Positions 1-64,000 of a DNA stretch of 64,000 bases are shown here, one piece after another. Made by a program: the position numbers and the translations under genes. How positions within the stretch are numbered: position 1 is the first letter of the stretch; each line of letters opens with the position of its first letter. Source of the stretch: Clostridiales bacterium (GTDB lineage Bacteria > Bacillota > Clostridia > Saccharofermentanales > DTU023); assembly GCA_004556455.1 (NCBI GenBank), contig SFGY01000002.1, forward strand, positions 85,902-149,901, written 5' to 3'. Under the pieces are notes generated by a model that was given only the letters and a program-made list of their open reading frames with translations, did not search any database and had not been told where the DNA came from.

Positions 1-2390
1 AGTTGTTCCAAAAGCGCCTGGTTTTGATAGGGGACAAGTACAGTTATCTGGTTTTTCTCTTCAATCAGGCGAAAGTTTTCACTTGCGAACTTGAAATTTT
101 GATGAAGAGAAAAGAATTTAGTTTGCGTGTCAAAATTGTGAAACTCAATGCCTTTCTGGGGAATCTTAGTATAAAAGTCATTCAAGCTTTCTTCGTTTGT
201 TGAAAGGAGATTCAGGATTGATCGCTTTCCTGAACTTTTATGAAGAAGGTACATCATGGAAGTTTCGTTTTGCTGGTAATAGCGGGTGAAATAATCTTCT
301 TTCAGTTTTTGGGGATCAAAGAGTTTGCTTTCCTCTTCGGCAAATTTTCTCATTGAGGCTAAAAAAGCATCTTGAGCTTTTTGAATGTCGGGAAGATTTT
401 TCAACTCATCTTGTTGTAAACGGAAGGCAAAGCATTTCCCTGGGATCCTCTTTTTCTTGTACGTTCTCTTTCCCTCGCGATTACAGCGCCCTGCAGATTG
501 AATGAGACTATCCAGTCCTGAGGCCTCTCGGAAAACAAGATCAAAGTCGAGATCAACCCCGGCTTCAACGAGCTGGGTGCTCACACAAATCAGTCGGTGT
601 TCCTCACCACGACGATTGGCTTTCAAGAGCTCGTCCATTTGGTGAATCAGCTGTAGTCTGTGGGCAGGGCAGAGATTAGTGCTTAAATAAATAAACTTTA
701 TTTTAGGATCAGCTGCATCACCTGACTTTTCTAATAGACTTTGATAAAGATCCATTACCTCTGATTTTTTATTGCAGATTATCAGGGCGCTCAGGGCTTC
801 TTGCATCTTGTTGTACAGGCAGGCAACAAAGTCTGTGGTAGAAATTTTTTCAGAACTGTTATTGCCCAACAAGCTATAAAACTCAACTCGCTCAAAACAG
901 GAGAGCTCACTATCTTCTACTTTGGCCAGGGATTGAGAATTTTCACTAATCTTCTTATAAAGCGCAGGGTGAGCCATGACCGGGTGATCATAAATGGGTG
1001 TCGTCGCGGTGCAGTGAACGACAGTAGCACCCATAATGACGGTTAAAAAATTCGTCATTAAGTTCATATTGTAGATCACCTTGAGAGGTAAACTCTGCAC
1101 TTCATCCATAATAATGACACTATGCATAAGCTTACAAAATCGACGAAGCTGACTACTTTTACCGCCAAAAAGAGTGTTTGTCAGTTGGACGAGAGTCGTT
1201 AGTATGATGGGACTTTCCCATGACTCGATAAGATACTGATACGAGGAAATTTCGTCCTTATCCTCCTGATTTTCGATATCATCTATAGGCCTATCCGGGT
1301 TTACATCTGCGTCATCTCGAACAACATTGGAATGATGCTCTAAAATATAATCCTGGTCACCTAAAAATTTTTTGACAGAGTCAGCACTTTGTTCCAGGAC
1401 ACTAAGAAAAGCCGTGGTATAAAAAATCCTCTGATCTTGGAAATTTTGAGCGTGATTGACAGCAAATCGAAGGACACTGGCAGTTTTACCTGCACCAGTG
1501 GGAAGTTCTAAAGTGAATAAGCCACTTTCGTGTAGCTTGGAAGCTTTTTTACATTCTGATGATAGTCGACATCTTATACGTCCCAACTCACTTGCATTGG
1601 CCTTCTTTTCAAAGTCCGAAGAGGCTTTTTCCATGTGATCCTGGCATTCGTTCCAAATATCTTGTATTTCTTTTTTGGAATATCTTCGATCCGGCATTTC
1701 ACGAAAATAATTTGCGGAGTTGTAAATATCTGCTTCCTTCAAAATGGACAGGAGAAGACGGATACCACAGCCTTGATAATAGGCATAAGCCTCGGCCTTG
1801 TTAAAGGATGATTCTGCCATTTTCTGGAGCTTTTCATCAAATATCTTCCATTCATTGAAGGCTTTCTCTAACAATGTATTCAGGCTGAGGTCGAATTTTT
1901 GGGAAAGATTTTCACCATATTCCAGAGCTTCCTTCAGGTCTTCTTCAGAATTTCTTTGAAGAATCCGGTAATAAGGATATAGATAAACCTTTTGTCCCTC
2001 TATATCTTTGGGTAAAGAAAAATTGACCACATCGAAAAGACCATGATGCTGCAAAATGGGATAGGTTAAAAAGCAAAGGAAAGCGGTCAGCTCTGGATTG
2101 ATCTGACCGTATTTTTTCAAGAGAAAATCATGTCCTTTAATAAAAAGAAAATGAGCCCCAGCCGAAGAATGATTGACCGTAATTTTGGCTCCCCGGAGGT
2201 ATTCTTGAAAGAGAGCTGCTGCTTTACCCAGATCGTGGAATACGCCAATGAGAAAGGCCAAAGTACTCAGTCCGATTAAAGCAGCCATGTTTTTACAGTC
2301 GTTTCCCACAGCCAATAGATGATCAGATAAGGATTGTTCGATAGGTTGGTCACCATTATTCTTTTTTAAGTGGGCGAGTTTTAGAGGCAT
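1..2390 (-). CDS. cas3: CRISPR-associated Cas3 (N-terminal HD nuclease fused to DExH helicase); 3' end runs off the left window edge
   Basis: Not in the supplied ORF track, because it has no stop inside the window. My reverse-complement translation starts at the ATG at 2390-2388 (RBS agggagga upstream) and stays open to position 1. It reads MPLKLAHLKKNNGDQPIEQSLSDHLLAVG...GVFHDLGKAAALFQ (HD region), LELPTGAGKT (helicase motif I), IIMDEVQS (DExx motif II) and VSTQLVEAGVDLDFD (C-terminal helicase motif). Confidence 0.85.
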   Translation of the reverse strand, partial: MPLKLAHLKKNNGDQPIEQSLSDHLLAVGNDCKNMAALIGLSTLAFLIGVFHDLGKAAALFQEYLRGAKITVNHSSAGAHFLFIKGHDFLLKKYGQINPELTAFLCFLTYPILQHHGLFDVVNFSLPKDIEGQKVYLYPYYRILQRNSEEDLKEALEYGENLSQKFDLSLNTLLEKAFNEWKIFDEKLQKMAESSFNKAEAYAYYQGCGIRLLLSILKEADIYNSANYFREMPDRRYSKKEIQDIWNECQDHMEKASSDFEKKANASELGRIRCRLSSECKKASKLHESGLFTLELPTGAGKTASVLRFAVNHAQNFQDQRIFYTTAFLSVLEQSADSVKKFLGDQDYILEHHSNVVRDDADVNPDRPIDDIENQEDKDEISSYQYLIESWESPIILTTLVQLTNTLFGGKSSQLRRFCKLMHSVIIMDEVQSLPLKVIYNMNLMTNFLTVIMGATVVHCTATTPIYDHPVMAHPALYKKISENSQSLAKVEDSELSCFERVEFYSLLGNNSSEKISTTDFVACLYNKMQEALSALIICNKKSEVMDLYQSLLEKSGDAADPKIKFIYLSTNLCPAHRLQLIHQMDELLKANRRGEEHRLICVSTQLVEAGVDLDFDLVFREASGLDSLIQSAGRCNREGKRTYKKKRIPGKCFAFRLQQDELKNLPDIQKAQDAFLASMRKFAEEESKLFDPQKLKEDYFTRYYQQNETSMMYLLHKSSGKRSILNLLSTNEESLNDFYTKIPQKGIEFHNFDTQTKFFSLHQNFKFASENFRLIEEKNQITVLVPYQNQALLEQ

Positions 2391-2816
2391 TTTTGATCCT
2401 CCCTTTTTGATTAATTTCAATAGTAGGTTAACAAAATAAAAAAATCAAGCCCCAAATTCTGGAAATCATTGAAAAAGAAAATGGTATAATCAAAAAGACG
2501 CTAAAAACGTGGATTGAAATAATAGTAGGTCATATAGAACAATTCATTATGTAACCGTCAGGATCATAGCAACTGACGGTTCTTTCAATGATCATTAATG
2601 AAAAGATATAAACAAATTGTCATCTTATATAGCAGCAGCTTTGTGAGCAGGTGAATACGCCACTTACGATGACAGCTTTGGCTCTGAGGAGTAAATATGG
2701 CGGAATTATGAGTCTTGCCGCCAGCTGCCAAATTCCTGAAAAGCTGAAAGATAAGAAATTAAAGGAATGAAAATAGACAGTTAGATGATGTTTACTTAAT
2801 CAAGGGAGAGTTCACA

Positions 2817-4580
2817 ATGTTTTTTCGAATGCCTTTCCGTGTCAAACTCGTGTTGCTCTTCGTTCTTGTTTTAGTCTTATCGGCGCTCGCCATTGCGTCC
2901 TTTTCAGTTTATTCAGCACGAAAGGCGATTGAACAGGATCAAAAGGCCGCCTTAAGTGAAATGACCAATCTCGTCACGAGTAACGTGACAAGGATGATCA
3001 AAGATATCAATACCCGGCTAAATGAACTTTCTGAGAATGAAGCGACAATGAGCTTTCTTGCTCAAGCTGATCCTGAGGGTTTGCCTGCTCTGAAGGATGC
3101 TGCTCAAGCCACCTTGCGCGGTTTACAACATGTGAATAAGCTTTATCTCTTTTGGGATAATGAGATCTATCTTCCTCTGGAGGAGAGGAAGATAGGGAAT
3201 GATACGGGAAAGCTGACTGAATGGATAGAAAGATCAGCAAAGTATACTGCGAATACGCACTGGGAACTCCCGGTAAATCATGCCTTAGAGGAGCCTCATG
3301 AGGAAGACGAACGCTGTGTCTACATTATGCATCGTCTAAATGATCCAGAAGAAAAGGGCAGAACGGGTTTCTGGATGCTTGAATTGAGCCATCGTGAATT
3401 CCTGCCCCTGCTTCTCAGCAATCCAGTTTCCTTAAATCATCAGTACCATTTGATCTTTGACCAAAATATGCGCATTGTTGCGGCAAACCGCAGCTTTGAT
3501 AAGGATTCCAATGAAAAAATCCGTCGTGGACTAAGAGAAGGCGCGGAAACACTTTATCTGGGAAATCCTGCCAAACGTTACTTTATCAGGCAACAATATG
3601 AAGGACTGAGCGGATGGACGCTTGTTTGTATTCAGGCAGCTTCGGCAGCTTTCCCAAGCAGTGCGGAGCTGATACGCCTGGTAGCCCAATTTACTGTCAT
3701 AACAACAATACTCACCAGTTTAATTGTTATTTTTATTACAACAACGATTACTCGTCCTATACATGCGGTAAGGAAGGCGATGAAGAAATTTGTGGAAGGC
3801 GATTTCTCCGTCCGTGTGCATCCCAGGGGAACGGATGAAATGGGACAGCTGATGCGCTCTTTCAATTCGATGGCCGATCAGATTGACCACTTAATTCATG
3901 AGGTTTATCTCAGTCAGATTGCTTATAAAGAAGCGAAAATTTCGGCTCTTCAAGCTCAGATCAACCCTCATTTTCTTTATAACACGCTGGATAGTATGCA
4001 ATGGTTGCTTATTTCACATGGAGAGCTGGAGGTTGCAGAGGCGATTGCAGCCCTTGGTGAAATTTTTCGCTATTCGACAGATGCGGATGAAGCCTTTGTG
4101 CGATTGGAGCAGGAATTACATTTTTTGAAAGACTATCTGAATATTCAAAAATTTCGTTTGGAAGAGAAGCTGTCAGTCACCTGGAACATGCCCGAAGACC
4201 TTCTAAGCTTCATTGTACCAAGACTTATTTTACAGCCGTTGATTGAGAATGCGATAAAATATGGAGCAAGTTCAGATGGAAAAATAAACCTGACGATCGC
4301 AGTCCGGGAAGTCGATGAAAAGTTGGAGATTTCTGTCAGAGATTGCGGTCATGGTTTTGATGCAAGCAAAGCTTTAAACATTAAAAAGATGATAAAAGCG
4401 GACGGAAGTTTTTCGGAAAAGCATGGCTTGAGAAATATTAATAAACGCTTGAATTTACTTTTTGGTGAAGCTTTCGGCTTGAATTTTCAGTCGGAACCAG
4501 GAAAAGGCAGTTGCTTCTGGATTCTTCTGCCCAAGTTGAGAAATATCCCCAGGAAAAGAGAGGAAGGAAATCTCGTATGA
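2817..4580 (+). CDS. Sensor histidine kinase, YesM/LytS-type (2 TM, HAMP-like linker, His_kinase, HATPase)
   Basis: 587-aa ORF. It has an N-terminal TM (VKLVLLFVLVLVLSALAIASF) and a second TM (FTVITTILTSLIVIFITTTI) followed by RPIHAVRKAMKKFVEGDF. It carries the QINPHFLYNTLDSMQWL motif typical of this kinase class and a C-terminal ATPase (DCGHGF...GLRNINKRL...GKGSCF). RBS aagggagag. Confidence 0.85.
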   Translation: MFFRMPFRVKLVLLFVLVLVLSALAIASFSVYSARKAIEQDQKAALSEMTNLVTSNVTRMIKDINTRLNELSENEATMSFLAQADPEGLPALKDAAQATLRGLQHVNKLYLFWDNEIYLPLEERKIGNDTGKLTEWIERSAKYTANTHWELPVNHALEEPHEEDERCVYIMHRLNDPEEKGRTGFWMLELSHREFLPLLLSNPVSLNHQYHLIFDQNMRIVAANRSFDKDSNEKIRRGLREGAETLYLGNPAKRYFIRQQYEGLSGWTLVCIQAASAAFPSSAELIRLVAQFTVITTILTSLIVIFITTTITRPIHAVRKAMKKFVEGDFSVRVHPRGTDEMGQLMRSFNSMADQIDHLIHEVYLSQIAYKEAKISALQAQINPHFLYNTLDSMQWLLISHGELEVAEAIAALGEIFRYSTDADEAFVRLEQELHFLKDYLNIQKFRLEEKLSVTWNMPEDLLSFIVPRLILQPLIENAIKYGASSDGKINLTIAVREVDEKLEISVRDCGHGFDASKALNIKKMIKADGSFSEKHGLRNINKRLNLLFGEAFGLNFQSEPGKGSCFWILLPKLRNIPRKREEGNLV

Positions 4581-5293
4581 ACGTTGTTTTTGTAGATGAT
4601 GAGCCAAAAATTCGCGAGGGCCTTTCTGCTTACCTGAAAAACTGTCCGGATATCAGCCGTGTCGATGCTTTTTCAAGTTCTGAGGGTTGTCTTGATTTTC
4701 TTTCGTCAAATGCTGCGGATTTGCTTATCACAGATATCAAAATGCCAGGAGCCTCAGGGCTTGATCTCATCCAGGAGCTTCGCAGAATCTATCCCAAAAT
4801 GGATATTATTATCCTCAGCGGCTATGGCCGTTTTGACTATGCAAAACGTGCCATTGAGCTGGGTGTCCGCCGCTTTTTGACAAAGCCAACGAATCTGAAA
4901 GAACTTGAACACGTTATCCATGAAATAGCAGTAGAAAAAATGGATTATCCACTGTCTGACAACCTCATGGTTCAGAAGGTTATTCAATGCATTCATGCAA
5001 GATATATGGAAGCGATCACCCTGAAAGACTTGGCTGAGGAAGCTTTTATCAGCCCCAATTATCTATGTCGTCGTTTCAAAGAAGTGACCGGCACAAGTCC
5101 CCTGCAATATCTGGCTAAACTTCGCATGGATAAAGCAGCCGAATTGCTTCTGAACAGCCCGTTGAGCATAAGTGAAATTGCTGAACGTGTAGGCTTTTCT
5201 GACAGCCGTTACTTTAGCAAGCAGTTTAAAAGGTGGAAAGGCCAGACGCCTCAGGATTTCCGTCGCCGCCACCAGGACTCTTCATCCAGATAG
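4577..5293 (+). CDS. Response regulator, CheY receiver + AraC-type HTH (YesN-like)
   Basis: ATGA start/stop overlap with the kinase at 4577-4580. Receiver domain MNVVFVDDEPKIREG...ITDIKMPGASGL. C-terminal AraC HTH (NYLCRRFKEVTGTSPLQYLAKLRMDKAAELL...SDSRYFSKQFKRWKGQTPQDFRR). The track start at 4511 lies inside the kinase and is probably too early. Confidence 0.85.
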   Translation: MNVVFVDDEPKIREGLSAYLKNCPDISRVDAFSSSEGCLDFLSSNAADLLITDIKMPGASGLDLIQELRRIYPKMDIIILSGYGRFDYAKRAIELGVRRFLTKPTNLKELEHVIHEIAVEKMDYPLSDNLMVQKVIQCIHARYMEAITLKDLAEEAFISPNYLCRRFKEVTGTSPLQYLAKLRMDKAAELLLNSPLSISEIAERVGFSDSRYFSKQFKRWKGQTPQDFRRRHQDSSSR

Positions 5294-5433
5294 CGTGTCG
5301 CCTGATCACATATTGTGCGCATATAAAGATAATATTTTCCCCATAAAGATATTTTTGTTAATTGTTCAACTTGTACAGATACAGTAAATTAAAAGCACAT
5401 AATTTTTACAAATTGTGTGAAAGGAGCTTCTGT

Positions 5434-6570
5434 ATGAAAAAATATTCTCGAGTATTATCCATCCTGCTATCTCTTGTATTACTGCTGAGCCTTGCGGCTT
5501 GCAGTAAGCCTTCAAACCCTTCGCCTGAGACAAAAACGAAGGGAGAAGAGAGTTCGGAAACACAAGCTGATGTCACAAAAGCCGAAGACAAGAGTAATGA
5601 TCAAGAGGCCGTTGCAGGTAAAGCTGAAGATAAAAGTAAAGGACAAAAGGCGATTGAGGATTACAAAATTGTTCTGATTCTGCCTGGCCCCATCAACGAT
5701 CAGAGCTGGAATGCTACGAACTACGCGGGATTGCTGGCATGCAACAAACAGCTTGGCACCAAAATGGAGTATGTTGAAAATGTCCAGTCTTCAGATTATG
5801 AATCCACTTTCAGAGAATATGCCGAGCGCAAATATGATTTAATTATGGCTGCCGGTTCGCAGTTTGATGAACCTGCAGCTGCTGTGGCTCCCAACTATCC
5901 GGAATCTACCTTCTGTGTGGTGAATGGTTCAAGAGCGGACAGTGAGAACGTGGCCCCCATTTTTCCTAAAGAATATGAAGCCAGTTATCTTGCCGGGATT
6001 ATTGCCGGTTATACCAGCAGCAACGGAAATTTTGCCACAATCGGAGGCTTCCCTAATAAACCGATGGAGCATCTCCTTGATGTTTATGAGGCGACCGCAG
6101 TGCGCATAGCAGGAGAACGCAAGATTGAAGGCGCTAAAGCGACGAGAGCTTATGCGAATAGCTGGGATGATGTAGCGCTGGGCAAACAGATGGCCGCACA
6201 GATGATTGACAGCGGAGCGGATACACTCTTTGTCTATGCCAATGAGGTTGGCCTGGGTTCTATTGAAGCGGCAAAAAATGCGGGCGTCAACTTTGTAGGC
6301 TTTTCCAGTGACCAGAATTCCGTGGCACCAGGGACGGTAGTCGCCTCAGTTCTTTTCGATTTTGAAAATTTCTATGTGTGGGCTATTAAGCAATACACGG
6401 AAGGTCAGCTTCAAGGCAAAATGGTTCATGAAGCAGGGATTAAAGAAGATATCTTTAAGCCGATCTATACTGATTCCATCTCGCAGGAGATTAAAGATGC
6501 TGTTGATCAGGCCGTTCAAGATTACAAAGCAGATAAGACAGATTTAACCGTGCTTTTTAAAGATAAATAA
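5434..6570 (+). CDS. BMP-family (Med/PnrA-like) ABC substrate-binding lipoprotein
   Basis: Start MKKYSRVLSILLSLVLLLSLAAC with lipobox LAAC and RBS gaaaggag. An acidic or low-complexity linker contains duplicated KAEDKS units. The body matches BMP-family proteins (KIVLILPGPINDQSWN...GADTLFVYANEVG). Confidence 0.8.
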   Translation: MKKYSRVLSILLSLVLLLSLAACSKPSNPSPETKTKGEESSETQADVTKAEDKSNDQEAVAGKAEDKSKGQKAIEDYKIVLILPGPINDQSWNATNYAGLLACNKQLGTKMEYVENVQSSDYESTFREYAERKYDLIMAAGSQFDEPAAAVAPNYPESTFCVVNGSRADSENVAPIFPKEYEASYLAGIIAGYTSSNGNFATIGGFPNKPMEHLLDVYEATAVRIAGERKIEGAKATRAYANSWDDVALGKQMAAQMIDSGADTLFVYANEVGLGSIEAAKNAGVNFVGFSSDQNSVAPGTVVASVLFDFENFYVWAIKQYTEGQLQGKMVHEAGIKEDIFKPIYTDSISQEIKDAVDQAVQDYKADKTDLTVLFKDK

Positions 6571-6656
6571 ATTCGAGAGAAGAGCAAGTTAGAATTTTCA
6601 GTGGCGGACAGCGGCTGAATGAAGCTGCTGTCCGCTGTTATTTCAACATAGGAGCG

Positions 6657-8201
6657 ATGAAGATGACGGATATTAGCCCAGGCTGGTCACAAATTGATCT
6701 GTGTCAAATCTCAAAGCGTTTCGCAAGAGTACAAGCCAACGAAGAGGTAAGTTTCTCCATTCATCGCGGTGAAGTTCTGGCGCTGCTTGGCGAGAACGGT
6801 GCTGGTAAAAGTACCATCATGAAAATTCTCTATGGCTTGTATCAGGCAGATAGCGGAGAAATAAAAATTGACGGACAAACTGTAGCCGTGAACGGGCCTG
6901 CAGATGCCTTAAAATACGGCATAGGCATGATCCAACAGCATTTTTCCCTTGTACCAGCCCATACGGTCACGGAAAACATTATTTTAGGTAAGGTTCGGGG
7001 AAAAATTGATTTCCGTGCGCAAGCTGCAAAAATCAAAGAAATTTCAGACCGCTATGGCTTTCCGCTTGAACCCGCTGCTAAAGTCGAAGACCTCGACGTG
7101 GGTATTCAGCAAAAGGTCGAAATTGTCAAAGCTCTTTTTTCTCATACTTCACTTTTAATCATGGATGAACCAACGGCAGTTCTAACGCCACAGGAAGCGG
7201 ATCAGCTGCTCGTCTTTATCCGCCAGTATGCTAAAGATGGGAATGCGGTGGTTTTAATCACCCACAAATTGCGTGAGGTTCTGGATGTTGCTGACCGCAT
7301 AGTGGTTATGCGTAACGGTAAAGTTTGGGGCGATATTCCACGCGCTGAGGCAGATGAGGTGAAGCTTTCCCAAATAATGATTGGACATGAGCTCTCCGCG
7401 CTGCAAAAAAGACATTTTGATCGGGGAACTTCAACAGATAGCGGCCTGGTGCTTGAAAATGTAACGCTTCGTCATCAGAACCTTTGTGTTTTAGATCACA
7501 TCAATTTCAAAATAAATGCAGGTGAAATCCTCGGAATTGCAGGGGTAAGCGGGAATGGACAGGAGGAACTTTGTGAGTTGATCTGTGGCCTCAGATCGGC
7601 GGATGAAGGCGATATTTTCCTTAATGGAGTTCCTTTAAATGGGATGTCACTTCGTGAACGGATGCACCAGGGTATCGGTTACGTACCGGTAGATCGTTAC
7701 CGCGATGCTTTAGTGATGCCAATGAATCTGATGGAAAATCTCTACCTGAAGTCCTCCTTTGATCCTGCATGGCACAACGGGCCGTTTATCAATCAAAAGC
7801 TTCTGACGAGTGAGTCTCAGAAAGCCATTCTGGATTACCAGGTCAAAACTCCTGGACCAGAAATCAGAGCCGGTAGTCTTTCCGGAGGAAATCAGCAGAA
7901 ATGGGTATTGGCAAGAGAAATGCGTCTTGCCCATCATTTGTTAGTGCTGAATCAGCCAACAAGAGGCCTGGATTTAGGGGCGATTCATTATATTCAGGAG
8001 CAGATTCTTGATGCAGCTGCACGGGGTATAGCTATCCTTTTGATATCAACGGAATTATCTGAGATTTTCAAACTGAGTGATCGAATCGGCATCATGTATA
8101 AAGGAAAAATCATGGGTGTTTTTACTCCGGACAGGCTCAATACAGAGAGTGTGGGTCTCATGATGGCCGGTATTATGCCAGCCGATTTAAAAGAAGTATA
8201 G
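6657..8201 (+). CDS. ABC transporter ATP-binding protein with two ATPase domains (sugar/nucleoside-type)
   Basis: 514 aa. Walker A GENGAGKST and a second P-loop GVSGNGQEEL. Signature LSGGNQQKWVLAR. Walker B LLIMDEPT / LVLNQPT. Confidence 0.85.
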   Translation: MKMTDISPGWSQIDLCQISKRFARVQANEEVSFSIHRGEVLALLGENGAGKSTIMKILYGLYQADSGEIKIDGQTVAVNGPADALKYGIGMIQQHFSLVPAHTVTENIILGKVRGKIDFRAQAAKIKEISDRYGFPLEPAAKVEDLDVGIQQKVEIVKALFSHTSLLIMDEPTAVLTPQEADQLLVFIRQYAKDGNAVVLITHKLREVLDVADRIVVMRNGKVWGDIPRAEADEVKLSQIMIGHELSALQKRHFDRGTSTDSGLVLENVTLRHQNLCVLDHINFKINAGEILGIAGVSGNGQEELCELICGLRSADEGDIFLNGVPLNGMSLRERMHQGIGYVPVDRYRDALVMPMNLMENLYLKSSFDPAWHNGPFINQKLLTSESQKAILDYQVKTPGPEIRAGSLSGGNQQKWVLAREMRLAHHLLVLNQPTRGLDLGAIHYIQEQILDAAARGIAILLISTELSEIFKLSDRIGIMYKGKIMGVFTPDRLNTESVGLMMAGIMPADLKEV

Positions 8202-8225
8202 GACAGCACAGGAAAGGAGCTATGA

Positions 8226-9311
8226 ATGGCTAACAAGTTAAACCATCACAACGAAACCACTGTGTTAGTCTGGACGAATGCAGTAGCAGTGAGCTTGGGA
8301 CTGATCATCTGTGGCTTAATGCTCTTATTTTTAAAAATTAACCCGCTTAATGTCTTTGGCCAGGCCTTGAAAACGATCTTTACAGATGCTTATACCGGCG
8401 CAGAAGTTTTTCTAAAAGCAACGCCTTTAATATTTACTGCACTTTCCTTTGCCTTTACCTATAAGGCCAGTCTGTACAATATCGGTGCACAGGGGCAGTT
8501 TTACGCAGGGGCCATCGCCTCAATTGCGCTGTCCCTGCAACTAGAGGGAAAAGTATCAACATTCACACTTTTGCTGCTTTCGCTTCTTGCCGCTTTACTG
8601 GCCGGAGGTTTGATCGGCGGGCTTATCGGTTTTCTGAAAGCTCGCTTCCAGGCTAATGAATTTTTAGTCTCCATGATGTCGACCTATGCGGTCATAGCCT
8701 TCATGAATTATCTTTTGCGGACGGCGCTTAAAGAAAATAAAGGCGAATATCCACAAACTGATGCCCTTGGAAGGGCGGCCTGGATTCCATCTTTTATCCC
8801 GGGAACACGCTTACACTATGGCTTTATTCTCGCCATCCTTACGGCCATAGGTATATGGGTTCTGCTTAACAAAACTCCGTTTGGTTTTCGGGTGCGATCT
8901 GTTGGCTATAATCAGCGGGCCACAGAGCTTGCAGGAATTAAAGCGCCCGCTATCTTTATCATGACCTTTTTTATCAGCGGCGCTTTGTCCGGGATGGCTG
9001 GATTTACCGAAATAAACGGTGTGCAGCATATGCTGATTCAGGACTTTAATCCCTTCATCGGCGCAGCAGGATTGGGCATTGCCATTTTGGCAAATGCAAA
9101 TCCCATCGCCATCATTTTTGCCTCGATTCTTTTCGGTGCACTTTCGGTGATCGGTATGCTCATGGGCAGAATGCCGGGTATTAACGTACCGGCAAGCTTT
9201 GTACCCCTGATGCAGGGCACCGTCATGGCTTTTGTCATCGGAGCTAACTTTTTCCGGATCAAGCTACATATCAAGAGGGAAAAGATGAGAAAAGCAGAGG
9301 AGCTTAAGTAA
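8226..9311 (+). CDS. ABC transporter permease
   Basis: 361-aa polytopic hydrophobic ORF directly after the ATPase. Typical of the BMP/ribose-type permease pair. Confidence 0.8.
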   Translation: MANKLNHHNETTVLVWTNAVAVSLGLIICGLMLLFLKINPLNVFGQALKTIFTDAYTGAEVFLKATPLIFTALSFAFTYKASLYNIGAQGQFYAGAIASIALSLQLEGKVSTFTLLLLSLLAALLAGGLIGGLIGFLKARFQANEFLVSMMSTYAVIAFMNYLLRTALKENKGEYPQTDALGRAAWIPSFIPGTRLHYGFILAILTAIGIWVLLNKTPFGFRVRSVGYNQRATELAGIKAPAIFIMTFFISGALSGMAGFTEINGVQHMLIQDFNPFIGAAGLGIAILANANPIAIIFASILFGALSVIGMLMGRMPGINVPASFVPLMQGTVMAFVIGANFFRIKLHIKREKMRKAEELK

Positions 9312-10237
9312 TGAACATCATTCTGGGTCTTTTAAGCAGAGCTCTTACCATGAGCACACCCCTTCTATTTGGCGCCAGTTCCGAAGTCATTGCAGAGAGA
9401 TCAGGGATGATGATTACTGCAATTGAGGGCATCTTTCTTATGGGAGCCTGGGGTGGCTTCGTCGGTACTTATTACACAGGAAGTCCCATACTGGGTGTTT
9501 TGCTGGCAATGTTCTGTGGGCTTTGCCTCGCCTTGATCTATGGCCTCATCACCATTACTATGCAACAGAATCAGGTAGTGACGGGAGCTGCTCTTAATCT
9601 CTTTGCAGGTGGCTTCTGCACCTTCTTTCAGCGTGTTCTTTTTGGCGTACCAACCTCACCCCTTCGCATTGCCACGGTTTCAGCCATAGAATTAAAACCC
9701 TTTTCAAAAATTCCTATCATAGGTGAAATTTTTTTCAAACAAACCGTATTCACTTATTCCCTTTACTTGCTTATTCCTGCAATGGCTTATTTTTTATATC
9801 AGACATCGTGGGGACTGTCCCTGCGCTCCTGTGGCGAAAATCCCGTGGCTGTCGATACAGCAGGACTTAACATCACGAGAATACGCTATCTCGCTGTCAT
9901 CTTCTCAGGACTTATGGGTGGGATTGCCGGTGCTTTTTACTCCATTGCCTTTTTGGGTATGTTTACCTCCAACATGATTGGGGGTCGTGGCTGGATAGCC
10001 TTTGCCATCTGTTTTCTGGGAAACTGGACTCCTTTCGGAGCTGTTATCGGGACCTTTATTTTTGGTTTAGCGGAGGCCATCGGCATTTATATGCAGTCTT
10101 CAGGGAGCGCTGGTATTATCCCGAACGAGTTTTTCATTGCCTTGCCCTATATTCTTACCATTGTTTTGACTGTTGCGCGACGCAAGCTTAATGTTCCTGC
10201 ACAGCTTGGTGTTCCCTATATCAAAGAAGAGGGCTGA
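9311..10237 (+). CDS. ABC transporter permease (second subunit)
   Basis: 308-aa polytopic ORF. Its start overlaps the previous stop (TAATG at 9308-9313). Confidence 0.8.
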   Translation: MNIILGLLSRALTMSTPLLFGASSEVIAERSGMMITAIEGIFLMGAWGGFVGTYYTGSPILGVLLAMFCGLCLALIYGLITITMQQNQVVTGAALNLFAGGFCTFFQRVLFGVPTSPLRIATVSAIELKPFSKIPIIGEIFFKQTVFTYSLYLLIPAMAYFLYQTSWGLSLRSCGENPVAVDTAGLNITRIRYLAVIFSGLMGGIAGAFYSIAFLGMFTSNMIGGRGWIAFAICFLGNWTPFGAVIGTFIFGLAEAIGIYMQSSGSAGIIPNEFFIALPYILTIVLTVARRKLNVPAQLGVPYIKEEG

Positions 10238-10293
10238 GTTGCAGTTTTTCGACTGAGTGTATGGGGGGCTGATATAAAGGACTGATGCTATTA

Positions 10294-10398
10294 ATGACTT
10301 ATTATGCGAAATCATTACTGCCTAATGGAAAACAGCCCACGGTGGCGGAACATTGTCAAAACGTTGCCGATTTGACAATTAAACAGGTAGATGTCTGA
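10294..10398 (+). pseudogene. Possible 5' stub of a second cas3/HD-domain gene (34 codons)
   Basis: The ATG at 10294 gives MTYYAKSLLPNGKQPTVAEHCQNVADLTIKQVDV*. The Y-AKS...G.Q.T..EH..NVA pattern resembles Cas3 HD N-termini. Similarity ends about 10392, where a minus-strand fragment begins. Confidence 0.3.
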
Positions 10399-10527
10399 AT
10401 CAAATTTCTTTCCCGTTATAGGGTTATAAGGCGGCTTAGTGAGCCTGCCGTTTTCTTGCTGTTCGTACTTCCATGAACAAAAGATATTCTTGTTCTTTAG
10501 TGCTTTTGGTCGTTTCTCCAGATCCAT
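10393..10527 (-). pseudogene. N-terminal fragment of a mobile-element primase-like protein
   Basis: The first ~45 aa of track ORF 10315..10527 (MDLEKRPKALKNKNIFCSWKYEQQENGRLTKPPYNPITGKKFDSD) resemble the N-termini of phage/plasmid primase-polymerase proteins (..F.CWKYE...G..TK.PYNP.TG). The remainder reads through the opposite-strand stub and is not meaningful. Confidence 0.3.
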
Positions 10528-10693
10528 ATTTATCCTCCTTTTCTGGAAGGCTTATCCCTTCTAAAGGTATTTACAAAGAATGAATGGCAAAGGAGGTTTT
10601 TTAATCTGCTATATTCCGATGAAACCAGCTCCTTATATCGTTGGTATATTCACAGAACCGTGATAGCATAAATTAATAAAATAAGGAGGGACT

Positions 10694-10912
10694 ATGGCTG
10701 TTAGTTATAAAAAACTCTTACATCGTATGATTGAAGAAGATATTTCCAATCAGGATTTAATGAGAATGAGCAATATTTCCGCCAACATTATTACGAAACT
10801 ACGCACGGGGCAATATATATCGCTGGAGAAAGTGGAAGGTATCTGCACGGCTTTAAACTGCACACCCAACGATATTTTGGAATTTGTAGCAGAGAAAAAT
10901 CAAAATGATTAA
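10694..10912 (+). CDS. XRE/Cro-type helix-turn-helix regulator (possible R-M controller)
   Basis: 72 aa. HTH ISNQDLMRMSNISANIITKLRTGQYISLEKVEGICTALNCTPNDILEF. Strong RBS aaggaggg. It overlaps the hsdM start by 8 nt. Confidence 0.75.
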   Translation: MAVSYKKLLHRMIEEDISNQDLMRMSNISANIITKLRTGQYISLEKVEGICTALNCTPNDILEFVAEKNQND

Positions 10913-12725
10913 TATAAGAAAACTTGAATCAGAATTATGGGAATCTGCGGATTTATTACGTGCAGGTTCCAAGTTAACATCAAATCAATATTGTATGCCT
11001 GTGCTTGGACTTATTTTCCTACGATACGCATATAGCAGATACAAGATGGTTGAAGCGGAAATCTTAAAAGGACGTCCATCTCGTGGTGGTCAGGTTATGC
11101 CTGTTGAGACAAGTGATTTCGCAGCTAAGAGTGCGTTATATCTTCCTAAGGAAGCACAGTATGATTACTTGTTGAATCTTCCTGAAGATATTTCTTCTGC
11201 AGGACTTGTTAATAAAGACGGTCACTGTATGAATAGTTTAGGAGAAATCGTCAATAACGCTATGCAGCTTATTGAAGATCAGAGTGAACAGTTAGTCGGT
11301 GTACTCCCTAAAAGCTATATGGATTTCTCTGATGAGATTTTATCAGAACTTCTTCGTATATTTAATAACTCCGCGCTTGATGAGGTCGGCGGAGATATTA
11401 TCGGAAGAATCTATGAGTACTTTTTAAATAAATTTGCCAAGAACATCGCATCAGATGATGGTGTTTTCTTTACACCTAAATCTCTTGTAAAGATGATTGT
11501 GAATATTATTGAGCCTACAAGTGGTGTCTTACTGGATCCGGCCTGTGGTTCCGGTGGTATGTTCATTCAGTCCGGGGATTTTGTAAATGCTGCAGGAATG
11601 AACGCTAACAGCACGATGACTTTCTATGGTCAGGAAAAGGTTGAATATAATGCTCAGCTTTGTCTTATGAATATGGCAGTTCATGGACTAACGGGTGTTA
11701 TTAAATCCGGTGATGAAGCTAACAGCTTTTATCACGATGCTCACAACCTTGATGGTTGCTGCGATTATGTGATGGCAAATCCACCTTTCAATGTAGATAA
11801 GGTAAAGGCGGAATCATGTGAAAGTGCGAAACGTTTGCCTTTTGGTATGCCAGGCATTAATAAAAATAAAGAAGTTGGAAACGCTAATTATCTCTGGATT
11901 TCTTACTTCTACAGTTACCTTAACGAAACAGGTCGTGCGGGTTTTGTTATGGCTTCATCTGCCACAGATAGTCAAGGCAAAGATAAAATCATCAGAGAAA
12001 GTCTTGTTAAAACAGGTCATGTCGATGCGATGATTAGTGTTGGGAATAACTTTTTCTATACCAAATCATTACCCTGCTCTCTCTGGTTTTTTGATAAGGG
12101 AAAGGCTGATGCTATCAAGGACAAGGTTCTTTTCATTGATGCAAGAAATTATTATACAGTCGTTGACCGTACGCTTAACGAATGGTCTGAATGGCAACTT
12201 AAGAATATGAATGCGATTGTATGGCTTTATCGTGGAGAAATTGATAAATACTCTGCTCTTCTTCATGAATACCGCTCTGCTCTGGGTAGTGATAAACCTT
12301 TCGCAGAACAGGTACACGAATTATCAGAGAAAGCAAAAGCACTTCGTTCAGAAGCAAAGAAAGCCGTTGAATCAGCTGAAAAGCGTGAAAAGAAAAAGAC
12401 CCAGGAAGTCTACGATACAAAGCTTGCTGAACTTACTGAAATTCTCACAATAGCTAAGGAAGCAAACTGGCTCTATGAAAAATTCGGCGAAGGCGTTTAT
12501 GCTGATGTCCTCGGTCTTTGTAAGCTAGCATCCATTTCTGAGATTGAAGAAAAGGGCTGGTCACTTACTCCTGGAGCTTATGTAGGTGTGGCACCCATTG
12601 AAGATGATGGCGTGGACTTTGAAGAACGCATGGCTGAAATCCATCGTGAATTATTGTCATTACAGGCTGAATCAAATGACTTGATGGATACCATCTCACA
12701 GAATATGAAGGAGATGGGGTTATGA
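10905..12725 (+). CDS. hsdM: Type I restriction-modification methyltransferase subunit
   Basis: 606 aa. HsdM N-terminal domain (LWESADLLRAGSKLTSNQYCMPVLGLIFLRY). SAM motif LLDPACGSGGMF. Catalytic VMANPPFN. Confidence 0.9.
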   Translation: MINIRKLESELWESADLLRAGSKLTSNQYCMPVLGLIFLRYAYSRYKMVEAEILKGRPSRGGQVMPVETSDFAAKSALYLPKEAQYDYLLNLPEDISSAGLVNKDGHCMNSLGEIVNNAMQLIEDQSEQLVGVLPKSYMDFSDEILSELLRIFNNSALDEVGGDIIGRIYEYFLNKFAKNIASDDGVFFTPKSLVKMIVNIIEPTSGVLLDPACGSGGMFIQSGDFVNAAGMNANSTMTFYGQEKVEYNAQLCLMNMAVHGLTGVIKSGDEANSFYHDAHNLDGCCDYVMANPPFNVDKVKAESCESAKRLPFGMPGINKNKEVGNANYLWISYFYSYLNETGRAGFVMASSATDSQGKDKIIRESLVKTGHVDAMISVGNNFFYTKSLPCSLWFFDKGKADAIKDKVLFIDARNYYTVVDRTLNEWSEWQLKNMNAIVWLYRGEIDKYSALLHEYRSALGSDKPFAEQVHELSEKAKALRSEAKKAVESAEKREKKKTQEVYDTKLAELTEILTIAKEANWLYEKFGEGVYADVLGLCKLASISEIEEKGWSLTPGAYVGVAPIEDDGVDFEERMAEIHRELLSLQAESNDLMDTISQNMKEMGL

Positions 12726-13957
12726 GTTTTAATGAAGAATTATTAGATGATTACATTGATATACTCTCTGGTTTCGCTTTTAAAACAAAAGATTTTGTAG
12801 ATAAAGGCGTACCTATTATTAAAATAAAGAATATTAGTCCTCCTTGTGTAACATTAGATGACTTAACATATGTTTCGAATGAGGTGGCTGAAAAACAAAA
12901 GAAATATATTCTTTCCTATGATGATGTATTGATTGCTATGACTGGATCTCATATTAATCAGTGGGCATCTGTAGTAGGCCGTGTTGCAAGAGTAAAGTAT
13001 TATGACTCAACATTATTAAACCAGCGTGTAGGAAAAATAACCATCAAGGATAATGCCGAAGCTGATATAAACTATATCTATTATTATCTTTCTCAGGATA
13101 CGGTAAAAATTGAACTTGCTACTAAAGCAGGAGGTGCTGCAAATCAAGCAAATATAAGTCCAGCACACATTAAAGGTCTATCCTTTCCTTGTCCTGATTT
13201 AGCAACGCAGAACAAAATAGGTAACATACTAAAATCCTATGATGACCTAATCGAAAACAACCAAAAACAAATCAAACTCCTCGAAGAAGCCGCAAAGAGG
13301 CTCTACAAGGAATGGTTTATTGATTTGCATTTTCCGGGATATGAGGATGTGGAGATTGTCGATGGTGTGCCTGATGGATGGACAAAAGATAGAGCAGAAT
13401 GCTTTTTCAAAATTACTATTGGGAAAACGCCACCAAGAGCAGAGAAGCAATGGTTTGTAAATGGAAATGACGGAATTCCATGGATTTCAATATCTGATAT
13501 GGGAAATGCAGGTGTATTCACTTTTAAGACAAGTGAAGGATTAACCGAAGAAGCCATAAAGAAACATAAAATGAAAATTGTTCCGTCTGGAACTATTTTC
13601 GTTAGCTTCAAGTTGACAGTTGGACGAGTTGCAATAGCGACAACAGAAATGTGTACAAACGAAGCAATTGCTCATTTTTATGTTAATGATTCTTTACAGG
13701 CATATACATACTGTTATTTGAGCAATTTTGAATATGATACATTAGGAAATACATCGTCAATTTCAAAAGCTGTAAATTCGAAAATAATAAAGGCTATGCC
13801 ATTTATAATGCCGTCGCAAGGCATAGTTGAAAAATTTTCAGCGATTGTATCCCCTATTTTAAGTGAGATAAAAGTAAACCAAAAAATGTGCAATTATTTG
13901 TCTGAAGCCCGTGACCGCTTATTACCTAAACTGATGAGTGGAGAAATCAAAGTGTAA
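12722..13957 (+). CDS. hsdS: Type I R-M specificity subunit (two target-recognition domains)
   Basis: 411 aa. ATGA overlap with hsdM. Central conserved helix IENNQKQIKLLEEAAKRLYKEWFIDLHFPG and C-terminal LSEARDRLLPKLMSGEI are typical HsdS spacers. Confidence 0.85.
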   Translation: MSFNEELLDDYIDILSGFAFKTKDFVDKGVPIIKIKNISPPCVTLDDLTYVSNEVAEKQKKYILSYDDVLIAMTGSHINQWASVVGRVARVKYYDSTLLNQRVGKITIKDNAEADINYIYYYLSQDTVKIELATKAGGAANQANISPAHIKGLSFPCPDLATQNKIGNILKSYDDLIENNQKQIKLLEEAAKRLYKEWFIDLHFPGYEDVEIVDGVPDGWTKDRAECFFKITIGKTPPRAEKQWFVNGNDGIPWISISDMGNAGVFTFKTSEGLTEEAIKKHKMKIVPSGTIFVSFKLTVGRVAIATTEMCTNEAIAHFYVNDSLQAYTYCYLSNFEYDTLGNTSSISKAVNSKIIKAMPFIMPSQGIVEKFSAIVSPILSEIKVNQKMCNYLSEARDRLLPKLMSGEIKV

Positions 13958-13959
13958 TC

Positions 13960-14340
13960 ATGTCTACTTTTAGTAAAAAGGAATTGATAGAATGTGAACG
14001 TTTAATTGGCATTCGCATTATGCAAGAGGATGCAGAATCGATATATTCTTTGCTGCAAACTGAAAGAGATCCTATTTTTATAATGGAAATTATTCCTTAT
14101 TATGCATTGTTTGTCCAGTCATGCCAAGAGTATATGGGAGAAGATTTATTTCCTAAATCAATAGCGAAAAATTTTAAAGATATTCGCAACCACATAAAGG
14201 CGTATACTGATTGTTTTAGCAAATCTCAAAAACGTGTAGCAGCAATTGATGATGCACAAGATAGAGATTTTAAAGAACAACTCAGATTTGGATTTCTAAA
14301 AAAAAAATATTCATCTGAATTTAGGAACGTACTGGACTGA
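13960..14340 (+). CDS. Hypothetical protein, R-M cargo slot (possibly the N-terminal part of a split gene)
   Basis: 126-aa ORF starting 3 nt after the hsdS stop. It ends 33 nt after an A10 run (14298-14307). I recognise no family. Confidence 0.5.
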   Translation: MSTFSKKELIECERLIGIRIMQEDAESIYSLLQTERDPIFIMEIIPYYALFVQSCQEYMGEDLFPKSIAKNFKDIRNHIKAYTDCFSKSQKRVAAIDDAQDRDFKEQLRFGFLKKKYSSEFRNVLD

Positions 14341-14383
14341 AGAAAAACAGATAATCGGTAATACTCAGCAGTTAGCAGATTTT

Positions 14384-15052
14384 TTGTCGGTCGAAAATGT
14401 ATTAGGCCCTAAAATAAAGGAGAAGAATTACCAAATAGGTTACCATATAGGCTCATTTGTTGCCTCATTCAGAAAAGGATTAGCAAATTCTTCAAATTTC
14501 CCTATTATCGAAAGAGAACGTAAATCAATCTCAATTAACTATTATTGCGATATAAACACAAATAAGAGAAATAATTTGCTTTTTAAAGGTCAAAAGAAGG
14601 AAATAAATTTATTCTATTTACATTTATTGTGCAATATGAATTTCGTTAAGTACATATTGAGACCATTGTTCCTAGATGGAAATATATGGGTTTTCAGGGT
14701 GGAATATATCGTTTCTTATTACACATTACGTGCGTTGGAACGTTTAAAAAACTATACTGAAAACAACAAGGATATAACTATTGAGAGCAAAGAAATCTAC
14801 GATATTCTTAAGTTAGGTAAAGTATTATTTAAGACAAAAGTACGTAATTGTATGATGCATTATAATCTTGAAAATGCAGGAGTCATATCTTTCGAAAATA
14901 TTGATAAACCATTTTATGGAATTATTGAAAAGTGCTTTAATGGAAAGAGTTATCAAGAATATTTAATAGAATTGCATGGGTTGTCTAATATGATAATCGA
15001 TTTTTTAAATAACCAATTTGATTTTTCTAATGTGAAGTTAGAAAGCTTTTAA
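14384..15052 (+). CDS. Hypothetical protein with HEPN-like R-x4-H motif (possibly the C-terminal part of a split gene)
   Basis: 222-aa track ORF with a TTG start and no convincing RBS or ATG. Its frame is open back to the TAA at 14297-14299, which lies inside the A10 run. It contains KVRNCMMHYNL (R-N-x3-H). Confidence 0.5.
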   Translation: MSVENVLGPKIKEKNYQIGYHIGSFVASFRKGLANSSNFPIIERERKSISINYYCDINTNKRNNLLFKGQKKEINLFYLHLLCNMNFVKYILRPLFLDGNIWVFRVEYIVSYYTLRALERLKNYTENNKDITIESKEIYDILKLGKVLFKTKVRNCMMHYNLENAGVISFENIDKPFYGIIEKCFNGKSYQEYLIELHGLSNMIIDFLNNQFDFSNVKLESF

Positions 15053-15069
15053 AGCAAATGGGAGCAACT

Positions 15070-18000
15070 ATGAGCTACGATTATTCCGAAAATATATTAG
15101 TACAAGAAAGTGCCGGTAATCTGCTCCGTGATGAATTAGGCTGGGATGTTCAGTTTGCCTATAATACAGAAGTGCTGGGTAAGAATGGCTCTTTCGGTCG
15201 AGAAAGTTATAAAGATATTCTGCTTGTTCGCTATTTTAAAGAGGCACTTAAAAAGTTCAATCCGTGGATAAATGAAAATCAGATCATTGAGGCACAGCAG
15301 CTTTTAGAAAAGAGATTGTCTACTTCTTCACTGCTACAGCTAAATGAAGAAAAATATTTTTTAATTCGTGATGGTATTCCTGTCACTGTTAAAAAACCAA
15401 ATGGACAAACTGAAACAAAAAAGGCTGCAGTGATTGATTTTCAGAACCCTGATAACAACTATTTCCTGGCAATAAAGGAATTAAAAATCCATGGAGATTT
15501 ATATCGCAGAAGAACTGACATTGTAGGCTTCGTAAATGGTATTCCACTTCTCTTTGTAGAACTCAAGAAAAATACTGTAGATGTTCAGAATGCCTATGAT
15601 GATAACTACACCGACTATCAAGATACCATTCCTCATTTGTTCTACTACAATGCATTCCTAATGCTTTCTAATGGAACAGAGGCTAAGGTCGGTACACTTG
15701 GCAGTAAGTTTGAATTCTTCCATGAATGGAAGCGTCTTGCCGAAGAAGACCAAGGAAGTGTTGCTTTAGAAACAATACTTCGTGGTATTTGTAAGAAAGA
15801 AAACTTTCTTGATTTATTTGAGAACTTTATCTTATTTGACCATTCTAAGGGTCTCACTGCAAAGATACTTGCTCGTAACCACCAGTATCTCGGTGTAAAC
15901 GAAGCGATGAAAGCCTATGCTGAAAGAAAACTTAATGACGGTAAGCTTGGTGTATTCTGGCATACACAGGGTTCAGGCAAGAGCTATTCAATGGTATTTT
16001 TTGCAAAAAAGGTGCGAAGAAAGATAGAAGGAACCCCAACCTTCGTTATCCTTACAGACCGTGATGAACTGAATACGCAGATTAGTGATACCTTTGAGAA
16101 TTGTGGACTTCTTGGTAAAGATATAAAAGCGGCTCAATTTATTGCGACAAGTGGAGATGACCTTGTTGAAAAACTGCAAGGTAATCCAAGCTTCATATTC
16201 ACTCTTATTCAGAAGTTTAATAAACCAAATGCAAAGCCTATATATCCTGATCACGATATTATTATCATGTCGGATGAAGCGCATCGAAGCCAGTATGGTA
16301 TCTTCGCTGATAACATGATAAAGCTGTTACCTACTGCTGCACGCATCGGCTTTACAGGTACGCCATTACTTTCGAGTGATAATATCACTGCTCGTACATT
16401 TGGTGGCTATGTGTCAGTTTATGACTTCAGGAGAGCCGTTGAAGATGGTGCTACAGTACCTCTTTATTACGAAAATCGTGGTGAGAAGATTGTAGATTTA
16501 CACAACCCTGAAATCACGAATCAAATCCTTGATGCTATCGAAAATGCTGACCTTGATGTTGACCAACAGGACAAGCTGGAAACCGAATTTGCAAAAGAGA
16601 TACACCTGCTCACAGCCGAGCCTAGACTGAAATCTATCGCCCAAGATTTTGTGAAACACTACTCTGACTTGTGGACAAGCGGAAAAGCTATGTTTGTTTG
16701 CTTAAACAAAGTTACCTGTGTCCGTATGTATAATTATGTTCAGGAATATTGGAAAGCAGAAATCAAAATCCTAAAAGCTAGTTTAAAAGATGCCGGTCAA
16801 CAAGAGGCTCTTGAACTTGAAAGAAAAATCAAATGGATGAAAGAAACTGAAATGGCTGTTGTAATCAGTCAGGAACAGAACGAAATCCAAACCTTCAAAA
16901 AGTGCAATTTAGACATAAAGACTCACCGTACTAAGATGGAAAAGCGTGAGTTAGATAAAGAATTTAAGGATTCAAAAAATCCGCTCCGTGTTGTATTTGT
17001 ATGTGCAATGTGGCTTACCGGCTTTGATGTTAAATGTCTTTCATGCTTATATCTCGATAAACCATTAAAGGCTCATACACTTATGCAGACCATAGCACGT
17101 GCCAACCGTGTAAGCGAAGGCAAAAGCAATGGTTTGATTATAGATTATATTGGAATCGTAAAAGCGTTAAGAAAGGCTCTTGCAGATTATACTGCACATG
17201 CAGGTGGAAATGGAGGTTCAAACCCTACAATAGATAAGGACGAACTTATTGCTCGTATTATCGAAACTATTGATAAAGCAGATGAATTCTTGAGTGAGCA
17301 TGATTTTGATTTGGAAAGGCTTATCAATGCTTATGATTTTATGAAACTATCCTACCTTCAGGAAGCAGCTAATGCAGTATGCGGTTCGATTGAGGATAAG
17401 AAAACATATACTACATATGCATCTGAATTGAATCGTCTAATGAAATATACTGACAGAGATGATATCAGCGGTCACACTCGTAAACAGTATGAAGCTATTT
17501 CCGCTATTAATGCTGAATTACAGAAAAAACGTAAACACATCAATACCACTGATCTTATGATTGAAATCAATGGGATTATAAGTGCGTATGTTAAGATTCA
17601 GCATACACCTGCTATGCTGGGTGAAGAATCATGCAGATTTGATATCAGTGCAATTGACTTTGACCTTCTTCGCAGAGAGTTTGCAAAGGTTAAGAAAAAG
17701 AATCTGCTTTTAAAGGAGTTAGAGGAAGTAATCCGGCAGAAACTTGACAGTATGCTTTTTGCTAATCCTGATCGAATGAACTATTACGAACGCTATCAGC
17801 AAATTATCGATGATTATAATAGTGAGCAGGACAGAGCCACCATTGAGAAGACTTTCATGGAATTGATGGATTTGGCTAATCAAATGAGCGATGAAGAACA
17901 ACGCTATATCCGTGAAGGCTTTACAAGTGATGAGGAACTTTCTCTTTATGATATGTTATTCCGTGACGATTTGAGTAAAGCGGACATCAAGAAACTCAAA

Positions 18001-18213
18001 GAAGTTGCAGCATCACTACTACAGAAAATAAAAACTAAAATTGCAGAATTTGACCACTGGACAGATAAGCAGGAAACAAAAGCAGCTATTGATAATCTTA
18101 TTCGTGATACCCTTTGGGAAGAATTGCCGGAGTGTTACGATGAGCTTAGTATCTCTTTGTATCGTCAGCAGATTTATGAATATGTATATACTCGATATAA
18201 AGAAGTTGCTTAA
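15070..18213 (+). CDS. hsdR: Type I restriction enzyme R subunit (helicase/endonuclease)
   Basis: About 1047 aa from MSYDYSEN (RBS gggag); the track start at 15058 is also possible. Nuclease region DIVGFVNGIPLLFVELKK. Helicase motifs HTQGSGKS, IIIMSDEAHRSQ, GFTGTP. C-terminal TQTIARANRV. Confidence 0.9.
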   Translation: MSYDYSENILVQESAGNLLRDELGWDVQFAYNTEVLGKNGSFGRESYKDILLVRYFKEALKKFNPWINENQIIEAQQLLEKRLSTSSLLQLNEEKYFLIRDGIPVTVKKPNGQTETKKAAVIDFQNPDNNYFLAIKELKIHGDLYRRRTDIVGFVNGIPLLFVELKKNTVDVQNAYDDNYTDYQDTIPHLFYYNAFLMLSNGTEAKVGTLGSKFEFFHEWKRLAEEDQGSVALETILRGICKKENFLDLFENFILFDHSKGLTAKILARNHQYLGVNEAMKAYAERKLNDGKLGVFWHTQGSGKSYSMVFFAKKVRRKIEGTPTFVILTDRDELNTQISDTFENCGLLGKDIKAAQFIATSGDDLVEKLQGNPSFIFTLIQKFNKPNAKPIYPDHDIIIMSDEAHRSQYGIFADNMIKLLPTAARIGFTGTPLLSSDNITARTFGGYVSVYDFRRAVEDGATVPLYYENRGEKIVDLHNPEITNQILDAIENADLDVDQQDKLETEFAKEIHLLTAEPRLKSIAQDFVKHYSDLWTSGKAMFVCLNKVTCVRMYNYVQEYWKAEIKILKASLKDAGQQEALELERKIKWMKETEMAVVISQEQNEIQTFKKCNLDIKTHRTKMEKRELDKEFKDSKNPLRVVFVCAMWLTGFDVKCLSCLYLDKPLKAHTLMQTIARANRVSEGKSNGLIIDYIGIVKALRKALADYTAHAGGNGGSNPTIDKDELIARIIETIDKADEFLSEHDFDLERLINAYDFMKLSYLQEAANAVCGSIEDKKTYTTYASELNRLMKYTDRDDISGHTRKQYEAISAINAELQKKRKHINTTDLMIEINGIISAYVKIQHTPAMLGEESCRFDISAIDFDLLRREFAKVKKKNLLLKELEEVIRQKLDSMLFANPDRMNYYERYQQIIDDYNSEQDRATIEKTFMELMDLANQMSDEEQRYIREGFTSDEELSLYDMLFRDDLSKADIKKLKEVAASLLQKIKTKIAEFDHWTDKQETKAAIDNLIRDTLWEELPECYDELSISLYRQQIYEYVYTRYKEVA

Positions 18214-18238
18214 CTGAAATATTATAAGCAATTTCATA

Positions 18239-18258
18239 CATAAAGATATATACCCAGT
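18239..18258 (+). repeat. 20-bp direct repeat, copy 1 (cataaagatatatacccagt)
   Basis: Exact match to 18570-18589. Lies 25 nt after the hsdR stop and 13 nt before the first CRISPR repeat. Confidence 0.8.
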
Positions 18259-18271
18259 TCTGTGTGTTCCT

Positions 18272-18434
18272 GTCGCCCCTCGCGCAGGGGCGTGAATTGA
18301 AATGCGTCAAAAGTCTTGGAGACAGAGCCCGCCGCGTCGCCCCTTACGCAGGGGCGTGAATTGAAATCTTAAATTAATATCCATTACAAGGACAAGATCC
18401 CTGTCGCCCCTCACGCAGGTGCGAGAATTGAAAT
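18272..18434 (+). CRISPR. Short degenerate CRISPR array: three 32-bp repeats, spacers of 32 and 35 bp
   Basis: Repeats are at 18272-18303 (gtcgcccctcgcgcaggggcgtgaattgaaat), 18336-18367 (gtcgccccttacgcaggggcgtgaattgaaat) and 18403-18434 (gtcgcccctcacgcaggtgcgagaattgaaat). They have an internal palindrome GCCCCT/AGGGGC and an ATTGAAAT 3' end, which resembles type I-C repeats. Confidence 0.8.
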
Positions 18435-18501
18435 GGGATCAAGTTTTGATTGTTGCCCACGCTGAATCACTTCCTTCGTTTGAGCTTCCTTTTCAGCAAA
18501 T

Positions 18502-18531
18502 AAAAAGCACCCCCTTCGGAAGAGTGCTTTT
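18502..18531. terminator. Hairpin flanked by A- and T-runs (bidirectional terminator-like)
   Basis: The sequence is aaaaagcacccccttcggaagagtgcttttt. On the minus strand it directly follows the tRNA-like fragment. Confidence 0.5.
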
Positions 18532-18540
18532 AATATAATG

Positions 18541-18573
18541 AGCGACCGGATTCGAACCGATACTTCCACCATA
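18541..18573 (-). other. tRNA 3'-half-like fragment (T-arm plus acceptor-like tail), no intact tRNA
   Basis: The minus strand reads ggtggaagtATCGGTTCGAATCCGGTcgctca, a T-stem/loop with the GTTCGAATC consensus. No D or anticodon arm is present upstream. Confidence 0.3.
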
Positions 18574-18589
18574 AAGATATATACCCAGT
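18570..18589 (+). repeat. 20-bp direct repeat, copy 2 (cataaagatatatacccagt)
   Basis: Exact match to 18239-18258. It abuts the tRNA-like fragment. Confidence 0.8.
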
Positions 18590-18754
18590 ATACAAGATAG
18601 CCTTAAACAACTAGCATATATATTTTGCCTCTATGGCCAGTCAATGCGTTCTCGCCCCTTAAACTACTGCTCATCTATTATTATTTTCTCAAGAAAAAAA
18701 CTTTGTCAACAAAATAATGTTCCATCCTAGTAAGCTTTCTTGCCCCGCCTTCCT

Positions 18755-18786
18755 GTCGCCCCTCACTCAGGGGCATGAATAAAATT
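18755..18786 (+). repeat. Degenerate orphan CRISPR repeat (trailer-end type)
   Basis: gtcgcccctcactcaggggcatgaataaaatt matches the first 10 nt and the caggggc core of the array repeat, but the 3' part has diverged. It is preceded by ttcct, as repeat 1 is. An additional 10-nt piece, tcgcccctta, sits at 18652-18661. Confidence 0.6.
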
Positions 18787-18989
18787 AAAATAAGCATAAT
18801 TTGTTGTTAATGGCGCATCTTCATTGTCTTACGGTCCTGTCCACTCTCCGAATGAGTAGCTGATATCCCTGAAACATGAACAAATTCCCACAGAGTTTTC
18901 ACGTTTAATTTGTGCTTTTTGCTGCTGCACTATGTTATAGTGGAGAGAATGAATACGCAAAAACAAATTAAATTCAGGAGGGAACAGTT

Positions 18990-19454
18990 ATGGCCTGCTT
19001 TTTGGTGCCTACAGGCGAGGCAATTGTGGTCAGTCTTCTTCGGTTGGCTTTGAAGAAAAAAGAGGAGAGGGCAGAAGTTCAGCCTGATTCTTTGGCGAGT
19101 TCTGCAAGTCCGGTAAGTCCGGCGAGTCCGGTAAGTCCGGCGAGTTTAGTAAGTCCGGGTGTGCGGAAGTTGCGCCGGCGCTTGAGATGGCTCTCACATA
19201 TGCTTTGGGGCGGTTCTGCGCTGCTTGCTTTTGAGCATCTTTGGCATGGCGAAATTGTACCATGGTTTCCCTTCCTGACAGCGGCCTCCGACCCGGAAAG
19301 TGCCGGGGTTATGCTGCATGAGATGGCTACTGCCGGCGTGATGATGGCGCTTTTGACGACGGCAGCCTGGGGGCTGATGTGCCTGGCTGCGTCGGCGATT
19401 GAAAAGCGCTCTTTGCAGCAGCTGTCTGCAGATTCTACGGGAGGGGCGCAATGA
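18990..19454 (+). CDS. Small membrane protein with an (A/V)SP tandem-repeat linker
   Basis: 154 aa. N-terminal hydrophobic segment, then SSASPVSPASPVSPASLVSPG encoded by an ~18-nt tandem repeat (19108-19160). C-terminal hydrophobic segments (GGSALLAFEHLWHGEIVPWFPFL; AGVMMALLTTAAWGLMCLAA). RBS aggaggg. Confidence 0.55.
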   Translation: MACFLVPTGEAIVVSLLRLALKKKEERAEVQPDSLASSASPVSPASPVSPASLVSPGVRKLRRRLRWLSHMLWGGSALLAFEHLWHGEIVPWFPFLTAASDPESAGVMLHEMATAGVMMALLTTAAWGLMCLAASAIEKRSLQQLSADSTGGAQ

Positions 19455-19762
19455 CTTTACTTCTGACGATTTTTGCGGCGATTATAGCGACCGTTTGCTG
19501 GTATCGCAGTTCTGAGGATAAAATGCAGCTCTCTTTTCTCTCGCTGATGTTCTGGGGCGCTTCCCTCATGTGGCTGGTGGATGCCGTTTTTGCGTACATC
19601 GAAGAAGGTGCTGCGTCTTTTGCACCCTCTGCGGAAGAGATGCTGAATGATGCCTACCTAGGCTTTTCGGTCATCGCGCTGGGACTTATTATCTGGCTCA
19701 TTCGCCTCTTGCTGGCGGATCCGCAGGGAAAACTCAGAGCGGCTCTGCAAAAGAAAGCCTGA
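19451..19762 (+). CDS. Small membrane protein (3 predicted TM)
   Basis: 103 aa. ATGA overlap with the previous ORF. Hydrophobic segments LLLTIFAAIIATVCWY, LSLMFWGASLMWLVDAVFAYI and GFSVIALGLIIWLIRLLL. Confidence 0.55.
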   Translation: MTLLLTIFAAIIATVCWYRSSEDKMQLSFLSLMFWGASLMWLVDAVFAYIEEGAASFAPSAEEMLNDAYLGFSVIALGLIIWLIRLLLADPQGKLRAALQKKA

Positions 19763-19996
19763 TCTATGTTCCAGCCCAGAATGAACACAGGGCGTTATGC
19801 TGAAGTAGGAAGCATCATGTAAATCAAACAAAAGCATGATGTGTCAAAAGCATGATGTGTGATGGGTCAGAGAAACAATAAGAGTAACAATAACAGAGAA
19901 ACCATAGTTCAATCATTCAGAAAAACGGTTATTTGAGAAGTTGATCATTTAAGAAATCGATCATTTGAGCAATCACAAATATAAGGAGAGAACACG

Positions 19997-21391
19997 ATGG
20001 AGACGGTAAAACCTGACAAGAATCAGAGGATTTGCATTATCGGCGGCGGCCCTGCGGGAACCTCGGCAGCGATGTATCTGGAGAAGAATGGCTACACGAA
20101 CTATGTCATTTACGAAAAAAGCGAACGTGTGGGCGGCAAATGCCGTTCGCCCCTGATGGCGGTTAAAAACAAAGCGGGAAAGTGGGAAGACCGTACCATT
20201 GAGATGGGCGCGGTCATGGGCTGTGATACGTATTTTGCGGTCCGTGAGTGCGAGGAGTTTGGCGGTGCGACGCATAAAGATGGTCCGCCCATGGGACGCC
20301 GTTTTATGAATACCGATGGTACCCCGGCCAAAACCAGCAAGCTGGCGCTGATTAAAAAGCTGCTGGCCCTGAGAAAAATGACGAAATTGCTGAAGACCAA
20401 ATATGTCGGCTATGATGTCAATGGGCATCGCGGTGTGGCGCAGGGACGTTATGATGGGCCTTGTCCTTCTCCCGAGTTGAAGCTCGCACATATTGAGGGC
20501 GAAAATCCGAACTTAAAAGATCTCTCGATGCCCTTTTCTGAATTCCTGAAAAAGAATCATTGCGAAGATGCCGAGTTAATCTGGAAGGGGCCCTTTACCT
20601 CTTTTGGTTATGGTTATTTTGATGAAATCCCCGCGGCCTACGTCCTGAAGTATCTCGATGCCTTCACGGTTCGTCAGTTCCTCAAGACTGGCCTGCTGTG
20701 GACCTGGAAAGACGGAACACAGTCCATCTGGCAGGGTGTGAATGCTCATCTGAAACATCCTGTTCAGACGAATAGCGAAATTACAGCCATTGAGCGTAAG
20801 GATGGCAAGGTGGTCGTGACCATCAACAATGAGCAGACGGAAAGCTTCGACAAGCTCATCATCTGCACACCTCTGGAGCTTTTCCTGGGTTACGGCGATC
20901 CCACCGAAGAGGAGAAGGAGCTTTTCTCGAAAATTGTGCATAAAGAGTACTTCACCATGGCGGTTCGTCCGCCCGAAGATAAGGCGCCGGATATTTCCTA
21001 TTACTACTTCCAGAATATGACGAATGAGACGCGCGGTCACCTCATGGTCTTTTACCATCGCTGGCCGGATTGCGGACCTCAGCCGCTGGTCACTTTCACT
21101 TTGCGCAATCACGCGGGGATGGAAGATGTCCCCTTTGATATAGCCAAAGAAACAACCCTCAAGGACATGGAGAAATCCGGTCTGCCTGTGGAAAAAATCG
21201 AACGTATCGACGACTGGTACTATTTCCCGCATGTCAGCTCCGAGGATTATGCGGATGGCTGGTACGATAAGGTTGAGGCCCTGCAGGGCGAGAAGAATAC
21301 CTTCTATGCCGGTGAGGTCATGGCTTTTGGCGATATGGAAGAAACCGCAGAGTATTCACGCGAACTCGTGCGGAGATTTTTCCCGGTCTGA
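19997..21391 (+). CDS. FAD/NAD(P)-binding oxidoreductase (amine-oxidase/desaturase-like)
   Basis: 464 aa. N-terminal dinucleotide fold ICIIGGGPAGTSAAMYLEKNGYTNYVIYEKSERVGGKC. RBS aaggagag. Confidence 0.65.
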   Translation: METVKPDKNQRICIIGGGPAGTSAAMYLEKNGYTNYVIYEKSERVGGKCRSPLMAVKNKAGKWEDRTIEMGAVMGCDTYFAVRECEEFGGATHKDGPPMGRRFMNTDGTPAKTSKLALIKKLLALRKMTKLLKTKYVGYDVNGHRGVAQGRYDGPCPSPELKLAHIEGENPNLKDLSMPFSEFLKKNHCEDAELIWKGPFTSFGYGYFDEIPAAYVLKYLDAFTVRQFLKTGLLWTWKDGTQSIWQGVNAHLKHPVQTNSEITAIERKDGKVVVTINNEQTESFDKLIICTPLELFLGYGDPTEEEKELFSKIVHKEYFTMAVRPPEDKAPDISYYYFQNMTNETRGHLMVFYHRWPDCGPQPLVTFTLRNHAGMEDVPFDIAKETTLKDMEKSGLPVEKIERIDDWYYFPHVSSEDYADGWYDKVEALQGEKNTFYAGEVMAFGDMEETAEYSRELVRRFFPV

Positions 21392-21596
21392 ATCTGAACT
21401 CAGATGAAGCAAGACGAGAAGGTGGGGAGAAACTTCCGGTCAGGCTTTGCAGAAGGGCTTGCGGGAAGTTTCACCCACTCGCTTTGAGAAGATATTGTTA
21501 TCGATAGAGCATGCGGAAGGAAAGACTTCGGTACAACTTATGCCAATGAGCGGGCCGGAAGTTTTTCCTGAATTCAGGATAAGGAATCAGACGATT

Positions 21597-22268
21597 ATGG
21601 AAGAAATCAGAATTATCGAAGTCAAGCAAAGCGTTTTCGCTGACAATGATGAGAAGGCGGAAGAACTGCGTCAAAAGCTGCGCGAAAAAGGATGCTTCCT
21701 TGTGAATATCATGTCCAGCCCGGGATCGGGAAAGACCAGTATTCTGACGCGGCTGATCCCGGCCCTGAAAGATAAGTACAAGATTGCGGTCATGGAGGCG
21801 GATATCGATAGTGATGTAGACGCCCGGACGATCGCCGAAAAAACGGGAGTGGCCGCGATTCAGCTTCACACCGGCGGCATGTGCCACCTCGATGCAGCCA
21901 TGACGCGGCAGGGTCTAGATGAGGTTGGCGCAGAGGCTTTTGACCTCATCTTCCTGGAAAATGTCGGCAATCTTGTTTGCCCGGCGGAGTTTGACACGGG
22001 CGCCAGCAAGAATCTGGTGATTCTTTCTGTCCCGGAGGGCGATGACAAACCTTTAAAATACCCGCTCATGTTTGAAAAAGCGGATGTGGTTCTGCTGAAT
22101 AAAATCGATGTGTTACCATATTTTGACTTTGATGTCGACAAATTTGCCGGCTATTTAAAAATCCGCAATCCCAGGGCCGAGCTGCTGCCCGTTTCGGCAC
22201 GCAGTGGAGAAGGTCTGGAACACGTTGTCGCCTGGCTGGATAAAGCCATAGAAGAATGGAGAAAATAG
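21597..22268 (+). CDS. hypB: Nickel-insertion GTPase HypB
   Basis: Starting from MEEIRIIEVKQSVFADND: P-loop SSPGSGKTS, ENVGNLVCP and LLNKID motifs. The track ORF begins earlier, at 21447. Confidence 0.8.
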   Translation: MEEIRIIEVKQSVFADNDEKAEELRQKLREKGCFLVNIMSSPGSGKTSILTRLIPALKDKYKIAVMEADIDSDVDARTIAEKTGVAAIQLHTGGMCHLDAAMTRQGLDEVGAEAFDLIFLENVGNLVCPAEFDTGASKNLVILSVPEGDDKPLKYPLMFEKADVVLLNKIDVLPYFDFDVDKFAGYLKIRNPRAELLPVSARSGEGLEHVVAWLDKAIEEWRK

Positions 22269-22269
22269 G

Positions 22270-25161
22270 ATGCCTGAACAGTTTAAAACCTGTCGTTCAA
22301 AATATCAGGGAGAAGCTGAGTTAAAAAAGAATTACGTCAAACTGGGCCGAAAAATTACCGACTGCATTCCCCACAAAATTAAAGGACTCACGACCGACGA
22401 CCCGGAATACTGGGGCCTGAGAGAGCTTTTGAATGATGATATGGTCGAAGTCGCCAATAAGATGAAGCTCCGCAAATTCTATACCTATGAAGAGTTGCTG
22501 AAAATGAACCCCCGTTTTGAGCCTGTGGATCTTCAGAAACTCCTGGACGAGATGTCCTATATCGGTATTATCGAGTACGACTATGGCGATAACTACGACC
22601 ATGACGGCGAACTCAAAGACAGGCCGCGGATTAAGCGCTACCGTGTTCCCTATTTTGTTCCGGGAGCCGCGGAACTCTTTAATTCGAGCCAGGACCGCGT
22701 CGATCGCAATCCCGCCGCCGGAAACTTCTTTGAGCGCATGACCTTCATTCCTCTGAAGGGAGTGACCCAGATGGTGCCTCCCGGAGGCGGCGGTATTGGG
22801 ATGCACGTCCTTCCGGTTGAAGAGGCGATTAAATTTGAAAACAAATCGGTCGACCTGGAGGAAATCTCCTACTGGCTGAAAAAATATGAGGGCCACATTT
22901 CCAGCGGCATCTGCTCCTGCAGAGCAACCATGAAAAAAATGGGCGAAGGCTGCGGCGATGACTCGGAAAACTGGTGCATCCAGGTGGGCGATATGGCGGA
23001 TTACGCGGTCGAAACGGATCGCGCCCACTACATCGATGTGGAAGAAGCTCTCAGAATCATTAAAAAGGCCGAAGAAAATGGCTTTGTCCATGAAATCACC
23101 AACATCGATGGCGAGAATAAGATCTTCGATATCTGCAACTGCGACGTGAAGGTCTGCTATGCGCTTAGAACCGCTCTGCTTTTCAATACGCCCAACATGG
23201 TGCGCAGCGCGTACCGGGCGAAGGTGAAAAAAGAGAACTGCGTCGCCTGTGGCGGCTGCGCTGAGGTTTGTCCGGCGGGCGCGGTGAAGCTGGGCCAGAA
23301 GCTGCTCAAAAAAGACGGAACGGAGCAGAGCTATCCGAAAACGATTCTTCCCGATAACGTCGTCTGGGGGAAATATGCCTGGGATGAAAACTACCGGGAT
23401 ACGGCGCGTCTCTGCAACACCTATGAATCCGGTTCAGCGCCCTGTAAGTCAGCCTGCCCGGCTCATATTTCCATTCAGGGCTATTTGAAAAAGGCGCATG
23501 AAGGCAAGTTCGATGAGGCCCTGGCCATTATCAAGAAAGCCAATCCTTTCCCCGCCGTCTGTGGCCGTATCTGCAATAAACCCTGTGAAGCCGCCTGCAC
23601 ACGCGGCACGGTGGATCAGCCAGTGGCCATCGACGCGGTGAAAAAATTTATTGCTGATCGTGAGCTGAAGGCTGAAAAGCGCTACATTCCCCCGAAGAAC
23701 GCTCCCACGACCAACGAGGAGGGTTTTGACGATAAGATAGCCATTATCGGGGCCGGACCTGCCGGTCTCTCATGCGCTTACTATCTTGCGCTTCTGGGCT
23801 ACAAGCCTGTGGTTTTTGAAAAAAATGAAAAACCCGGCGGCATGATGACCTATGGCATTCCTTCTTATAAACTCGAAAAAGATGTCATCGAAGCCGAGAT
23901 CGAAGTGTTGCGCCAGCTCGGCGTGAGCATCAGAACCTCGTGCCAGGTGGGCCGCGATGTCACCCTGGATCAGCTGCGCGAAGAGGGCTACAAGGCCTTT
24001 TATGTCGCGGTAGGCTGCCAGGGCGGCAGACTTCCCGGCATCCCCAACGACACGGTGGAAGGAACGGATTATGCCGTACATTATCTCCAGGAATCTCTGA
24101 GCGGCGGACAAGCTCCCTTCAAGGGCAAAGTCGTTGTCATCGGTGGTGGTAACGTTGCCATTGACTGCGCCATGACCGCAGCGAAACGAGGCGCCTCAGA
24201 GGTGAGCATGATCTCGCTCGAAACGCGGGAGGAAATGCCTGCGAGCGAATCCGAAATTGCCGAAGCAGAGGTGGAAAAGGTACAAATCATCAACAGCTGG
24301 GGGCCAAAAGAAGTGCTGGTCGACGAGCAGAAGAAGGTGAAAGGACTGGTCCTGAAACGCTGCACGCGAACCATTGACCCTGAAAGTGGCCGTTTCTCGC
24401 CCCTCTATGACGAAGACGAGACCATGACTGTGGAGGCAGACTTTATCATTTTTGCCATCGGTCAGACCATTCTCTGGGACGGTCTCCTCGATGGCAGCAA
24501 GGTGAAATACCACCACGGCAACTATCCCATGGCCGATCCGCTGACCTTCCAAACCGACGAAGAAGATATTTTTGTCGGTGGTGATGATTTCACCGGGCCT
24601 AAATTTGTCATCGACGCCATTGCCCAGGGGCATTTCGCAGCTGAATCGCTGCACCGTTATGTTCGCCAGGCGCATATGACCATTGGCCGTGAACGCCATC
24701 AGTACAAAGCTTTTGATACAGCCGACATCACGCTTCCGGCTTCCTACGATACAGCCGGACGTCAGGAAGAGCCGATGGATGCTTCCATCAGCGATGCCTT
24801 CCGCGATCGCATGCTCACTCTGACCGAGGAGCAGGTTCATCTTGAAACAGGCCGCTGCCTCAGCTGCGGCGCTGCTGAGGTCGACCAGAACAAATGTATC
24901 GGCTGTGGTCTTTGCACGACACGCTGCGAGTTTGATGCCATTCATATCACCCGTGATCTTCCGGAAATGACCCATATGCTTGCAGGTGAGCAAAAACCGG
25001 CAGCTGTGATGGGCTATTCGATGAAGCGAGCCTTCAGAATTCTGACTCATGCAGGCACGCCTGAAGCGAAAGAAATGCGCCGCCGCCGCAAGGCGTATAA
25101 GCGTGCCAACAAGGCCTTTAACCGTGAGCATCCGGATGTAGGGAACGCTTATCATGCATGA
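22270..25161 (+). CDS. Large multi-domain Fe-S flavoprotein (Cys-rich N-domain, 4Fe-4S ferredoxin motifs, GltD/NADPH-type FAD oxidoreductase domain)
   Basis: 963 aa. Cys clusters: CSCRATMKKMGEGCGDDSENWC, CNCDVKVC, CVACGGCAEVCP, CKSACP...CGRICNKPCEAAC and a C-terminal CLSCGAAEVDQNKCIGCGLCTTRC. Dinucleotide folds KIAIIGAGPAGLSCAYYL and KVVVIGGGNVAIDCA. Confidence 0.7.
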   Translation: MPEQFKTCRSKYQGEAELKKNYVKLGRKITDCIPHKIKGLTTDDPEYWGLRELLNDDMVEVANKMKLRKFYTYEELLKMNPRFEPVDLQKLLDEMSYIGIIEYDYGDNYDHDGELKDRPRIKRYRVPYFVPGAAELFNSSQDRVDRNPAAGNFFERMTFIPLKGVTQMVPPGGGGIGMHVLPVEEAIKFENKSVDLEEISYWLKKYEGHISSGICSCRATMKKMGEGCGDDSENWCIQVGDMADYAVETDRAHYIDVEEALRIIKKAEENGFVHEITNIDGENKIFDICNCDVKVCYALRTALLFNTPNMVRSAYRAKVKKENCVACGGCAEVCPAGAVKLGQKLLKKDGTEQSYPKTILPDNVVWGKYAWDENYRDTARLCNTYESGSAPCKSACPAHISIQGYLKKAHEGKFDEALAIIKKANPFPAVCGRICNKPCEAACTRGTVDQPVAIDAVKKFIADRELKAEKRYIPPKNAPTTNEEGFDDKIAIIGAGPAGLSCAYYLALLGYKPVVFEKNEKPGGMMTYGIPSYKLEKDVIEAEIEVLRQLGVSIRTSCQVGRDVTLDQLREEGYKAFYVAVGCQGGRLPGIPNDTVEGTDYAVHYLQESLSGGQAPFKGKVVVIGGGNVAIDCAMTAAKRGASEVSMISLETREEMPASESEIAEAEVEKVQIINSWGPKEVLVDEQKKVKGLVLKRCTRTIDPESGRFSPLYDEDETMTVEADFIIFAIGQTILWDGLLDGSKVKYHHGNYPMADPLTFQTDEEDIFVGGDDFTGPKFVIDAIAQGHFAAESLHRYVRQAHMTIGRERHQYKAFDTADITLPASYDTAGRQEEPMDASISDAFRDRMLTLTEEQVHLETGRCLSCGAAEVDQNKCIGCGLCTTRCEFDAIHITRDLPEMTHMLAGEQKPAAVMGYSMKRAFRILTHAGTPEAKEMRRRRKAYKRANKAFNREHPDVGNAYHA

Positions 25162-25498
25162 GCTTGGTCTGGTCATGCACTTCATTGATATGGTGGAAAA
25201 GACTGCCAGACAAAATGGAGTGCAGAAGGTTGCAGCAGTCACGTTAGAAGTGGGGGAGGTGTCCACCATCATCCCCTCGTACTTTCGTGACTGCTATAAC
25301 TGGGCCATCAGGAAAACGGAATACATGAAGGACTGTGAACTGAACATGGTCATCATTGAAGCTAAATCCTATTGCCGGGATTGTCAGCAAACGTTCAGAA
25401 CCACAGCCTATGGCAAAGCCTGCCCGTACTGTGGCAGCCTTAACACTTATCTCATCACCGGCAATGAACTGACGGTGCGGGATTTGAAAGTGATCTAA
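25154..25498 (+). CDS. hypA: Nickel metallochaperone HypA
   Basis: 114 aa. MHELGL N-terminus (Ni site). Zinc-finger cysteines CRDC...CPYCG. It overlaps the upstream ORF by 8 nt. Confidence 0.8.
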   Translation: MHELGLVMHFIDMVEKTARQNGVQKVAAVTLEVGEVSTIIPSYFRDCYNWAIRKTEYMKDCELNMVIIEAKSYCRDCQQTFRTTAYGKACPYCGSLNTYLITGNELTVRDLKVI

Positions 25499-25626
25499 GA
25501 CTACTGGACGAAAGTTAATTAAGGGAATATGCTCGAAAGCGATCTCAGCTATACAAATGAAAATGATCTGAGTCCAGTAAGAAAAAATGGCGCGACTTTA
25601 ATTTTCAGGAAAGTCAGGAGAGACGT

Positions 25627-26982
25627 ATGCAGGAAAAGAAGTTTCTGAGCTTTCATGAGCTTATCGCAGTCGGCAGTTTGCTCTTTGGCATGTTGTTTGG
25701 CGCGGGCAATTTGATTTTTCCCCCTATCCTTGGGCAAAACGCCGGAGCCTCGTATGTTCCTGCGGCTCTGGGTTTTCTGGTCACAGCGGTCGGGTTGCCC
25801 GTTCTGGCCATTATCAGCTTTGCTCTCTCTCGTAAAACCACCCTTCGCGGTTATGCGGAGCGGGCAGGCAAAGGCTTTGGCCTGGCCTTTTCTCTTCTCT
25901 TATTGCTGAGCATCGGGCCCTTCTTCGCCATTCCCAGGAACACGACTGTGGCCTTTACGATTGGCATTGCGCCGCTGATTCAGGGTGAGCAGAGCCTTTA
26001 TCTTTTCTTCTATTCTCTGGCCTTTTTCCTCTTCGTGCTCTTTTTCTCTTTGCGGCCTTCGAAAATTCTCGATGTGGTGGGCAAAGTCATGGCACCTCTG
26101 TTTATTCTTTTAATCGCCCTGCTTATTCTGAAAAATCTCTTCATGCCCATGGGCAATCCGGCGCAATTTCCAGTGCAGGAAGCCTATGCGATACCCTTTG
26201 AGAAGGGTGTCCTGGATGGCTACCAAACCATGGACGTTTTGGCCTGCTTAGCTTTTGGGATCACCATTATCACCAATATTCAGCTGCTCGGTGTGAAAGA
26301 CAGCAGGCGGAGCGCAGCGGAGACGGCGAAATCATCGGTCTTCTCTCTGGTTGTTATGAGTTTGATTTATTTCGGACTTAGCTATCTCGGCGCAAGTTGT
26401 CAGGGCAGTATGGAAGCGCAGCAAAACGGCGGTGAAATCCTTGTCCGGGCCTCGCTCCACCATTTTGGGACTTTCGGTCAGATTCTGCTGGCCTTGACGA
26501 TCACGATTGCCTGTCTCAAAACGGCCATAGGCCTGGTTGTTTCCCTTTCACAAACTTTTGTCAAATTCTTCCCCAATGGCCCACGGGATAAGACTTGGTC
26601 CTATCTCTTTGTCATCATCGGTTTTATCTTCGCCAATTTCGGTCTCAACACCATCATCCAGCTGTCTTTGCCGGTTCTTATGTTCCTGTATCCGCTTTCC
26701 ATCACGCTCATCGCGCTCTGGTTGCTGGATGCGATACTTCCTTTGAGCGATAAAGCTTTTGTCATCACCATTATTCTCGCGATCATTCCGGCGCTTTTTG
26801 ATTTCCTTGCGGCTTGTCCTGCTGTCATATCTCAAAGCACATGGGCCAAAAGTCTGCTGAGCCTGCCGGAAGGGATTCTTCCCCTCTATGCTCTGGGCTT
26901 GGGCTGGCTTCTCCCTGTAGGTTTGGGTCTGGTAGTTTCGGCGGTCTTCCTGCGGGCGCCGAAAGTCTTGAAAAGCGTTTGA
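25627..26982 (+). CDS. brnQ: Branched-chain amino acid transport system II carrier (LIVCS family)
   Basis: 451-aa polytopic protein. N-terminus GSLLFGMLFGAGNLIFPPILGQNAG is typical of BrnQ. Confidence 0.8.
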   Translation: MQEKKFLSFHELIAVGSLLFGMLFGAGNLIFPPILGQNAGASYVPAALGFLVTAVGLPVLAIISFALSRKTTLRGYAERAGKGFGLAFSLLLLLSIGPFFAIPRNTTVAFTIGIAPLIQGEQSLYLFFYSLAFFLFVLFFSLRPSKILDVVGKVMAPLFILLIALLILKNLFMPMGNPAQFPVQEAYAIPFEKGVLDGYQTMDVLACLAFGITIITNIQLLGVKDSRRSAAETAKSSVFSLVVMSLIYFGLSYLGASCQGSMEAQQNGGEILVRASLHHFGTFGQILLALTITIACLKTAIGLVVSLSQTFVKFFPNGPRDKTWSYLFVIIGFIFANFGLNTIIQLSLPVLMFLYPLSITLIALWLLDAILPLSDKAFVITIILAIIPALFDFLAACPAVISQSTWAKSLLSLPEGILPLYALGLGWLLPVGLGLVVSAVFLRAPKVLKSV

Positions 26983-27020
26983 GCCTGAGCAGCACGTGGA
27001 ACTGAGTGAAAGAGGTGTCT

Positions 27021-27641
27021 ATGAATAAGCAGCCCTATATCGTTGGCATCGCGGGAGGCAGCGCTTCCGGAAAAACCACGATCATCCGTCAACTGCGGGA
27101 GATTTTTCAGGATGACATCACTCTGATCAGTCACGATTACTATTATTGGGCACATGATGAGCTTCCTCTGGAAGAGCGGGCGAAACTCAATTACGATCAC
27201 CCCAAGTCCTTTGAAACGAGCAAACTGATCGACGATCTGGATCAGCTCAAAGAAGGCATGGCTGTTGACGTGCCCATGTATGACTTTACCCGGCACACGC
27301 GAAAAAAGGAGAGCCTGCACATAGAGCCGAAACCGGTCATTCTGGTGGAGGGGATTCTTATTCTTGAAGACGCAGAGCTGAGAAAACGCCTGGACTTAAA
27401 GGTTTTTGTCGATACCGATGCCGACGAAAGATTGCTGCGCAGAATCCGCCGGGATACCCGGGAGAGAGGGCGCAGTGTGGAGAGTATCCTCAGCCAGTAT
27501 ATTTCCACGGTGAAACCCATGCACGAAGAATTTGTCGAACCCAGCAAAAAATATGCCGATATCATCATTCCCCGCGGCGGGAAAAATGCCCCGGCGGTGC
27601 ATATGCTGGTCGAATACATCCACACAATGCTGAGGCAATAG
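27021..27641 (+). CDS. udk: Uridine kinase
   Basis: MNKQPYIVGIAGGSASGKTT P-loop. Also LISHDYYY, NYDHPKSFE and RLLRRIRRDTRERGRS. Confidence 0.85.
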   Translation: MNKQPYIVGIAGGSASGKTTIIRQLREIFQDDITLISHDYYYWAHDELPLEERAKLNYDHPKSFETSKLIDDLDQLKEGMAVDVPMYDFTRHTRKKESLHIEPKPVILVEGILILEDAELRKRLDLKVFVDTDADERLLRRIRRDTRERGRSVESILSQYISTVKPMHEEFVEPSKKYADIIIPRGGKNAPAVHMLVEYIHTMLRQ

Positions 27642-27728
27642 AAAATTAAGAAACCCTGCGACCTGAGGTCAGGGCTCTGCGGCTCGTGTCCAGCTATAGC
27701 TCAGTCCAGCTCTGCTTCGCTTGTCCTG

Positions 27729-28376
27729 TCACAGTTTGCCGGGATGTAAAAGCTGCCAGGCGTCGAGCAGGCGCTGCCCGATGGTAAAGACAATGAGGGC
27801 CGCGTAAATCCACGTGAAGAGTGTCAGCTGAGAGGGGAAAAGCATCATCAGGGAGAAGGCGATAAAGCCTTCGGTACGCTCCATAAGGCCCGCCTGATAG
27901 TAAAAGCTTTTTTGAACACCCCGCTGATGTTTTGAAACTTGATTTGCAGGCGTATTCCCACTTTGCTTTAATTTTTCCGTGGCCATGCCTGTCGTCAGGA
28001 AAACGGTCATGGACATCAGGATAGAGGACGTGAGAAAGAGCAAAGCCAGAAGACTGTCTTCGCGTCTTAAAGCGAAGGCCCAGATGATGGCCAGCTCCAC
28101 GATTCGGTCGGAAACGATATCCAGCACGGCTCCCCAGAGGGAAGCACAGCCCAGTTTTCTGGCCATCTGCCCATCGAGAACATCAAAAAGGCCGGAGCAC
28201 CAGAGCAGCAGGAAGGCAGGGAAAAAGTATTCAAAATAGAGCAGGAGCCCCGCAAGAAGCCCCAGCAGCAGGGCCAGACTTGTGACCTGCATGGGTTTGA
28301 ACTTCCAGGCGATCAGCTGATCCGCCAGTTTAGAAAAAAGGGGATCGAAATATTTTCGTCCACGGGCATCGATCAT
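27729..28376 (-). CDS. CDP-alcohol phosphatidyltransferase family protein
   Basis: 215 aa, polytopic. Motif DVLDGQMARK...GAVLDIVSDR (D-x2-DG-x2-AR...D-x3-D). RBS taaggag. Confidence 0.8.
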   Translation of the reverse strand: MIDARGRKYFDPLFSKLADQLIAWKFKPMQVTSLALLLGLLAGLLLYFEYFFPAFLLLWCSGLFDVLDGQMARKLGCASLWGAVLDIVSDRIVELAIIWAFALRREDSLLALLFLTSSILMSMTVFLTTGMATEKLKQSGNTPANQVSKHQRGVQKSFYYQAGLMERTEGFIAFSLMMLFPSQLTLFTWIYAALIVFTIGQRLLDAWQLLHPGKL

Positions 28377-28424
28377 TTCCAGGCTCCTTATTTTCCATGA
28401 GACTTGACTTCTTTGAGACTTGTC

Positions 28425-29213
28425 TTATTTTTTATGAGACTTAATATCCCGACTGAATTTCAGGCGGTTTCCCCAGGAGGGACTCGAACTGGGGCCAAAG
28501 AGAACCTCCAGCAGGTGAAGTGTGCAGCGGCCCTCAGCGGCAAAGGATCCCAGACAACCCTGACAGCAGGCCGTGATGGGAAGCTCCGGGGGAAAATCTT
28601 TGAGGCGTTCGTGTCGTATTCTGGCAGCCATTTGGGGATCCAGCGTCTTTTTCATTCCCTTATTGCCGCAGCATAAGGTCTTGTCTCTTGATCTTGCGAC
28701 TTCGTAGATCTGAGCTCCTGTGAGCCGGATAAGCTCGCGGGTTGCCTCCTGGATATCCTGACGATCTCGTTGGGGACAGGGATCATGAAGTGCCAGGATT
28801 TCTCCCGTGCGATCGACCACATCGGACTTATGCAGGACTTTGACGAGAGCAGGCCAGATGGCTTCAACTTGAAAAGGCCCCAGCCGGGATAATTCCGTTT
28901 CGCAGTTCGGACAGGCCGTATAAATGCGCTCGACTCCTTTGGCCGTAAGCTCCTGGAACAGACGCTTCTGCTGTTTGGCGAATTTTTCGGGGAAGAGATA
29001 GCGGCTGGGCTGGCCACAGCAGGCGGAGCAAAAACCGAGCTGCGGTTCCAGACGCTTAAGAAGCTCGCAGCTGCGGTAGAGCAGCTGCGGTTCCAGACTC
29101 ATCAGGGCGCAGCCCGGCCAGAAGATGGCCGGGGTTTTATCCGTATGCAGGAGCAGACGCGAAAAAGAGAGCGTCTGCTGCAGCTTCATGGCGAGGCGGC
29201 TATCTCTGTTCAT
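28425..29213 (-). CDS. Cysteine-rich (CCG-type) Fe-S oxidoreductase-like protein
   Basis: Likely start MNRDSRLAMKL at 29213; the track ORF starts at 29342 inside the upstream gene. Cys motifs WPGCALM, CSACCGQP, CPNCETEL, HDPCPQRD, LCCGNKG, CCQGC. Confidence 0.6.
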   Translation of the reverse strand: MNRDSRLAMKLQQTLSFSRLLLHTDKTPAIFWPGCALMSLEPQLLYRSCELLKRLEPQLGFCSACCGQPSRYLFPEKFAKQQKRLFQELTAKGVERIYTACPNCETELSRLGPFQVEAIWPALVKVLHKSDVVDRTGEILALHDPCPQRDRQDIQEATRELIRLTGAQIYEVARSRDKTLCCGNKGMKKTLDPQMAARIRHERLKDFPPELPITACCQGCLGSFAAEGRCTLHLLEVLFGPSSSPSWGNRLKFSRDIKSHKK

Positions 29214-30111
29214 CGCTCTTATCTCGCAGAGCAGTCTCAGCGTCTGCAGGGGCTTCACTGTGCGCAGGCTTGGCTGCAGCATCACGCATAGCCAGATCTG
29301 TCTCAGTATGAGAGGGAATCTCACCGTGCGCACTTGTCTCATTGACCGTGTTTACTTCACCGACTTCTGCTGGCGTGGCCTTTGCCTGATCACTGCTGTT
29401 ACCGGCTTGCCAGAGGCCACGCAAAATGGTCACAAAAATGGCCAGTGCAAAGAGAGTTAAAAGGCCAATAAAGAGCTTCTGAGCGCCTCCGCTTAACTGA
29501 CCTCCAACATAGGAATAGACGATAGTTGCGGGCGTTTGACCCAGTCCCGTAGCTAAAAAGAACGGCCAGAATTTCATAGGGGTGAGACCGGCGAAGTAGG
29601 AGACAGCATCAAAAGAAACAAAGGGCAGCAGGCGGCAGATCAGAATCGTTTTCGAACCATATTTTTCAAAATACTGTTCGACACCCCGGAGGACGGTCTG
29701 ACCCGCAAGTTTTTCCGCAGCATTGCGGCCAAGCCAGCGGGCAATCCAAAAGCAGAGGGCCGCTCCCAGCATAGCCGAAGACCAGGACAGCAGCGCGCCT
29801 TTCCACCAGCCGAAAATCACCGAGTTGGAGAGTGTGATCAGAAAGGCGGGGATAGGAGCCAGAACAGAGCTGAGCACCATAAGGGCCGCCGAGACCAGGG
29901 CGGCATAGCCCTGGTAGGATCTCAAATATTCGATGACAGCATCGACGCGGCCAGAGCTAAGCGGGGTGAGCATACGCTTCACCGCCTGGTTCACCGAAGG
30001 AACAAAGAGATAGATGAGCAATACGACCACGATCATGCCCAGCATGATGTAAGGACGACTTCGCTTAAGTCCTTTTGCTTCAGGAGCGGGGTTTTTTTCT
30101 GAATAAGTCAT
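29200..30111 (-). CDS. TVP38/TMEM64 (DedA-related) membrane protein with a disordered C-terminal tail
   Basis: 303 aa. Polytopic core (ICRLLPFVSFDAVSYFAGLT...) followed by a ~75-aa polar tail. Confidence 0.65.
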   Translation of the reverse strand: MTYSEKNPAPEAKGLKRSRPYIMLGMIVVVLLIYLFVPSVNQAVKRMLTPLSSGRVDAVIEYLRSYQGYAALVSAALMVLSSVLAPIPAFLITLSNSVIFGWWKGALLSWSSAMLGAALCFWIARWLGRNAAEKLAGQTVLRGVEQYFEKYGSKTILICRLLPFVSFDAVSYFAGLTPMKFWPFFLATGLGQTPATIVYSYVGGQLSGGAQKLFIGLLTLFALAIFVTILRGLWQAGNSSDQAKATPAEVGEVNTVNETSAHGEIPSHTETDLAMRDAAAKPAHSEAPADAETALRDKSDEQR

Positions 30112-30192
30112 CGTTTTTCTTTCCTTTTCTTATTTATATTTCTTCTTCTTTATTTCTGTTTTATTATTTCAAGTTTTTTTAAATATCAGTTC

Positions 30193-30858
30193 TTATTTTT
30201 CCAACTTAAAAATTCTGGACAGCAGCTTGCTCGCCAGAATAAGCACGGCAAAGAGAGACATGGCGATCCAGAATTCAGCCGACGAAGGATCCCAGGCTTT
30301 GTCACCTAAATTAAGATAGACCAGAACACCCGGGGCAACACCGATGATGGAGGCCAGCATATAAGTTTCGAAATTGACCGGACTGAGGCCGTAGGCATAG
30401 TTCAGAAACTGGTAGGGAATCAATGGGGTCACACGCAAGACCAGAAGGGTATAGAAAGCCTTTCTGCCCGCGCTGTTCGCCTGAATTTTGGCTTGCCAGC
30501 CGGGTGAAAGTCTGTGGCTGATGAACTTATTCACCTGTTCCCGAAAGAGATAACGAGCGAGCAAATACATCCAGGCCATATTGATCGTGGCCCCGATCAT
30601 GGTATAAATGCTCCCCAAGACAAAGCCGAAAATGGCTCCAGCGGGGACGACCAGGAAGACAGTGGGGAAGAGAAAACCGGGTAAGATGGCAAATAAAAGA
30701 ATGTAAAGAGGACCGGCCCAGGGACCCAGAACGGCAAGTTTTTCCTGCAGACGGTCCCGGGACAAATGAGGAAAGAGAAAAACAGCCAGCAGAATACCGG
30801 CCAGGATCATGGCCAGGAAGAGCGCAGCTTTTCGTTTGTCCTGCCAGAGTGTACTCAT
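30193..30858 (-). CDS. TVP38/TMEM64 (DedA-related) membrane protein, paralog
   Basis: From the ATG (MSTLWQDKRK); the track uses an upstream TTG at 30876. Core VLRVTPLIPYQFLNYAYGLSPV. Confidence 0.65.
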   Translation of the reverse strand: MSTLWQDKRKAALFLAMILAGILLAVFLFPHLSRDRLQEKLAVLGPWAGPLYILLFAILPGFLFPTVFLVVPAGAIFGFVLGSIYTMIGATINMAWMYLLARYLFREQVNKFISHRLSPGWQAKIQANSAGRKAFYTLLVLRVTPLIPYQFLNYAYGLSPVNFETYMLASIIGVAPGVLVYLNLGDKAWDPSSAEFWIAMSLFAVLILASKLLSRIFKLEK

Positions 30859-31224
30859 CGGCAATGTTGACCTCAAATCTTTTCATCACTCTCAATAGAA
30901 TATCTACAAATGCCCGACTATGCTAGGACCGAAGAGCTTGCAAGTCAAGTTGTACTGATCGGTTTAAACGATTGAAGAAATGGAAAATAGAGCCTGAATG
31001 CGAAAAGAGGACTTTTTCCTTGACAGTCCATTCGAGGATCGTTATGATCACGCATTGAAGTCGTCAAAAAAAGTCAAATTCAACTCACGAACGTGAGAGG
31101 CGAATGATCTCTCGCTTGCCGTGGAGTTTTTTTACAGCACTTGTCATAGCGGCTGTATCCCGGAACTTTTGTGACTTCTTCTTGCAGCAAAAACACTGCT
31201 ACGATGAAAATGGAGGAATATTTC

Positions 31225-31710
31225 ATGAAAAAACAAAGCAAAATTCTGGCGATCTTAATGATTCTGGTCCTTACCCTGGGTCTGCTCAGTGCCTGCGCCA
31301 AAGATGAAAAGAAGACCGGTACAGACAGCGCTAACGTCGCTGTGGAAGACGCCAAAATGGAATACATCGGTGTTGACGATGTCAAGGAAAACCTCGATGC
31401 CGACAAATACCTGATCGTCGACCTGCGCAAGGCGGATGACTACAAAGCCGGACACATTCCCGGAGCCATTCCTGCCGATCTGGATGTGATTGTCAGCGGC
31501 AAAGATTTTGAAAAAGGCAAAGAAGTCATTAAAACAGCCGTCGAAGGCAAAGACAAACCCATCGTCCTCGTCTGCTACTCCGGCAAGAAATATGCTCAGG
31601 CAGGCACGAATGTGCTGAAAGCTCTGGATCATGACATGAGCAAGGTTTTCACCCTCGAAGGCGGGATGAAAGCCTGGACCGAAAAATACGCCGACGCAAT
31701 CGAAAAATAG
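31225..31710 (+). CDS. Rhodanese-domain lipoprotein
   Basis: MKKQSKILAILMILVLTLGLLSAC lipobox. RBS ggagga. Rhodanese core LIVDLRKADDYKAGHIPGAI...VLVCYSGKKYAQ (active-site Cys loop). Confidence 0.75.
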   Translation: MKKQSKILAILMILVLTLGLLSACAKDEKKTGTDSANVAVEDAKMEYIGVDDVKENLDADKYLIVDLRKADDYKAGHIPGAIPADLDVIVSGKDFEKGKEVIKTAVEGKDKPIVLVCYSGKKYAQAGTNVLKALDHDMSKVFTLEGGMKAWTEKYADAIEK

Positions 31711-32002
31711 TCTATTGCGAAGCAATATTCATCAGATCTGAACATAAACCGACGGAATCAGCTCCGTCGGTTTTTTTGCGCCTTTAAGCCTGAGCTCAGG
31801 ACTGTTAATATAGAAACGTCTTGTCATACGCTTAAAAGGCTCTAGTCAGGCGAGAACCGGACTTTTGGACGAGGATAAGCTTTTGCCATAGAACCAGCCT
31901 TCAGATGCAAACATATCCCCATCAGGGGAGCGTAGGCCAGTGACATGAGAATATAGTGATCCTGCTTGCAAATTGAAGCTAAGAGAGAAAAAGGGGGCTT
32001 TT

Positions 32003-33328
32003 ATGATTTCGAAACTCAGGTTGTGGCTGATCAATCACAAAAACGTTGTAAAAATGTCGCGCTTTTCCTTGCTGACTCTCCTTTTGCTCTTGATTTCCTG
32101 GTTCTTCGATCATCGATTTGTCGAACTGAAAAGCATTATTCCTGATTCCTTATTGCTGCCACTTGATGTGTCCCTCACTTTTCTCTCCAATATTTCCGGG
32201 GTATTTCTGACCATCAGCATTTTCGCACTGACGACCATTATTACGGTCCTCAATAAATACAGCAGCAGTGTGACGCCCCGTATGGCTCAGGATTTTATTG
32301 ACAGGGCGGATGTTCTGACCCTCCACGGCATTTTTGTTGGAGGTTTTTTTTACTGCGTCATCAGCCTCTTTATGCTGCAAAATGTGGAAGGCAGCCAAAG
32401 AGTTATCTCAGGAACTCTGGGGATTATTTACTCCATCATTTCCATGATCGGCTTTGTCGTCTTCTCACAGCGCGTTCTGCATAATCTTAAAATGTCCAAT
32501 ATTATTGAAAATGTTTCCGGTGACTGCGATAAGCTGATCGACGAAGAGCTGGAACTGAGAAATCAGGCCAGGAGATTCGACATAAATTGCGTCAGCAGCA
32601 GCCAGGATATTTTAGCGGAAAAAACGGGCTACCTTTTTGATATCGCTTTCGATGACCTTCTCAAAATCATCCAGCAAATTGAAGGCTGTAAAGCGGAGCT
32701 GCTCATCAGCAGGCATATTGGCGAATACACGCCGGAAGGCAGTGTTCTGGCTTCTTTGAATTTTTTTGAATGCCCGGCCTTAAATGAAGAGATGAGCAGC
32801 GAGTTGCAGAAAAAGCTTTCGGCTTGCTTTGTCATCAATATATTCAAAAATGAAAAAGAAGATTATCACCACGAAATGGTCAAATTGAGCGAAATTGCCC
32901 TAATGGCCTTAAGTCCGGGGATCAACGATCCCAATACGGCGATCATCTGCATCAATAAACTTTCCACGCTGCTGGGCAAATTATTTTCTTCCGGTACCCA
33001 ATATATCGTTGTGCGGGAGAAGGGGGAGAGCAAAATTGTTTATCAGAACTATTCTGTAGATGAGGAGTTATATCTCCTGTTCAGCCAGATTATGGCCTGC
33101 ACCAATGGCGATCCTCTTGTTTCCGAAGCCATTCTTGAAGGGCTTTACATGATTTATATGCTGTCAGGTGAAGAAGCCAGGCAGCCTGCCGGCCAATTTT
33201 TTGAGGTGGCTTTTTCTATCCTCATGGAAGACTTTAAGAACGATTTTCACCGGAAGAGGCTCAAGTCCATTCGCGAAAATATGGAGCTGCAGTTGGGCCA
33301 GGTGAAGGAGCAAAGCAGCGAAGGGTAG
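32003..33328 (+). CDS. DUF2254-like membrane protein
   Basis: N-terminal TM helices. The motif LSPGINDPNTAI is, as I recall it, the DUF2254 signature. Confidence 0.55.
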   Translation: MISKLRLWLINHKNVVKMSRFSLLTLLLLLISWFFDHRFVELKSIIPDSLLLPLDVSLTFLSNISGVFLTISIFALTTIITVLNKYSSSVTPRMAQDFIDRADVLTLHGIFVGGFFYCVISLFMLQNVEGSQRVISGTLGIIYSIISMIGFVVFSQRVLHNLKMSNIIENVSGDCDKLIDEELELRNQARRFDINCVSSSQDILAEKTGYLFDIAFDDLLKIIQQIEGCKAELLISRHIGEYTPEGSVLASLNFFECPALNEEMSSELQKKLSACFVINIFKNEKEDYHHEMVKLSEIALMALSPGINDPNTAIICINKLSTLLGKLFSSGTQYIVVREKGESKIVYQNYSVDEELYLLFSQIMACTNGDPLVSEAILEGLYMIYMLSGEEARQPAGQFFEVAFSILMEDFKNDFHRKRLKSIRENMELQLGQVKEQSSEG

Positions 33329-33427
33329 TTTCTGGCCTTTGTGGCAGAGTGCGCCTGAATGGGATAGAATGATTTTGCTGCTTTGCCCGCAAAAGTTGCG
33401 AGCAAAAAAAGGAAAAGAGGGTGAAGT

Positions 33428-33991
33428 ATGAATTCTATGATGAAAAAATCATTTTCGGTAAAGGGCGTTGTGGCTCTTGGTATTGGCACGGCGCTGTTTT
33501 TTGTGCTGATGCGTTATGCTTCTGTGCCAAGTCCTCTGCCCAATACGACTTTTGGTATTCAGTACAGTGTACAGGCGCTGGTATCCGTGCTCTATGGGCC
33601 GGTCATCGGCTTTCTTGTAGGACTGATCGGTCACATGTTTAATGATATGGCAGCCGGTTGGGGTGTCTGGTGGAGCTGGGTGATTGCCTCTGGTTTCTTT
33701 GGCTTTGTCATGGGTTTTGCATCTAAGAACATGAAACTGGATGACGGCGTCTTCTCCCAAAAAGATATGGTGGTCTTCAATGTGGCGCAGCTGATTGCTC
33801 ATGTGATTGCCTGGGGAGGGATGGCTCCGCTTCTGGACATTCTGATTTACAGTGAACCTGCTAATAAAGTTTTTGCGCAGGGCTTGCTCGCCGGAGTCAG
33901 TAATATCATTGCGACCGGTGTCGTCGGCACACTGCTCTGTCTGGCCTATGCCAATGCCAAACCGAAGCAGGGTTCGCTCGAAAAAGAATAA
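33428..33991 (+). CDS. ECF transporter S (substrate-capture) component
   Basis: 187 aa with ~6 TM, immediately upstream of a fused EcfA-EcfA gene and an EcfT gene (ykoEDC-like order). Confidence 0.65.
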   Translation: MNSMMKKSFSVKGVVALGIGTALFFVLMRYASVPSPLPNTTFGIQYSVQALVSVLYGPVIGFLVGLIGHMFNDMAAGWGVWWSWVIASGFFGFVMGFASKNMKLDDGVFSQKDMVVFNVAQLIAHVIAWGGMAPLLDILIYSEPANKVFAQGLLAGVSNIIATGVVGTLLCLAYANAKPKQGSLEKE

Positions 33992-34027
33992 TTCCGCTGA
34001 AATAGCCTGAGGTCGGGAGGATTCATT

Positions 34028-35773
34028 TTGCCCCAGCCATTGATCGAATTTCAGGATTTCAGCTTTCAGTATTTTGCTCAGGCTGAACCGACGCTTCGGA
34101 ACATCAGTCTCAAAATCTATCCCGGGGAAAAATTGCTCATTGTTGGCCCCTCAGGCTGCGGCAAGTCTACACTGGCCCACTGTATCAACGGCCTGATTCC
34201 CTTTTCGATACGGGGAAAAAGCAGTGGCAGCCTCAAATTAAAAGGACAGGAGCTCGCTTCGCTGAATCTCTTTGAAATCTCCAAAACGGTAGGGACGGTT
34301 CTTCAGGATTCAGACAGTCAGTTTATCGGTATGACGGTTGCCGAAGATCTGGCTTTTGCCGCCGAAAATGACGTCCTGCCGCGTGAAGAACTGCATCGAC
34401 TGGTCCGCGAGGCGGCAGAGGCCGTCGCAATCAGCGGGCACCTGAAGCATGCTCCCACTGAGCTTTCGGGCGGCCAGAAGCAGAGGGTGGCCATTGGCGG
34501 CATTCTGAGTGATCGCGTCGAAATGCTGCTCTTTGATGAGCCTTTGGCAAATCTGGATCCGGCCAGCGGAAAGACCGCGATCGAGCTGATTGACGCGCTG
34601 CAGCAAAAGACAGGTGCGGCCGTTCTCATTATTGAGCATCGGCTGGAAGATGTCCTGCACCGCGATGTCGATCGTATTGTCCTGATGGATGAAGGCCGGA
34701 TTATTTTTGACGGACTGCCGGACGACTTGCTTTCAACTGGCTTGCTGAGACAGCACGGTATTCGTGAGCCCCTTTATCTGACGGCTCTCCGTTACGCCGG
34801 TCTTGATATTTATCCTGAAATGCAGCCTCACAGTATTCGCAGCCTTCGGCTGAAAGCAGAGGAAAAACAAAAACTGCAGGCCTGGTTTGAACAGACGCCG
34901 CCCAGAGAAGTGGTTTCCGGTCGTCCGTTGCTTTTCGAGGCTGAGGATATTCACTTTCGTTATGACAATGGTTTTGCTGCGCTGCGCGGCGTTTCCCTTA
35001 AGCTGCATCAAGGTGAACTGATGGCCATTGTGGGCAAAAACGGGGCTGGAAAATCGACTTTTTCCAAAGTCATCTGCGGGTTTGAAAAGCAGCAGCAGGG
35101 AAAGTTGCTGTTCGACGATGAAGACCTGATGCAGCTCAGCGTCAAAGAGCGGGCCGATCACATCGCTTACGTCATGCAAAATCCTAACCTGATGCTCTCA
35201 CAGACCCTGATCGCTGACGAAGTCGCCCTGGGTCTCAGAGCTAGGGCTGTCCCGGAGGATGAGATTCGCCGTCGCTCTGAAGAAGCGCTGCGGGTCTGCG
35301 GCCTTTGGCCTTTCCGCAATTGGCCTGTCTCGGCGCTCAGCTATGGACAGAAGAAAAGGCTGACCGTTGCGGCCATTCTCAGCCTTAATCCCCAGATGAT
35401 TATTCTGGATGAGCCGACAGCCGGTCAGGATTATCGCCATTACACGGAAATCATGGAGTTCCTGCTTTCGCTGAGTCAGCGAGGGCTCACAATTGTCCTG
35501 ATTACCCACGATATGCACCTTATGCAGGAATATGCAGAACGTGCTGTCGTCTTTACAGATGGGCGTATTTTAGCGGACGATTTACCCTCTGCTGTCCTGA
35601 CCAGGCCTGAACTCATTGCCGAGGCCTGCCTCAAAGAAACTTCGCTTTTTGCTCTTGCCAAACTCTGTGATATTGCCGCGCCGGAACAATTTGTCCAGCG
35701 ATTTATGGATTTTGAGCGACGCCTGCGTGAGCAGCAGTCCGGGAAAGGTGTGAACAGTGGTCAACCTCTTTAA
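34028..35773 (+). CDS. ECF transporter fused double ATPase (EcfA1-EcfA2 type)
   Basis: 581 aa. TTG start after RBS gggagg. Walker A GPSGCGKST and GKNGAGKST. Signatures LSGGQKQRVAI and LSYGQKKRLTV. Confidence 0.85.
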   Translation: MPQPLIEFQDFSFQYFAQAEPTLRNISLKIYPGEKLLIVGPSGCGKSTLAHCINGLIPFSIRGKSSGSLKLKGQELASLNLFEISKTVGTVLQDSDSQFIGMTVAEDLAFAAENDVLPREELHRLVREAAEAVAISGHLKHAPTELSGGQKQRVAIGGILSDRVEMLLFDEPLANLDPASGKTAIELIDALQQKTGAAVLIIEHRLEDVLHRDVDRIVLMDEGRIIFDGLPDDLLSTGLLRQHGIREPLYLTALRYAGLDIYPEMQPHSIRSLRLKAEEKQKLQAWFEQTPPREVVSGRPLLFEAEDIHFRYDNGFAALRGVSLKLHQGELMAIVGKNGAGKSTFSKVICGFEKQQQGKLLFDDEDLMQLSVKERADHIAYVMQNPNLMLSQTLIADEVALGLRARAVPEDEIRRRSEEALRVCGLWPFRNWPVSALSYGQKKRLTVAAILSLNPQMIILDEPTAGQDYRHYTEIMEFLLSLSQRGLTIVLITHDMHLMQEYAERAVVFTDGRILADDLPSAVLTRPELIAEACLKETSLFALAKLCDIAAPEQFVQRFMDFERRLREQQSGKGVNSGQPL

Positions 35774-36587
35774 TTACATCGAAAAAGAGTCTCCTGTCCA
35801 TCGTCTGAGCGGGGCTTCCAAATTCGCTCTCCTGATCCTCTGGATGCTGGCGGCCATGCTCAGTTTCAATACGCCCTTTCTCCTCATTCTGAGTCTGCTT
35901 TCTCTCTTTTTTTTCCGCCTTTCTCATATTCGTCTGGGGGAAGTGCGCTTCATGCTGATCTTCACCCTGGTCTTTCTCGTCATGAATAATCTGCTGATCT
36001 ATCTCTTTTCGCCTGAACTGGGGGTCGATATCTATCATTCGAGACATCTGCTCTTCACGATTTACGGGCGCTATACCGTCACTCAGGAACAGCTGCTCTA
36101 TCATCTCAATGTCATCTTGAAATACACGGCCACCATTCCTATCGTGATCCTCTTTGTGGCGACAACACACCCGAGTGAATTTGCCGCTTCACTGAACCGT
36201 TTAGGCTTAAATTACCGCATAGCCTATGGCGTCGCCCTGGCGCTGCGTTATATTCCTGGCCTCGTCTCTGATTTTCAGGCGATTTCCCTCTCTCAACAGG
36301 CCAGGGGCATTGAAATGTCCAAAAAAGAAAGCCTGTTCAAGCGTCTGAAAGCCGCTTCAAACATCATTATTCCTCTGATCCTCAGCAGCTTCGATCGCAT
36401 CGAAGTGATTTCCAACGCAATGGAACTGCGCGGCTTTGGAAAGCACAAGAAACGCAGCTGGTACATGTCGAGGGATTTAGTCTGGGAGGATTTCGCGGCC
36501 ATAGCCCTGGGCTTTATTTTGCTCTTTTATACCATTTTCTGGACCGTTTGGAATGGCGGGCGCTACTGGAACCCTTTTGTTGCGTAA
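35757..36587 (+). CDS. ECF transporter T (transmembrane energy-coupling) component
   Basis: 276 aa. CbiQ/EcfT-like, with ALALRYIP...ARGIE... motifs. Confidence 0.75.
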   Translation: MVNLFNYIEKESPVHRLSGASKFALLILWMLAAMLSFNTPFLLILSLLSLFFFRLSHIRLGEVRFMLIFTLVFLVMNNLLIYLFSPELGVDIYHSRHLLFTIYGRYTVTQEQLLYHLNVILKYTATIPIVILFVATTHPSEFAASLNRLGLNYRIAYGVALALRYIPGLVSDFQAISLSQQARGIEMSKKESLFKRLKAASNIIIPLILSSFDRIEVISNAMELRGFGKHKKRSWYMSRDLVWEDFAAIALGFILLFYTIFWTVWNGGRYWNPFVA

Positions 36588-36869
36588 AACTCTTTATTCC
36601 GTAGAACCCTTCGTTTTGTAAAATCTTGTCGATTCATAAATTCTCTTTGCTTCTTTCAAGCTTTTTGTTTCGTGAAATCCCGTTATATCGTAAAAGGAAA
36701 ACTCCCGGAGCCGTGTCCGGGAGTTTTCATCTTAAAGGAGGAGATGGAAGACTAAGTTTTCGCCCGTCGTTCTTATCTAAGTTTCAGTCTGCCGGATGAG
36801 CTAACTGGATAAAACGCCCGGACATGTCAGCCGGATAAACCCGGCAAGATTTGCTCCCGCAGTGTTGCC

Positions 36870-37307
36870 CTAGGCCGAGAGCACAAAGGAAAACGGATTG
36901 CTCATCGGGTCAAGAAAACGAATGTAGCGGTATTCCTCATGCTGGGCATCAAAGCCATCCTGCTGCTGATTCAGACGGGCGCCAAGAGCCAGAGCGTGAT
37001 CGAGGGCCTCATTCATCTGACTTTTATTATCGAAAGCAAAATCAAGCTGAACCCTGCTGCCAGATTTTGCGCCATGACTGCCGCTGCAACGTGAAGTCTG
37101 CTTAGTGACAGCATCCTCATTCTTATCTTTAATGAATAAAGCCGGCCCGCCCTGAGGAGGCTCCAGCAAAACGCCCCTGGCATCATCCAGCGGGACTTTT
37201 TTCCAACCCAGGAGCTTCGCATAAAATTGAGCAAGCTCATCAACATGAGCCGTCACCAGGGCTACTGAGGCCAGATTCATGTGAAAATATGTATCCTTTG
37301 GAGGCAT
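36870..37307 (-). CDS. VOC/glyoxalase-family protein
   Basis: 145 aa. RBS aaggagaa. It has the general beta-alpha-beta-beta-beta family look (VALVTAHVDELAQFYAKLLGW...). This is a weak family call. Confidence 0.5.
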   Translation of the reverse strand: MPPKDTYFHMNLASVALVTAHVDELAQFYAKLLGWKKVPLDDARGVLLEPPQGGPALFIKDKNEDAVTKQTSRCSGSHGAKSGSRVQLDFAFDNKSQMNEALDHALALGARLNQQQDGFDAQHEEYRYIRFLDPMSNPFSFVLSA

Positions 37308-37718
37308 TTAACATTCTCCTTTATTTCACTCTGAAGGCATTTTAACTTAAGTCAGGAGCATAATCAATAAAAATACATAATTTCGCAAAATAAATAGTTT
37401 TAACGTCTGCCTGTGTCATTTTTTGTGGAAATTAACCTAAAACTGCACGGATCACGCTGAGAGTACTCCTGGTGTCAAGTGAAACCTCTCCCTATAGACC
37501 TTTACGAGAGTAGAAAAGGATCATAAATGATGGCGAAATGGATCAAAAAAGATGAAGATTTCATTGGTTTTACCAGGAATCTAGCGAAAAACAAAATAAT
37601 AATTTCAGACCTGCTCGTTGAAAACACCAAAATTTAAACAAGTTTCTGACTCTCAAGTCTAAAACTTTTCAATTGTTTGTTTTTTTGATATCCTGTTAAA
37701 AAGGGTGGGAGGTGCACT

Positions 37719-38948
37719 ATGGCAAAACTCATTGCTCGGCCTGAATATTTGCGCCAACTGATTCAACACAAAGACGTCGATTTGGTGAAAATCGTAAGCG
37801 GTATTCGGCGTTGTGGGAAGTCATCACTATTAGAATTATTCCGGCAAGATTTAATAGAGACAGGCGTTCCTGAGGATCATATCCTTCATATGAATTTGGA
37901 ATCCCTGCGATATCGTACACTTTCGGATTATCTATCCTTCTATGACTATGTCAGTGAACGTATTCCAAAGGAGGGGAAGACCTATCTCATCTTCGACGAA
38001 GTTCAGAACGTGAAACATTGGGAGAAGGCTATTGAGTCATTTCGGCTGGATTTCGATGTCGATATTTATATTACCGGCTCGAATGCATATCTGCTTTCAA
38101 CGGAGTTTTCCACACTGCTTTCCGGTCGGTATGTAGAAATCCGTATGCTGCCACTCTCTTTCAAGGAGTTTTTAACGTTCTATGAATTTGCTCCTTCCGT
38201 TTCTCTCGAAGAGAAATTTCAAAAATTTTTGAAATTTGGTGGCATGCCAGTTTTGCGAGAATATAACTTTAACGAAGTGAGAATCAATCAAGCATTAGAG
38301 GGTATATATTCAACAGTTGTGCTGCGGGATATTTTGCAGCGAAACAGCTTTGCTGATCCCTCCACGCTACAGAAGATCATACTCTTTCTCTGCTCGAACA
38401 TCGGAAGTTTCAATTCTCCAAACAGCATTGGCGCTGTCCTTTCACAAGAAGGTGACATCGACCGCCGAAAGAGCAAAAGCATCGCTGGAAAAACGGTGGA
38501 GAAATATATGGCCATGCTCAGCAGCGCGTATATCTTTTATCCCGTTGGGAGATATGACATCAAAGGCAAGCAGCTTTTAAAGACTTTGGGAAAAAATTAT
38601 ATTGTGGATTTGGGAATTCGTAATTTGCTCCTTGGCTATCGAGATGCAGATCGTGGACATATTTTAGAAATTATTGTATTTCTGGAGTTGCTCAGACGCG
38701 ATTATCACGTCTCCATCGGCAAAGTTGGAGATACCGAAATTGACTTTGTTTGCGAAAAACCAGATCACAAAATGTACATTCAAGTCACAGAAAGTATGCA
38801 GCTTCCAGAAACACGGCGACGAGAATTAGCACCGCTTCAAAAGGTCGCAGACAACTATGAAAAAATGATCTTATCTATGGATCCCAGTTTTATTCAATCG
38901 TATGATGGCATAAAATCAATCTATTTATTGGATTTTCTGCTGTCCTGA
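37719..38948 (+). CDS. AAA-type ATPase (AAA_14 + DUF4143-like architecture)
   Basis: 409 aa. Walker A GIRRCGKSSLL. Walker B YLIFDEVQNV. C-terminal EIDFV region, which is restriction-endonuclease-like in this family. Sits in an AT-rich patch. Confidence 0.7.
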   Translation: MAKLIARPEYLRQLIQHKDVDLVKIVSGIRRCGKSSLLELFRQDLIETGVPEDHILHMNLESLRYRTLSDYLSFYDYVSERIPKEGKTYLIFDEVQNVKHWEKAIESFRLDFDVDIYITGSNAYLLSTEFSTLLSGRYVEIRMLPLSFKEFLTFYEFAPSVSLEEKFQKFLKFGGMPVLREYNFNEVRINQALEGIYSTVVLRDILQRNSFADPSTLQKIILFLCSNIGSFNSPNSIGAVLSQEGDIDRRKSKSIAGKTVEKYMAMLSSAYIFYPVGRYDIKGKQLLKTLGKNYIVDLGIRNLLLGYRDADRGHILEIIVFLELLRRDYHVSIGKVGDTEIDFVCEKPDHKMYIQVTESMQLPETRRRELAPLQKVADNYEKMILSMDPSFIQSYDGIKSIYLLDFLLS

Positions 38949-39117
38949 CGACAAAATCAGCTATAGGTCACATGGCAGGCCTGTAAATGGACTGGCAATA
39001 GTTTATCTGAACATTGCTAATGCTACTCTAAGTTACTGTTAGCATTAAAAAACCACAAAACACCTGAATCAGTGAATATAGCGTTTCTTTGACGTCTTTG
39101 TCATCCATTCTGACGGC

Positions 39118-39146
39118 TTGCCCGTATCTGCTGCATGGGCTATAAT
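39118..39146 (+). promoter_or_regulatory. Sigma-A-type promoter for tRNA-Ser
   Basis: TTGCCC, 17 nt, TATAAT (39118-39123 and 39141-39146), about 40 nt upstream of the tRNA. Confidence 0.5.
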
Positions 39147-39185
39147 GCAAAAGCATTTTCGGCTGTCAATCAGCACGGTTATCAT

Positions 39186-39276
39186 GGAAGCGTAGCGAAG
39201 AGGCCGTAACGCGCCGCTCTCGAAAAGCGGTTGCCGGGTGACCGGCACGTGGGTTCGAATCCCACCGCTTCCGCCA
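39186..39276 (+). tRNA. tRNA-Ser (anticodon CGA), CCA encoded
   Basis: Acceptor GGAAGCG/CGCTTCC plus discriminator G plus CCA. Anticodon stem CCGCT/AGCGG with loop CTCGAAA. Long variable arm TTGCCGGGTGACCGGCAC. T-arm GTGGG-TTCGAAT-CCCAC. 91 nt. Confidence 0.9.
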
Positions 39277-39288
39277 CAGTATTTTTCA

Positions 39289-39337
39289 GAAAATGCGAAA
39301 CCCCTGAAACGCATGTTTTCAGGGGTTTTCGTTTTTT
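39289..39337 (+). terminator. Rho-independent terminator after tRNA-Ser; also copy 1 of an imperfect direct repeat
   Basis: gaaaatgcgAAACCCCTGAAAcgcatgTTTTCAGGGGTTTtcgtttttt forms a stem-loop followed by a T-run. The sequence recurs at 41192-41257. Confidence 0.8.
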
Positions 39338-39614
39338 AACAAATGTTTAATATTGGGGTTATAACGCTAAATTTGGGTTGCTGGTTGGGTTACTGGACCC
39401 TGCTCTTAATGATATTTAAAAATGTCGTGTCGATGATTGTGGATTCTTTAAATTTTTACATCTTTCTGGTCACTTTCAGTGCTTGTAATGGGGCTATAAA
39501 CGGGGTTAGCAGAATTTAATGTTAATATCCGACCATTTATATAAACTCTCTTAACAGCTGCCTCGCCCTCAATTTAACGTTACTATGATATTTAAGGACA
39601 GATCAAAGGAAGGG

Positions 39615-39719
39615 ATGCTGCCAAAAGTGATAGAAATAATAATGCTGATCTTGGTAGTCATCCAAACAGTTATCGGACTGCTAAACTACCTTGATCAGCA
39701 CAACAAAAACGACAAGTAA
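39615..39719 (+). CDS. Tiny hydrophobic peptide A1 (34 aa), holin-like/type I toxin-like
   Basis: MLPKVIEIIMLILVVIQTVIGLLNYLDQHNKNDK*: one TM helix plus a polar N-Y-x-x-Q-H-x-K tail. Below the ORF-track size cutoff. Followed by hairpin gtagggagcgggaactccctac. Confidence 0.45.
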   Translation: MLPKVIEIIMLILVVIQTVIGLLNYLDQHNKNDK

Positions 39720-39785
39720 GTCGCACAAAGTAGGGAGCGGGAACTCCCTACCCCGACTTTACAAAATATAAGGAGAAAAGACAAT

Positions 39786-39875
39786 ATGAAAGTTATTATT
39801 TTAATTTTGATGATTGTCAATCTTGGGTTTTCAATTTTGAATTATTGGGAGAATCACAAACATGGACGGAAGTAA
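39786..39875 (+). CDS. Tiny hydrophobic peptide A2 (29 aa)
   Basis: MKVIILILMIVNLGFSILNYWENHKHGRK*. RBS aaggag 12 nt upstream. The 3' end overlaps the start of the next ORF (39862). Confidence 0.5.
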   Translation: MKVIILILMIVNLGFSILNYWENHKHGRK

Positions 39876-40098
39876 AAAGCGCAAAGCAGTTTACAATCCT
39901 GATGCCGACAAGCGTTGGAGAGAAAAGAACAAAGAGCGTGCAAGGTATTTAACGGACCGGACCTCCTGCAGACGTTTTTTGCGAGACAAAGCCACGGAAG
40001 AAGATCTTGAGGAAATGGAGCAGCTTATAGCCGAAAGACGCCAACAACTAAAAAATGTCCCCCATGTTCCCTTGAGATGTGATACATTGGTGTTGTGA
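39862..40098 (+). CDS. Small basic helical protein P1 (78 aa), paralog of 40999..41187
   Basis: MDGSKKRKAVYNPDADKRWREKNKERARYLTDRTSCRRFLRDKATEEDLEEMEQLIAERRQQLKN... aligns to P2 with shared residues W, N, E, AR, R, R, F, R, A, D, EE, LI, ER and L, about 40% identity by hand. Confidence 0.55.
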   Translation: MDGSKKRKAVYNPDADKRWREKNKERARYLTDRTSCRRFLRDKATEEDLEEMEQLIAERRQQLKNVPHVPLRCDTLVL

Positions 40099-40216
40099 AA
40101 TCAGATACTGTTAATGGCGCGAAGTCTACACTAAGTATTAATCTGGAAACTGGTGTGGTTACTACGATCCATAAAACGCATTCAAAGCTGATTGAAAAAA
40201 TAGAAGGGAGCAACAA

Positions 40217-40444
40217 ATGATTTTTCATCTAAATAAAGATGAAAGAAAATTGCTCCAAGATTTTAATATAGATTTTCGCTCTGACTTTGATTACTCTGAC
40301 GAAGAAGCGTTTGCTTTACTGGATCAAGTTCATGACGCTGAGATTTTCTACGCTCAGGACTCCGATACAAATGGACGATCACGCTATATGGCAAATTTCC
40401 ATGCAGATTTAGCTGATAAAATACAATCTCTTATACCAGGATAA
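40217..40444 (+). CDS. Small acidic hypothetical protein (75 aa), immunity-protein-like
   Basis: MIFHLNKDERKLLQDFNIDFRSDFDYSDEEAFALLDQVHDAEIFYAQDSD... RBS gaagggag. I recognise no family. Confidence 0.45.
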   Translation: MIFHLNKDERKLLQDFNIDFRSDFDYSDEEAFALLDQVHDAEIFYAQDSDTNGRSRYMANFHADLADKIQSLIPG

Positions 40445-40639
40445 AATCAACAGTATTAATTTTGAAGTACCGCTCGCCAGGGCGGTTTTTATTTGCCTGA
40501 AAATAGCAATATGCACAAAAACAAGGGCTGAAATTTGTGCAAATAATATGTGAAAACGGCTTGATGATATATAACACCGGCGTTATAACACGGACAGAAC
40601 TTAGAGATAAGTTCAAAACAAAAGAAAGGAGGAAGGTCA

Positions 40640-40729
40640 GTGGATATAGGCATAATAATAGCCCTGGTCAGTCTGATAGTTGAGATCATCGACCTGATCG
40701 TTAACTATAAGGACAATCACAAAGACTAG
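40640..40729 (+). CDS. Tiny hydrophobic peptide B1 (29 aa, GTG start)
   Basis: (M)DIGIIIALVSLIVEIIDLIVNYKDNHKD*. Strong RBS aaaggagga 8 nt upstream. It has the same N-Y-x-D-N-H-K tail as A1/A2. Followed by hairpin gcaggggcgtaagcccctgc. Confidence 0.5.
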   Translation: MDIGIIIALVSLIVEIIDLIVNYKDNHKD

Positions 40730-40786
40730 GGCCAATGCAGGGGCGTAAGCCCCTGCTATCTGCCTATACCATAGCCTAAAAACAGT

Positions 40787-40873
40787 ATGAATGCAACTTT
40801 GACGGTGATACTTATTCTGAATCTGATCGTTAGCTGTTTGAATTTGTGGCTGACATTTAAGCGGTGCAAGTAA
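40787..40873 (+). CDS. Tiny hydrophobic peptide B2 (28 aa)
   Basis: MNATLTVILILNLIVSCLNLWLTFKRCK*. No clear RBS. A third related frame (..IIKIIAALAFCTAAVALLIVKLKERDKHDKDQ*, ending 41019) lacks a canonical start. Confidence 0.35.
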   Translation: MNATLTVILILNLIVSCLNLWLTFKRCK

Positions 40874-40998
40874 GCTTGCTTGTACTGAGCTTTTAGCACC
40901 GTATGACTTTGGACGTATAATTAAGATTATCGCAGCGCTGGCCTTTTGCACCGCTGCAGTAGCCCTGTTGATCGTTAAATTGAAAGAGAGAGACAAAC

Positions 40999-41187
40999 AT
41001 GACAAAGACCAGTGAAGCACAAAAACGCGCGTCAAGAGCTTGGGAAGCGCGAAATCCTGAAAAAGCCAGAAAGGATCGCTACAGAAGAACGGCGCGGCTC
41101 TTCATCCGCAGCCATGCCGACATGGACGATATAGAAGAACTTTTGACGTTAATTGAAGAGCGAAAAGCCGCCCTGAGTAAGCAATAA
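40999..41187 (+). CDS. Small basic helical protein P2 (62 aa), paralog of 39862..40098
   Basis: MTKTSEAQKRASRAWEARNPEKARKDRYRRTARLFIRSHADMDDIEELLTLIEERKAALSKQ. Its start overlaps the end of the preceding hydrophobic frame, exactly as in module A (..aaacATGga.. versus ..aaacATGac..). Confidence 0.6.
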   Translation: MTKTSEAQKRASRAWEARNPEKARKDRYRRTARLFIRSHADMDDIEELLTLIEERKAALSKQ

Positions 41188-41191
41188 TGTT

Positions 41192-41257
41192 GAAAAATGC
41201 GAGATCGAGCGGCTCGCCCTATCTTGTGAAACCCCTGAAAACGCAAATTTTCAGGGG
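41192..41257 (+). repeat. Copy 2 of the tRNA-Ser-downstream repeat (terminator-like hairpin with a 26-nt insertion)
   Basis: gaaaaatgcga[gatcgagcggctcgccctatcttgtg]AAACCCCTGAAAAcgcaaaTTTTCAGGGG. Compare 39289-39325. Confidence 0.7.
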
Positions 41258-41424
41258 CATTTAATTTTTAAAAGCCACGAAAAGCTCACAGCATTCAGCT
41301 GATAATTTTCAGAGACTTTTCCTGTCAAGGAATTTTCAAGGCAGTCGTATAATGACTCCCATTATCTTTGATTCATCAGCCAGGTTGAACGCGACAATAT
41401 AAAAAAGGCAGAGAGCGCCACAAT

Positions 41425-41667
41425 TTACAGCAGCTCGCGCAGGACGAGATCGCTGACGCCGGGGGAAACACGTTCGAGCCGCAGGATGCGGGGATCGTGG
41501 GAATAGTTTTCTTCGATGAATTTTTGCAGCGAATCGCCATGGTGATAGCCATGGATCAGGCGAATGCGGTAAAGGCCGTAGACATGTTTCAGAGCCGCTT
41601 CGATTTTAATCTGGGCTTGATAACGGTTGAGGCCGTGCAGGTCGATTTCTTTCATGGCGCTGGGCAT
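41425..41667 (-). CDS. Small Smr-domain protein (80 aa from MPSAMKEIDLHG; the track start at 41727 gives 100 aa)
   Basis: IDLHGLNRYQAQIKIEAAL...IRLIHGYHHGDSLQKFI matches the Smr pattern (LDLHG ... i.HG.G...). The ATG at 41667 lies 9 nt after the upstream stop. Confidence 0.65.
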   Translation of the reverse strand: MPSAMKEIDLHGLNRYQAQIKIEAALKHVYGLYRIRLIHGYHHGDSLQKFIEENYSHDPRILRLERVSPGVSDLVLRELL

Positions 41668-41675
41668 AACGTGCC

Positions 41676-43274
41676 TTAAAAAACCGAAGGGCGATTGATT
41701 CGCCGCTCGAACTCCGACATATCCCATTGATTGCGGATGGCGATGCCCAGGGGGAGGTCGGGATAAATCCCATAGCGCTGGAAAAAGGCTTCCAGGGGCA
41801 TTTTGCTTTCCTGCAGGTATTTGATAATTGCTGCGAGAAAGTGCCGGGTGTTGGGCATGGAGAGTTCCGAGATCAGGGCCAGGTGCGGCCAGTCAAAGCG
41901 CTGAGGGCCAAGCCTCAGGGTTTTAAACCATTGTTCCGTTTGCTCAGACTCCTGGGGGGAGAGGCTGCCGGTCTGTCTGGCCAGAATATGGCAGAGCTCC
42001 GCCAGGCCTTTTTGTACGGTCGAGCGAGGGTAGGCAAATTGCAGCGTGAGCCAGCCCTGCAGGTAGAGATAGTGGCTGGCCCGCATCATGATGATGGAGA
42101 TGAGTCGATCAACTTCGGCGCCCCGTGTTAGCGTAGCAAGGGCAGGGAAGAGGACGGCGAGATCCCGGTAGTTGAGAGAAAATGCAAACTCGCTCAGGGC
42201 GTGCTTGTCTGCACAATGGTTGATCTGGGCAATGAGCCAGGTACGATGGGCCTGTTGCTGGGCCAGCTGCATTTCGCGCGGGAGGGGCAACGACTGCCGG
42301 CCAAAGGTGACGGCGTCGGCAAAGCTTTCCAGGCTGGAGTTGCTGCGCGGCACAAAAAATGGTGGGCGCAGCTTTCCGCTCTTGATCGGGCGCATTTGCA
42401 GACCCGACGGAGAAGCCACCAAGCTGTTTTGGCTGTCCTTTATACGCTCGCTGTCGTGACCTTCCCTGCTTTTGGCAGCGGCAGATGGAAGAGGCATTCC
42501 CTTGCTGATGTCTGAGTTTTCCGGGGGCGTGAAGTGACTGTCGGAGACAGATGCTGAGCCTGCCGTTTTCTGCGTATCAAGCTTATCAAGCGTGTTAGCA
42601 GCTCTTTTCAGTCCGGAGGATCTATCCTCTTTTTTGCTTCCGTCCGGGTGCTCGCTCGCACCTTCACTCAGGACGTCTCCAGTTCTTTGAGACTTTCCAG
42701 ACCGCTCTATATCCCCTGGCTTTTGAAAGTCATCAAGCCTCTGGGCTTCACCAGGCCTTTGAAATTCCATCGGTCTTTGAATTTTCCCAGACTGCTGAGA
42801 CTGCAGAGACTGTAGCGGTCTCTTAATTTCACCAGCCCTTAGAGATTCCTTTGGTCTTTGAACTTCCCCAGGCTGTTGAGGCTCGGCTGAGCTTTGTATT
42901 TCCCAGGAGTTATGAGATTCTTCAGTTTGTTGAGACTGGTCGGCCTCCAGGGCAGTTGATATTAACTCAGCTTTCAGCCCTGCTTCCCCGTCCTGCTCCT
43001 CGGCAAACCAGGTAGCTTTGGGCTGTAACCTGACCCTGCGAACGCCAGAAGGCGAACCCCCAAGAACGCCTGAAGGTGAAACTTCGGCAAATGAAACTCC
43101 AGAAGGCCAAACGCCAGAAGGCGATCCCCCGGCAGGCGAAACTCCGGAAGTGACTTTTTCTTCACGCGGCGCAGGCTTTTTGCTTTCCTCAGCAAAAAGA
43201 GAGCGGGCGAAGTCCCGCATGGGATTGCGTTGGGCAGCCAGAAAGGGATCGGGAAACTCGGGATGCTGGGGCAT
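41676..43274 (-). CDS. Hypothetical 532-aa protein: ~300-aa P/S/G/Q-rich repeat region plus ~230-aa globular C-terminal domain
   Basis: N-terminal repeats (SPAGGSPSGVWPSGVSFAEVSPSGVLGGSPSGV; EVQRPKE/EIKRPLQ/KIQRPME/FQRPGE/FQKPGD). The C-terminal domain runs REMQLAQQQAHRTWLIAQINHCAD...FFQRYGIYPDLPLGIAIRNQWDMSEFERR. Its RBS (aaggag) lies inside the end of the upstream gene. Confidence 0.6.
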   Translation of the reverse strand: MPQHPEFPDPFLAAQRNPMRDFARSLFAEESKKPAPREEKVTSGVSPAGGSPSGVWPSGVSFAEVSPSGVLGGSPSGVRRVRLQPKATWFAEEQDGEAGLKAELISTALEADQSQQTEESHNSWEIQSSAEPQQPGEVQRPKESLRAGEIKRPLQSLQSQQSGKIQRPMEFQRPGEAQRLDDFQKPGDIERSGKSQRTGDVLSEGASEHPDGSKKEDRSSGLKRAANTLDKLDTQKTAGSASVSDSHFTPPENSDISKGMPLPSAAAKSREGHDSERIKDSQNSLVASPSGLQMRPIKSGKLRPPFFVPRSNSSLESFADAVTFGRQSLPLPREMQLAQQQAHRTWLIAQINHCADKHALSEFAFSLNYRDLAVLFPALATLTRGAEVDRLISIIMMRASHYLYLQGWLTLQFAYPRSTVQKGLAELCHILARQTGSLSPQESEQTEQWFKTLRLGPQRFDWPHLALISELSMPNTRHFLAAIIKYLQESKMPLEAFFQRYGIYPDLPLGIAIRNQWDMSEFERRINRPSVF

Positions 43275-43280
43275 CGGTGA

Positions 43281-44837
43281 TTACTCCTTTTTGCCGGGGC
43301 GAAGCGCCACGGGGAGGGCATCGACCGCATCTCGAATCGCGGAAGCTGTAAAGATAAGACGCTCCACAACTTCGGCAAGTCCCTGGTCGAAGCTTTTCAG
43401 AGTTTGATTTACATAGACCGCAGACTCCTGAGTGAAATTCTTGCTGCTCAGGCGAAGCGTCTCGCTGATCTCCTTCAGCTCGCTGATCAGATTGCTCAGG
43501 CGTTCATGGAGATCATCATTTTGACGCCCCTGTTCATCCTGCATCTCATGGATCAGCTGCAAAATTTCACTGCTGCCCTGGAGGTTCTGACTAAGAACGG
43601 TCGTCGAGCTTTCCATGGAGATGGCGAGCTGCTTGATCTTTTCGCTGAGGCCATATTCTTCACCGGCATAGGTTTTGCTCATGGCTTTGCTGCTTTCGCT
43701 GACCACGCGGATATTATCCGAGAGCTCCAGCATTTCGTTGGCCAGATCGTTTTTGGCCTGACCCATCAGCAGCAGCGAGTCACGGATGTCTTTATTGAGG
43801 GCGATGTTTTCGTCGCGTGAAGTTTGAAGGACATCAATACTGCTCTGGACGAAGGATTGTGTATCGGCCATCACCCGATTAAGACGATCCAGCTCCATCT
43901 TGAGGGGATTGAGTTCGCGCGCCAGAGAGGCGGCAACAGAGGTAGAAAAGGTTCCGGCCAGGCTTTCCATCCCCTGCATCTGACGTTGATCCAGATGGGT
44001 CGCAAGGTCGGCGAGGACATTGGCAGACTGCCTTATGGGAGGCGAAATTTCATCTTTCATGATGCGGGAAACCGCTTTATAAATGCCGCTGCCAAAGTCG
44101 GCGTCGGCCATTTTCTGAGCAATGCCCTGGAAGTCGCGAAAACTTTCACTCACCCGCTGCTCATGCTCGGCCAGGCTTTCGACCAGCAAGGCGGCCCCGC
44201 GGTTATCGTCGTAGACCGGAAGCACTTCGCAGATCTGCGTGCGGAAACCCTCCTGAGCCTGGCTCAGTTCACGCCTCAATTCAAGAGAGCCGTTGGCCAG
44301 CACTGCGGCAATAATACAGGCGAAGACCAGAGGAATCAGTGCAAGACCCTTCTGGAAGCCGACAGCGCTGATGGCGATAAAAAGGTAAAGGAAAAGTGCA
44401 GACAGCAAACCCAGTGAGGCGATGGTGATGGAAGGGCTAAAACTCAGGGCGGAGCGGGCTTCGGCGGAAATATAATTCTCACTCATGGAAAGTCCGTCGA
44501 GCGGGGGCATCCAGCGCCCGCCATAACGCAGCACACTGGCGCGTTTAAGAGCCTGCCAGGCGCTGCTCAGGCGCTTTTGTCCTAGAGCTTCAATCGCTTC
44601 TGTGACCGCCGGAAGGTTTTCCATGCTGCAGTTTTCCATCTTTTCCAGATGGCTGCTGAGTTCTTCTGTGGCTTCAGCGAGTGCCGCGCGTGCCGCAGAG
44701 ATTTTACGCTGATAGATGAACCCGCAAATCACTAAAACCAGGGGCATCCCCATGGCAAAAAAGGCAACAATGACCTGAGATAAGCGGGCAGGTGAAATGG
44801 CGCTCTGAACGCTCAGAAAAAATGGAGCAGCAATCAT
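43281..44837 (-). CDS. Hypothetical 518-aa membrane protein: TM1, ~100-aa loop, TM2-TM3 hairpin, ~330-aa helical tail
   Basis: Start MIAAPFFLS with RBS gaggaggt; the track start at 44876 is upstream. TMs: VIVAFFAMGMPLVLVICGFIY, ITIASLGLLSALFLYLFIAISAV and GLALIPLVFACIIAAVLANG. The tail is S/L/E/Q-rich and looks heptad-like. Confidence 0.6.
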   Translation of the reverse strand: MIAAPFFLSVQSAISPARLSQVIVAFFAMGMPLVLVICGFIYQRKISAARAALAEATEELSSHLEKMENCSMENLPAVTEAIEALGQKRLSSAWQALKRASVLRYGGRWMPPLDGLSMSENYISAEARSALSFSPSITIASLGLLSALFLYLFIAISAVGFQKGLALIPLVFACIIAAVLANGSLELRRELSQAQEGFRTQICEVLPVYDDNRGAALLVESLAEHEQRVSESFRDFQGIAQKMADADFGSGIYKAVSRIMKDEISPPIRQSANVLADLATHLDQRQMQGMESLAGTFSTSVAASLARELNPLKMELDRLNRVMADTQSFVQSSIDVLQTSRDENIALNKDIRDSLLLMGQAKNDLANEMLELSDNIRVVSESSKAMSKTYAGEEYGLSEKIKQLAISMESSTTVLSQNLQGSSEILQLIHEMQDEQGRQNDDLHERLSNLISELKEISETLRLSSKNFTQESAVYVNQTLKSFDQGLAEVVERLIFTASAIRDAVDALPVALRPGKKE

Positions 44838-44928
44838 GCGACTTACCTCCTCAAAACTCCCTTTAGATAAAAGCACGTTGTGCGTGTAGTCCTCGTTATT
44901 ATAACACTTTGGTTCAGGCTCTTTTTCA

Positions 44929-44958
44929 TTGACAGAGGTGGGTAAGAATCGATAAAAT
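44929..44958 (+). promoter_or_regulatory. Candidate sigma-A promoter for pyrG
   Basis: TTGACA (44929-44934), 18 nt, TAAAAT (44953-44958), about 70 nt upstream of the pyrG ATG. Confidence 0.45.
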
Positions 44959-45028
44959 CATACTGATTTTGTGCGACCTGGCGGGGTTGTGTCCGTCCAT
45001 GACGCGAGAGGGAAGGAACGAACAAACA

Positions 45029-46669
45029 ATGTCAACCAAGTATATTTTTGTGACCGGCGGTGTCGTTTCCGGCCTGGGAAAAGGCATTACGGCCTCGGTT
45101 CTGGGCTGCCTTTTACAGGCGCGGGGGCTGAGCGTTCGCAATCAGAAGTTTGATCCTTACATCAATGTGGATCCGGCCCTGATGAGTCCGATTCAGCACG
45201 GCGAAATTTTCGTGACAGAAGATGGCGCCGAAACGGATTTGGATATCGGTCACTACGAGCGCTTCACGAACGTCGATCTCTCCGCAGAAAGTGACATCAC
45301 CTCCGGGATGATCTACCGCGACGTCATCCAGCGTGAACGTGAAGGCGGTTACAATGGGGCCACAGTTCAGGTCGTTCCACACATTATAAATGAAATTAAA
45401 GAGCATATTTTTAATATCAGCCGTCAGAAGGATCCGGATGTCGTCATTTCGGAAATCGGAGGCACGGTCGGCGATATGGAGAGCCAGTCCTATCTTGAAG
45501 CGATCCGTCAGGTGAGTTATCAGGTTGGTCGCGAAAATTGTCTTTTTATCCACGTCTGTCTGCTGCCTTATCTGGTAAAATCCAAAGAAATCAAAACCAA
45601 GCCGACCCAGCACTCGGTGCAGAAACTTCTCTCTTACGGCATTCAGCCGGATATATTAGTCTGCCGCACCGAGGTGCCCATGGATCAGAGCATTCGCAAA
45701 AAACTGGCGCTCTATTGCAACGTGCCGGTCGAGTGCGTGATCGAAAATGTCGATGTCGATACGGTTTATGAGCTTCCCATGTATTTTGAAAGACAGGGGC
45801 TGGCCAGTCAGGTCTGCAAACGTCTGGGGCTGGCTCAGTTTGTCGAACCGGATTTGAGCTCCTGGGAAAACATTCTCGATAAAATCAGCAATTCCCACCG
45901 GGTGCTGACCTTTGCCATCTGCGGCAAATACACGGCTCTGCACGACGCTTATTATTCCGTTGTGGAAGCTCTGGAGCACGCCTGTATCGAGCGGGAAATT
46001 CAGATGGCCCTCAATTGGGTGGATTCTGAAAAACTTGAAGAATCCAGCGATGAGGAACTTGACGAGGTCTTCAAAGATAACGATGCCATCCTGATCCCGG
46101 GCGGTTTCGGCCCCCGAGGTATGGAAGGCATGATCAAAGTGGCCTCCTATGCCCGACGCAAAGAAATTCCCTTCCTCGGCATCGGACTTGGCATGGAAAT
46201 GGCCGTGGTCGAAATCGCTCGAAATCTCGCGAATATCAAAGATGCGCATACGGATGAGTGCGAGCACTCCTGCAGTAATGTTTTCTACTATGCCTGCCTC
46301 AGTGCCGAACAGCAGGCGCATATCGACCAGATTCCCTTCCCCGACCAGCCGATGCGTCGTGGGGCTTACCCCATGGTTTTAGAAGAGGGGAGCCTGCTCA
46401 GCCGGCTCTATGGCACGACAGAAGCCTCGGAGCGCCATCACCATCGGCGTGAATTCAATTTTGCCTATCAGGGTCCGCTGCTCCAGGCGGGTCTTCGTTT
46501 CAGCGGAGTTTCGCCTGACGGCAAATTCCTGGAAGCCGTGGAACTTCCCGGTCATCCCTTCTATGCGGCCACCATTGCCCATCCTGAGTTTAAGTCCCGT
46601 CCGGCAAAGCCCCACCCGCTTTTCCGTGGTCTTGTGGCAGCGGCTTTGAAGAGAAGAAACGAAAAATAA
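45029..46669 (+). CDS. pyrG: CTP synthase
   Basis: MSTKYIFVTGGVVSGLGKGI N-terminus. Also GTVGDMESQ, and a glutaminase domain with GGFGPRG...PFLGIGLGME. Confidence 0.9.
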   Translation: MSTKYIFVTGGVVSGLGKGITASVLGCLLQARGLSVRNQKFDPYINVDPALMSPIQHGEIFVTEDGAETDLDIGHYERFTNVDLSAESDITSGMIYRDVIQREREGGYNGATVQVVPHIINEIKEHIFNISRQKDPDVVISEIGGTVGDMESQSYLEAIRQVSYQVGRENCLFIHVCLLPYLVKSKEIKTKPTQHSVQKLLSYGIQPDILVCRTEVPMDQSIRKKLALYCNVPVECVIENVDVDTVYELPMYFERQGLASQVCKRLGLAQFVEPDLSSWENILDKISNSHRVLTFAICGKYTALHDAYYSVVEALEHACIEREIQMALNWVDSEKLEESSDEELDEVFKDNDAILIPGGFGPRGMEGMIKVASYARRKEIPFLGIGLGMEMAVVEIARNLANIKDAHTDECEHSCSNVFYYACLSAEQQAHIDQIPFPDQPMRRGAYPMVLEEGSLLSRLYGTTEASERHHHRREFNFAYQGPLLQAGLRFSGVSPDGKFLEAVELPGHPFYAATIAHPEFKSRPAKPHPLFRGLVAAALKRRNEK

Positions 46670-46750
46670 TGTCAGAGGCCGCGGCCCGCGAGTTTTCTTC
46701 CTCACTTAGACTCGCGGGCCTTGCCTTATCCAAGGGAAAAGGAGCATTTC

Positions 46751-48253
46751 ATGTCTGTGGTTTTTGATCAATTGTCGCGCACTTTCAGTGAATTTCTATT
46801 GCTGCCCAACCTCACCTCGGTCGACTGCACCCCCGACAAGGTTCAGCTGGACAGCCCCATGGTTCGCTTTAAAAAAGAGGAGGAATCCCCTCTGCGACTA
46901 AATATTCCCTTTACTTCGGCGATCATGCAGGCGGTTTCAGACGATAAGATGGCTATAGCGCTGGCCCGCAACGGTGGCCTTTCCTTTATCTACGGTTCGC
47001 AGCCTGTAGAACGACAGGCGGAGATGGTGCATCGGGTTAAATCCTATAAAGCCGGTTTTGTCCCATCAGACAGCAATCTGACGCCAGATCATACGCTGGC
47101 AGATATTCTTGACCTTAAGGAGCAGACAGGCCACTCGACTGTCGCCATCACCGATGACGGCAGTCCTGACGGCAAGCTTCTCGGCCTGGTTACCTCGCGG
47201 GATTACCGCATTTCCCGCCTTTCTACCGATACCAAAATCCGTGATTTCATGACGCCCATGGATCAGATTATTTACGCTGAGGCCGGGGTGAGTCTGACCG
47301 AAGCGAACGACATCATCTGGGAACATAAGCTCAATCAACTTCCCGTGATCGATAAGGACGGCCATCTGCTCGCCCTGGTTTTCCGTAAGGATTATGACGA
47401 CCACAAGGAGAATCCGCTGGAGTTGCTTGACTCGCATAAACGCCTGCTCTGCGGAGCCGGAATCAACACCCGCGATTATAAGGAACGCGTTCCGGCCCTG
47501 GTTGAGGCCGGTGCAGATGTACTCTGCATGGATTCTTCCGATGGTTTCTCCGAATGGCAGCGCGACTGTCTCGCGTGGATCCACAAGAATTATGGCTCTT
47601 CCGTTTACGTTGGGGCGGGCAATGTGGTCGATGCTGAGGGCTTTAACTATCTGGCGGAAGCGGGTGCCGACTTTATCAAAATCGGTATTGGCGGCGGCTC
47701 CATCTGCATTACCCGGGAGCAGAAGGGCATAGGCTGCGGTCAGGCCTCCGCTGTGATGGCTGTGGCCAAAGCACGGGATGCCTGGCTGGAAAAGACCGGA
47801 GAGTACATTCCCATTTGTTCAGACGGGGGCATCGTCTATGACTACCACATGGCTCTCGCCCTAGCCATGGGTGCGGACTTCCTCATGTTTGGCCGCTATT
47901 TTGCCCGCTTTGATGAAGCTCCCGGACGCCTGATCTCCTTAAAGGGCAGCTATGTGAAAGAGTATTGGGGCGAAGGTTCCAACCGCGCCCGCAACTGGCA
48001 GCGCTATGATGCAGGTGGCAAAGGAGGGCGCATGGCCTTTGAAGAAGGCGTCGATTCGTATGTCCCCTATGCCGGGCCGCTCAAAGAGAACGTGCGGGCC
48101 TCTCTGGCGAAAATCAAGGCCACCATGGTTTCCTGCGGCTCCATCTCTATCCCGGAGTTTCAGCGGAAAGCCCGCCTCGTGGTCGTTTCGCCGACGAGTA
48201 TCGTAGAGGGCGGCGCACACGATGTGATCCGCAAGGAAAATGAGCTGCGCTGA
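46751..48253 (+). CDS. IMP dehydrogenase-family protein with CBS pair
   Basis: From [12 protein letters not shown] (RBS aaaaggag). TIM-barrel motifs [13 protein letters not shown] (Cys loop) and CSDGGI. The CBS region is VTSRDYR...[18 protein letters not shown]. The Cys loop differs from the canonical GuaB GPGSICTTR, so I assign no symbol. Confidence 0.7.
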
Positions 48254-48372
48254 GAAAGCAGCCTGTAGCTAAGGCAGAGAAGAAAATTTCCACAAAGTCG
48301 CGTGACAGAAGCGGCTGAAATGGTATAGTCTTCTAAGAAAATGTTCTGAAAACTATAGAAAGAGGAATATGT

Positions 48373-48852
48373 ATGGCCAATGAAGTTTTTGATATGACCC
48401 TGGAGGGCATTCAGGATCTGCAAAAAGAACTCGACGAACGCAAGGGAACCATTTCCCTGGAGATCGCTGAACGGCTGAAAGAGGCGCGTTCGCAGGGGGA
48501 TCTATCGGAAAACTCTGAATATGATGATGCCAAAGAGGCCCAGGCCAACAACGAGTTTCGCATTGCCGAAATCGAAAAAATTCTGAAAAACGCCCGCGTT
48601 ATCGACGAGTCGGAAATTTCTAACAAAGAGGTGACGCTCGGCTCCAAGGTTCTGATAAAAGACGTTGCCGACGGCGAAGAAGAAGAATATGTTCTGGTCA
48701 GCGCCCGTGAAGAAGATATTTTCAGCGGCAAAATTTCCAATGAATCCCCCGTCGGCTCGGCCATTCTCGGCAAGAAAAAAGGCGAACTGGTGCACGTTAA
48801 AACGCCCATGGGGACGATGGATTATAAGATTATCAAAATCGGCAGGCCTTAA
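48373..48852 (+). CDS. greA: Transcription elongation factor GreA
   Basis: 159 aa. AEARSQGDLSENSEYDDAKEAQ coiled-coil tip. C-terminal ISNESPVGSAILGKKKGE. Confidence 0.9.
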   Translation: MANEVFDMTLEGIQDLQKELDERKGTISLEIAERLKEARSQGDLSENSEYDDAKEAQANNEFRIAEIEKILKNARVIDESEISNKEVTLGSKVLIKDVADGEEEEYVLVSAREEDIFSGKISNESPVGSAILGKKKGELVHVKTPMGTMDYKIIKIGRP

Positions 48853-48912
48853 TCCCGGGGGATAAAGGATAAGAGCCGAGTGAGGAAGATGAGAGAAGGA
48901 AAGCAGGACTTT

Positions 48913-50892
48913 ATGGCAGAAGATAGAAGAGAACTGAGCGAACAGGAACAGTTCCGTCTGGATAAATTACTGGCTCTTGAGGCCGCGGGCGAGCTCCCTT
49001 TTACAATCACAAAAAGCGCACAGGACACCCACAGCAGCCAGATCACCGAAAATTTTGACGCCTGTGAAGGCAAGACGGTCTGTGTAGCCGGGCGCATCAT
49101 GAGCAAGCGCGGTATGGGCAAAGTGAGCTTTGTCGATTTGCAGGACCGCGCGGGGCGCATTCAGATTTTCAGCAAGATCGACAAGTTGGGCGAAGAGAGC
49201 TATAAAGCCTGGCAAAATCTCGACATCGGCGATCTGGTCGAAGTGACGGGAGAAGTATTCCGGACCCAGCGCGGAGAAATTTCCATCCGCAACGCAGCAT
49301 ACAAGCTGCTGGCCAAATCCCTGCGCCCTCTGCCCGAAAAATTCCACGGCCTGCAGGACACGGATACGCGCTATCGCAAGCGTTATCTGGATCTCATTGT
49401 GAATCCGGCAGTCCAGGATACCTTTATCAAGCGTTCGAAGATTATTTCCATTTTCCGCCGGGAACTGGATAAGCTCGACTATATTGAAGTGGAAACTCCG
49501 CTGCTCAACGTGATTGCCGGCGGGGCGACGGCGCGTCCCTTTGTGACTCACCACAATGCTCTCGACATGGATCTCTTTCTGCGCATCTCGCCGGAACTTT
49601 ACCTGAAACGCCTGATTATCGGCGGTTTGGAGCGTGTCTACGAAATCGGCCGCAATTTCCGTAACGAGGGCATTGACGTCCGCCACAACCCCGAGTTCAC
49701 GATGATCGAGCTCTATCAGGCCTATACCGATTATCATGGCATGATGGATATGGCCGAACACCTGATCACCACGGCCTGCCAGGAAGTCAACGGAACGCTG
49801 AAAATCAGCTATGATGGCTGTGATCTCGATCTGACGCCGCCCTTCCGCCGCCTCAGCATGAATGACGCCATTAAAGAAACCTGCGGCGTCGATTTTTATC
49901 AGGTCAAAGATGTCGAAGAGGCACGGCAATTCGCCATCGAGCACAAGCTTGAGGATCTCAAGGACACCATGGGCAAGGGCGATATCATGAATCTCTTCTT
50001 TGAGCAGAAATGTGAAGCCCTCCTGATTCAGCCGACCTTTATTTATGATTATCCCATCGAGATTTCGCCCCTGACCAAGAAAAAGCCCGGCCATCCCGAT
50101 ATCGTCGAGCGCTTTGAACTCTTTATTCATGGCATGGAATTCGGCAACGCCTATTCCGAATTGAATGATCCCCGCGATCAGCGCGAGCGCTTCGCCGCTC
50201 AGCTGAAAAAGCGCACGGAGGGCGATGACGAGGCCAATATTCCGGATGAAGATTATGTCGAAGCGATGGAATACGGCCTGCCGCCCACCGGAGGCCTTGG
50301 CATCGGCATCGACCGCGTGGTCATGCTGCTCACCAATAACAGCTCCATCCGCGATGTCCTGCTGTTCCCAACGATGAAACCCCTCGACAAAAACGTCGCT
50401 GCAAAAGCGGACGTGACGGAGCAGAACGCTGCAGCTATTTCAGCTTTCGTTAACCCGGCGGATATGACCCAAGCTGCACAGGGCTGTGAAGCTACGACTA
50501 TTCCTGCAGAAGCCATCGATTTCAGCAAGGTCGAAATTGAACCGCTCTTTGAGGATTTCGTTGACTTTGAGACCTTTGCCAAATCTGACTTCCGCGCCGT
50601 CAAGGTCAAAGAATGCGAGGCAGTCAAAAAGTCCAAAAAGCTTCTGAAATTCGTCCTCGACGACGGCACAGGTGTTGACCGGATCATCCTGAGCGGGATT
50701 CACGAAACATACGAACCCGAAGAACTGCTCGGCAAGACCCTCCTCGCCATCACCAACCTGCCACCCCGAAAAATGATGGGCATCGATTCCTGCGGCATGA
50801 TTATCTCCGCCGTACACCACGAAGACGGCGTCGAAAAACTCCGCTGCCTGATGCTCGATCCCCGCATCCCCGCCGGTGCAAAAATGTATTAA
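48913..50892 (+). CDS. lysS: Lysine--tRNA ligase (class II) with a C-terminal fused tRNA-binding (Trbp111/MetRS-C-like) domain
   Basis: From MAEDRRELSEQEQ. OB fold, class II motifs (FRNEGID..HNPEFT; GIGIDRVVML). After ~LFPTMKP there is a ~55-aa linker and then DFRAVKVKECEAVKKSKKLLKFVLDDGTG.DRIILSGI...LPPRKMMGIDSCGMIISA. Confidence 0.85.
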   Translation: MAEDRRELSEQEQFRLDKLLALEAAGELPFTITKSAQDTHSSQITENFDACEGKTVCVAGRIMSKRGMGKVSFVDLQDRAGRIQIFSKIDKLGEESYKAWQNLDIGDLVEVTGEVFRTQRGEISIRNAAYKLLAKSLRPLPEKFHGLQDTDTRYRKRYLDLIVNPAVQDTFIKRSKIISIFRRELDKLDYIEVETPLLNVIAGGATARPFVTHHNALDMDLFLRISPELYLKRLIIGGLERVYEIGRNFRNEGIDVRHNPEFTMIELYQAYTDYHGMMDMAEHLITTACQEVNGTLKISYDGCDLDLTPPFRRLSMNDAIKETCGVDFYQVKDVEEARQFAIEHKLEDLKDTMGKGDIMNLFFEQKCEALLIQPTFIYDYPIEISPLTKKKPGHPDIVERFELFIHGMEFGNAYSELNDPRDQRERFAAQLKKRTEGDDEANIPDEDYVEAMEYGLPPTGGLGIGIDRVVMLLTNNSSIRDVLLFPTMKPLDKNVAAKADVTEQNAAAISAFVNPADMTQAAQGCEATTIPAEAIDFSKVEIEPLFEDFVDFETFAKSDFRAVKVKECEAVKKSKKLLKFVLDDGTGVDRIILSGIHETYEPEELLGKTLLAITNLPPRKMMGIDSCGMIISAVHHEDGVEKLRCLMLDPRIPAGAKMY

Positions 50893-51117
50893 ACCGGTTC
50901 TGCCCAACTTGGCAGACAGGCCCGCTGAGAAAGCGCGCACAACAACGCCGCCTTTCCAGCTGAAAAAGCACGCACACAAATGCACGCTTTTCCAGTTGAT
51001 GCAACTCGTAAACATGGCTCCAGGCAGCCAAGCCGCAGGGTAGCTCGTGCCTCCTCAGCCAACCTGGGGAAAACGCAGCAAACCTTAGTTGCCCGTAAAC
51101 ATCACATTAGCATAGTC

Positions 51118-51151
51118 AAAAGCCCGCTGACACCCCTCAGCGGGCTTTTTT
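51118..51151 (+). terminator. Rho-independent terminator downstream of lysS
   Basis: aaaAGCCCGCTGAcaccccTCAGCGGGCTttttt. It lies ~230 nt after the lysS stop. Confidence 0.8.
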
Positions 51152-51275
51152 ACGAGAATTGATAATAAATAAAAACTTTCAAGCCTCGGTATACTATCCA
51201 AAGAAATATTAAATGTCACCAAAGTGAACATTAAAACAGATCAACGTATACGGACATTTATTCTCGGCATTTGAG

Positions 51276-53162
51276 CTACTCTTCCTCATCACTGATCTTA
51301 TCCGCGACCAGCCATTCAGACTCGGGGCGGCAGATGAGGCGCGCATCGAGGTAGGCCCAGTTGAGGAAAATCACGGTGTGAATGGTGTAGATATTGTTTT
51401 GGTTCGTTGCATTGCAAGAGGCAATCATAGCGCGGTCGGGCTGGTCATAGTTGGAAAAGGAAACCGGAAGGAGGAAGCAGGAATTCTCAAGCTCCGGGTT
51501 GTAGCAGGGAACCACGGCCCGCCAGTTCCAAGCCAGCTTTTTAACCGCCATACCGATGACATTTTCAAGGGCATTTTGAAGCTGCCGGTAGAGATTCGTA
51601 ATCTCCGCGTTCGGCTGATGATCAATGACCACCGGCTTGAGGAGGTCCCGAATTTGCTTGTATTTCTCCGCGTCGGAATCCGCGGAGTTCAGAATGGCCA
51701 GAAGTTGGGGAGAGTTGTTGGCCTGGTTACGGTAGAAATCCAGGGGGATACGATCGCAACGCTGGATCAGAATATGGGCATCGTCATATTCTGGTATGGT
51801 GATTTGATTGCTCTCGTTGAAGCCAAGTTGCCAGACTGTCTCCGCCCGCGTGCTGAAATATTCAGGGGGTTTGGGCAGGCCGATCTTTTCCGAAAGAACC
51901 TTGCCCAGGCCGCCTCTGCCGGGGACCGTGAAACCCTGGAGACAATAGCTTTGCTGGTAATATAAGGGGTGGACTTCTCTGGCGGACTGTTCCTCGTTAT
52001 GCTCGAAAACCGCGTACAGATATTTATAGGTGTTTCGGTCGGGCAAACCCGTATTGAAAGCGGCATATTGGCCACTAACATCAAAGCCGATATTATCGGT
52101 TTGGATCTGGTGGGAAAAGGTGTATTGCAGATAGCTGCGCAGGATGCCGAAGTTTTCTTTGGCACCAAAAGACCACTGTTCCTGAAGGGTTTGGTTGGCC
52201 AGCTCCTGAAGCATGTCATACTCCAGGGGACCCGACCATTTTTCCAGCCAGAGTTTTTTGTCAAACATTTTAAAGCCGGCCCCAGCATACGTCGCAGAGT
52301 TAAAATACCAGCCATAGCCCCGGTTGCCTTTGCGTTTGGTACAGAGCAGATAAATCTCCTGGCCCTCTGGGGCAAAATACCCGGTAGGGACATAGAGTTC
52401 ATCGGCATCCTCGGGAGGACAAGTGTGACCATGATCTAAATAGATCAGGACTTCTTCAGAATTAAGGCATCTTTTCTCAATGGCCCGGACAATATCTTGA
52501 GCCGAATCCTTACATTTTGGGAGAATATCGCCAATGGATTGTTCGATGTCATACCAGTTGCCATCGAAAATATTGAAGACCGAGCCCATCTTTTTTCCTG
52601 CAATGAGGATTTGGTCAGCATACCAGGGAATTTTTTCAAATTTGTTTTTAGTACAGTGGAGCAAAATGTCCTGACCTTCCGGGGTTCTATAACCCGTGGG
52701 AAAATCAACGGTCTCCGCCCGACCGAATCCGGAGAATTTAAAATCGGACTCCTGGAGCTCGTTGTAATGGGTCGCGAGGGTTCGGAAAATGCTGTTGGCA
52801 GACTCGGAAAAGCCGGGTATCACTTCTTGCAAAGTCAGAGAAATGATATCGGTATTCACATAAATAAAGTCTTGAAAGCGGCCATGACTATGGGATGAGG
52901 GCGTGTATTTTTTGGGGATAGGCTTGTCCGCCTCTTGGCCTGATAAACGGATATTTTTCGGATAGACATAACCCCGGGTGGTGGGGTCCTTGAGCTCAAA
53001 CTCGACCTCTTGGTCAAGCTGAATCTCTTCAAGGGGGGTATCGCTGTTCGCCCAGTTATAGTCATTAAAACGGTAGGTTCTGCCGTCGTCGCCGGCAATT
53101 TCGCCGAAAAACTTAAAACGGTCGTCCTTATTGGCATCTATTTTTCTAATGGTTCCGCGCAT
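51276..53162 (-). CDS. Hypothetical 628-aa protein, DUF3825-like C-terminus, OB/cold-shock-like N-terminus, internal duplication
   Basis: From MRGTIRKIDANKDDRFKFFGEI. Duplicated segments FPTGYRTPEGQDILLHCTKNKFEKIPWY and VPTGYFAPEGQEIYLLCTKRKGNRGYGWY. The tail (...LANQTLQEQWSFG..NFGILRSYLQYTF...FLNWAYLDARLICRPESEWL) matches the DUF3825 pattern as I recall it. Confidence 0.45.
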   Translation of the reverse strand: MRGTIRKIDANKDDRFKFFGEIAGDDGRTYRFNDYNWANSDTPLEEIQLDQEVEFELKDPTTRGYVYPKNIRLSGQEADKPIPKKYTPSSHSHGRFQDFIYVNTDIISLTLQEVIPGFSESANSIFRTLATHYNELQESDFKFSGFGRAETVDFPTGYRTPEGQDILLHCTKNKFEKIPWYADQILIAGKKMGSVFNIFDGNWYDIEQSIGDILPKCKDSAQDIVRAIEKRCLNSEEVLIYLDHGHTCPPEDADELYVPTGYFAPEGQEIYLLCTKRKGNRGYGWYFNSATYAGAGFKMFDKKLWLEKWSGPLEYDMLQELANQTLQEQWSFGAKENFGILRSYLQYTFSHQIQTDNIGFDVSGQYAAFNTGLPDRNTYKYLYAVFEHNEEQSAREVHPLYYQQSYCLQGFTVPGRGGLGKVLSEKIGLPKPPEYFSTRAETVWQLGFNESNQITIPEYDDAHILIQRCDRIPLDFYRNQANNSPQLLAILNSADSDAEKYKQIRDLLKPVVIDHQPNAEITNLYRQLQNALENVIGMAVKKLAWNWRAVVPCYNPELENSCFLLPVSFSNYDQPDRAMIASCNATNQNNIYTIHTVIFLNWAYLDARLICRPESEWLVADKISDEEE

Positions 53163-53330
53163 GAAGCACCCCCCTGTCAAGACGTATCTGAAATATAAGC
53201 AATGTTTTGATTATACACTATTCCGCAGAGTGGCATGAGAGCGGCAGTACGCTAATCTTTCGTACTCAAGCTGTTATAGGTGATTTAACTCGACTACACC
53301 CCATCAGTTCATTCGGTTTGGGGGTGCGGA

Positions 53331-53347
53331 CAAAATCCTGGACAGCC
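53331..53347 (+). repeat. 17-bp direct repeat copy 1 (caaaatcctggacagcc), candidate attL
   Basis: Exact match to 62562-62578. Confidence 0.5.
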
Positions 53348-53492
53348 GCAAAATACTATCAAAACAAATAATAAATGTCATAATAAAAAAGCAGTAAAGC
53401 TAAAGAATAAGGATATTCCATCAGAAGATTAACATAAGTCATCATTAGAGAGAGCAAGCACAAACTTAAAATGAGAAGGATTTTGCTGGAAG

Positions 53493-53702
53493 ATGAATAA
53501 ACAAGAGCTGGCACAAAAGATCTGGGCTTCGGCCAACCAGATGCGATCCAAAATAGAAGCTAATGAATACAAGGATTATATCCTCGGCTTTATCTTTTAT
53601 AAATATCTTTCCGACAAAGAAGTACGCTTCTTAAAAGAGAACGACTATGACGAAGAACTATTGAAAAGCGTCACCGAAGAGGATCCTGAAACGGTCAAGA
53701 AA
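53493..53702 (+). pseudogene. hsdM: 5' stub (~70 codons) of a second type I R-M methyltransferase gene
   Basis: MNKQELAQKIWASANQMRSKIEANEYKDYILGFIFYKYLSDKE is a typical HsdM N-terminal domain. The reading frame then continues into transposase sequence. Confidence 0.7.
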
Positions 53703-54187
53703 TTAGGCTTGCGGAGCGAACTTCTGGACATGTTCAATTGTGAAACGCTAAGACAAGCGAGGGCCAGGCGGGATGAAATTATTGCCGATTACTCTGAGAA
53801 AGCTCCAAAGGCTATGGAAAGGCTGGACGCAGGCTTTGAAGAAGCCATGACGGTCATGCTCTTACCCAAGGATATGCGTAGGTGCACGCGAACCTCCAAA
53901 CTACTTAGAAAGGCTCAACAAAGAGGTTAAACGTCGTTCTCGAGTGATTGGAATCTTTCCCAATACAAGCTCTGCCATTAGGCTTCTGGGAGCCCACCGC
54001 ATGGAGGAAAATGATCGCAGGGCTACCATACGTAAAATCTACTACAAGGCTGCTATACAGGAACTGAAGGCAAGAACTCACCTGCTCATTGACCTTGCCC
54101 GCCAACAATGCCCCCTGGCTGAAGTCGCTTAGGCAAAGAAACTAACGAAAGCTAATTACAAATTTACACACTATTTTGGACTTGACT
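53703..54187 (+). mobile_element. IS256-family (mutator-type) transposase C-terminal remnant plus right terminal inverted repeat
   Basis: ..APKAMERLDAGFEEAMTVMLLPKDMRRCTRTS, then a +1 frameshift (extra A near 53897) into NYLERLNKEVKRRSRVIGIFPNTSSAIRLLGA... The terminal sequence ..aaatttacacactattttggacttgac (reverse complement gtcaagtccaaaatagtgtgtaaattt) resembles IS256-family IRs. Confidence 0.65.
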
Positions 54188-54189
54188 TG

Positions 54190-54303
54190 GGAATCGACTC
54201 AAAAGGCATGATTATATCTGCAATTTGTGAGTATGACGGAGAAGAAAAACTTAACTTAATAATGTTGGATGATAATATTCCAGCAGGATCAAAATTATAT
54301 TAA
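54190..54303 (+). pseudogene. 3' fragment (37 codons) of a tRNA-binding-domain gene, AT-rich version of the lysS C-terminus
   Basis: GIDSKGMIISAICEYDGEEKLNLIMLDDNIPAGSKLY* versus the host LysS end GIDSCGMIISAVHHEDGVEKLRCLMLDPRIPAGAKMY*, about 24/37 identical by hand. Homology starts exactly at the IS256 end. Confidence 0.6.
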
Positions 54304-54531
54304 AAGAACACGCTAATTATTAAACTTGGGGTTGTTATGAATCCCAGTTTAATTTTTATAATGAAGATTGAAAATTGATAAAAACGTTAGTGACTCTACA
54401 TTGAAATAAATTAGCTGATCTAAGCAGGGCAGGTTTTTATGTTGCGGTCATAAGTGCTGACATAGTATAGCTATTGTGTATGAAAAAAATTTTTTAATAG
54501 ATTTCAAAGGTTAATGTATGAGAGGGTTAGA

Positions 54532-55182
54532 ATGAAGAGAGTTTTGATTATAGAGGATAATAAAGAAATTGCCTTACAAATGGAAAAGTATTTAGTTAAT
54601 AAGGGTTATGAGGTAGAGCTTGCATCATCTTTTTACGAAGCAAACTATAAGATGAATCTAGACATGGATGTGGCACTACTTGATATAAATCTACCAGATA
54701 AAGATGGCCAACATTTGATAGAAAAATTAAAAGATAAGGACATAAGAGTTATTGTAACAACAGTAAAAAATGATGAAGATTTTATAATTGATGCCCTAGA
54801 TCAAGGAGCAGACGACTATTTAACTAAACCATTTTCCCTTGCAATATTAAGGGCTAGAATTGATGCGGTTTTAAGGACAATACCTCTAAGTCAAGACAAA
54901 AAAATTACTTACAAGGATATCAAAATAGATTTAAATGATTCAAAAGTTTATTTTAAAGGTAATCAAATAGATCTAACTCCACTTGAATATGAAATCCTAG
55001 TTTTATTTATTAAAAATCCTCACCGAGTTTATACGAGAGGCCAGCTGTTAGAAATGTTTTGGGAAGATAGGGATAGGTTTGTAAATGACAATACTCTCAC
55101 ATCAACTATTAAGAGAATCAGAGAAAAACTTGATAAGGAAGTAATTTCTACTGCTAGAGGAATTGGATATAGGATGGATTGA
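54532..55182 (+). CDS. OmpR/PhoB-family response regulator
   Basis: MKRVLIIEDNKEIAL...LLDINLPDKDG receiver. Winged helix LTPLEYEILVLFIKNPHRVYTRGQLLEMFW. Very AT-rich. Confidence 0.85.
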   Translation: MKRVLIIEDNKEIALQMEKYLVNKGYEVELASSFYEANYKMNLDMDVALLDINLPDKDGQHLIEKLKDKDIRVIVTTVKNDEDFIIDALDQGADDYLTKPFSLAILRARIDAVLRTIPLSQDKKITYKDIKIDLNDSKVYFKGNQIDLTPLEYEILVLFIKNPHRVYTRGQLLEMFWEDRDRFVNDNTLTSTIKRIREKLDKEVISTARGIGYRMD

Positions 55183-55183
55183 G

Positions 55184-56044
55184 ATGATATATGTATTTTG
55201 GATAATAAGTCTGGGACTTCTTTATTATTTTTTAGAAAAAAGAAAGAAAAATAGAATAAATGAGCTTATAGATCTGATAGAAAAAATGAAGAATCAAGAC
55301 TATAAAATTCCTATGAAGCAAGACGATTTTTCGATTTTAGAAGATAAGATTTACAAACTTTTTATAGAAATAGTCGAAGCAAAAGAGACAAGTACTAGAA
55401 ATAGTGAAAAGCAAATAGAATACCTAGAAGATATCGCCCATCAAATTAAAACTCCTATTACATCTATGCTTTTTTCCATAGATAGTTTGGAGATGGACTT
55501 TCCAGATAAGGATGATATAGAGATTTTAAAAAGGCAAACAATCAGATTAAACTCCCTATCAGATATTTTGCTTAAACTATCAAGCCTTGATGCAAACAAA
55601 GATCTTATGAAAAAAGAACAAATTCGTTTAGATGAATTAGTGGATTATGCTTTAGATAGTTTAGATTTAAGAAAATCTATCAATGTAGAAATAGAGAAGA
55701 GTTTAAAGAAAAATAGCATTTGTGGAGATTTTTATTGGCTGGCAGAAGCTATCATCAATATTATAAAGAATGCTGTTAATAGACCGACTTGTGACAAAAT
55801 TGTGGTTTCATCATACAAAAATCCCCTATATACAAGCTTAATCATTGAAGACAATGGAGGAGGAATAGAAAAAGAAAATATTAAAAAAATCTTTAAACGC
55901 TTTTATAAAACACCCGACTCAAATGGCTTTGGAATAGGTCTTGCTATGGCGAAGACAATTGTCGAAAAAAACAACGGAGAAATTTCTGTTTCCAATATTG
56001 ATGCTGGAGCAAGATTTGAAATTAAATTTTACAATGTCACCTAA
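55184..56044 (+). CDS. Small histidine kinase with a single N-terminal TM and no extracellular sensor (intramembrane-sensing type)
   Basis: MIYVFWIISLGLLYYFL TM. H-box LEDIAHQIKTPITSM. ATPase IIEDNGGGI...GFGIGLAMAKTIVEKNNGEI. Its start is 1 nt after the regulator stop. Confidence 0.8.
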   Translation: MIYVFWIISLGLLYYFLEKRKKNRINELIDLIEKMKNQDYKIPMKQDDFSILEDKIYKLFIEIVEAKETSTRNSEKQIEYLEDIAHQIKTPITSMLFSIDSLEMDFPDKDDIEILKRQTIRLNSLSDILLKLSSLDANKDLMKKEQIRLDELVDYALDSLDLRKSINVEIEKSLKKNSICGDFYWLAEAIINIIKNAVNRPTCDKIVVSSYKNPLYTSLIIEDNGGGIEKENIKKIFKRFYKTPDSNGFGIGLAMAKTIVEKNNGEISVSNIDAGARFEIKFYNVT

Positions 56045-56096
56045 AAATCACTTTACTTTTATATGCTTACCTTGACATAAGAAAAAGGAGGCAGTT

Positions 56097-56777
56097 ATGG
56101 AAATATTAAAAGTAGAAAACCTAAGAAAAGAATATGGAGAGGAAAACTCCAAGGTCATTGCTTTAGATGGAGTTGACCTTACAATAGAAAGGGGCGAATT
56201 CGTTGCCATTGTAGGCCCTAGTGGATCTGGTAAATCTACACTTTTGCACATTGTAGGAGGAGTAGATAGTCCAGATGATGGCAAGGTTTATATAGATGGT
56301 AACGACATCTCTAAGTATTCTTCAAAAGAATTAGCATACTTCAGAAGAAGGAAAGTCGGACTAATTTATCAATTTTATAATTTGATTTCAAATTTAACAA
56401 TCAGACATAACATAGAACTTCCACTAAAACTTGATAAAAGGAAAATCAATGAGGAAACCTTATTAGATACAGTTAGGAAACTTGGTATAGAAAGTAAACT
56501 CAACTCTTTCCCAAGTGAGCTTTCAGGAGGTCAACAGCAGAGAGTTGCCATAGCGAGAAGTCTCATCTATAGTCCATCTATCATATTGGCAGATGAACCG
56601 ACTGGAAACTTGGATAGAAAAAATTCTAAGGAAATAATTGAAATTTTTAAATATTTTAACAAGACTTTAAAACAGACGATTATCCTAATCACCCATGACG
56701 AAGAAATAGCCCTACAAGCAAATCGAATTATTACAATAGTAGATGGAAAAATTGTAGGAGATGAGAAACATGAATAA
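56097..56777 (+). CDS. ABC transporter ATP-binding protein (MacB/BceA-type)
   Basis: GPSGSGKST, LSGGQQQRVAIARS, ILADEPTGNLD. Confidence 0.85.
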   Translation: MEILKVENLRKEYGEENSKVIALDGVDLTIERGEFVAIVGPSGSGKSTLLHIVGGVDSPDDGKVYIDGNDISKYSSKELAYFRRRKVGLIYQFYNLISNLTIRHNIELPLKLDKRKINEETLLDTVRKLGIESKLNSFPSELSGGQQQRVAIARSLIYSPSIILADEPTGNLDRKNSKEIIEIFKYFNKTLKQTIILITHDEEIALQANRIITIVDGKIVGDEKHE

Positions 56778-59205
56778 GAAGAATTTTCCTATTTTCATCT
56801 CATTATTTATTGTAAGTCTGTTTTTTGCTGTGATTTTTTATTACGGATATACAAATATGAAGGCTAACTATGGTTATTACATGGCTTCAAGCTTTTATCA
56901 TGGAGAGATTAAAGAAGAACTTTCAAATGAAGATGTTGAAAAACTAAAGTCCATTGAAGATATAGATTTGGTCGGAAAAATGTCTCTTAATCCTGACAAT
57001 GGAAAATTTGCTGACGATTTAGTTGTTATCAACTACCAAGACCAAGCAATCAATAAGATGAGGGAGTATTCAAGATTAATTGAAGGCAGATTTGCTGAAA
57101 AGGAAGACGAAATTGTACTATCTGAAAGTCTTGTAAAGGAAAATGAACTTAAAATAGGCGACAAGATAGAACTTGATTTAGGCAAAAGGTTTTTAGATGG
57201 AGAAGAGATAGGTCCAACAAGTGCAAATACTGGCAGGGAAAAATTTGAGAGCCAAGGTTCTAAAAGCTTTAATTTAGTCGGTGTTTATGGAGACGTCTAC
57301 AATAAGTACAGTAAACTAAATTTTGCTCTAGGGCTACAAGATAAAATGCCTTCATTTAGAACATTTATAAAGTTTAATTCTTTCGAAGAAGCTTATAAGA
57401 ATAGAAATAAGATACAAAGTGAAATAAACAAAATACTTGGTAAAGATGTTCATTTAGAATTTTCAGAGAGCCTCATAAATTATTACGGAGTAGAAAACGA
57501 ACTCTTACAAAATATAATGAAAAAGGCCGTTCTTGTTCTATCGGTTCTTGGATGCATAGCAATATTTGTGTTTTTTATAAAAAACATCTTTTGGGTTTGG
57601 GGGCTTAGGAAAATTAGAGAGCTTTCCATTTACAAGTCTATAGGATCTACCAATGGACAAATTTATTTCTTACTTCTAAAGGAAGGACTTGTTACAACTG
57701 CAATTCCAATACTCTTAGGACACATTGCAGGATTTTTCTTTATGTATTGTTTGTATAAAAACATAACAAAAGGTGAAAGAGTAAGTGCCTTTGAAGGAGT
57801 AAAATTCAATCCCTTATTAAGTTTGGCGATACTTGTAGTTTCCTTTGTGATTGTAGCATTAGCTATTAAATCCCCTGCGAAAAAGATTTCTAAAATAAAT
57901 ATTATAGACGGCATAAGAGGAAATATAGATTTTTCAAAATCTAAGAAGAAAAGAGCCAAAGATTTTTGGAAGGAATTAAAACGCAACAACTTGGCATCAA
58001 TAAATTCACAGAGATATATTTCGGCAATAGGGATAGTTATAATTTCGGCGTTTATAATCATCACAGGCATCTCAATATACTACAGAGATTTTTCGCATTA
58101 CGATGATGGCTATAATTTTTCTGTGGGCTATTTTAGCGAAAATAACCAAGTCCCAAAAATATTAAAAGAAATTGTAGATAAAATTCCTAACGAAAAGTCT
58201 TATATTTCAAAAGATAAATATGTTCAAGTAGAAAACAATAACGAATTCTCAAAAGAAGCAAAGGCAGCAGGTTTAGATGAGGAAGCGAAAAAGAATATAG
58301 AAAAATATAAGGCAAAGGGTATGGATGGATTTATCATCGCCTTGGAAGAAAAAGATTTAAAAGAACTTGGAGGAAAGGAGGGTGAATTTGTCCTCTACAA
58401 TACAATTCAAGAAGATTCTTCTATTCCAATAGCTAAGGCAAATAGAATTCCCTATTTTGAAAACCCACAGACTTTAGACATTAACTTTGCAAATGATTAT
58501 AAGAAGACTATTAAAATTTCAAAGACGATAACAGATTTGGGAAAATATAAGTCGAAAACAAGACCCTTCGATGTAAAAGTTTATACAGATTTTGACACCT
58601 ATTTTAAACTTATGGAAGAAGCAGGTGATGAGAAGTATTCGGAATATGCCTACACTTTAAATATGAAGGTAAAAGATTCTGAAACCAAAGATGTAAAAGA
58701 ATATGTAGAAGCCATGATCAGGGAACAACTTTCACCTGAAGATAGATTTAATATCATAATAGATGAAGAAATCGTAACAAATGAATATAAGGCAGAGAAA
58801 AGTTTTATAAAAATTGTAATAGGAATAGCATCGATCATCTTTGTACTAAATATCACAAACGGTTACTCATCCATTAATTTAAGTCTTATGAGCAGAAAAA
58901 AAGAAATCGGCAGCCTTTACTCTTGTGGGATGGACGTAGATGAGCTAAAGAACATCTATCAAAAAGAATTTATTGAAGAACAGGTAAAATCCTTTATAAT
59001 TTCTATTATGGTGAGTTTAGGAGTTATGTTTATAATATCTTTAGTAGCCCCTGATTTAAGAATGGGTACTTTAATAAAATATTATGACTATAAAAGTTTC
59101 TTAGGATTTTCATTAGTCGTCTATGGTATTAATCTAATAATCTATCACTTCTCCTTAAAGAGAATTTTAGACAGACCGACCATAGATTTAATTCGAACAA
59201 TATAA
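56761..59205 (+). CDS. FtsX-family ABC permease (large, BceB/MacB-like)
   Basis: 814 aa. N-terminal TM, a large extracytoplasmic region, TM clusters around 57500-57900 and at the C-terminus (FtsX-type 4-TM bundles). Confidence 0.75.
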   Translation: MRNMNKKNFPIFISLFIVSLFFAVIFYYGYTNMKANYGYYMASSFYHGEIKEELSNEDVEKLKSIEDIDLVGKMSLNPDNGKFADDLVVINYQDQAINKMREYSRLIEGRFAEKEDEIVLSESLVKENELKIGDKIELDLGKRFLDGEEIGPTSANTGREKFESQGSKSFNLVGVYGDVYNKYSKLNFALGLQDKMPSFRTFIKFNSFEEAYKNRNKIQSEINKILGKDVHLEFSESLINYYGVENELLQNIMKKAVLVLSVLGCIAIFVFFIKNIFWVWGLRKIRELSIYKSIGSTNGQIYFLLLKEGLVTTAIPILLGHIAGFFFMYCLYKNITKGERVSAFEGVKFNPLLSLAILVVSFVIVALAIKSPAKKISKINIIDGIRGNIDFSKSKKKRAKDFWKELKRNNLASINSQRYISAIGIVIISAFIIITGISIYYRDFSHYDDGYNFSVGYFSENNQVPKILKEIVDKIPNEKSYISKDKYVQVENNNEFSKEAKAAGLDEEAKKNIEKYKAKGMDGFIIALEEKDLKELGGKEGEFVLYNTIQEDSSIPIAKANRIPYFENPQTLDINFANDYKKTIKISKTITDLGKYKSKTRPFDVKVYTDFDTYFKLMEEAGDEKYSEYAYTLNMKVKDSETKDVKEYVEAMIREQLSPEDRFNIIIDEEIVTNEYKAEKSFIKIVIGIASIIFVLNITNGYSSINLSLMSRKKEIGSLYSCGMDVDELKNIYQKEFIEEQVKSFIISIMVSLGVMFIISLVAPDLRMGTLIKYYDYKSFLGFSLVVYGINLIIYHFSLKRILDRPTIDLIRTI

Positions 59206-59254
59206 TTTCAAAAAAAGTGGAGTATATGAATAAAAAGATTGAGTCAAATTTCTT

Positions 59255-59284
59255 AAAGTGCCTATAATTTTAGGCACTTTTTTC
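59255..59284 (+). terminator. Rho-independent terminator after the permease gene
   Basis: AAAGTGCCTAtaatttTAGGCACTTTtttt. Confidence 0.75.
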
Positions 59285-59609
59285 ATATCTACTTTATTAG
59301 ATGATAATATAATATTTTTAACAAAACATTCAATTTAAGATACAAATAATAGGACGGGGAGAGTATATCTTCATCGTCTTTTTTATTACAAGAAAGGAGT
59401 TTTATGTGAAAAAATTAGATCAAATAAGAGTGAGCGTCAAACCCAAGGCCGTCTAGCAAGATGAAAGCTGAAACTTTAGACTAAACAAAACTGGATGTGT
59501 AAAGACGTTTAGTGTAGATGAGTCTAATGTTTATTACGGTGCGGCGGAGCCGCCTGTCCGGTGCGGTGAGAGCCACCGAACCGGACAAGCAGAGCCAGTA
59601 AAGAGAATC

Positions 59610-60199
59610 TCATTTAGCAAGAGAGGGATCTAAACCGTAGACTTGTCTCATGGAAACGTCCTTTTGGGGATCGCTACTCTCGATCTCGATTTTATAAGAA
59701 TTGTAGGAGATGCGGTCCATGATAGCGTCAGCAAGGGTACTTTCTTGATTATAAATTTGGCTGTACCACTCACTTTCTCGGAATTGGGTATAGAAAATGG
59801 TAGAGGAATAGATACGGCGTTTGTGAATCAGTTCAAAGAGATTTTTCGCTTCCGCTTCGGAAAGCTTAAACAACAGCCATTCATCCAGAATAAGCAAAAC
59901 AGGCTTCGTGTACTTTTTCAGGACAGAGGTAAATTTTTCTTCTTCTCGAGCGGCCTGTAATTCCAGTAAAAGATCCGGTAGACGGAAATATTTGACAGAA
60001 TAGTAGCGTTTGCAGACTTCCAACCCTAAGGCACAGGCAAGATAGGTTTTACCACGACCAGTAGCGCCAGTGATAAAAATGTTTCTAGCTTCCGCGATTT
60101 ATTCACAGCGAGCCAGGCGCTCAATGAGAGCTTTATTGAGCTTTCTGCCTGAGTGGTAATCGATGGCTGGAAACCGCGCTGGTGGCTCTCCGCCAGCGC
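59610..60199 (-). pseudogene. istB: IstB-type ATPase helper, N-terminally deleted and carrying an in-frame TAA
   Basis: ..AIDYHSGRKLNKALIERLARCE*IAEARNIFITGATGRGKTYLACALGLEVCKRYY...LILDEW. The TAA at 60099-60101 sits where W is expected. The 5' boundary is approximate. Confidence 0.7.
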
Positions 60200-61228
60200 T
60201 GTTTCCACTGCGATGTGATAATTGAACTGAACGGTCGCTTGTTTCCATTCCGCCAGTTCAAAGGGTGTGGCAGGCAAAGGTGCCAGTGATGGCTTTTCTT
60301 CCCCAAGAAACAGACTGAGCCTGCTGCATTCCTTTTTTTGAATCAAATGGGCATTGTAACTTCTTACGCGATCCTGAATGGCGCTGTTTAACTCGGCAAG
60401 AGAAAAGAATTGCTCGTTTTTCAAGGCTGCCGTAATCCAAGTGGAAATTATGCTGACCGAACCCTCGACATTGGGTTTGTCCTTGGGTCGGCGCACTCTG
60501 GCAGGGAGAATCGCCACGTTGTAATGCTCTGCAAATTCGTAATAGGTTCGATTCAGCTCAGGGGTATACCAGTCACTTTGTTTGCGGTTAATGGCTGTCG
60601 CGCAGTTGTCCGAAACCAGAATGGGAGTAACCCCGCCGAAGTAGGTATACATGTGAACATGAGCTTTGATCCAGTTTGCAGTTTTCTCGTTTAGAAATGC
60701 CTCAACAAAAGTATATTGACTGTAGCTCAGGACACCGACAAACAGCCAGCACTCTGTAAGCTCACCCGTATCCGGGTCAATGATGCAGGCTGGTTTTCCT
60801 GCCCAGTCGACCTCAATTTACTCGCCGGGTTTCGAAGGAATGTGCATGGTTACACGCCGCTTTTGTTCCTCCTGCTGAATGTGGTAACAAAATTGAGAAT
60901 ACATAAGTGGCTGATCCTGATTCTGACGGCACGCTTCACAATACTCAATCCACAGGAGTTTTTTGGTTACTCCATTTCTCAACAGTTCCTTACGAATGGT
61001 GTTGAAGTCTGGCAGGCGCCTGTTGCTTACAAGCTTCTCCTTTGGGAATAGCAGTTCCTCAAGCCGACGATCTGTGATGGTCTCACCAAGTGGCCAGGAG
61101 AGGTTTTGTGAAGCAGCTTGTTCACAAACTTTTCTCACGGTATTACGCGAAACACCACAACTTCGTGCAATGTTCCGTTCACTGAATCCTAAGCTTTTCA
61201 GCCGTAGGATTTCTCGGTATTGGGTCAT
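60200..61228 (-). pseudogene. istA: IstA-type transposase, in-frame TAA and C-terminal deletion
   Basis: MTQYREILRLKSLGFSERNIARSCGVSRNTVRK (HTH) ...HIPSKPGE*IEVDWAGKPACIID... The TAA at 60818-60820 sits where Q is expected. The frame continues to ..WKQATVQFNYHIAVE and then jumps into istB. The 3' boundary is approximate. Confidence 0.7.
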
Positions 61229-61450
61229 GGAAATGACCTCCTTTACTGTAGTCACGCCCGCGGCGTGCTGCTACAGTATGAAGGAAAGTCACGTGAGTCG
61301 TTCTTGCTTTTGTATGGGTGGATCTGGATTTCTGGACCGGTGGTTCCGGTGACCGGAACACTGGCTCTCAATGACCGGAATGATGGCTCCTGTTGGCCGG
61401 TCTGGTGGCTCATATTGAGGCGGAATATTCAGGCGATAAGAGAGGTTACG

Positions 61451-62284
61451 ATGGATAAGTACCGGATGACCCAGAAATGGCTTACAAAACTGGTTCCAAA
61501 CTTGAGAGTATGCGATATGAATCGTATTGCTTATCAACAGTTGTTAAATGATTACGCTATATTTCATGAGCGTCAGACAACGATGGATTTTCACCACCAG
61601 CTTAAAGGCGCGATTTTGGATGCTGTTGATGATGGTCTGATTGAGCGTGATCCTACGCGTAAAGCCATTATAAAGGGGAAACATCCAGCATCAAGGAAAA
61701 TGAAGTATCTTAACCAGTTCGAACTGCATTCACTGCTGGTTTCGCTTGACTTGAAAGATAAGGTGAACTGGGACTACTTTATTCTTCTACTTGCAAAGAC
61801 AGGTATGCGTTTCTCCGAAGCGCTTGCGCTAACTCCCAGTGACTTCGATTTTGCCCATCAGACCCTCTCGATCACGAAGACATGGGATTACAAGGGCAAG
61901 GGTGGATTTCAGCCAACTAAAAACAAGTCGTCTGTACGGAAAATACAGCTTGATTGGCAGACACTTATCCAGTTTTCCGAATTACTCAGAAATCATCCAG
62001 CGGATAAGCCTATCTTCGTTCATTCAACAGTGTACAATTCAACGGTGAATGATATTCTCAGAAAACGCTGCAAAGCCTGCCATATACCTGTAATCTCACT
62101 TCATGGATTGCGCCACACACATGCTTCGCTCCTTTTATTTGCAGGGGTATCTCTCGCTAGCGTGGCCCGGCGTCTTGGCCATGCGAGTATGACAACGACA
62201 CAAAAGACATATCTGCACATCATTCAGGAACTTGAAAACAAAGACATTGACCTAGTTATGCGCTCGCTATCGAGTTTAAGCTGA
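61451..62284 (+). CDS. Tyrosine recombinase/phage-type integrase, probably N-terminally truncated by the IS21 insertion
   Basis: Catalytic residues GMRFSEALAL (R), HGLRHTHAS (H-x-x-R) and GHASMTTTQKTYLH (Y). A core-binding region is present. The frame is open upstream right to the IS end at 61412, and no arm-binding N-domain is present. Confidence 0.75.
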   Translation: MDKYRMTQKWLTKLVPNLRVCDMNRIAYQQLLNDYAIFHERQTTMDFHHQLKGAILDAVDDGLIERDPTRKAIIKGKHPASRKMKYLNQFELHSLLVSLDLKDKVNWDYFILLLAKTGMRFSEALALTPSDFDFAHQTLSITKTWDYKGKGGFQPTKNKSSVRKIQLDWQTLIQFSELLRNHPADKPIFVHSTVYNSTVNDILRKRCKACHIPVISLHGLRHTHASLLLFAGVSLASVARRLGHASMTTTQKTYLHIIQELENKDIDLVMRSLSSLS

Positions 62285-62561
62285 AAAAATCACTTGCGCT
62301 GATTAAGAGGGAAAAGATGCCAAACTAAAAAAATGGCATCTTTATTTATTGGAATAATCACCATTATGTACCAGGTCAATGACGCATTGGGCTGAGGAAA
62401 GTGTAGAAAAAACAAAGATATGTCAACCGCGGGACGTGAACCACAAACCAAAAACTTTAAAGGGGTCGAATTCGACTCCTTTAGATGAGAAGCAGGGAGT
62501 AATGCTTTTACCTTATCTCCACAAAGGTGGATCGGCGCAACTAATGCGATTGGCATTGTCT

Positions 62562-62578
62562 CAAAATCCTGGACAGCC
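62562..62578 (+). repeat. 17-bp direct repeat copy 2 (caaaatcctggacagcc), candidate attR
   Basis: Exact match to 53331-53347. It lies 278 nt after the integrase stop and 31 nt from the stop of the pseudouridine synthase gene. Confidence 0.5.
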
Positions 62579-62609
62579 TTATGAGGCAAAGCCCATAGTC
62601 ATTACTTGC

Positions 62610-63662
62610 TCAAAGCTCTGGAACTTCCAGGCTGGCCTCCAGGTAAAGGGAGGCTTTTTCTTTTTCATCGAGTGCGCGCCACTCGCCTGAGTCAAGGCGG
62701 GGATCAAGCGACAGGGAGCCTTCGCGGATTCGTGTGAGGCTTGTGACTTCGCGTCCCAGGGCGGCAAGCATGCGCTTGACCTGATGAAAGCGTCCTTCGC
62801 AGATGACGAGCAGAGCTTCATCGTCAGCCAGGCTGCGGCGCTCTGCGGCAACTTGGCGGCAGCTCTCAAGGAGAACCGTCCTGAGCTTTTCGGCCTCGGC
62901 GGCTTTGAGCGCTCCCGGCGCGAAGGTGGATCCGATAAGTTCCTCGAAATAACGTCCGGGCTGATCCTGATTGAGTTTTTCTTCCGCCGACAGCGGAAGG
63001 AGCAGGGCGGCGGGGAGGGTAGGTCCGTCATCGAGAGGTAGCCCTGCGGCGCATTTGAGCACATCTTCCTCGCCCAGGGGCAAGCCGCTGTAGCTCAGCC
63101 GGTAAACTTTGGAGATGAGATGTCTGGGAGAGCAGAGACGGTGATTCAGGGTGCCGTCATTGGTCCAAAGGAGCAGGCCGCTTGTATCTTTGTCCAGACG
63201 GCCGACAGGGACAAGTCCGCGTTCCAGCAACTCTTCCGGCAGATCATCAGCGGCGGTCGCTTCGCGTCGGTCGACTAAGGCGGTCAGCACGGAGGGCCGT
63301 TTATTCATCATGATCAGCAAGGTGAGCTGGATCTCCAGAGGCTGACCGTCTAGCAGCAGCTCTTTGGCCTCTTCGGCGCTCACTTTTGTCGCTGCATTGC
63401 CGATCGTCTGATTCCCCAGGCGAACCCTTCCGTCACGACAGAGCTTTTTAATGTCTTTCCTGCTGCCGCAGCAGGAGGCTGCGAGGAGCTTATCAATGCG
63501 ATAGCTGGCTTTGCCGGATAATGGGGTCGGCGCAGGATTTTGAGCGGTGGAGACTTTTGGTGGAGCGGCTTTTGGAAAAGACATCTTTACCTCACATGAT
63601 TTTTCGGCCTGATCCTCCTCTGCTGGAGCTGTTATAGGGCATTTTGTTTCTGGCGTATCCAT
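62610..63662 (-). CDS. Pseudouridine synthase, RsuA/RluB family, with S4 domain and an N-terminal extension
   Basis: S4 domain: YRIDKLLAASCCGSRKDIKKLCRDGRVRLGNQ. Catalytic motif GRLDKDTSGLLLWTNDG. Also FHQVKRMLAALG. RBS gagggag. Confidence 0.85.
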   Translation of the reverse strand: MDTPETKCPITAPAEEDQAEKSCEVKMSFPKAAPPKVSTAQNPAPTPLSGKASYRIDKLLAASCCGSRKDIKKLCRDGRVRLGNQTIGNAATKVSAEEAKELLLDGQPLEIQLTLLIMMNKRPSVLTALVDRREATAADDLPEELLERGLVPVGRLDKDTSGLLLWTNDGTLNHRLCSPRHLISKVYRLSYSGLPLGEEDVLKCAAGLPLDDGPTLPAALLLPLSAEEKLNQDQPGRYFEELIGSTFAPGALKAAEAEKLRTVLLESCRQVAAERRSLADDEALLVICEGRFHQVKRMLAALGREVTSLTRIREGSLSLDPRLDSGEWRALDEKEKASLYLEASLEVPEL

Positions 63663-64000
63663 TTTGCGTAGCTCCCTCTTATGAGCTTATCTTTTTTCTG
63701 AACGGCTTCGGGAGAATCTGTGAAAAGCTTTTCCCTGCGAGAAATTAAGTTGGCGGCAGACCCTCGATTTTTCTGAACGGCTTCTGACAAAGCTGTTGTC
63801 GAGCGCTGTTCAGAAGCGGCCTTTACATGAAAGACATTCTTAATCGTATTTGCTTCCAACAAAGTTTCACTTTCTATTTGAAAATTTTCCATTCAAGAAT
63901 AGCAGAAGCCTGTCCTTTTTGCCCGACATTACCTCGAATTTACATGGACATGATCTTTCTCTAAAACTTCTTCCCTAAGCTGGAGGAGATAGAAGTTTTC

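Follow-up and report, generated by a model that had tools for sequence, protein, structure and literature searches.

A frameshifted cargo gene in a type I restriction-modification operon: a switched-off allele of a candidate defense gene

Introduction

Genes embedded in type I restriction-modification (R-M) operons have proved to be defense genes (PMC11411939). Among the described cases, the Campylobacter rlo genes (e.g., RloF), TgvAB of V. cholerae and PrrC of E. coli lie on the same strand as the hsd genes and are tightly packed among them. The HEPN RNases of the Abi/TA type (Abi_2 AbiD/F, DUF4145, HepT-MntA, RnlA) are alpha-helical bundles with an R-x4-6-H motif in which a polar residue follows the arginine. 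Phase-variable type I R-M systems, including phasevarions, carry repeats, usually poly-G/C, in hsdM, hsdS or hsdR, and a run length of nine is accepted as the minimum for phase variation (PMC7383803). Finally, poly-A frameshifts rescued by slippage (Thermus dnaX, IS elements, endosymbiont genes) have an A9 to A12 run within the gene and can be rescued at the RNA level, since A runs of at least nine lead to transcriptional slippage and heterogeneous transcripts in many bacteria (PMC1088944).

The window, by which we mean the whole 64-kb stretch of DNA analyzed here, carries a cargo gene in the hsdS-hsdR slot of a type I R-M operon. It resembles the R-M-embedded genes in strand and tight packing, and about 14 genomes of related species have it at the same position; it differs from RloF, TgvAB and PrrC in showing no similarity to them in sequence or profile, and in being one gene that is also found by itself on mobile elements. 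An anticodon nuclease of the PrrC/RloC type, one of the kinds of gene that a preliminary description of this DNA named as typical of the slot, is excluded because there is no N-terminal ATPase domain of the ABC/AAA_13 type (no P-loop family match in Pfam or NCBIfam), and no DUF262/GmrSD domain is present either. With the HEPN RNases it shares such a motif, here R-[N/S/G]-x3-H with its polar residue, an alpha-helical bundle domain, a size near that of AbiD/F and RnlA and a defense-type context, but in the cargo protein the motif is in a short helix that leads into a long loop, and there is a further invariant arginine, R76, in a distinct N-terminal bundle. As in the phase-variable type I R-M systems, a run of at least nine in a coding region varies in length and toggles the frame; here, however, the repeat is poly-A and lies in the passenger rather than in an hsd gene, so that methylation specificity would be untouched, and it arose recently by deletion of a codon, with no sign of selection for its maintenance. 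The slippage-rescued frameshifts have a similar A run, but in this family the out-of-frame arrangement is not conserved and rescue is hypothetical.

Results

The features of the locus, all on the forward strand, are as follows.

10694..10912, +, 72-aa HTH_26 protein (Pfam HTH_26, 1.7e-17), overlapping the start of hsdM
10905..12725, +, hsdM (Pfam N6_Mtase, 5e-73, and HsdM_N)
12722..13957, +, hsdS (Pfam Methylase_S, 6e-26), its stop codon 2 nt before the cargo ATG
13960..15052, +, cargo gene of an unannotated Bacillota family, 363 codons in its A9 form, frameshifted here; the fusion is 100% identical to intact proteins P0001 and P0002
13960..14340, +, ORF1, a 126-aa truncated product (113 native residues, the tract lysines and a 10-residue out-of-frame tail)
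14185..14199, +, codons R76-N-H-I-K80, another basic motif that is conserved, within the N-terminal bundle (R76 invariant, K80 96%)
14298..14307, +, A10 homopolymer, site of the +1 frameshift (alleles A9 and A12 on; A10, A11 and A5TA5 off)
14300..15052, +, ORF2 frame, first start TTG 14384 (222 aa), covering the middle of the protein and its C-terminal part
14746..14751, +, A6 run, a secondary slippage site (A7 in L084, with truncation at 266 aa)
14843..14860, +, codons R295-N-C-M-M-H300, the conserved R-x4-H motif (R295 at 14843-14845, H300 at 14858-14860)
15058..18213, +, hsdR (ORF; Pfam HSDR_N, SWI2_SNF2, T1R_D3-like and T1RH-like_C)

The Pfam assignments of hsdM, hsdS and hsdR bear out the placement of the cargo given in the preliminary description. 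The likely start of hsdR is the ATG at 15070, which has GGGAG ahead of it and lies 17 nt past the cargo stop; the cargo is co-oriented with the hsd genes, separated from them by minimal spacers, and in a position that all the near-identical copies and the relatives in about 14 of 49 species genomes retain. The 72-aa HTH_26 protein, a candidate regulator of the operon, is kept in L001 and L013. The cargo gene has a GC content of 0.29. No Rfam family was found in the locus, and a scan for promoters and terminators gave no internal signals above chance.

As had been described, ORFs of 126 aa and 222 aa meet at a run of ten A. ORF1 retains the N-terminal helical bundle with R76 as its native part, and the ORF2 frame opens at 14300, directly after the TAA at 14297-14299, and ends at 15052. 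Removing one A yields, on computation, a single frame of 363 codons (13960..15052), and the protein so obtained is 100% identical to intact proteins in four other assemblies with the same operon, the intact copies L001-L004 lying in the same synteny. Homologues (n=258) are nearly all single proteins of 359-364 aa, clustering at 50% identity gives about 350 clusters of single proteins of about 360 aa, and the AlphaFold model of the fused protein is one compact unit (pLDDT 87.7, pTM 0.89). By comparison with its relatives, then, 13960-15052 is one gene split at the A tract, not two.

The A10 run is the sole homopolymer of at least nine in the 64 kb; composition alone would make a single such run not unusual, as 66 of 100 shuffles of the 64 kb hold at least one A10. 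The R-x4-6-H motif likewise occurs once in the protein, at the KVRNCMMHYNL site already recognized (R with H at +5), against a chance expectation of 0.26 R-x4-H per 363 aa, so that one occurrence is not significant alone. Both acquire meaning only through comparative data, which for the tract are its length polymorphism among near-identical copies and for the motif the conservation of R295 and H300 across the family.

In twenty such copies the tract is A9, A10, A11, A12 or A5TA5, on four haplotypes. A10 is found in the window and seven other assemblies, A11 in six assemblies, A9 in L001-L004 and L084, A12 in L083 and A5TA5 in L057; orthologues are therefore not uniformly A10, but occur in single (A9, A12) and split (A10, A11) forms. 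Haplotype H1 carries A9 and A10, H2 carries A10, A11 and A12, and H3 carries A9 and A10, and the haplotypes bearing these four lengths differ by 0-5 SNPs. With at least four changes of tract length against 11 variable sites within 1.09 kb, the tract is evidently hypermutable, and the extra A is the sole difference between the window and L002, L003 and L004. Samples apparently of one study carry one allele (three A10, five A11), and switching would therefore not be extremely fast. If switching is reversible in a population, the one allele that speaks for a restored frame is A12, seen once only (L083). A scan of JGI metagenomes for the tract context gave no match. Relatives have A7 or shorter at this place, and a TTT codon has been lost in the window's lineage; the tract is young, a one-codon deletion having made it.

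An alignment of about 90 diverse family members (27% mean column identity) shows R76 and H300 to be invariant (H300 97-100%) and R295 to be 93% conserved; K80, N134, T135, D197, N199, Y249, R295 and Y301 are at least 90% conserved, and C297 88%, a value also obtained for Y301. The motif F-R-[N/S/G]-C-M-M-H-Y is conserved, position 296 being mostly N, S or G and rarely K or Q. The R-x4-H motif is surely functional. With a polar residue after the arginine of a conserved R-x4-6-H, it fits a HEPN-like catalytic site, and in the model it lies within a C-terminal half that is itself a helical bundle; the HEPN fold is unproven. For the HEPN identity raised in the preliminary description there is the conserved motif in a helical C-terminal half, and no profile or structure match. 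Pfam profiles of the HEPN, Abi_2, Abi_C, DUF4145 and NTase_sub_bind families did not match the window protein (E <=1) and matched none of 87 relatives consistently, a lone HEPN_RES_NTD1 match (E = 0.056) appearing among 88 members. Foldseek, run with the full model against PDB and BFVD and with the C-terminal domain against PDB, gave nothing below E = 0.8, the HEPN toxins 7ae9 and 7bxo standing in the noise (E ~3, probability <=0.12, TM 0.25-0.33), and PDB sequences searched with a profile yielded a single match, attributable to chance (E = 1.2). Two more specific relationships were rejected by hhalign: a tandem HEPN protein, with R76-N-x-x-K as a degenerate copy of R295-N-x3-H (N-terminal against C-terminal half, probability 0.3%), and a relationship to RnlA (probability 0.3%). 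The top full-length Foldseek matches were to membrane proteins, a reading ruled out by hydropathy; the protein is soluble, without a transmembrane segment (19-residue windows at most 1.16, GRAVY -0.31).

More broadly, Pfam, NCBIfam, PADLOC and PHROGs returned nothing consistent for the fused protein or 88 diverse members; with PADLOC-DB v2 (v2.0.0) the window protein was unmatched, and the members gave only scattered single matches (E >=0.004). The family lies outside these four libraries.

The family is confined to Bacillota, its carriers being gut and skin organisms including Parvimonas, Listeria, Granulicatella and Gemella. Among the first 54 loci about 19 lie in the hsdS-hsdR slot, namely the five near-identical copies and, of the 49 species genomes, 14; every one of them is a relative with 52% identity or more. 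Elsewhere, integrases, Mob_Pre, resolvases, GajA, AriA, PDC candidates, AbiEii-like ATPases and a type IIG R-M system adjoin, so that the family rides R-M operons, mobile elements and defense islands; many loci of distant relatives have no obvious defense neighbor. Neighbor clustering found no constant partner gene beyond hsdM, hsdS and hsdR in the close relatives, and searches of plasmid and phage collections gave two distant matches annotated "hypothetical protein" and no phage match. The hsdS-hsdR slot is also occupied by other typical cargo, namely KAP NTPase, Fic, FRG and YhcG. From these contexts, the cargo is likely a phage-defense passenger.

Discussion

We regard the window as carrying a switched-off allele of a new candidate defense gene. 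The explanation that best covers the observations, and which we think probable, is a single cargo gene with a frameshift, one of a series of slippage alleles, that likely encodes a defense enzyme. On this reading the operon that carries the gene (HTH-hsdM-hsdS-cargo-hsdR), a type I R-M operon of low GC, came by horizontal transfer, the gene riding in it as a passenger. An A9 run was left within the gene when this lineage lost one codon, and replication slippage at this run would then have produced the allele series, A9 and A12 being in frame and A10 and A11 out of frame. In the A10 allele of the window translation would end at 14340 after 126 aa, and the part with R295-x4-H300 would not be made, because it has no ribosome-binding site of its own, except for what might leak through by transcriptional or ribosomal slippage on the A10 run. 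The tract would in this way work in effect as an on/off switch that a single step can reverse, and its origin was probably accidental. A mononucleotide repeat of at least nine (A10) does lie inside the reading frame, and its number varies among close strains and toggles the frame, as in a contingency locus; the tract has not been kept over evolutionary time in orthologues, which argues against an old, evolved contingency locus. The protein itself is most likely a stand-alone defense enzyme of the abortive-infection type, whose active site may be formed by R295 and the two invariant residues, R76 and H300; the leading guess, unproven, is an RNase of HEPN-like type.

These elements can be joined into a bolder proposal, which we consider unlikely as a whole: an undescribed single-protein abortive-infection family with a fold new to PDB, whose active site would be built from the HEPN-like R-x4-H and a further invariant arginine supplied by a distinct N-terminal bundle, and whose newborn poly-A tract would set dosage at two levels. 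DNA slippage would give heritable on and off states (A9/A12 versus A10/A11), and slippage of RNA polymerase or the ribosome would allow a low leak from the "off" alleles. With hsdR immediately downstream of the cargo, an off allele might, through premature termination, also reduce restriction and leave modification untouched.

If the defense role holds, a new and fairly widespread family (about 350 clusters at 50% identity) would join the candidate single-gene defense systems, with R76, R295 and H300 as clear targets for mutation. The natural A9-A12 series on near-identical backgrounds would show how a homopolymer left by a single codon deletion becomes a switch, a rare view of a contingency-like locus being born. 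It would also be a case of a candidate defense gene being silenced in nature again and again, a point relevant to how costly abortive-infection genes are.

The alternative that best survives is plain decay, in which the cargo is a dying pseudogene, the poly-A run merely its easiest break point and the off alleles dead ends. Off alleles outnumber on alleles at the tract by 15 to 6 among 21 copies (the look-ups being biased towards fragments), the tract is lineage-specific, and in L057 it is interrupted and of an out-of-frame length. Independent lesions occur both elsewhere in the cargo gene and in the sister lineage: A6 to A7 in L084, A7 to A6 in L058, a 1-nt deletion in L063, an early stop and T6 to T7 in L064, and a deletion fusion of hsdS to the cargo in P0285. 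The dN/dS ratio, moreover, rises to 0.42 in the closest and youngest pair. Against this, the ratio is 0.10-0.26 among older pairs, with purifying selection across the family; the copy in the window is free of other lesions and shows 0 SNPs relative to the intact L002-L004; and the in-frame A12 shares a haplotype with A10 and A11, as would be expected of a restored frame. We consider decay possible but doubtful. Of the two possibilities raised beforehand, the slipped-strand switch gains from the hypermutable tract and the A12 allele and loses by the restriction of the tract to one lineage, the dominance of off alleles and the lesions elsewhere, and for the recent pseudogene the same observations count the other way; the truth seems to lie between them. 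The many off alleles and second-site lesions suggest that the active protein is costly.

A different objection concerns function: the protein might be no nuclease or defense effector at all but an accessory of R-M systems or mobile elements (a regulator, anti-restriction or maintenance protein), with R..H as a binding motif. It has no homology to any nuclease or defense family, and the majority of family members are found on mobile elements rather than in R-M operons. About a dozen invariant or nearly invariant polar residues spread across 360 aa are, however, typical of an enzyme active site, and the lack of a constant partner argues against an accessory role. This seems to us unlikely, and a defense enzyme is the reading we retain.

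It could also be asked whether A10 is in fact the expressed state, with programmed transcriptional slippage or sliding of the ribosome supplying the full-length protein, as in Thermus dnaX or IS elements. No allele is commoner than A10 among the samples, and A runs of this length give heterogeneous transcripts in many bacteria (PMC1088944), but slippage efficiency varies with the organism, A9 and A12 alleles exist, and all other homologues are in frame, with no conserved out-of-frame arrangement. Some leak from the A10 allele is plausible; programming is not indicated, and such an expressed state is very unlikely.

Still less probable is a homopolymer error of sequencing or assembly in the window, the third possibility raised beforehand, with a true genome of A9. 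Some platforms are prone to errors at homopolymers of 10, the contig of the window was assembled from a metagenome, and the window is otherwise identical to A9 copies; yet seven other independent assemblies made with several pipelines also have A10, which occurs on three haplotypes. This makes an error specific to the window unlikely, and distinct A11 and A12 alleles exist.

That the locus encodes two proteins with functions of their own, one an N-terminal bundle of 126 aa and the other a C-terminal part of 222 aa, can hardly be credited, even though gene finders call both ORFs in many assemblies and the C-terminal 159 residues alone fold confidently in silico: ORF2, as noted from the start, has no ATG start and no ribosome-binding site (no Shine-Dalgarno-like sequence precedes the candidate starts TTG 14384, 14576 and 14627 and ATG 14636), its first start lies 43 nt past the ORF1 stop, intact homologues are the rule, and A11 alleles end ORF1 differently (119 aa), so that the split is not a fixed arrangement. 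In the A10 state the ORF2 frame is probably untranslated. The two "hypothetical proteins" of the annotation should accordingly be merged and flagged as one frameshifted gene.

The cargo gene and its operon

The preliminary description proved accurate on recheck, both in its account of the sequence (a run of ten A, ORFs of 126 and 222 aa, and a 363-codon frame, the A9 fusion, on removal of one A) and in its placing of the cargo gene within a type I R-M operon, whose neighbouring genes form a complete set by Pfam.

Features of the cargo gene and R-M operon in the window
10694-10912 (+), HTH_26 protein, 72 aa, by Pfam
10905-12725, hsdM, by Pfam
12722-13957, hsdS, by Pfam
13960-14340, ORF1 of the cargo gene, ATG at 13960 to TGA at 14340, 126 aa
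14298-14307, run of exactly ten A
14300-15052, frame of ORF2, open from 14300 to the TAA at 15052, first start codon TTG at 14384, 222 aa
15058-18213, hsdR ORF, GGGAG preceding the ATG at 15070, by Pfam

Removing one A leaves the cargo frame unbroken, and no Shine-Dalgarno-like sequence was found upstream of any in-frame start codon of ORF2, as had been claimed. The A10 run is the only homopolymer of at least nine in the window, and it is unsurprising by composition alone (66 of 100 shuffles contained one); the single R-x4-H in the cargo protein compares with an expected count of 0.26. Since neither chance expectation is remarkable, the case for the cargo gene rests on comparative evidence.

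The operon (window 10300-18400) is a low-GC island (0.30-0.40, vs 0.45-0.50 in the flanks), of which the cargo gene, at 0.29, is the most AT-rich part; it directly follows two BPD_transp_2 ABC-permease genes. HsdM shares a 90%-identity cluster with proteins of Finegoldia magna and Anaerococcus jeddahensis, an indication of recent horizontal transfer among Bacillota. The HTH_26 gene (Cro/C1-type) overlaps the start of hsdM by 8 nt, is conserved in the related loci L001 and L013, and is placed like the regulators of type I R-M islands, for instance RptR (PMC12255303). A tRNA gene, 39186-39273 (+), is the sole Rfam match in the window at the gathering threshold.

One gene split at a polymorphic poly-A run

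The cargo is a single gene split at a polymorphic poly-A run. With the A9 fusion as query, a search of 5.8 billion proteins gave 258 relatives, two of which (P0001 and P0002) are intact, 363 aa long and 100% identical to the fusion, while nearly all the others measure 359-364 aa. P0001 comes from four independent assemblies (L001-L004), all with an A9 tract; over the 1.09-kb gene a single A is the sole difference between the window and L002, L003 or L004, and the neighbourhood in L001 reproduces that of the window in full (ABC-transporter permease genes, HTH, hsdM, hsdS, cargo, hsdR). An exhaustive profile search (E <= 0.001) gave 350 clusters at 50% identity, again made up of single, unfused proteins about 360 aa long. 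In the AlphaFold2 model (pLDDT 87.7, pTM 0.89) the fused protein forms a single compact unit: residues 6-106 make up an N-terminal four-helix part, three short strands lie in the central region, and residues 213-350 build a C-terminal helical bundle. The frameshift, at residues 114-116, lies at the border that follows the N-terminal bundle.

Exact-sequence look-ups found both cargo fragments to be common in public assemblies, and the contigs fetched held 20 further copies at least 99.6% identical to the window.

Tract-length alleles of the near-identical cargo copies
A9, in frame: L001-L004, L084
A10, out of frame: window, L005, L055, L073-L077
A11, out of frame: L056, L078-L082
A12, in frame (364 aa, KKKN): L083
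A5-T-A5, 11 nt, out of frame: L057

Orthologous loci therefore carry both the single gene (A9, A12) and the split one (A10, A11) that the preliminary description had envisaged. The count of 15 tracts out of frame against 6 in frame should not be read as a population frequency, because the look-ups favoured fragments. When the copies are grouped into four haplotypes by the gene's 11 variable sites outside the tract, H1 and H3 each hold A9 and A10, H2 holds A10, A11 and A12, and H4 holds A11; since several lengths occur within a haplotype, at least four length changes have taken place (one in H1, two in H2, one in H3), in the same period as the 11 variable sites arose in the remaining 1,083 bases. 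The tract thus appears to switch much faster than point mutation proceeds, yet slowly enough that not every sample is mixed, because samples seemingly of one study carry the same allele (three A10, five A11).

Switch, decaying gene or error

The interpretation offered in the preliminary description is partly supported, and the evidence places the gene between two of its proposals, a slipped-strand switch and a recent pseudogene. The A9 to A10 change would be reversible in one step and the in-frame A12 shares its haplotype with A10 and A11, so that the run would behave as an on/off switch even without selection for that role. In the A10 state translation would stop at 14340, leaving about 730 nt before hsdR untranslated, and hsdR could still initiate because it has its own GGGAG. 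As A runs of at least nine make transcription slip in many bacteria (PMC1088944), a minor share of the transcripts from an A10 allele may be A9, with a little full-length protein as the result. The L057 allele (SRR29249380; AAAAATAAAAA, 11 nt) should be an effectively locked-off variant, as its interrupted tract is out of frame and expected to be less slippery.

Against a dedicated switch stands the youth of the tract in the window lineage. The sister lineage (P0003-like copies, 95% DNA identity) reads CTA AAA AAA TTT AAT here, an A7; the TTT codon is absent from the window lineage, which joins A7 to AA as A9. More distant relatives have A7, a shorter run or none; the family as a whole thus does not conserve the run.

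That the gene is a recent pseudogene gains support from lesions elsewhere: L084 has an A9 tract, but A6 to A7 at 14746-14751 truncates its protein at 266 aa, and sister-lineage copies show A7 to A6 (L058), a 1-nt deletion elsewhere in the gene (L063), or an early stop with T6 to T7 (L064). P0285 (ENA contig, 415 aa) is an in-frame hsdS::cargo deletion fusion; the deletion took the 3' end of hsdS and the 5' end of a P0003-like cargo copy, joining the N-terminal half of HsdS to cargo residues from about 150 onward, with an altered C-terminus. Several of 49 species genomes also seem to carry shortened or split copies (e.g., L043, L045, L051). Older comparisons, however, give dN/dS of 0.10-0.26, in the range of purifying selection, against 0.42 for the two closest lineages. 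In our reading, the protein is probably functional and conserved in the long term, and the gene has been repeatedly silenced in this clade, as expected for one that is costly or conditionally useful, with the new poly-A run as the main route. In some copies decay may extend to the R-M system: at L069 2077-3079, the hsdR downstream of an intact cargo gene of P0003 type is annotated in two parts (160 + 166 aa). A homopolymer error specific to the window is unlikely, because tract lengths agree across several assembly pipelines, including contigs with MEGAHIT k141-style names and Logan contigs.

Protein family and possible function

The protein family is undescribed; a passenger in a type I R-M operon and switching by homopolymer frameshift are both of already known kinds. 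The window protein, which is soluble, had no match in Pfam, NCBIfam or PADLOC, nor by sequence among solved structures; 88 diverse members scanned against Pfam, PADLOC and PHROGs gave nothing consistent, and homologues are labelled "hypothetical protein" by PGAP. Over these 88 sequences, whose mean column identity is 27%, no variation occurs at R76 or H300, and conservation reaches at least 90% at K80, G122, N134, T135, D197, N199, Y249, R295, Y301 and G320; because these fixed polar residues are scattered along the protein, they would indicate an enzyme.

The R-polar-x3-H pattern of HEPN RNases also occurs in the cargo protein, and the motif picked out in the preliminary description is a family signature, F-R-[N/S/G]-C-M-M-H-Y. 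The domain that bears it, modelled alone, is a helical bundle (pLDDT 86.5), but no significant HEPN match emerged: Foldseek against PDB or BFVD gave nothing below E = 0.8 for the whole model and nothing below E = 1.9 for the C-terminal domain, where the HEPN toxins 7ae9 and 7bxo stood among generic four-helix bundles (probability <=0.12), and hhalign found no similarity to RnlA. The two halves of the protein likewise showed no similarity by hhalign. The label of HEPN-type Abi effector is thus a reasonable but unproven hypothesis; we consider a HEPN-like RNase a tentative assignment, somewhat short of even odds, and an enzymatic defence effector of some kind somewhat more likely than not. A PrrC/RloC-type identity was excluded.

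Genomic contexts and distribution

Genes of the hsd type flank the cargo in five of five near-identical copies and in 14 of the 49 species-representative genomes holding a relative, the hsd-flanked relatives all being at least 52% identical. Several of these loci hold further passengers in the R-M slot: a KAP-family NTPase (L021 2313-4307), an AAA_15/AAA_21-Fic fusion (L024 7202-9515), an FRG-domain protein (L009 5081-5983), a YhcG PDDEXK/DUF1016 protein (L014 2340-3392) and a Fic protein (L007 5099-5989); two small proteins there, of 213 and 195 aa, lack a Pfam match. In other cases, genes lodged within type I R-M operons have turned out to be defence systems (PMC11411939).

Loci without hsd flanks have no constant partner gene in common, and their neighbours include mobility genes (Tn916-type and other integrases, serine recombinases, Mob_Pre relaxases) and defence genes (a type IIG R-M enzyme, Gabija GajA, PARIS AriA, PADLOC candidate systems, AbiEii-like ATPases). 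In a distant subclade (27-30% identity; L046-L052, ~5400-9200) the homologue lies in a small conserved mobilisable element, inserted beside a truncated EPSP synthase gene. A fragment of that gene, the homologue itself, an HTH_36 protein and a Mob_Pre relaxase make up the set, which has the look of an integrative mobilisable element. The family is confined to Bacillota (Lachnospiraceae, Oscillospiraceae, Erysipelotrichaceae, Parvimonas, Listeria, Granulicatella, Gemella). This pattern of occurrence is that of an accessory gene, self-sufficient and of a defence or addiction type.

Where cargo and hsdR are near-identical, the operons differ in hsdS (window 12722-13957, L004 1092-2326, L005, L055, L083, L078), which encodes 411, 406 or 408 aa or is split (297+114 aa, L004), and in the sister lineage (L068, 95% identity) 397 aa; identity upstream of the cargo falls to 51-73%. 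These differences fit a swapping of target-recognition domains.

Follow-up and report, generated by a model that had tools for sequence, protein, structure and literature searches.

We found two tandem gene modules beside a tRNA-Ser gene in a 64,000-nucleotide stretch of Clostridiales DNA (here called the window), and they are probably prophage relics that retain two Aca13-type autoregulated operons with tiny membrane peptides as cargo. In each module, hydrophobic single-helix peptides (28 to 34 aa in modules A and B) accompany a GC-rich hairpin and a gene for a small, basic, helical protein, which confirms the layout described by a first-pass annotation of the sequence, all of whose ORFs and hairpins were recovered in place (Table 1). 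The basic proteins of the two modules are paralogs, as had also been proposed (39% identity over 49 aa; E = 2e-8).

The first-pass annotation could not assign the basic protein to a described system. Profile searches overturn this: by sequence, both basic proteins belong to the Aca13 family (phrog_2277) of non-HTH anti-CRISPR-associated repressors, a family described in Streptococcus phages (PMC8934645, PMC12282945). The family profile matched residues 92-139 of AcrIIA32 (PDB 8YE6, chain 8ye6_B; E = 1.5e-16), and the single proteins matched the same chain over residues 90/92-139 (A, E = 5.3e-9; B, E = 3.8e-3). Residues ∼90-141 of AcrIIA32 are its Aca13 domain; EMSA and reporter assays have established that this domain uses a non-HTH coiled helix and represses acr promoters by way of an 18-bp inverted repeat located between −35 and −10 (PMC12282945). 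No HTH Pfam domain matched the basic proteins, and an AF2 model of aca13-A has three helices (residues 13-22, 24-43, and 46-65; pLDDT 83, with block means of 91-97 over residues 11-60); Foldseek with the Aca13 model returned no PDB analogue. In alignment, the AcrIIA32 DNA-contact residue W99 is retained in both window proteins; the other contacts are changed (K92 to N in A and Q in B, R107 to A in both, and S111 to T in A and R in B). Operator arms differ between Aca13 subfamilies as well.

Across the family, a putative operator overlapping the −10 box follows the pattern TTGACA-n3-4-[CT]ATAxx-N6-xxTAT[GA], which is perfect in 61 of 169 loci and occurs at a density of 0.72/kb upstream compared to 0.036/kb elsewhere. 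Positions 5 and 6 of the arms vary symmetrically. A TATAAC class of 17 loci, to which module B belongs, has conserved arms and variable spacers; L208 has a symmetric arm change. Judging from these comparisons, operator and promoter are both intact in module B (TTGATG-ata-TATAACaccggcGTTATA-AC), whose peptide region is rearranged, and module A has lost its promoter: alignment with phage contigs L005 and L008, whose homology to the window begins at 39574, indicates that the −35 box and the left operator half-site are missing. The intact A-type promoter of these contigs reads TTGAC(A/G)-CATATT/CGTATT-N6-ACTATG-ATATTATAA. We also considered TGACGTATTAACGTCA in L008 as an A-type operator and dropped it, because alignment with L040 and L005 favors the family-type register CATAGT-N6-ACTATG. 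The stem near the predicted 5′ end of the module B mRNA differs in its letters in L091, with pairing preserved.

The 1.9 kb between the att-like repeats beside tRNA-Ser are, by sequence similarity to phage contigs, the remains of one or more prophages. Nucleotides 39574-40106 are 94% identical to L005/L008, and 40106-40498 are 89% identical to phage contigs L227-L230 (tblastn with the 346-aa protein, E = 5e-16); a ∼2.8-kb internal deletion at 40106 joins the relic to module A, and the C-terminal tail of aca13-A is unlike that of the phage copies. The island is low in GC, with housekeeping surroundings. In L068, the right att-like copy additionally duplicates the tRNA 3′ end. Neither the prophage relic at tRNA-Ser nor the inverted-repeat operator in the promoter had been noticed in the first reading of this DNA. 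We considered the acidic 75-aa ORF within the relic as an Acr candidate; it was rejected because its product is 86% identical to that of a head/packaging-module gene of the phage contigs, and because a fragment of the neighboring 346-aa gene precedes it. This ORF had no match in an annotated phage collection.

Table 1. Annotated features of the tRNA-Ser island, given as positions in the window
Feature	Coordinates	Strand	Basis or remarks
tRNA-Ser(CGA), integration target of decayed prophage(s)	39186..39276	+	ARAGORN; Rfam tRNA, 56 bits
tRNA terminator hairpin, left att-like repeat copy	39297..39339	+	Terminator scan; 42-nt direct repeat with 41230-41271, 74% identity
Truncated module A promoter/operator	39570..39594	+	Right half-site ACTATG (39582-39587) and damaged −10 (TATTTA) remain
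pepA1, 34-aa single-TM peptide with polar tail	39615..39719	+	Alternative GTG start at 39627; conserved in L005/L008
Candidate antisense sRNA A	39699..39770	-	−10 TATATT (39770-39765, no TG), hairpin A complement, second hairpin (39724-39709), T-run
Hairpin A, intercistronic, GC-rich, just past pepA1 stop	39730..39751	+	Fold −13.4 kcal/mol, z −2.3
pepA2, 29-aa single-TM peptide	39786..39875	+	SD AAGGAG at 39770-39775; last 14 nt shared with aca13-A
aca13-A, 78 aa, Aca13-family repressor (phrog_2277)	39862..40098	+	PHROG E = 5.5e-19
Prophage relic	40101..40498	+	Last 39 codons of 346-aa head/packaging-module gene; intact 75-aa gene (40217-40444); terminator (40469-40496)
Short remnant, 3′ end of phage sigma-like late-regulator gene	40507..40544	+	38 nt, 84% identity to L001 3658-3695; weak
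Module B promoter and putative Aca13 operator	40561..40589	+	−35 TTGATG; 18-bp inverted repeat TATAAC-ACCGGC-GTTATA (40570-40587); −10 TATAAC
5′-UTR stem-loop, GAGA loop, near predicted mRNA 5′ end	40597..40614	+	Fold z −5.2
pepB1, 29-aa TM peptide, 'MEIDTIIALAGLIV..' family	40640..40729	+	GTG start; strong SD AAGGAGGA
Hairpin B, intercistronic, GTAA tetraloop	40737..40756	+	Fold −23.3 kcal/mol, z −4.2
Degenerate antisense extended −10 (TGGTATAGG) aimed into hairpin B	40763..40771	-	Sequence
pepB2, 28-aa TM peptide	40787..40873	+	No SD
pepB3 remnant, TM frame KIIAALAFCTAAVALLIVKLKERDKHDKDQ* overlapping aca13-B start	40923..41015	+	No start codon in window
aca13-B, 62 aa, Aca13-family repressor	40999..41187	+	PHROG E = 2.6e-16
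Right att-like repeat copy and terminator hairpin	41230..41271	+	Repeat, terminator scan, fold

The reading of the peptides as genuine, small single-pass membrane ORFs tied to the basic protein has held up, and the linkage recurs widely in other loci. TM mini-ORFs abut 16 of 52 distinct aca13-like genes compared to 34 of 994 control ORFs (3.4%; Fisher P = 2e-10). In a larger set, a TM ORF of ≤60 aa was found abutting aca13 in 63 of 169 distinct loci, spread over 20 of 45 clusters at 70% identity. Across loci, peptide stops and aca13 starts overlap or abut. Both basic-protein ATGs had been placed inside the preceding peptide frame; this is true of module A, where the start lies 13 nt inside pepA2, and not of module B as described, since there the overlapping frame (..aaaCATGac..) is the third one, pepB3, rather than pepB2.

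Comparison with close relatives bears on the history of module B. In both sister contigs, L067 and L068, the pepB3 frame is present as an intact ORF of 34/44 aa, and 40635-40921 has been replaced relative to L067; other intact peptide genes have been swapped into the peptide region between strains that are 98-99% identical. The pepB1 homologs (L074, L091, L092, and L103) show differences biased toward third codon positions, and pepB2 is homologous both to aca13-abutting peptides of L091 and to pep1 of L067/L068. On codon comparison, aca13-B is under purifying selection (synonymous:non-synonymous changes 4:1 compared to L068 and 3:0 compared to L067; 7:1 together).

In nearly all pep1-pep2 loci examined, a hairpin is placed as hairpin A is, and the counterpart of hairpin B, GAGGGGC-GAAA-GCCCCTC, is conserved across L091, L074, and L103. 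The suggestion that antisense RNAs run across these hairpins gains some support for the family as a whole: of 42 loci, 21 carry a minus-strand extended −10 (TGnTATAAT-like) immediately past the hairpin and one carries such a box on the plus strand, and the rate in shuffles is 5%. The combined promoter-plus-hairpin unit occurs in 29 of 169 loci compared to 0.006 expected per region, and site scans were concordant. The window copies have weak boxes. The module B box (TATAGG) lacks the final T, the equivalent site in L067/L068 being TGCTATAGT; candidate antisense sRNA A is proposed from a minus-strand terminator-like site, the sequence, and the family-level antisense promoter, which is weak in the module A copy. 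The antisense promoter often lies as close as ∼10 nt to the hairpin, in which case its RNA would be very short unless transcription reads on. A permissive Rfam search of 39280-41320 gave only sub-threshold, chance-level matches, such as FinP (19.5 bits, module A minus strand). By analogy, the layout of predicted hairpin and opposite-strand promoter resembles that of a type I toxin-antitoxin system. Much of what the two modules retain in the window may be silent or decaying, because module A is promoterless, the antisense −10 boxes are weak, pepB2 lacks an SD, and pepB3 lacks a start codon.

The complete operon, present in phage contigs and in part in module B, begins with a strong sigma-A promoter whose −35 and −10 boxes flank an 18-bp inverted repeat, followed by a 5′ stem-loop, pep1 with a strong SD, the GC-rich tetraloop hairpin, pep2, and, last, the Aca13-family repressor, whose start codon abuts or overlaps the pep2 stop. 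According to the literature on the family, an Aca13 dimer bound to the inverted repeat shuts the promoter, such that an expression burst gives way to tight autorepression. Translation of the repressor would be coupled to that of the peptides. In many relatives, the conserved motif suggests that an opposite-strand promoter fires into the hairpin, yielding a short RNA antisense to the 3′ end of pep1 mRNA; this RNA could act as a second brake, as in type I toxin-antitoxin systems. We tentatively propose that the peptides insert in the membrane and are harmful when over-made, and that the unit is an addiction, exclusion, or abortive-infection module; such a role would explain why the module has outlived the rest of the prophage.

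The closest known relatives of these loci are the acr-aca13 operons of Streptococcus (pro)phages (Song et al., NAR 2022, PMC8934645; NAR 2025, PMC12282945), which share a homologous repressor (the AcrIIA32 Aca13 domain), the placement of an 18-bp inverted repeat between the −35 and −10 boxes, small cargo upstream of aca, and a location in accessory regions of temperate phages. They differ in that their cargo is soluble Cas9 inhibitors, whereas here it comprises between one and three membrane peptides, each 27-60 aa long; in addition, the peptide and aca13 frames overlap here, a tetraloop hairpin lies inside the operon, relatives have a predicted antisense promoter, the hosts are Clostridia-like Bacillota, and the window copies sit in a dead prophage. 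The peptides could be anti-defense cargo as in classical acr-aca pairs, made in a burst at phage entry to block a host defense system, perhaps one having a membrane-bound component, with Aca13 merely limiting the promoter. The identical promoter-operator layout would fit, as would the finding that all cargo shown to date in Aca13 operons is anti-CRISPR proteins (PMC8934645, PMC12282945). Acidic, Acr-typical proteins of 80-112 aa fill the peptide slot at other Aca13-family loci, and Streptococcus phages carry the gene in the region downstream of the lysin. Nevertheless, we consider this explanation unlikely. We know of no Acr of 27-35 aa, and found no membrane-embedded Acr in the literature searched. 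Anti-defense cargo would be expected to decay in a dead prophage, yet aca13-B is under purifying selection and peptide genes have been replaced by intact ones. Moreover, an antisense-RNA layer is typical for toxic peptides, not for Acrs.

Type I toxin-antitoxin loci of Firmicutes prophages (bsrG/SR4, yonT/SR6, txpA/RatA, and fst/RNAII) resemble the modules in several ways: their peptides, ∼30 aa long, join a TM helix to a charged tail, the 3′ end is structured, a convergent promoter drives an RNA that overlaps it (a candidate here), and the loci lie in prophages and persist in relics; bsrG, yonT, and txpA are themselves prophage-located type I toxins. The modules are unlike them in lacking sequence membership, in encoding a protein repressor in the same operon, and in often having two serial peptides, whose toxicity is putative. 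It is very unlikely that ordinary type I loci, each a peptide toxin with its antisense RNA, merely sit beside an unrelated small phage protein. Peptide architecture, a 3′ hairpin with a conserved convergent promoter, and prophage location agree with such an arrangement, but across dozens of unrelated lineages the end of the peptide gene touches or runs into the aca13 start, the sole strong sense promoter bears the Aca13 operator, and searches with known type I toxin models and with Rfam antitoxin RNAs gave no match. The first-pass annotation had likened the peptides to holin-like or type I toxin peptides of Firmicutes. The window peptides have Kyte-Doolittle 15-residue maxima of 2.5-3.0 (all four), and they are not members of the known toxin families Fst, TxpA, BsrG, PepA1/G1, TisB, or Hol_Tox: the best matches fell far below the curated cutoffs (Hol_Tox, E = 0.9, 9.9 bits against 23.3; PepG1, E = 0.32, 10.6 against 70; TisB, E = 0.016, 15 against 38). 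Nothing in Pfam, NCBIfam, PHROGs, or PADLOC matched them above threshold, nor did any family with known function. Among relatives' peptides searched against Pfam, NCBIfam, and PHROGs, the sole match above threshold was that of a Streptococcus Javan5 peptide to phrog_3399 (function unknown); a peptide from L066 matched Hol_Tox with an E value of 0.005, under the 23.3-bit cutoff.

We give little credence to the idea that the mini-ORFs are untranslated and that the promoter-aca13 interval is a structured leader RNA, its hydrophobic ORFs a by-product of AT-rich sequence. AT-rich DNA does yield such ORFs, the antisense strand of the same aca13 regions having TM-like mini-ORFs in 14 of 52 loci, and pepB2 has no SD. 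Against this, many pep1 genes, pepB1 among them, have a strong SD, and an ORF ends exactly at the aca13 start 12-fold more commonly than for control ORFs. In several peptide families, divergence is skewed to third codon positions, with synonymous changes in excess; pepA2, for example, has four synonymous and one non-synonymous codon changes between L005 and L008. These codon-position patterns support the peptide ORFs as coding. Finally, holins or lysis-timing factors can be dismissed as a highly improbable identity for the peptides: they are small membrane peptides encoded in phage genomes, and in size, hydrophobic core, and basic C-terminal tail they are like the putative holin-like toxins of Hol_Tox (PF16935), but this weak resemblance scores under the Pfam cutoff, the modules lie outside a lysis cassette (between the late regulator and HNH/packaging genes in L005/L008, with no lysin within ∼2 kb either side in the window), and the Javan5 unit is separate, in opposite orientation, and beyond the lysin.

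The preferred reading, an autorepressed operon with a possible second brake on membrane peptides, has parallels in two other systems. In the immI region of phage P22 (Pant-arc-ant, with sar antisense RNA), the operon driven by a strong early promoter encodes its own tiny non-HTH repressor, which shuts that promoter off, and a small antisense RNA arises from the intercistronic region. The modules are alike in their non-HTH same-operon repressor and candidate intercistronic antisense RNA; they differ in that the repressor is last here and first there, in having membrane peptides rather than an antirepressor, and in that the proteins are unrelated. The membrane peptide toxins of tisB/istR-1 and dinQ/agrB are controlled by LexA, so that a transcriptional repressor and a small RNA (a candidate here) both hold the peptide; there the task falls to a global host regulator encoded elsewhere, whereas here the repressor is dedicated and encoded in the same operon.

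More generally, Bacillota prophages may possibly carry a widespread, undescribed three-layer module headed by Aca13-family repressors: an autorepressed strong promoter, a cis-antisense sRNA against an intercistronic tetraloop hairpin, and one or two tiny membrane peptides, addictive enough to outlast the prophage. The peptides would then be either a new phage-borne toxin or exclusion factor, merging type I toxin-antitoxin with acr-aca logic, or the first membrane-acting anti-defense peptides. The aca13-abutting membrane ORFs, the tetraloop hairpin after the first peptide, and the opposite-strand extended −10 directed toward the hairpin in half of the loci go beyond the literature we searched. 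Since aca genes serve as beacons for anti-CRISPR discovery, and about one-third of the sampled Aca13-family operons carry tiny membrane peptides instead, guilt-by-association searches would, if this is true, mislabel such peptides, and a class of small phage proteins not yet explored would come to light. The loci, with their defined operators and promoters, are a concrete and easily testable set. Surrounding 30-aa membrane peptides with their own protein repressor, translational coupling, and an apparent antisense RNA would bridge anti-CRISPR regulation and type I toxin-antitoxin systems, fields hitherto separate, and may explain how such cassettes survive in prophage graveyards beside tRNA genes.

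The small basic proteins encoded by the two tandem modules had no match in Pfam or NCBIfam. Both matched phrog_2277, a PHROG family without functional annotation (E 5.5e-19 and 2.6e-16), and a profile search of the family returned 654 cluster representatives at E ≤ 0.001. The single solved chain matched by the family profile was 8ye6_B ("A32"; residues 92-139, E 1.5e-16), with E values of 5.3e-9 and 3.8e-3 for the individual window proteins. A32 is AcrIIA32, which carries Aca13 at its C-terminal end. This anti-CRISPR-associated repressor binds DNA via a coiled helix, with no HTH; it recognizes an 18-bp inverted repeat lying between −35 and −10 in acr promoters and has been shown to repress the operon from that site (PMC8934645, PMC12282945). 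By their phrog_2277 and 8ye6_B matches, the two window proteins fall in the Aca13 family. An AF2 model of the basic protein has three helices (pLDDT 83); of the four residues reported to make contact in AcrIIA32, the tryptophan alone is conserved.

The layout first described for both modules was borne out when we reread the region, as was the paralogy of the two basic proteins (39% identity, E 2e-8). The claim that the ATG of each basic protein overlaps the preceding peptide frame holds for pepA2 in module A; in module B the overlap is not with pepB2 but with a third frame, B3, which is an intact 34- or 44-aa ORF in two sister contigs. A promoter-like sequence (TTAGCA-17-TATAAT, 10 of 12 matches) lies at 40893-40921 (+), within the segment that has been replaced and shortly before the B3 remnant; from it, aca13-B could be transcribed free of operator control.

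Features of the two aca13 modules in the window
Feature	Position	Strand	Description
pepA1	39615-39719	+	34 aa
GC-rich hairpin A	39730-39751	+	fold −13.4 kcal/mol, z −2.3
pepA2	39786-39875	+	29 aa
aca13-A (module A basic protein)	39862-40098	+	78 aa; ATG inside pepA2 end
Module B promoter/operator	40561-40589	+	TTGATG-ata-TATAACaccggcGTTATA-AC
pepB1	40640-40729	+	
Hairpin B, GTAA loop	40737-40756	+	fold −23.3 kcal/mol, z −4.2
pepB2	40787-40873	+	
B3 (third peptide frame of module B)	40923-41015	+	no start codon in window
aca13-B (module B basic protein)	40999-41187	+	62 aa

A scan of the DNA preceding aca13-like genes in viral, genome, and metagenome collections revealed a common promoter: TTGACA, 3 to 4 nt, then [CT]ATAxx-N6-xxTAT[GA], the right arm of which overlaps the TATAAT box. 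Perfect repeats of this form occur at 61 of 169 distinct loci, at a density of 0.72/kb upstream versus 0.036/kb elsewhere. Arm positions 5 and 6 vary between subfamilies and are symmetric every time (AC/GT, GT/AC, TA/TA, AT/AT, AA/TT, CG/CG). The module B operator falls in the TATAAC class, with conserved arms and a variable spacer. The module A operator is unbroken in phage contigs L005 and L008 (TTGACA-TATT-AACATT-ACTATG-ATATTATAA register); because homology to these contigs begins only at 39574, the window has lost the −35 and left half-site and retains a damaged −10. Right after the att-like hairpin, at 39343-39370, the module B operator region recurs in degenerate form, with the palindrome GTTATAAC and 17 of 23 bases matching 40567-40589; this may be what is left of a third promoter.

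Linkage of peptide to basic protein, proposed from the window, recurs in other genomes: 63 of 169 distinct loci, spread over 20 of the 45 clusters formed at 70% identity, have a TM ORF of ≤60 aa that stops where aca13 begins, compared to 3.4% of control ORFs in the same loci (P = 2e-10). The usual operon has two peptides, the first (pep1) often with a strong SD and the second (pep2) abutting or overlapping aca13. Recognizable homologs of pepB1, pepB2, and pepA2/B3 are found at other loci. Differences between peptide homologs accumulate at third codon positions, and closer pairs have at least as many synonymous as nonsynonymous changes (6:1 for loci L092/L208; up to 23:14 in a two-TM family). 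No peptide matched any known family, so the suggested Hol_Tox or type I toxin membership found no support. In other family members the same slot holds soluble 39- to 45-aa helical peptides or acidic 80- to 112-aa proteins. One such soluble peptide (MTNEQF.T.L.MIIEII...EEA.K.I..L), conserved in L001 (3799-3918), L011, L013, L040, and L104, likewise has a hairpin and antisense extended −10 downstream and matched no known family.

In nearly all pep1-pep2 loci examined, a GC-rich hairpin, its loop mostly GNRA or UUCG type, lies 5 to 15 nt past the pep1 stop. On the opposite strand just beyond it, an extended −10 (TGnTATAAT-like) scores ≥7 in 21 of 42 distinct loci; on the plus strand the same holds for 1 of 42, and among shuffles for 5%. 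The opposite-strand box is perfect at eight loci (0.4% of shuffles). When TG, five or more of the six hexamer bases, and a hairpin within 3 to 23 nt are all required, the promoter-plus-hairpin unit is present at 29 of 169 loci, versus 0.006 expected per region and two loci on the plus strand. Site scans of L079, L205, and L053 concur, with a minus-strand terminator-like hairpin downstream of the antisense promoter in L053 and L205. These motifs point to a short cis-antisense RNA that would target the pep1 message at its 3′ end. The window's antisense boxes are weak (module A, TATATT without TG, with two minus-strand hairpins and a T-run after it; module B, TGGTATAGG), and Rfam had no match. 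Between the hairpin and pep2, some 30 nt from the latter, a plus-strand TTATACC(A) is strongly conserved in L079, L091, L218, and others; we interpret it as the antisense −10 seen on the complementary strand, although it may have a plus-strand role.

The modules lie in a prophage relic, a low-GC islet directly after tRNA-Ser(CGA), flanked by housekeeping genes (ECF transporter, CTP synthase, IMP dehydrogenase). The tRNA terminator hairpin is repeated at 41230-41271; this right repeat, in the related contig L068, extends to the tRNA 3′ end, as in an attR. Positions 39574-40106 share 94% identity with phage contigs in which the cassette sits between a sigma-like late regulator and HNH/packaging genes. 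Positions 40106-40498 share 89% identity with two adjoining stretches of the head module in the same kind of phage, namely the last part of a 346-aa gene and a 74-aa gene, implying an internal deletion of ~2.8 kb. Upstream of module B is a probable 38-nt remnant of a sigma-like gene. Elsewhere, many aca13 loci adjoin tRNA or tmRNA genes, the family lies beyond lysin in Streptococcus prophages, beside paratox and Abi genes, and tandem pairs recur in L047, L053, L055, L063, and L092. The att-like hairpin, CCTGAAACGCAT(A)TGTTTCAGG (window 39301-39325), has a near-identical counterpart in an unrelated Clostridia MAG (L040 4428-4453), beside an apparent tRNA fragment and 561 nt before aca13; it may travel with the element.

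Other window features include a complete type I restriction-modification system at 10905-18213 (+; HsdM, HsdS, two unassigned small ORFs, HsdR); a 409-aa AAA_14/DUF4143 ATPase at 37719-38948 (+) matching PADLOC candidate defense family PDC-S01 (E 6e-151), which L068 lacks and which is therefore an insertion of its own, immediately before tRNA-Ser; and a small Smr-domain protein at 41425-41727 (−) overlapping the end of two large ORFs (532 and 531 aa, 41676-44876, −), neither matching Pfam or PADLOC and one with a repetitive, low-complexity stretch.

The aca13 operon has two closest known counterparts. It resembles acr-aca13 operons in repressor and operator but differs in cargo. It resembles type I toxin-antitoxin systems in prophages of Firmicutes in peptide style and antisense layout; those loci, however, lack a dedicated protein repressor, and the peptides here are not family members. 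The immI region of P22 (arc, ant, sar) is comparable in function. In the working model, repressor translation would be coupled to that of the peptides, the opposite-strand promoter would yield the antisense RNA, and the peptides may act in a toxin-like manner or in exclusion.

The window copies are partly degraded. Sister contig L067 (flanks 98 to 99% identical) has both modules, its module B with another peptide segment (a 31-aa peptide, GCAA hairpin, and intact B3). L068 (flanks 83 to 93%) keeps module B; at the tRNA-Ser site, in place of module A, are three minus-strand ORFs (1503-2637) whose translations, judged by eye, look like HicA toxin, HicB antitoxin, and a SecB-like chaperone. Synonymous-to-nonsynonymous changes in aca13-B are 4:1 and 3:0 versus L068 and L067, respectively. 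The two aca13 operons are among the few leftovers from ~40-kb prophages, and their peptide genes have been exchanged, not eroded. A unit that is useful or addictive to its host would probably account for this better than an anti-defense gene left behind by a dead phage.

What the first reader, a model, noticed from the sequence alone, without database searches (positions are those of the whole stretch)
41425..44837. Tightly coupled three-gene operon: 3-TM protein with long helical tail, repeat-rich 532-aa protein, and a small Smr-domain protein
The three minus-strand genes have 6-9 nt spacers, and each RBS lies at the end of the preceding gene.

- Gene 1 (518 aa) has TM1, a ~100-aa loop, a TM2-TM3 hairpin and a ~330-aa S/L/E/Q-rich helical tail. 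That topology is what ExbB/TolQ and ZorA-type stator proteins show. Short stretches (IASLGLLSAL; GLALIPLVFA) faintly recall the ExbB/MotA TM2/TM3 motifs, but the resemblance is weak.
- Gene 2 (532 aa) has a long disordered repeat region and a ~230-aa C-terminal domain I cannot place.
- Gene 3 is a stand-alone Smr domain (IDLHG...HGYHHG), a fold associated with nicking-endonuclease and ribosome-associated RNase activity.

I see no MotB/ZorB-like partner, no ATPase and no helicase. I cannot match this architecture to any named defence or housekeeping system from memory. The operon sits directly between the tRNA-Ser islet and pyrG. A membrane-anchored sensor or scaffold coupled to a nuclease effector is one reading. 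A conserved lineage-specific housekeeping operon is the alternative, and its GC looks backbone-like.
Basis: partly seen in the sequence, partly recalled or inferred. Interest (0 to 1): 0.7.

Follow-up and report, generated by a model that had tools for sequence, protein, structure and literature searches.

The report
ZorA-like/ZorC-like core gene pair
Two of the three genes form a tightly linked pair, conserved and vertically inherited in one group of Clostridia, that are distant relatives of the membrane (ZorA) and cytoplasmic (ZorC) parts of the Zorya anti-phage system but lack its motor partner and nuclease; the small Smr gene is a species-specific neighbour.

Summary
The three minus-strand genes exist as described, with spacers of 6 and 8 nt. 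Only genes 1 and 2 form a conserved unit. They are adjacent in all of about 50 species-level loci that extend far enough downstream. The Smr gene follows them only in this species.

Gene 1 has three TM helices. Its predicted fold matches ZorA best, then ExbB and TolQ. Ten of 19 family members match ZorA HMMs along the tail (best E 5e-8), always ending at the C-terminal end of the profile.

Gene 2's roughly 200-aa core domain belongs to a tiny family: 86 hits among 1.84 billion representatives. Longer relatives carry a second domain that weakly but repeatedly matches ZorC/EH_Signature. The window protein lacks that domain.

No ZorB-like, ZorD-like or other nuclease partner is conserved nearby. 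The pair sits in core-genome settings (beside pyrG, after ddl, or after fabD-pepM29) and diverges in step with PyrG and Ddl. It was not found on plasmids or viral contigs.

Best reading: a vertically inherited Zorya-related membrane-to-cytoplasm scaffold with no motor partner encoded nearby. Its function is unknown but is probably constitutive and linked to the cell envelope. This is a new variant of a known kind.

The parts
43281..44837 (-). G1: 518-aa membrane protein with a ZorA/ExbB-like N-terminal domain and a ~330-aa helical tail
   Evidence: ORF. GGAGG lies 8 nt before the ATG. AF2 gives pLDDT ~80 for residues 1-210. Foldseek top hits are ZorA 8qyh/8qyk/8qyd/8qyy, then ExbB and TolQ. 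Family members match ZorA HMMs.
44709..44789 (-). G1 TM1 (aa ~17-43)
   Evidence: Hydropathy. Long helix 16-65 in the AF2 model.
44274..44447 (-). G1 TM2-TM3 hairpin (aa ~131-188). Only G143 and P169 are well conserved.
   Evidence: Hydropathy. Column counts over 55 family members.
43302..43442 (-). G1 tail tip (aa 466-512, FT.ES..YVNQTL..FD.GLAEVVERLIFTASAIRDAVDALP). This is the most conserved segment of the protein.
   Evidence: Mean top-residue frequency is 0.69, against 0.29-0.39 in the membrane part. ZorA1 HMM matches end here, at profile position 660/663.
41676..43274 (-). G2: 532-aa cytoplasmic partner, made of an N-terminal helix motif, a disordered repeat region and a conserved core domain
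   Evidence: ORF. It directly follows G1 in every locus with enough downstream DNA. No TM segment.
43185..43226 (-). G2 N-terminal conserved short motif (aa ~17-30, NPMRDFARSLFAEE)
   Evidence: Conserved at the N terminus despite variable linkers.
43093..43150 (-). 15-nt tandem repeat inside the G2 disordered region (SGV-S/W-P pentapeptides)
   Evidence: TRF: period 15, 3.9 copies.
41727..42338 (-). G2 core domain (aa 313-516). Shared with long-form relatives that carry an extra ZorC/EH-signature-like domain.
   Evidence: E 4e-39 against an HMM of the long-form core. The family has only 86 hits in 1.84e9 representatives.
41425..41667 (-). G3: 80-aa stand-alone Smr-domain protein. Probably co-transcribed here but not part of the conserved module.
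   Evidence: Pfam Smr E 1e-4. MutS2 Smr 2zqe E 1.4e-4. Adjacency occurs only in this species.
44838..45028 (.). 191-bp divergent intergenic region between G1 and pyrG
   Evidence: Sequence. Promoter-like site on the + strand at 44929-44958. pyrG gene call.

Best explanation
G1 and G2 are a vertically inherited, Zorya-related two-gene module of a Clostridia lineage. Record names include Saccharofermentanales, Fastidiosipila, Saccharofermentans, Mageeibacillus and unclassified Clostridia.

Shown:
- G1 is a 3-TM protein with the ExbB/ZorA fold.
- Its cytoplasmic helical tail is homologous to the distal half of the ZorA tail.
- G2 always follows G1 directly.
- G2's core domain is shared with longer relatives whose second domain resembles the ZorC EH-signature domain.
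- No ZorB-like, ZorD-like or other nuclease gene is conserved in cis.
- The membrane helices are poorly conserved. The tail tip is the most conserved part.
- The pair lies in core-genome operons and co-diverges with housekeeping genes.

Inferred:
- G1 oligomerises in the membrane, by analogy as a pentamer.
- It projects a helical tail whose conserved tip binds G2, through G2's N-terminal helix and/or its core domain.
- With no B subunit and no conserved ion-filter residues, it probably acts as a static or conformational membrane-to-cytoplasm scaffold or sensor, not as an ion-driven rotary motor.
- It probably serves a constitutive, envelope-linked role rather than a mobile defence role.
- In this clade G2 has lost the EH-like domain and gained a disordered linker, so ZorC-type DNA binding is unlikely.
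- G3 (Smr) is an unrelated small protein, probably a ribosome- or nucleic-acid-nicking type, that came to lie downstream in this species only.
For: - Pair conservation. G1 and G2 are adjacent on the same strand in all roughly 50 loci with downstream sequence, drawn from 62 species-level genomes. Gaps are mostly -8 to +17 nt.
- Fold. The G1 AF2 model has pLDDT ~80 over its N-terminal 210 aa. The Foldseek PDB list is led by ZorA (E 3e-3, probability 1.0, TM-score on target ~0.5). Dozens of ExbB and TolQ chains follow.
- Sequence, G1. Ten of 19 G1 family members hit the PADLOC ZorA1 model PDLC00598, best E 5.2e-8. The matches are colinear, from protein position ~210 to the C terminus against profile 375-660 of 663. 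Six other ZorA models are also hit.
- Sequence, G2. The only recurrent PADLOC family is ZorC1/EH signature. It matches in one consistent register in four members. The top and only recurrent Pfam family for the long-form relatives is PF15611 EH_Signature.
- Core-genome setting. Three syntenic contexts occur: beside pyrG-guaB-greA-lysS, after recG-rsmD-coaD-x-ddl, and after fabD-pepM29. Pairwise identity of G1 tracks PyrG (Spearman 0.82) and Ddl (0.80), and G1 tracks G2 (0.89). GC is backbone-like. No relatives were found on viral contigs or plasmids.
- Conservation pattern. The tail tip scores 0.69 and tail 241-300 scores 0.56, against 0.29-0.39 for the membrane part.
- No conserved downstream or single-TM partner.
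- Smr adjacency is species-specific.
- Zorya features used for comparison come from PMC11946911.
Against: - The window's own G1 and G2 give no hit to any PADLOC, Pfam or NCBIfam model. The link to Zorya rests on relatives.
- Family profiles do not hit ZorA or ZorC sequences in the PDB.
- The ZorA HMM matches lie in a coiled-coil-like tail, and SMC-like models (JetC, LmuB) also score weakly.
- All ZorC/EH_Signature matches are sub-threshold (E >= 2e-3). They fall mostly in a domain the window's G2 lacks.
- The AF2 models are mediocre: 64.7 overall for G1 and 60 for the G2 core. The G2 fold search found nothing.
- Whole genomes could not be searched, so a B subunit encoded elsewhere is not excluded.
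- Oligomeric state, G1-G2 binding and any phenotype are untested.
Confidence: 0.55

Rival explanations
1. It is a genuine anti-phage system: a minimal Zorya variant for single-membrane bacteria. G1 senses envelope damage, G2 is the adaptor, and in this species the Smr protein is the nicking nuclease effector, analogous to ZorE in type II Zorya.
For: - G1 is related to ZorA and G2 to ZorC.
- The Smr fold is a nicking endonuclease fold, and G3 keeps the DxH and HG motifs.
- G3 starts 8 nt after G2.
- Smr ORFs lie within 6 kb in two other lineages, L012 and L076.
Against: - The pair is conserved syntenically across about 60 species and co-diverges with PyrG and Ddl. That is unlike the patchy, island-borne distribution of defence systems.
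- It is often co-oriented a few nucleotides after ddl or pepM29.
- Smr is adjacent in one species only, and the L076 copy lacks the DLHG motif.
- No nuclease or helicase is conserved in cis.
- No copies were found on viral contigs or plasmids.
- The real defence and accessory islands of this window lie elsewhere and are low in GC.
Confidence: 0.15
2. It is a working 5:2 ion-driven motor whose B subunit (ZorB/MotB/ExbD/TolR-like) is encoded elsewhere in the genome.
For: The ExbB/ZorA fold of the G1 membrane domain. All known members of that fold work with a B-subunit dimer (PMC11946911). Whole genomes were not searchable here.
Against: - In all known systems the B gene is adjacent to the A gene. 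Here G2 follows G1 with no room for one in about 50 loci, and no single-TM protein is conserved nearby.
- TM2 and TM3 are among the least conserved parts. The Thr/Ser filter positions known from ZorA are not recognisably conserved.
Confidence: 0.15
3. G1 is a lineage-specific membrane-anchored coiled-coil protein, for example a cell-division or morphogenesis scaffold, with no real evolutionary link to Zorya. The similarities would then be generic helical and coiled-coil resemblance.
For: - No Pfam MotA_ExbB match.
- The window proteins hit nothing in PADLOC.
- Coiled-coil models JetC and LmuB also score.
- The pair neighbours ddl and PBP genes in many species.
- Fold-search E-values are only about 3e-3.
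Against: - The fold hit list is dominated by one superfamily: ZorA, ExbB and TolQ.
- ZorA HMM matches reach E 5e-8 and are anchored at the profile's C-terminal end in most members.
- The neighbouring gene family independently points to ZorC in two separate libraries.
Confidence: 0.1

Closest known systems
ZorA of Zorya anti-phage systems (PDB 8QYD and related entries; PADLOC ZorA1 and ZorA2 models)
   Same: - Three TM helices with a cytoplasmic domain between TM1 and TM2.
- A long C-terminal helical tail.
- Best structural match in the PDB.
- Tail sequence similarity that is colinear with the distal ZorA1 tail and tail tip.
- Followed by a soluble partner related to ZorC.
   Different: - No adjacent ZorB.
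- The tail is about 330 aa, against about 500 aa in EcZorA.
- The membrane helices are poorly conserved and show no recognisable Thr/Ser filter.
- No Pfam MotA_ExbB match.
- Core-genome, vertically inherited, and in single-membrane Clostridia, a group in which Zorya is reported to be under-represented (PMC11946911).
ZorC / EH_Signature domain proteins (PF15611; PDB 8R68)
   Same: - A soluble protein encoded with the ZorA-like gene.
- Long-form relatives of G2 match ZorC1 and EH_Signature models in one consistent register.
- An N-terminal helical segment is conserved. In ZorC the N-terminal helices are required for function.
   Different: - All matches are sub-threshold.
- The window's G2 lacks the second, EH-like domain altogether and has a disordered repeat linker instead.
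- No ZorD partner.
- The family profile does not hit the EcZorC sequence.
ExbB / TolQ / MotA stator A subunits
   Same: Overall membrane-domain fold.
   Different: Those proteins have no long tail. They always pair with ExbD, TolR or MotB, and their pore-lining helices are conserved. None of these holds here.
Smr domain proteins (MutS2 C-terminal domain, E. coli SmrB/SmrA)
   Same: G3 aligns over about 66 residues with the T. thermophilus MutS2 Smr domain and keeps IDLHG and IHG..HG.
   Different: It is only 80 aa with no other domain. It scores below Pfam's cutoff. It is linked to G1-G2 only in this species.

Membership tests
ZorA / MotA-ExbB-TolQ superfamily (A subunit of 5:2 motors) | Three TM helices with a cytoplasmic domain between TM1 and TM2, and the ExbB-like fold | tested here: met
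   Hydropathy. AF2. Foldseek top hits are ZorA, ExbB and TolQ, with probability up to 1.0 and E 3e-3.
ZorA / MotA-ExbB-TolQ superfamily (A subunit of 5:2 motors) | Sequence match to Pfam MotA_ExbB (PF01618) | tested here: not met
   No hit at E <= 1 for the window protein.
ZorA / MotA-ExbB-TolQ superfamily (A subunit of 5:2 motors) | Adjacent B subunit (ZorB/MotB/ExbD/TolR) with a single TM helix carrying an essential Asp | tested here: not met
   G2 follows G1 directly in about 50 loci. No conserved single-TM gene lies within 10 kb. Whole genomes were not searched.
ZorA / MotA-ExbB-TolQ superfamily (A subunit of 5:2 motors) | Conserved pore-lining residues in the last two TM helices (ZorA Thr147/Ser184 ion filter) | tested here: inconclusive
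   Only G143 and P169 are conserved. Positions 141 and 177 are mixed Ser/Ala. No residue-level structural alignment to ZorA was available.
ZorA (Zorya) | Match to ZorA HMMs, including the long tail and tail tip | tested here: inconclusive
   The window protein has no hit. Ten of 19 family members hit ZorA1 PDLC00598 (best E 5.2e-8), colinear to the profile end. The matches cover the tail only.
Zorya type I system (zorABCD) | Canonical gene set and order zorA-zorB-zorC-zorD | tested here: not met
   Only a ZorA-like and a ZorC-like gene are present. No ZorB, and no Snf2/nuclease ZorD, in any locus.
Zorya type I system (zorABCD) | ZorC with an EH-signature domain | tested here: not met
   The window's G2 has no hit and lacks the second domain. 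Long-form relatives give only sub-threshold ZorC1/PF15611 matches.
Anti-phage defence system in general | Patchy distribution, defence-island or mobile-element context | tested here: not met
   Syntenic core-genome contexts and co-divergence with PyrG and Ddl. Backbone GC. Absent from viral contigs and plasmids.
Anti-phage defence system in general | Protection against phage | not testable with these tools
   Needs an experiment.
Smr domain (PF01713) | Pfam score above the gathering cutoff | tested here: not met
   22.8 bits against a cutoff of 25.7, E 1e-4.
Smr domain (PF01713) | Similarity to a solved Smr domain, and the conserved D-x-H and HG-x-G motifs | tested here: met
   2zqe MutS2 Smr E 1.4e-4 over residues 5-70. 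IDLHG and LIHGYHHG are present.

The most novel reading that the evidence does not exclude
A ZorB-independent ZorA-like/ZorC-like module is a constitutive, vertically inherited housekeeping device of single-membrane Clostridia. For example, it could be an envelope-to-cytoplasm scaffold or sensor co-expressed with cell-wall precursor genes. If so, the Zorya architecture has a non-defence relative, either ancestral or domesticated, that works without an ion-driven motor.
Probability: 0.35. Interest if true: 0.8.

Novelty: new variant of a known kind. Interest (0 to 1): 0.6.

Why it matters
Zorya is understood as a four-part defence machine. An ion-driven ZorAB motor senses envelope damage, and its tail recruits ZorC and ZorD. 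Zorya is reported to be rare in single-membrane bacteria.

A ZorA-like/ZorC-like pair that lacks the motor partner and the nuclease would be informative in two ways. It is fixed in the core genome of a Clostridia lineage and often sits in an operon with ddl. First, it would show that the tail-plus-adaptor part of Zorya can function on its own. Second, it would offer a natural minimal system for asking what the ZorA tail tip and the ZorC core actually do, and where Zorya came from.

It also gives a first structural and evolutionary handle on two protein families that currently have no annotation at all.

Tried and rejected
- Pfam, NCBIfam and PADLOC on the three window proteins gave nothing for G1 and G2.
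- Profiles of the G1 family and of the long-form G2 family against PDB sequences gave no ZorA or ZorC hit. The G2 core profile gave no hit at all.
- The AF2 model of the G2 core was poor (pLDDT 60), and its Foldseek search returned only noise.
- The third homology search, with the long-form G2 profile at E <= 10, returned only family members and no ZorC. I could therefore not build a ZorC alignment for a profile-profile test.
- An apparent G1-G2 fusion in L052 is an artefact: the ORF runs across masked N bases. I rejected it as evidence of interaction.
- The third gene in remote locus L076 (Zn-ribbon, single TM, no TM Asp) has no counterpart in any other locus. I rejected it as a general B-subunit candidate.
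- I tested Smr as a system component and rejected it on neighbourhood evidence.
- No convincing intrinsic terminator was found between or after the genes. The scan counts were at shuffle level.


Full report
**What is there**

The three minus-strand ORFs are real.
- G1 is 43281-44837, 518 aa from an ATG preceded by GGAGG.
- G2 is 41676-43274, 532 aa.
- G3 is 41425-41667, 80 aa.

Identical metagenome contigs carry independent gene calls of 518, 532 and 80 aa. G1's stop is 6 nt from G2's ATG, with AAGGAG in the end of G1. G2's stop is 8 nt from G3's ATG, with only a weak TAAGG.

Hydropathy gives G1 one TM at about 17-43 and a hairpin at about 131-188. G2 and G3 have none. G2 has an S/G/E/P/Q-rich first 300 aa that include a 15-nt tandem repeat. 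GC is backbone-like at 0.51-0.55. The islet towards tRNA-Ser(CGA) is 0.39-0.41.

**First-pass annotation**

Pfam, NCBIfam and PADLOC give nothing for G1 and G2. For G3 they give only a sub-threshold Smr match, E 1e-4 at 22.8 bits against a 25.7 cutoff. G3 also aligns with the solved Smr domain of T. thermophilus MutS2 (E 1.4e-4) and keeps IDLHG and LIHGYHHG.

**The unit is a pair, not a trio**

- G1 has only 19 relatives among 5.8 billion clustered proteins. The G2 C-terminal domain has 15.
- In seven further contigs, G1 is always followed directly by a G2 homologue of 326-666 aa. These share a conserved ~230-aa C-terminal domain and a variable N-terminal part.
- A scan of one genome per species found G1 in 62 species-level genomes. 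All but one mis-binned-looking contig are Clostridia. Record names include Saccharofermentanales, Fastidiosipila, Saccharofermentans, Mageeibacillus and unclassified Clostridia.
- In every locus with enough downstream DNA (about 50), G2 follows G1 on the same strand. Gaps are mostly -8 to +17 nt.
- G3 is adjacent only in the window's own species. Its 56%-identical orthologue in L012 lies 6 kb away on the other strand. One more divergent Smr ORF, lacking DLHG, lies 4 kb away in L076. No other locus has an Smr ORF within 10 kb.

**Genomic setting**

Three syntenic contexts recur.
- Context A: divergent from pyrG-guaB-greA-lysS, as in the window.
- Context B: directly after recG-rsmD-coaD-(192-aa coiled-coil)-ddl.
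- Context C: directly after fabD-peptidase M29.

Gaps from ddl to G1 are mostly -11 to 61 nt. Pairwise identity of G1 tracks that of PyrG (Spearman 0.82) and Ddl (0.80). G1 tracks G2 at 0.89. No relative was found on viral contigs or plasmids. This is the signature of vertically inherited core genes, not of a defence island.

The window's actual acquired, low-GC islands lie more than 10 kb away. They hold a type I R-M system at 10.9-18.2 kb and a two-component/ABC module at 54.5-59.2 kb.

**What G1 is**

- The AF2 model built with the 19-sequence alignment has pLDDT ~80 over residues 1-210. The tail is lower and is predicted as three long helices.
- Foldseek against the PDB returns ZorA chains first: 8qyh, 8qyk, 8qyd and 8qyy, at E about 3e-3, probability 1.0, target-normalised TM-score 0.46-0.51. 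Dozens of ExbB and TolQ chains follow.
- Scanning each of the 19 family members against PADLOC, 10 hit ZorA1 model PDLC00598 (best E 5.2e-8) and six other ZorA models are hit. SMC-like coiled-coil models score more weakly.
- The ZorA1 matches are colinear. They run from about residue 210 to the C terminus, against profile positions about 375-660 of 663.
- The published ZorA structure has three TM helices, a membrane-proximal cytoplasmic domain and a tail (223-729). The tail tip is needed to recruit the effectors (PMC11946911).
- G1 therefore looks like a shortened ZorA relative.
- Across 55 family members the membrane part is the least conserved, with mean top-residue frequency 0.29-0.39. Only G143 and P169 stand out there. 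Tail 241-300 scores 0.56 and the tail tip 466-512 scores 0.69.
- No ZorB-like gene exists in cis.

**What G2 is**

- An exhaustive profile search with the trimmed core domain found only 86 proteins at E <= 1e-3 among 1.84 billion representatives.
- The remote ones carry the core domain at the N terminus. A second ~205-aa domain follows, with near-invariant W264, H287, D327 and Y338 in P0076 numbering.
- These long forms are the G2 of context C and of remote loci L076 and L077. There, too, a G1 homologue lies immediately upstream.
- The second domain is absent from the whole window.
- Scanning 78 family members against PADLOC, the only recurrent family is ZorC1/EH signature: four models, best E 2e-3.
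- Four members match in one consistent register, profile positions about 165-323.
- In Pfam the top and only recurrent family for 34 long-form members is PF15611 EH_Signature, E 2.4e-3.
- Each hit is sub-threshold, and the family profile does not hit the EcZorC sequence in the PDB.
- The same answer from two libraries, for the gene next to a ZorA-like gene, is nevertheless unlikely to be chance.
- The window's G2 keeps only the core domain. It adds a conserved N-terminal helix motif and a disordered linker. The EH motif and C-terminal domain that ZorC needs for DNA binding have no counterpart here.

**Mechanism: inference**

G1 probably oligomerises in the membrane like ExbB and ZorA. It would project a helical tail whose conserved tip holds G2. 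There is no B subunit and no conserved pore residues. A static or conformational scaffold or sensor is therefore more likely than a rotary motor.

The core-genome setting, often in an operon with ddl, points to a constitutive and possibly envelope-linked role. G3 is best seen as an unrelated small Smr protein that is co-transcribed here by accident of local rearrangement next to the tRNA-Ser islet.

**Limits**

- The window proteins themselves hit no Zorya model.
- All ZorC evidence is weak.
- The tail matches could be inflated by coiled-coil composition.
- The models are monomeric and of moderate confidence.
- Whole genomes could not be scanned for a B subunit encoded elsewhere.
- No profile-profile test against ZorA or ZorC alignments could be run.

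**Verdict**

- The Smr-effector reading is not supported.
- The pair is a new variant of a known kind: Zorya-related, without ZorB or ZorD, and in the core genome. No function has been assigned.

Noticed in passing
window 10905-18213 (+): Type I restriction-modification system in a low-GC (0.30-0.40) island: hsdM at 10905-12725, hsdS at 12722-13957, hsdR at 15058-18213. A 222-aa ORF at 14384-15052 lies between S and R.
   Followed up: partly
window 54514-59205 (+): Very low-GC (0.30-0.33) island with an OmpR-type response regulator, a histidine kinase, an ABC ATPase and an 814-aa FtsX/MacB-type permease. This looks like a BceRS/BceAB-like peptide-resistance module and is probably acquired.
   Followed up: partly
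window 39300-41400: AT-rich islet between tRNA-Ser(CGA) (39186-39276) and G3. It holds several small ORFs. Two of them (39862-40098, 78 aa; 40999-41187, 62 aa) look like paralogues, with a basic N terminus and an acidic 'EE.E.LI.ER' C terminus. Neither has a Pfam match. A strong hairpin terminator lies at 41232-41257. An AAA_14/DUF4143 ATPase gene (37719-38948) lies just beyond the tRNA.
   Followed up: partly
L025, L030, L054-L058, L064, L071, L072 and others (G2 at about 11460-12960); L076 7753-8988: G2 exists in two architectures. The short form has an N-terminal motif, a disordered linker and the core domain. The long form has the core domain followed by a ~205-aa W-H-D-Y domain with weak ZorC/EH_Signature similarity. 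The architecture correlates with genomic context.
   Followed up: yes
L076 8978-9721: In one remote lineage a third gene overlaps the end of G2. It encodes 247 aa: a Zn-ribbon, a disordered linker, one TM helix without Asp, and a ~100-aa outside domain. It has no Pfam match and no counterpart in any other locus.
   Followed up: partly
L019-L021, L029, L037, L043, L057, L059 and others, between coaD and ddl (e.g. L059 8157-8735): A conserved ~190-aa coiled-coil protein of unknown function sits between coaD and ddl, just upstream of G1-G2, in 23 species. It has a weak V-ATPase_G_2 match, E 3.6e-4.
   Followed up: partly
L052 9977-12229: An apparent 750-aa G1-G2 fusion ORF runs across a masked stretch of N. 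It is an artefact, not a real fusion.
   Followed up: yes
L073 (WOZB01000284.1): One G1-G2 locus sits on a 4.3-kb contig binned as Anaerolineaceae, while all other carriers are Clostridia. This is probably a binning error.
   Followed up: no
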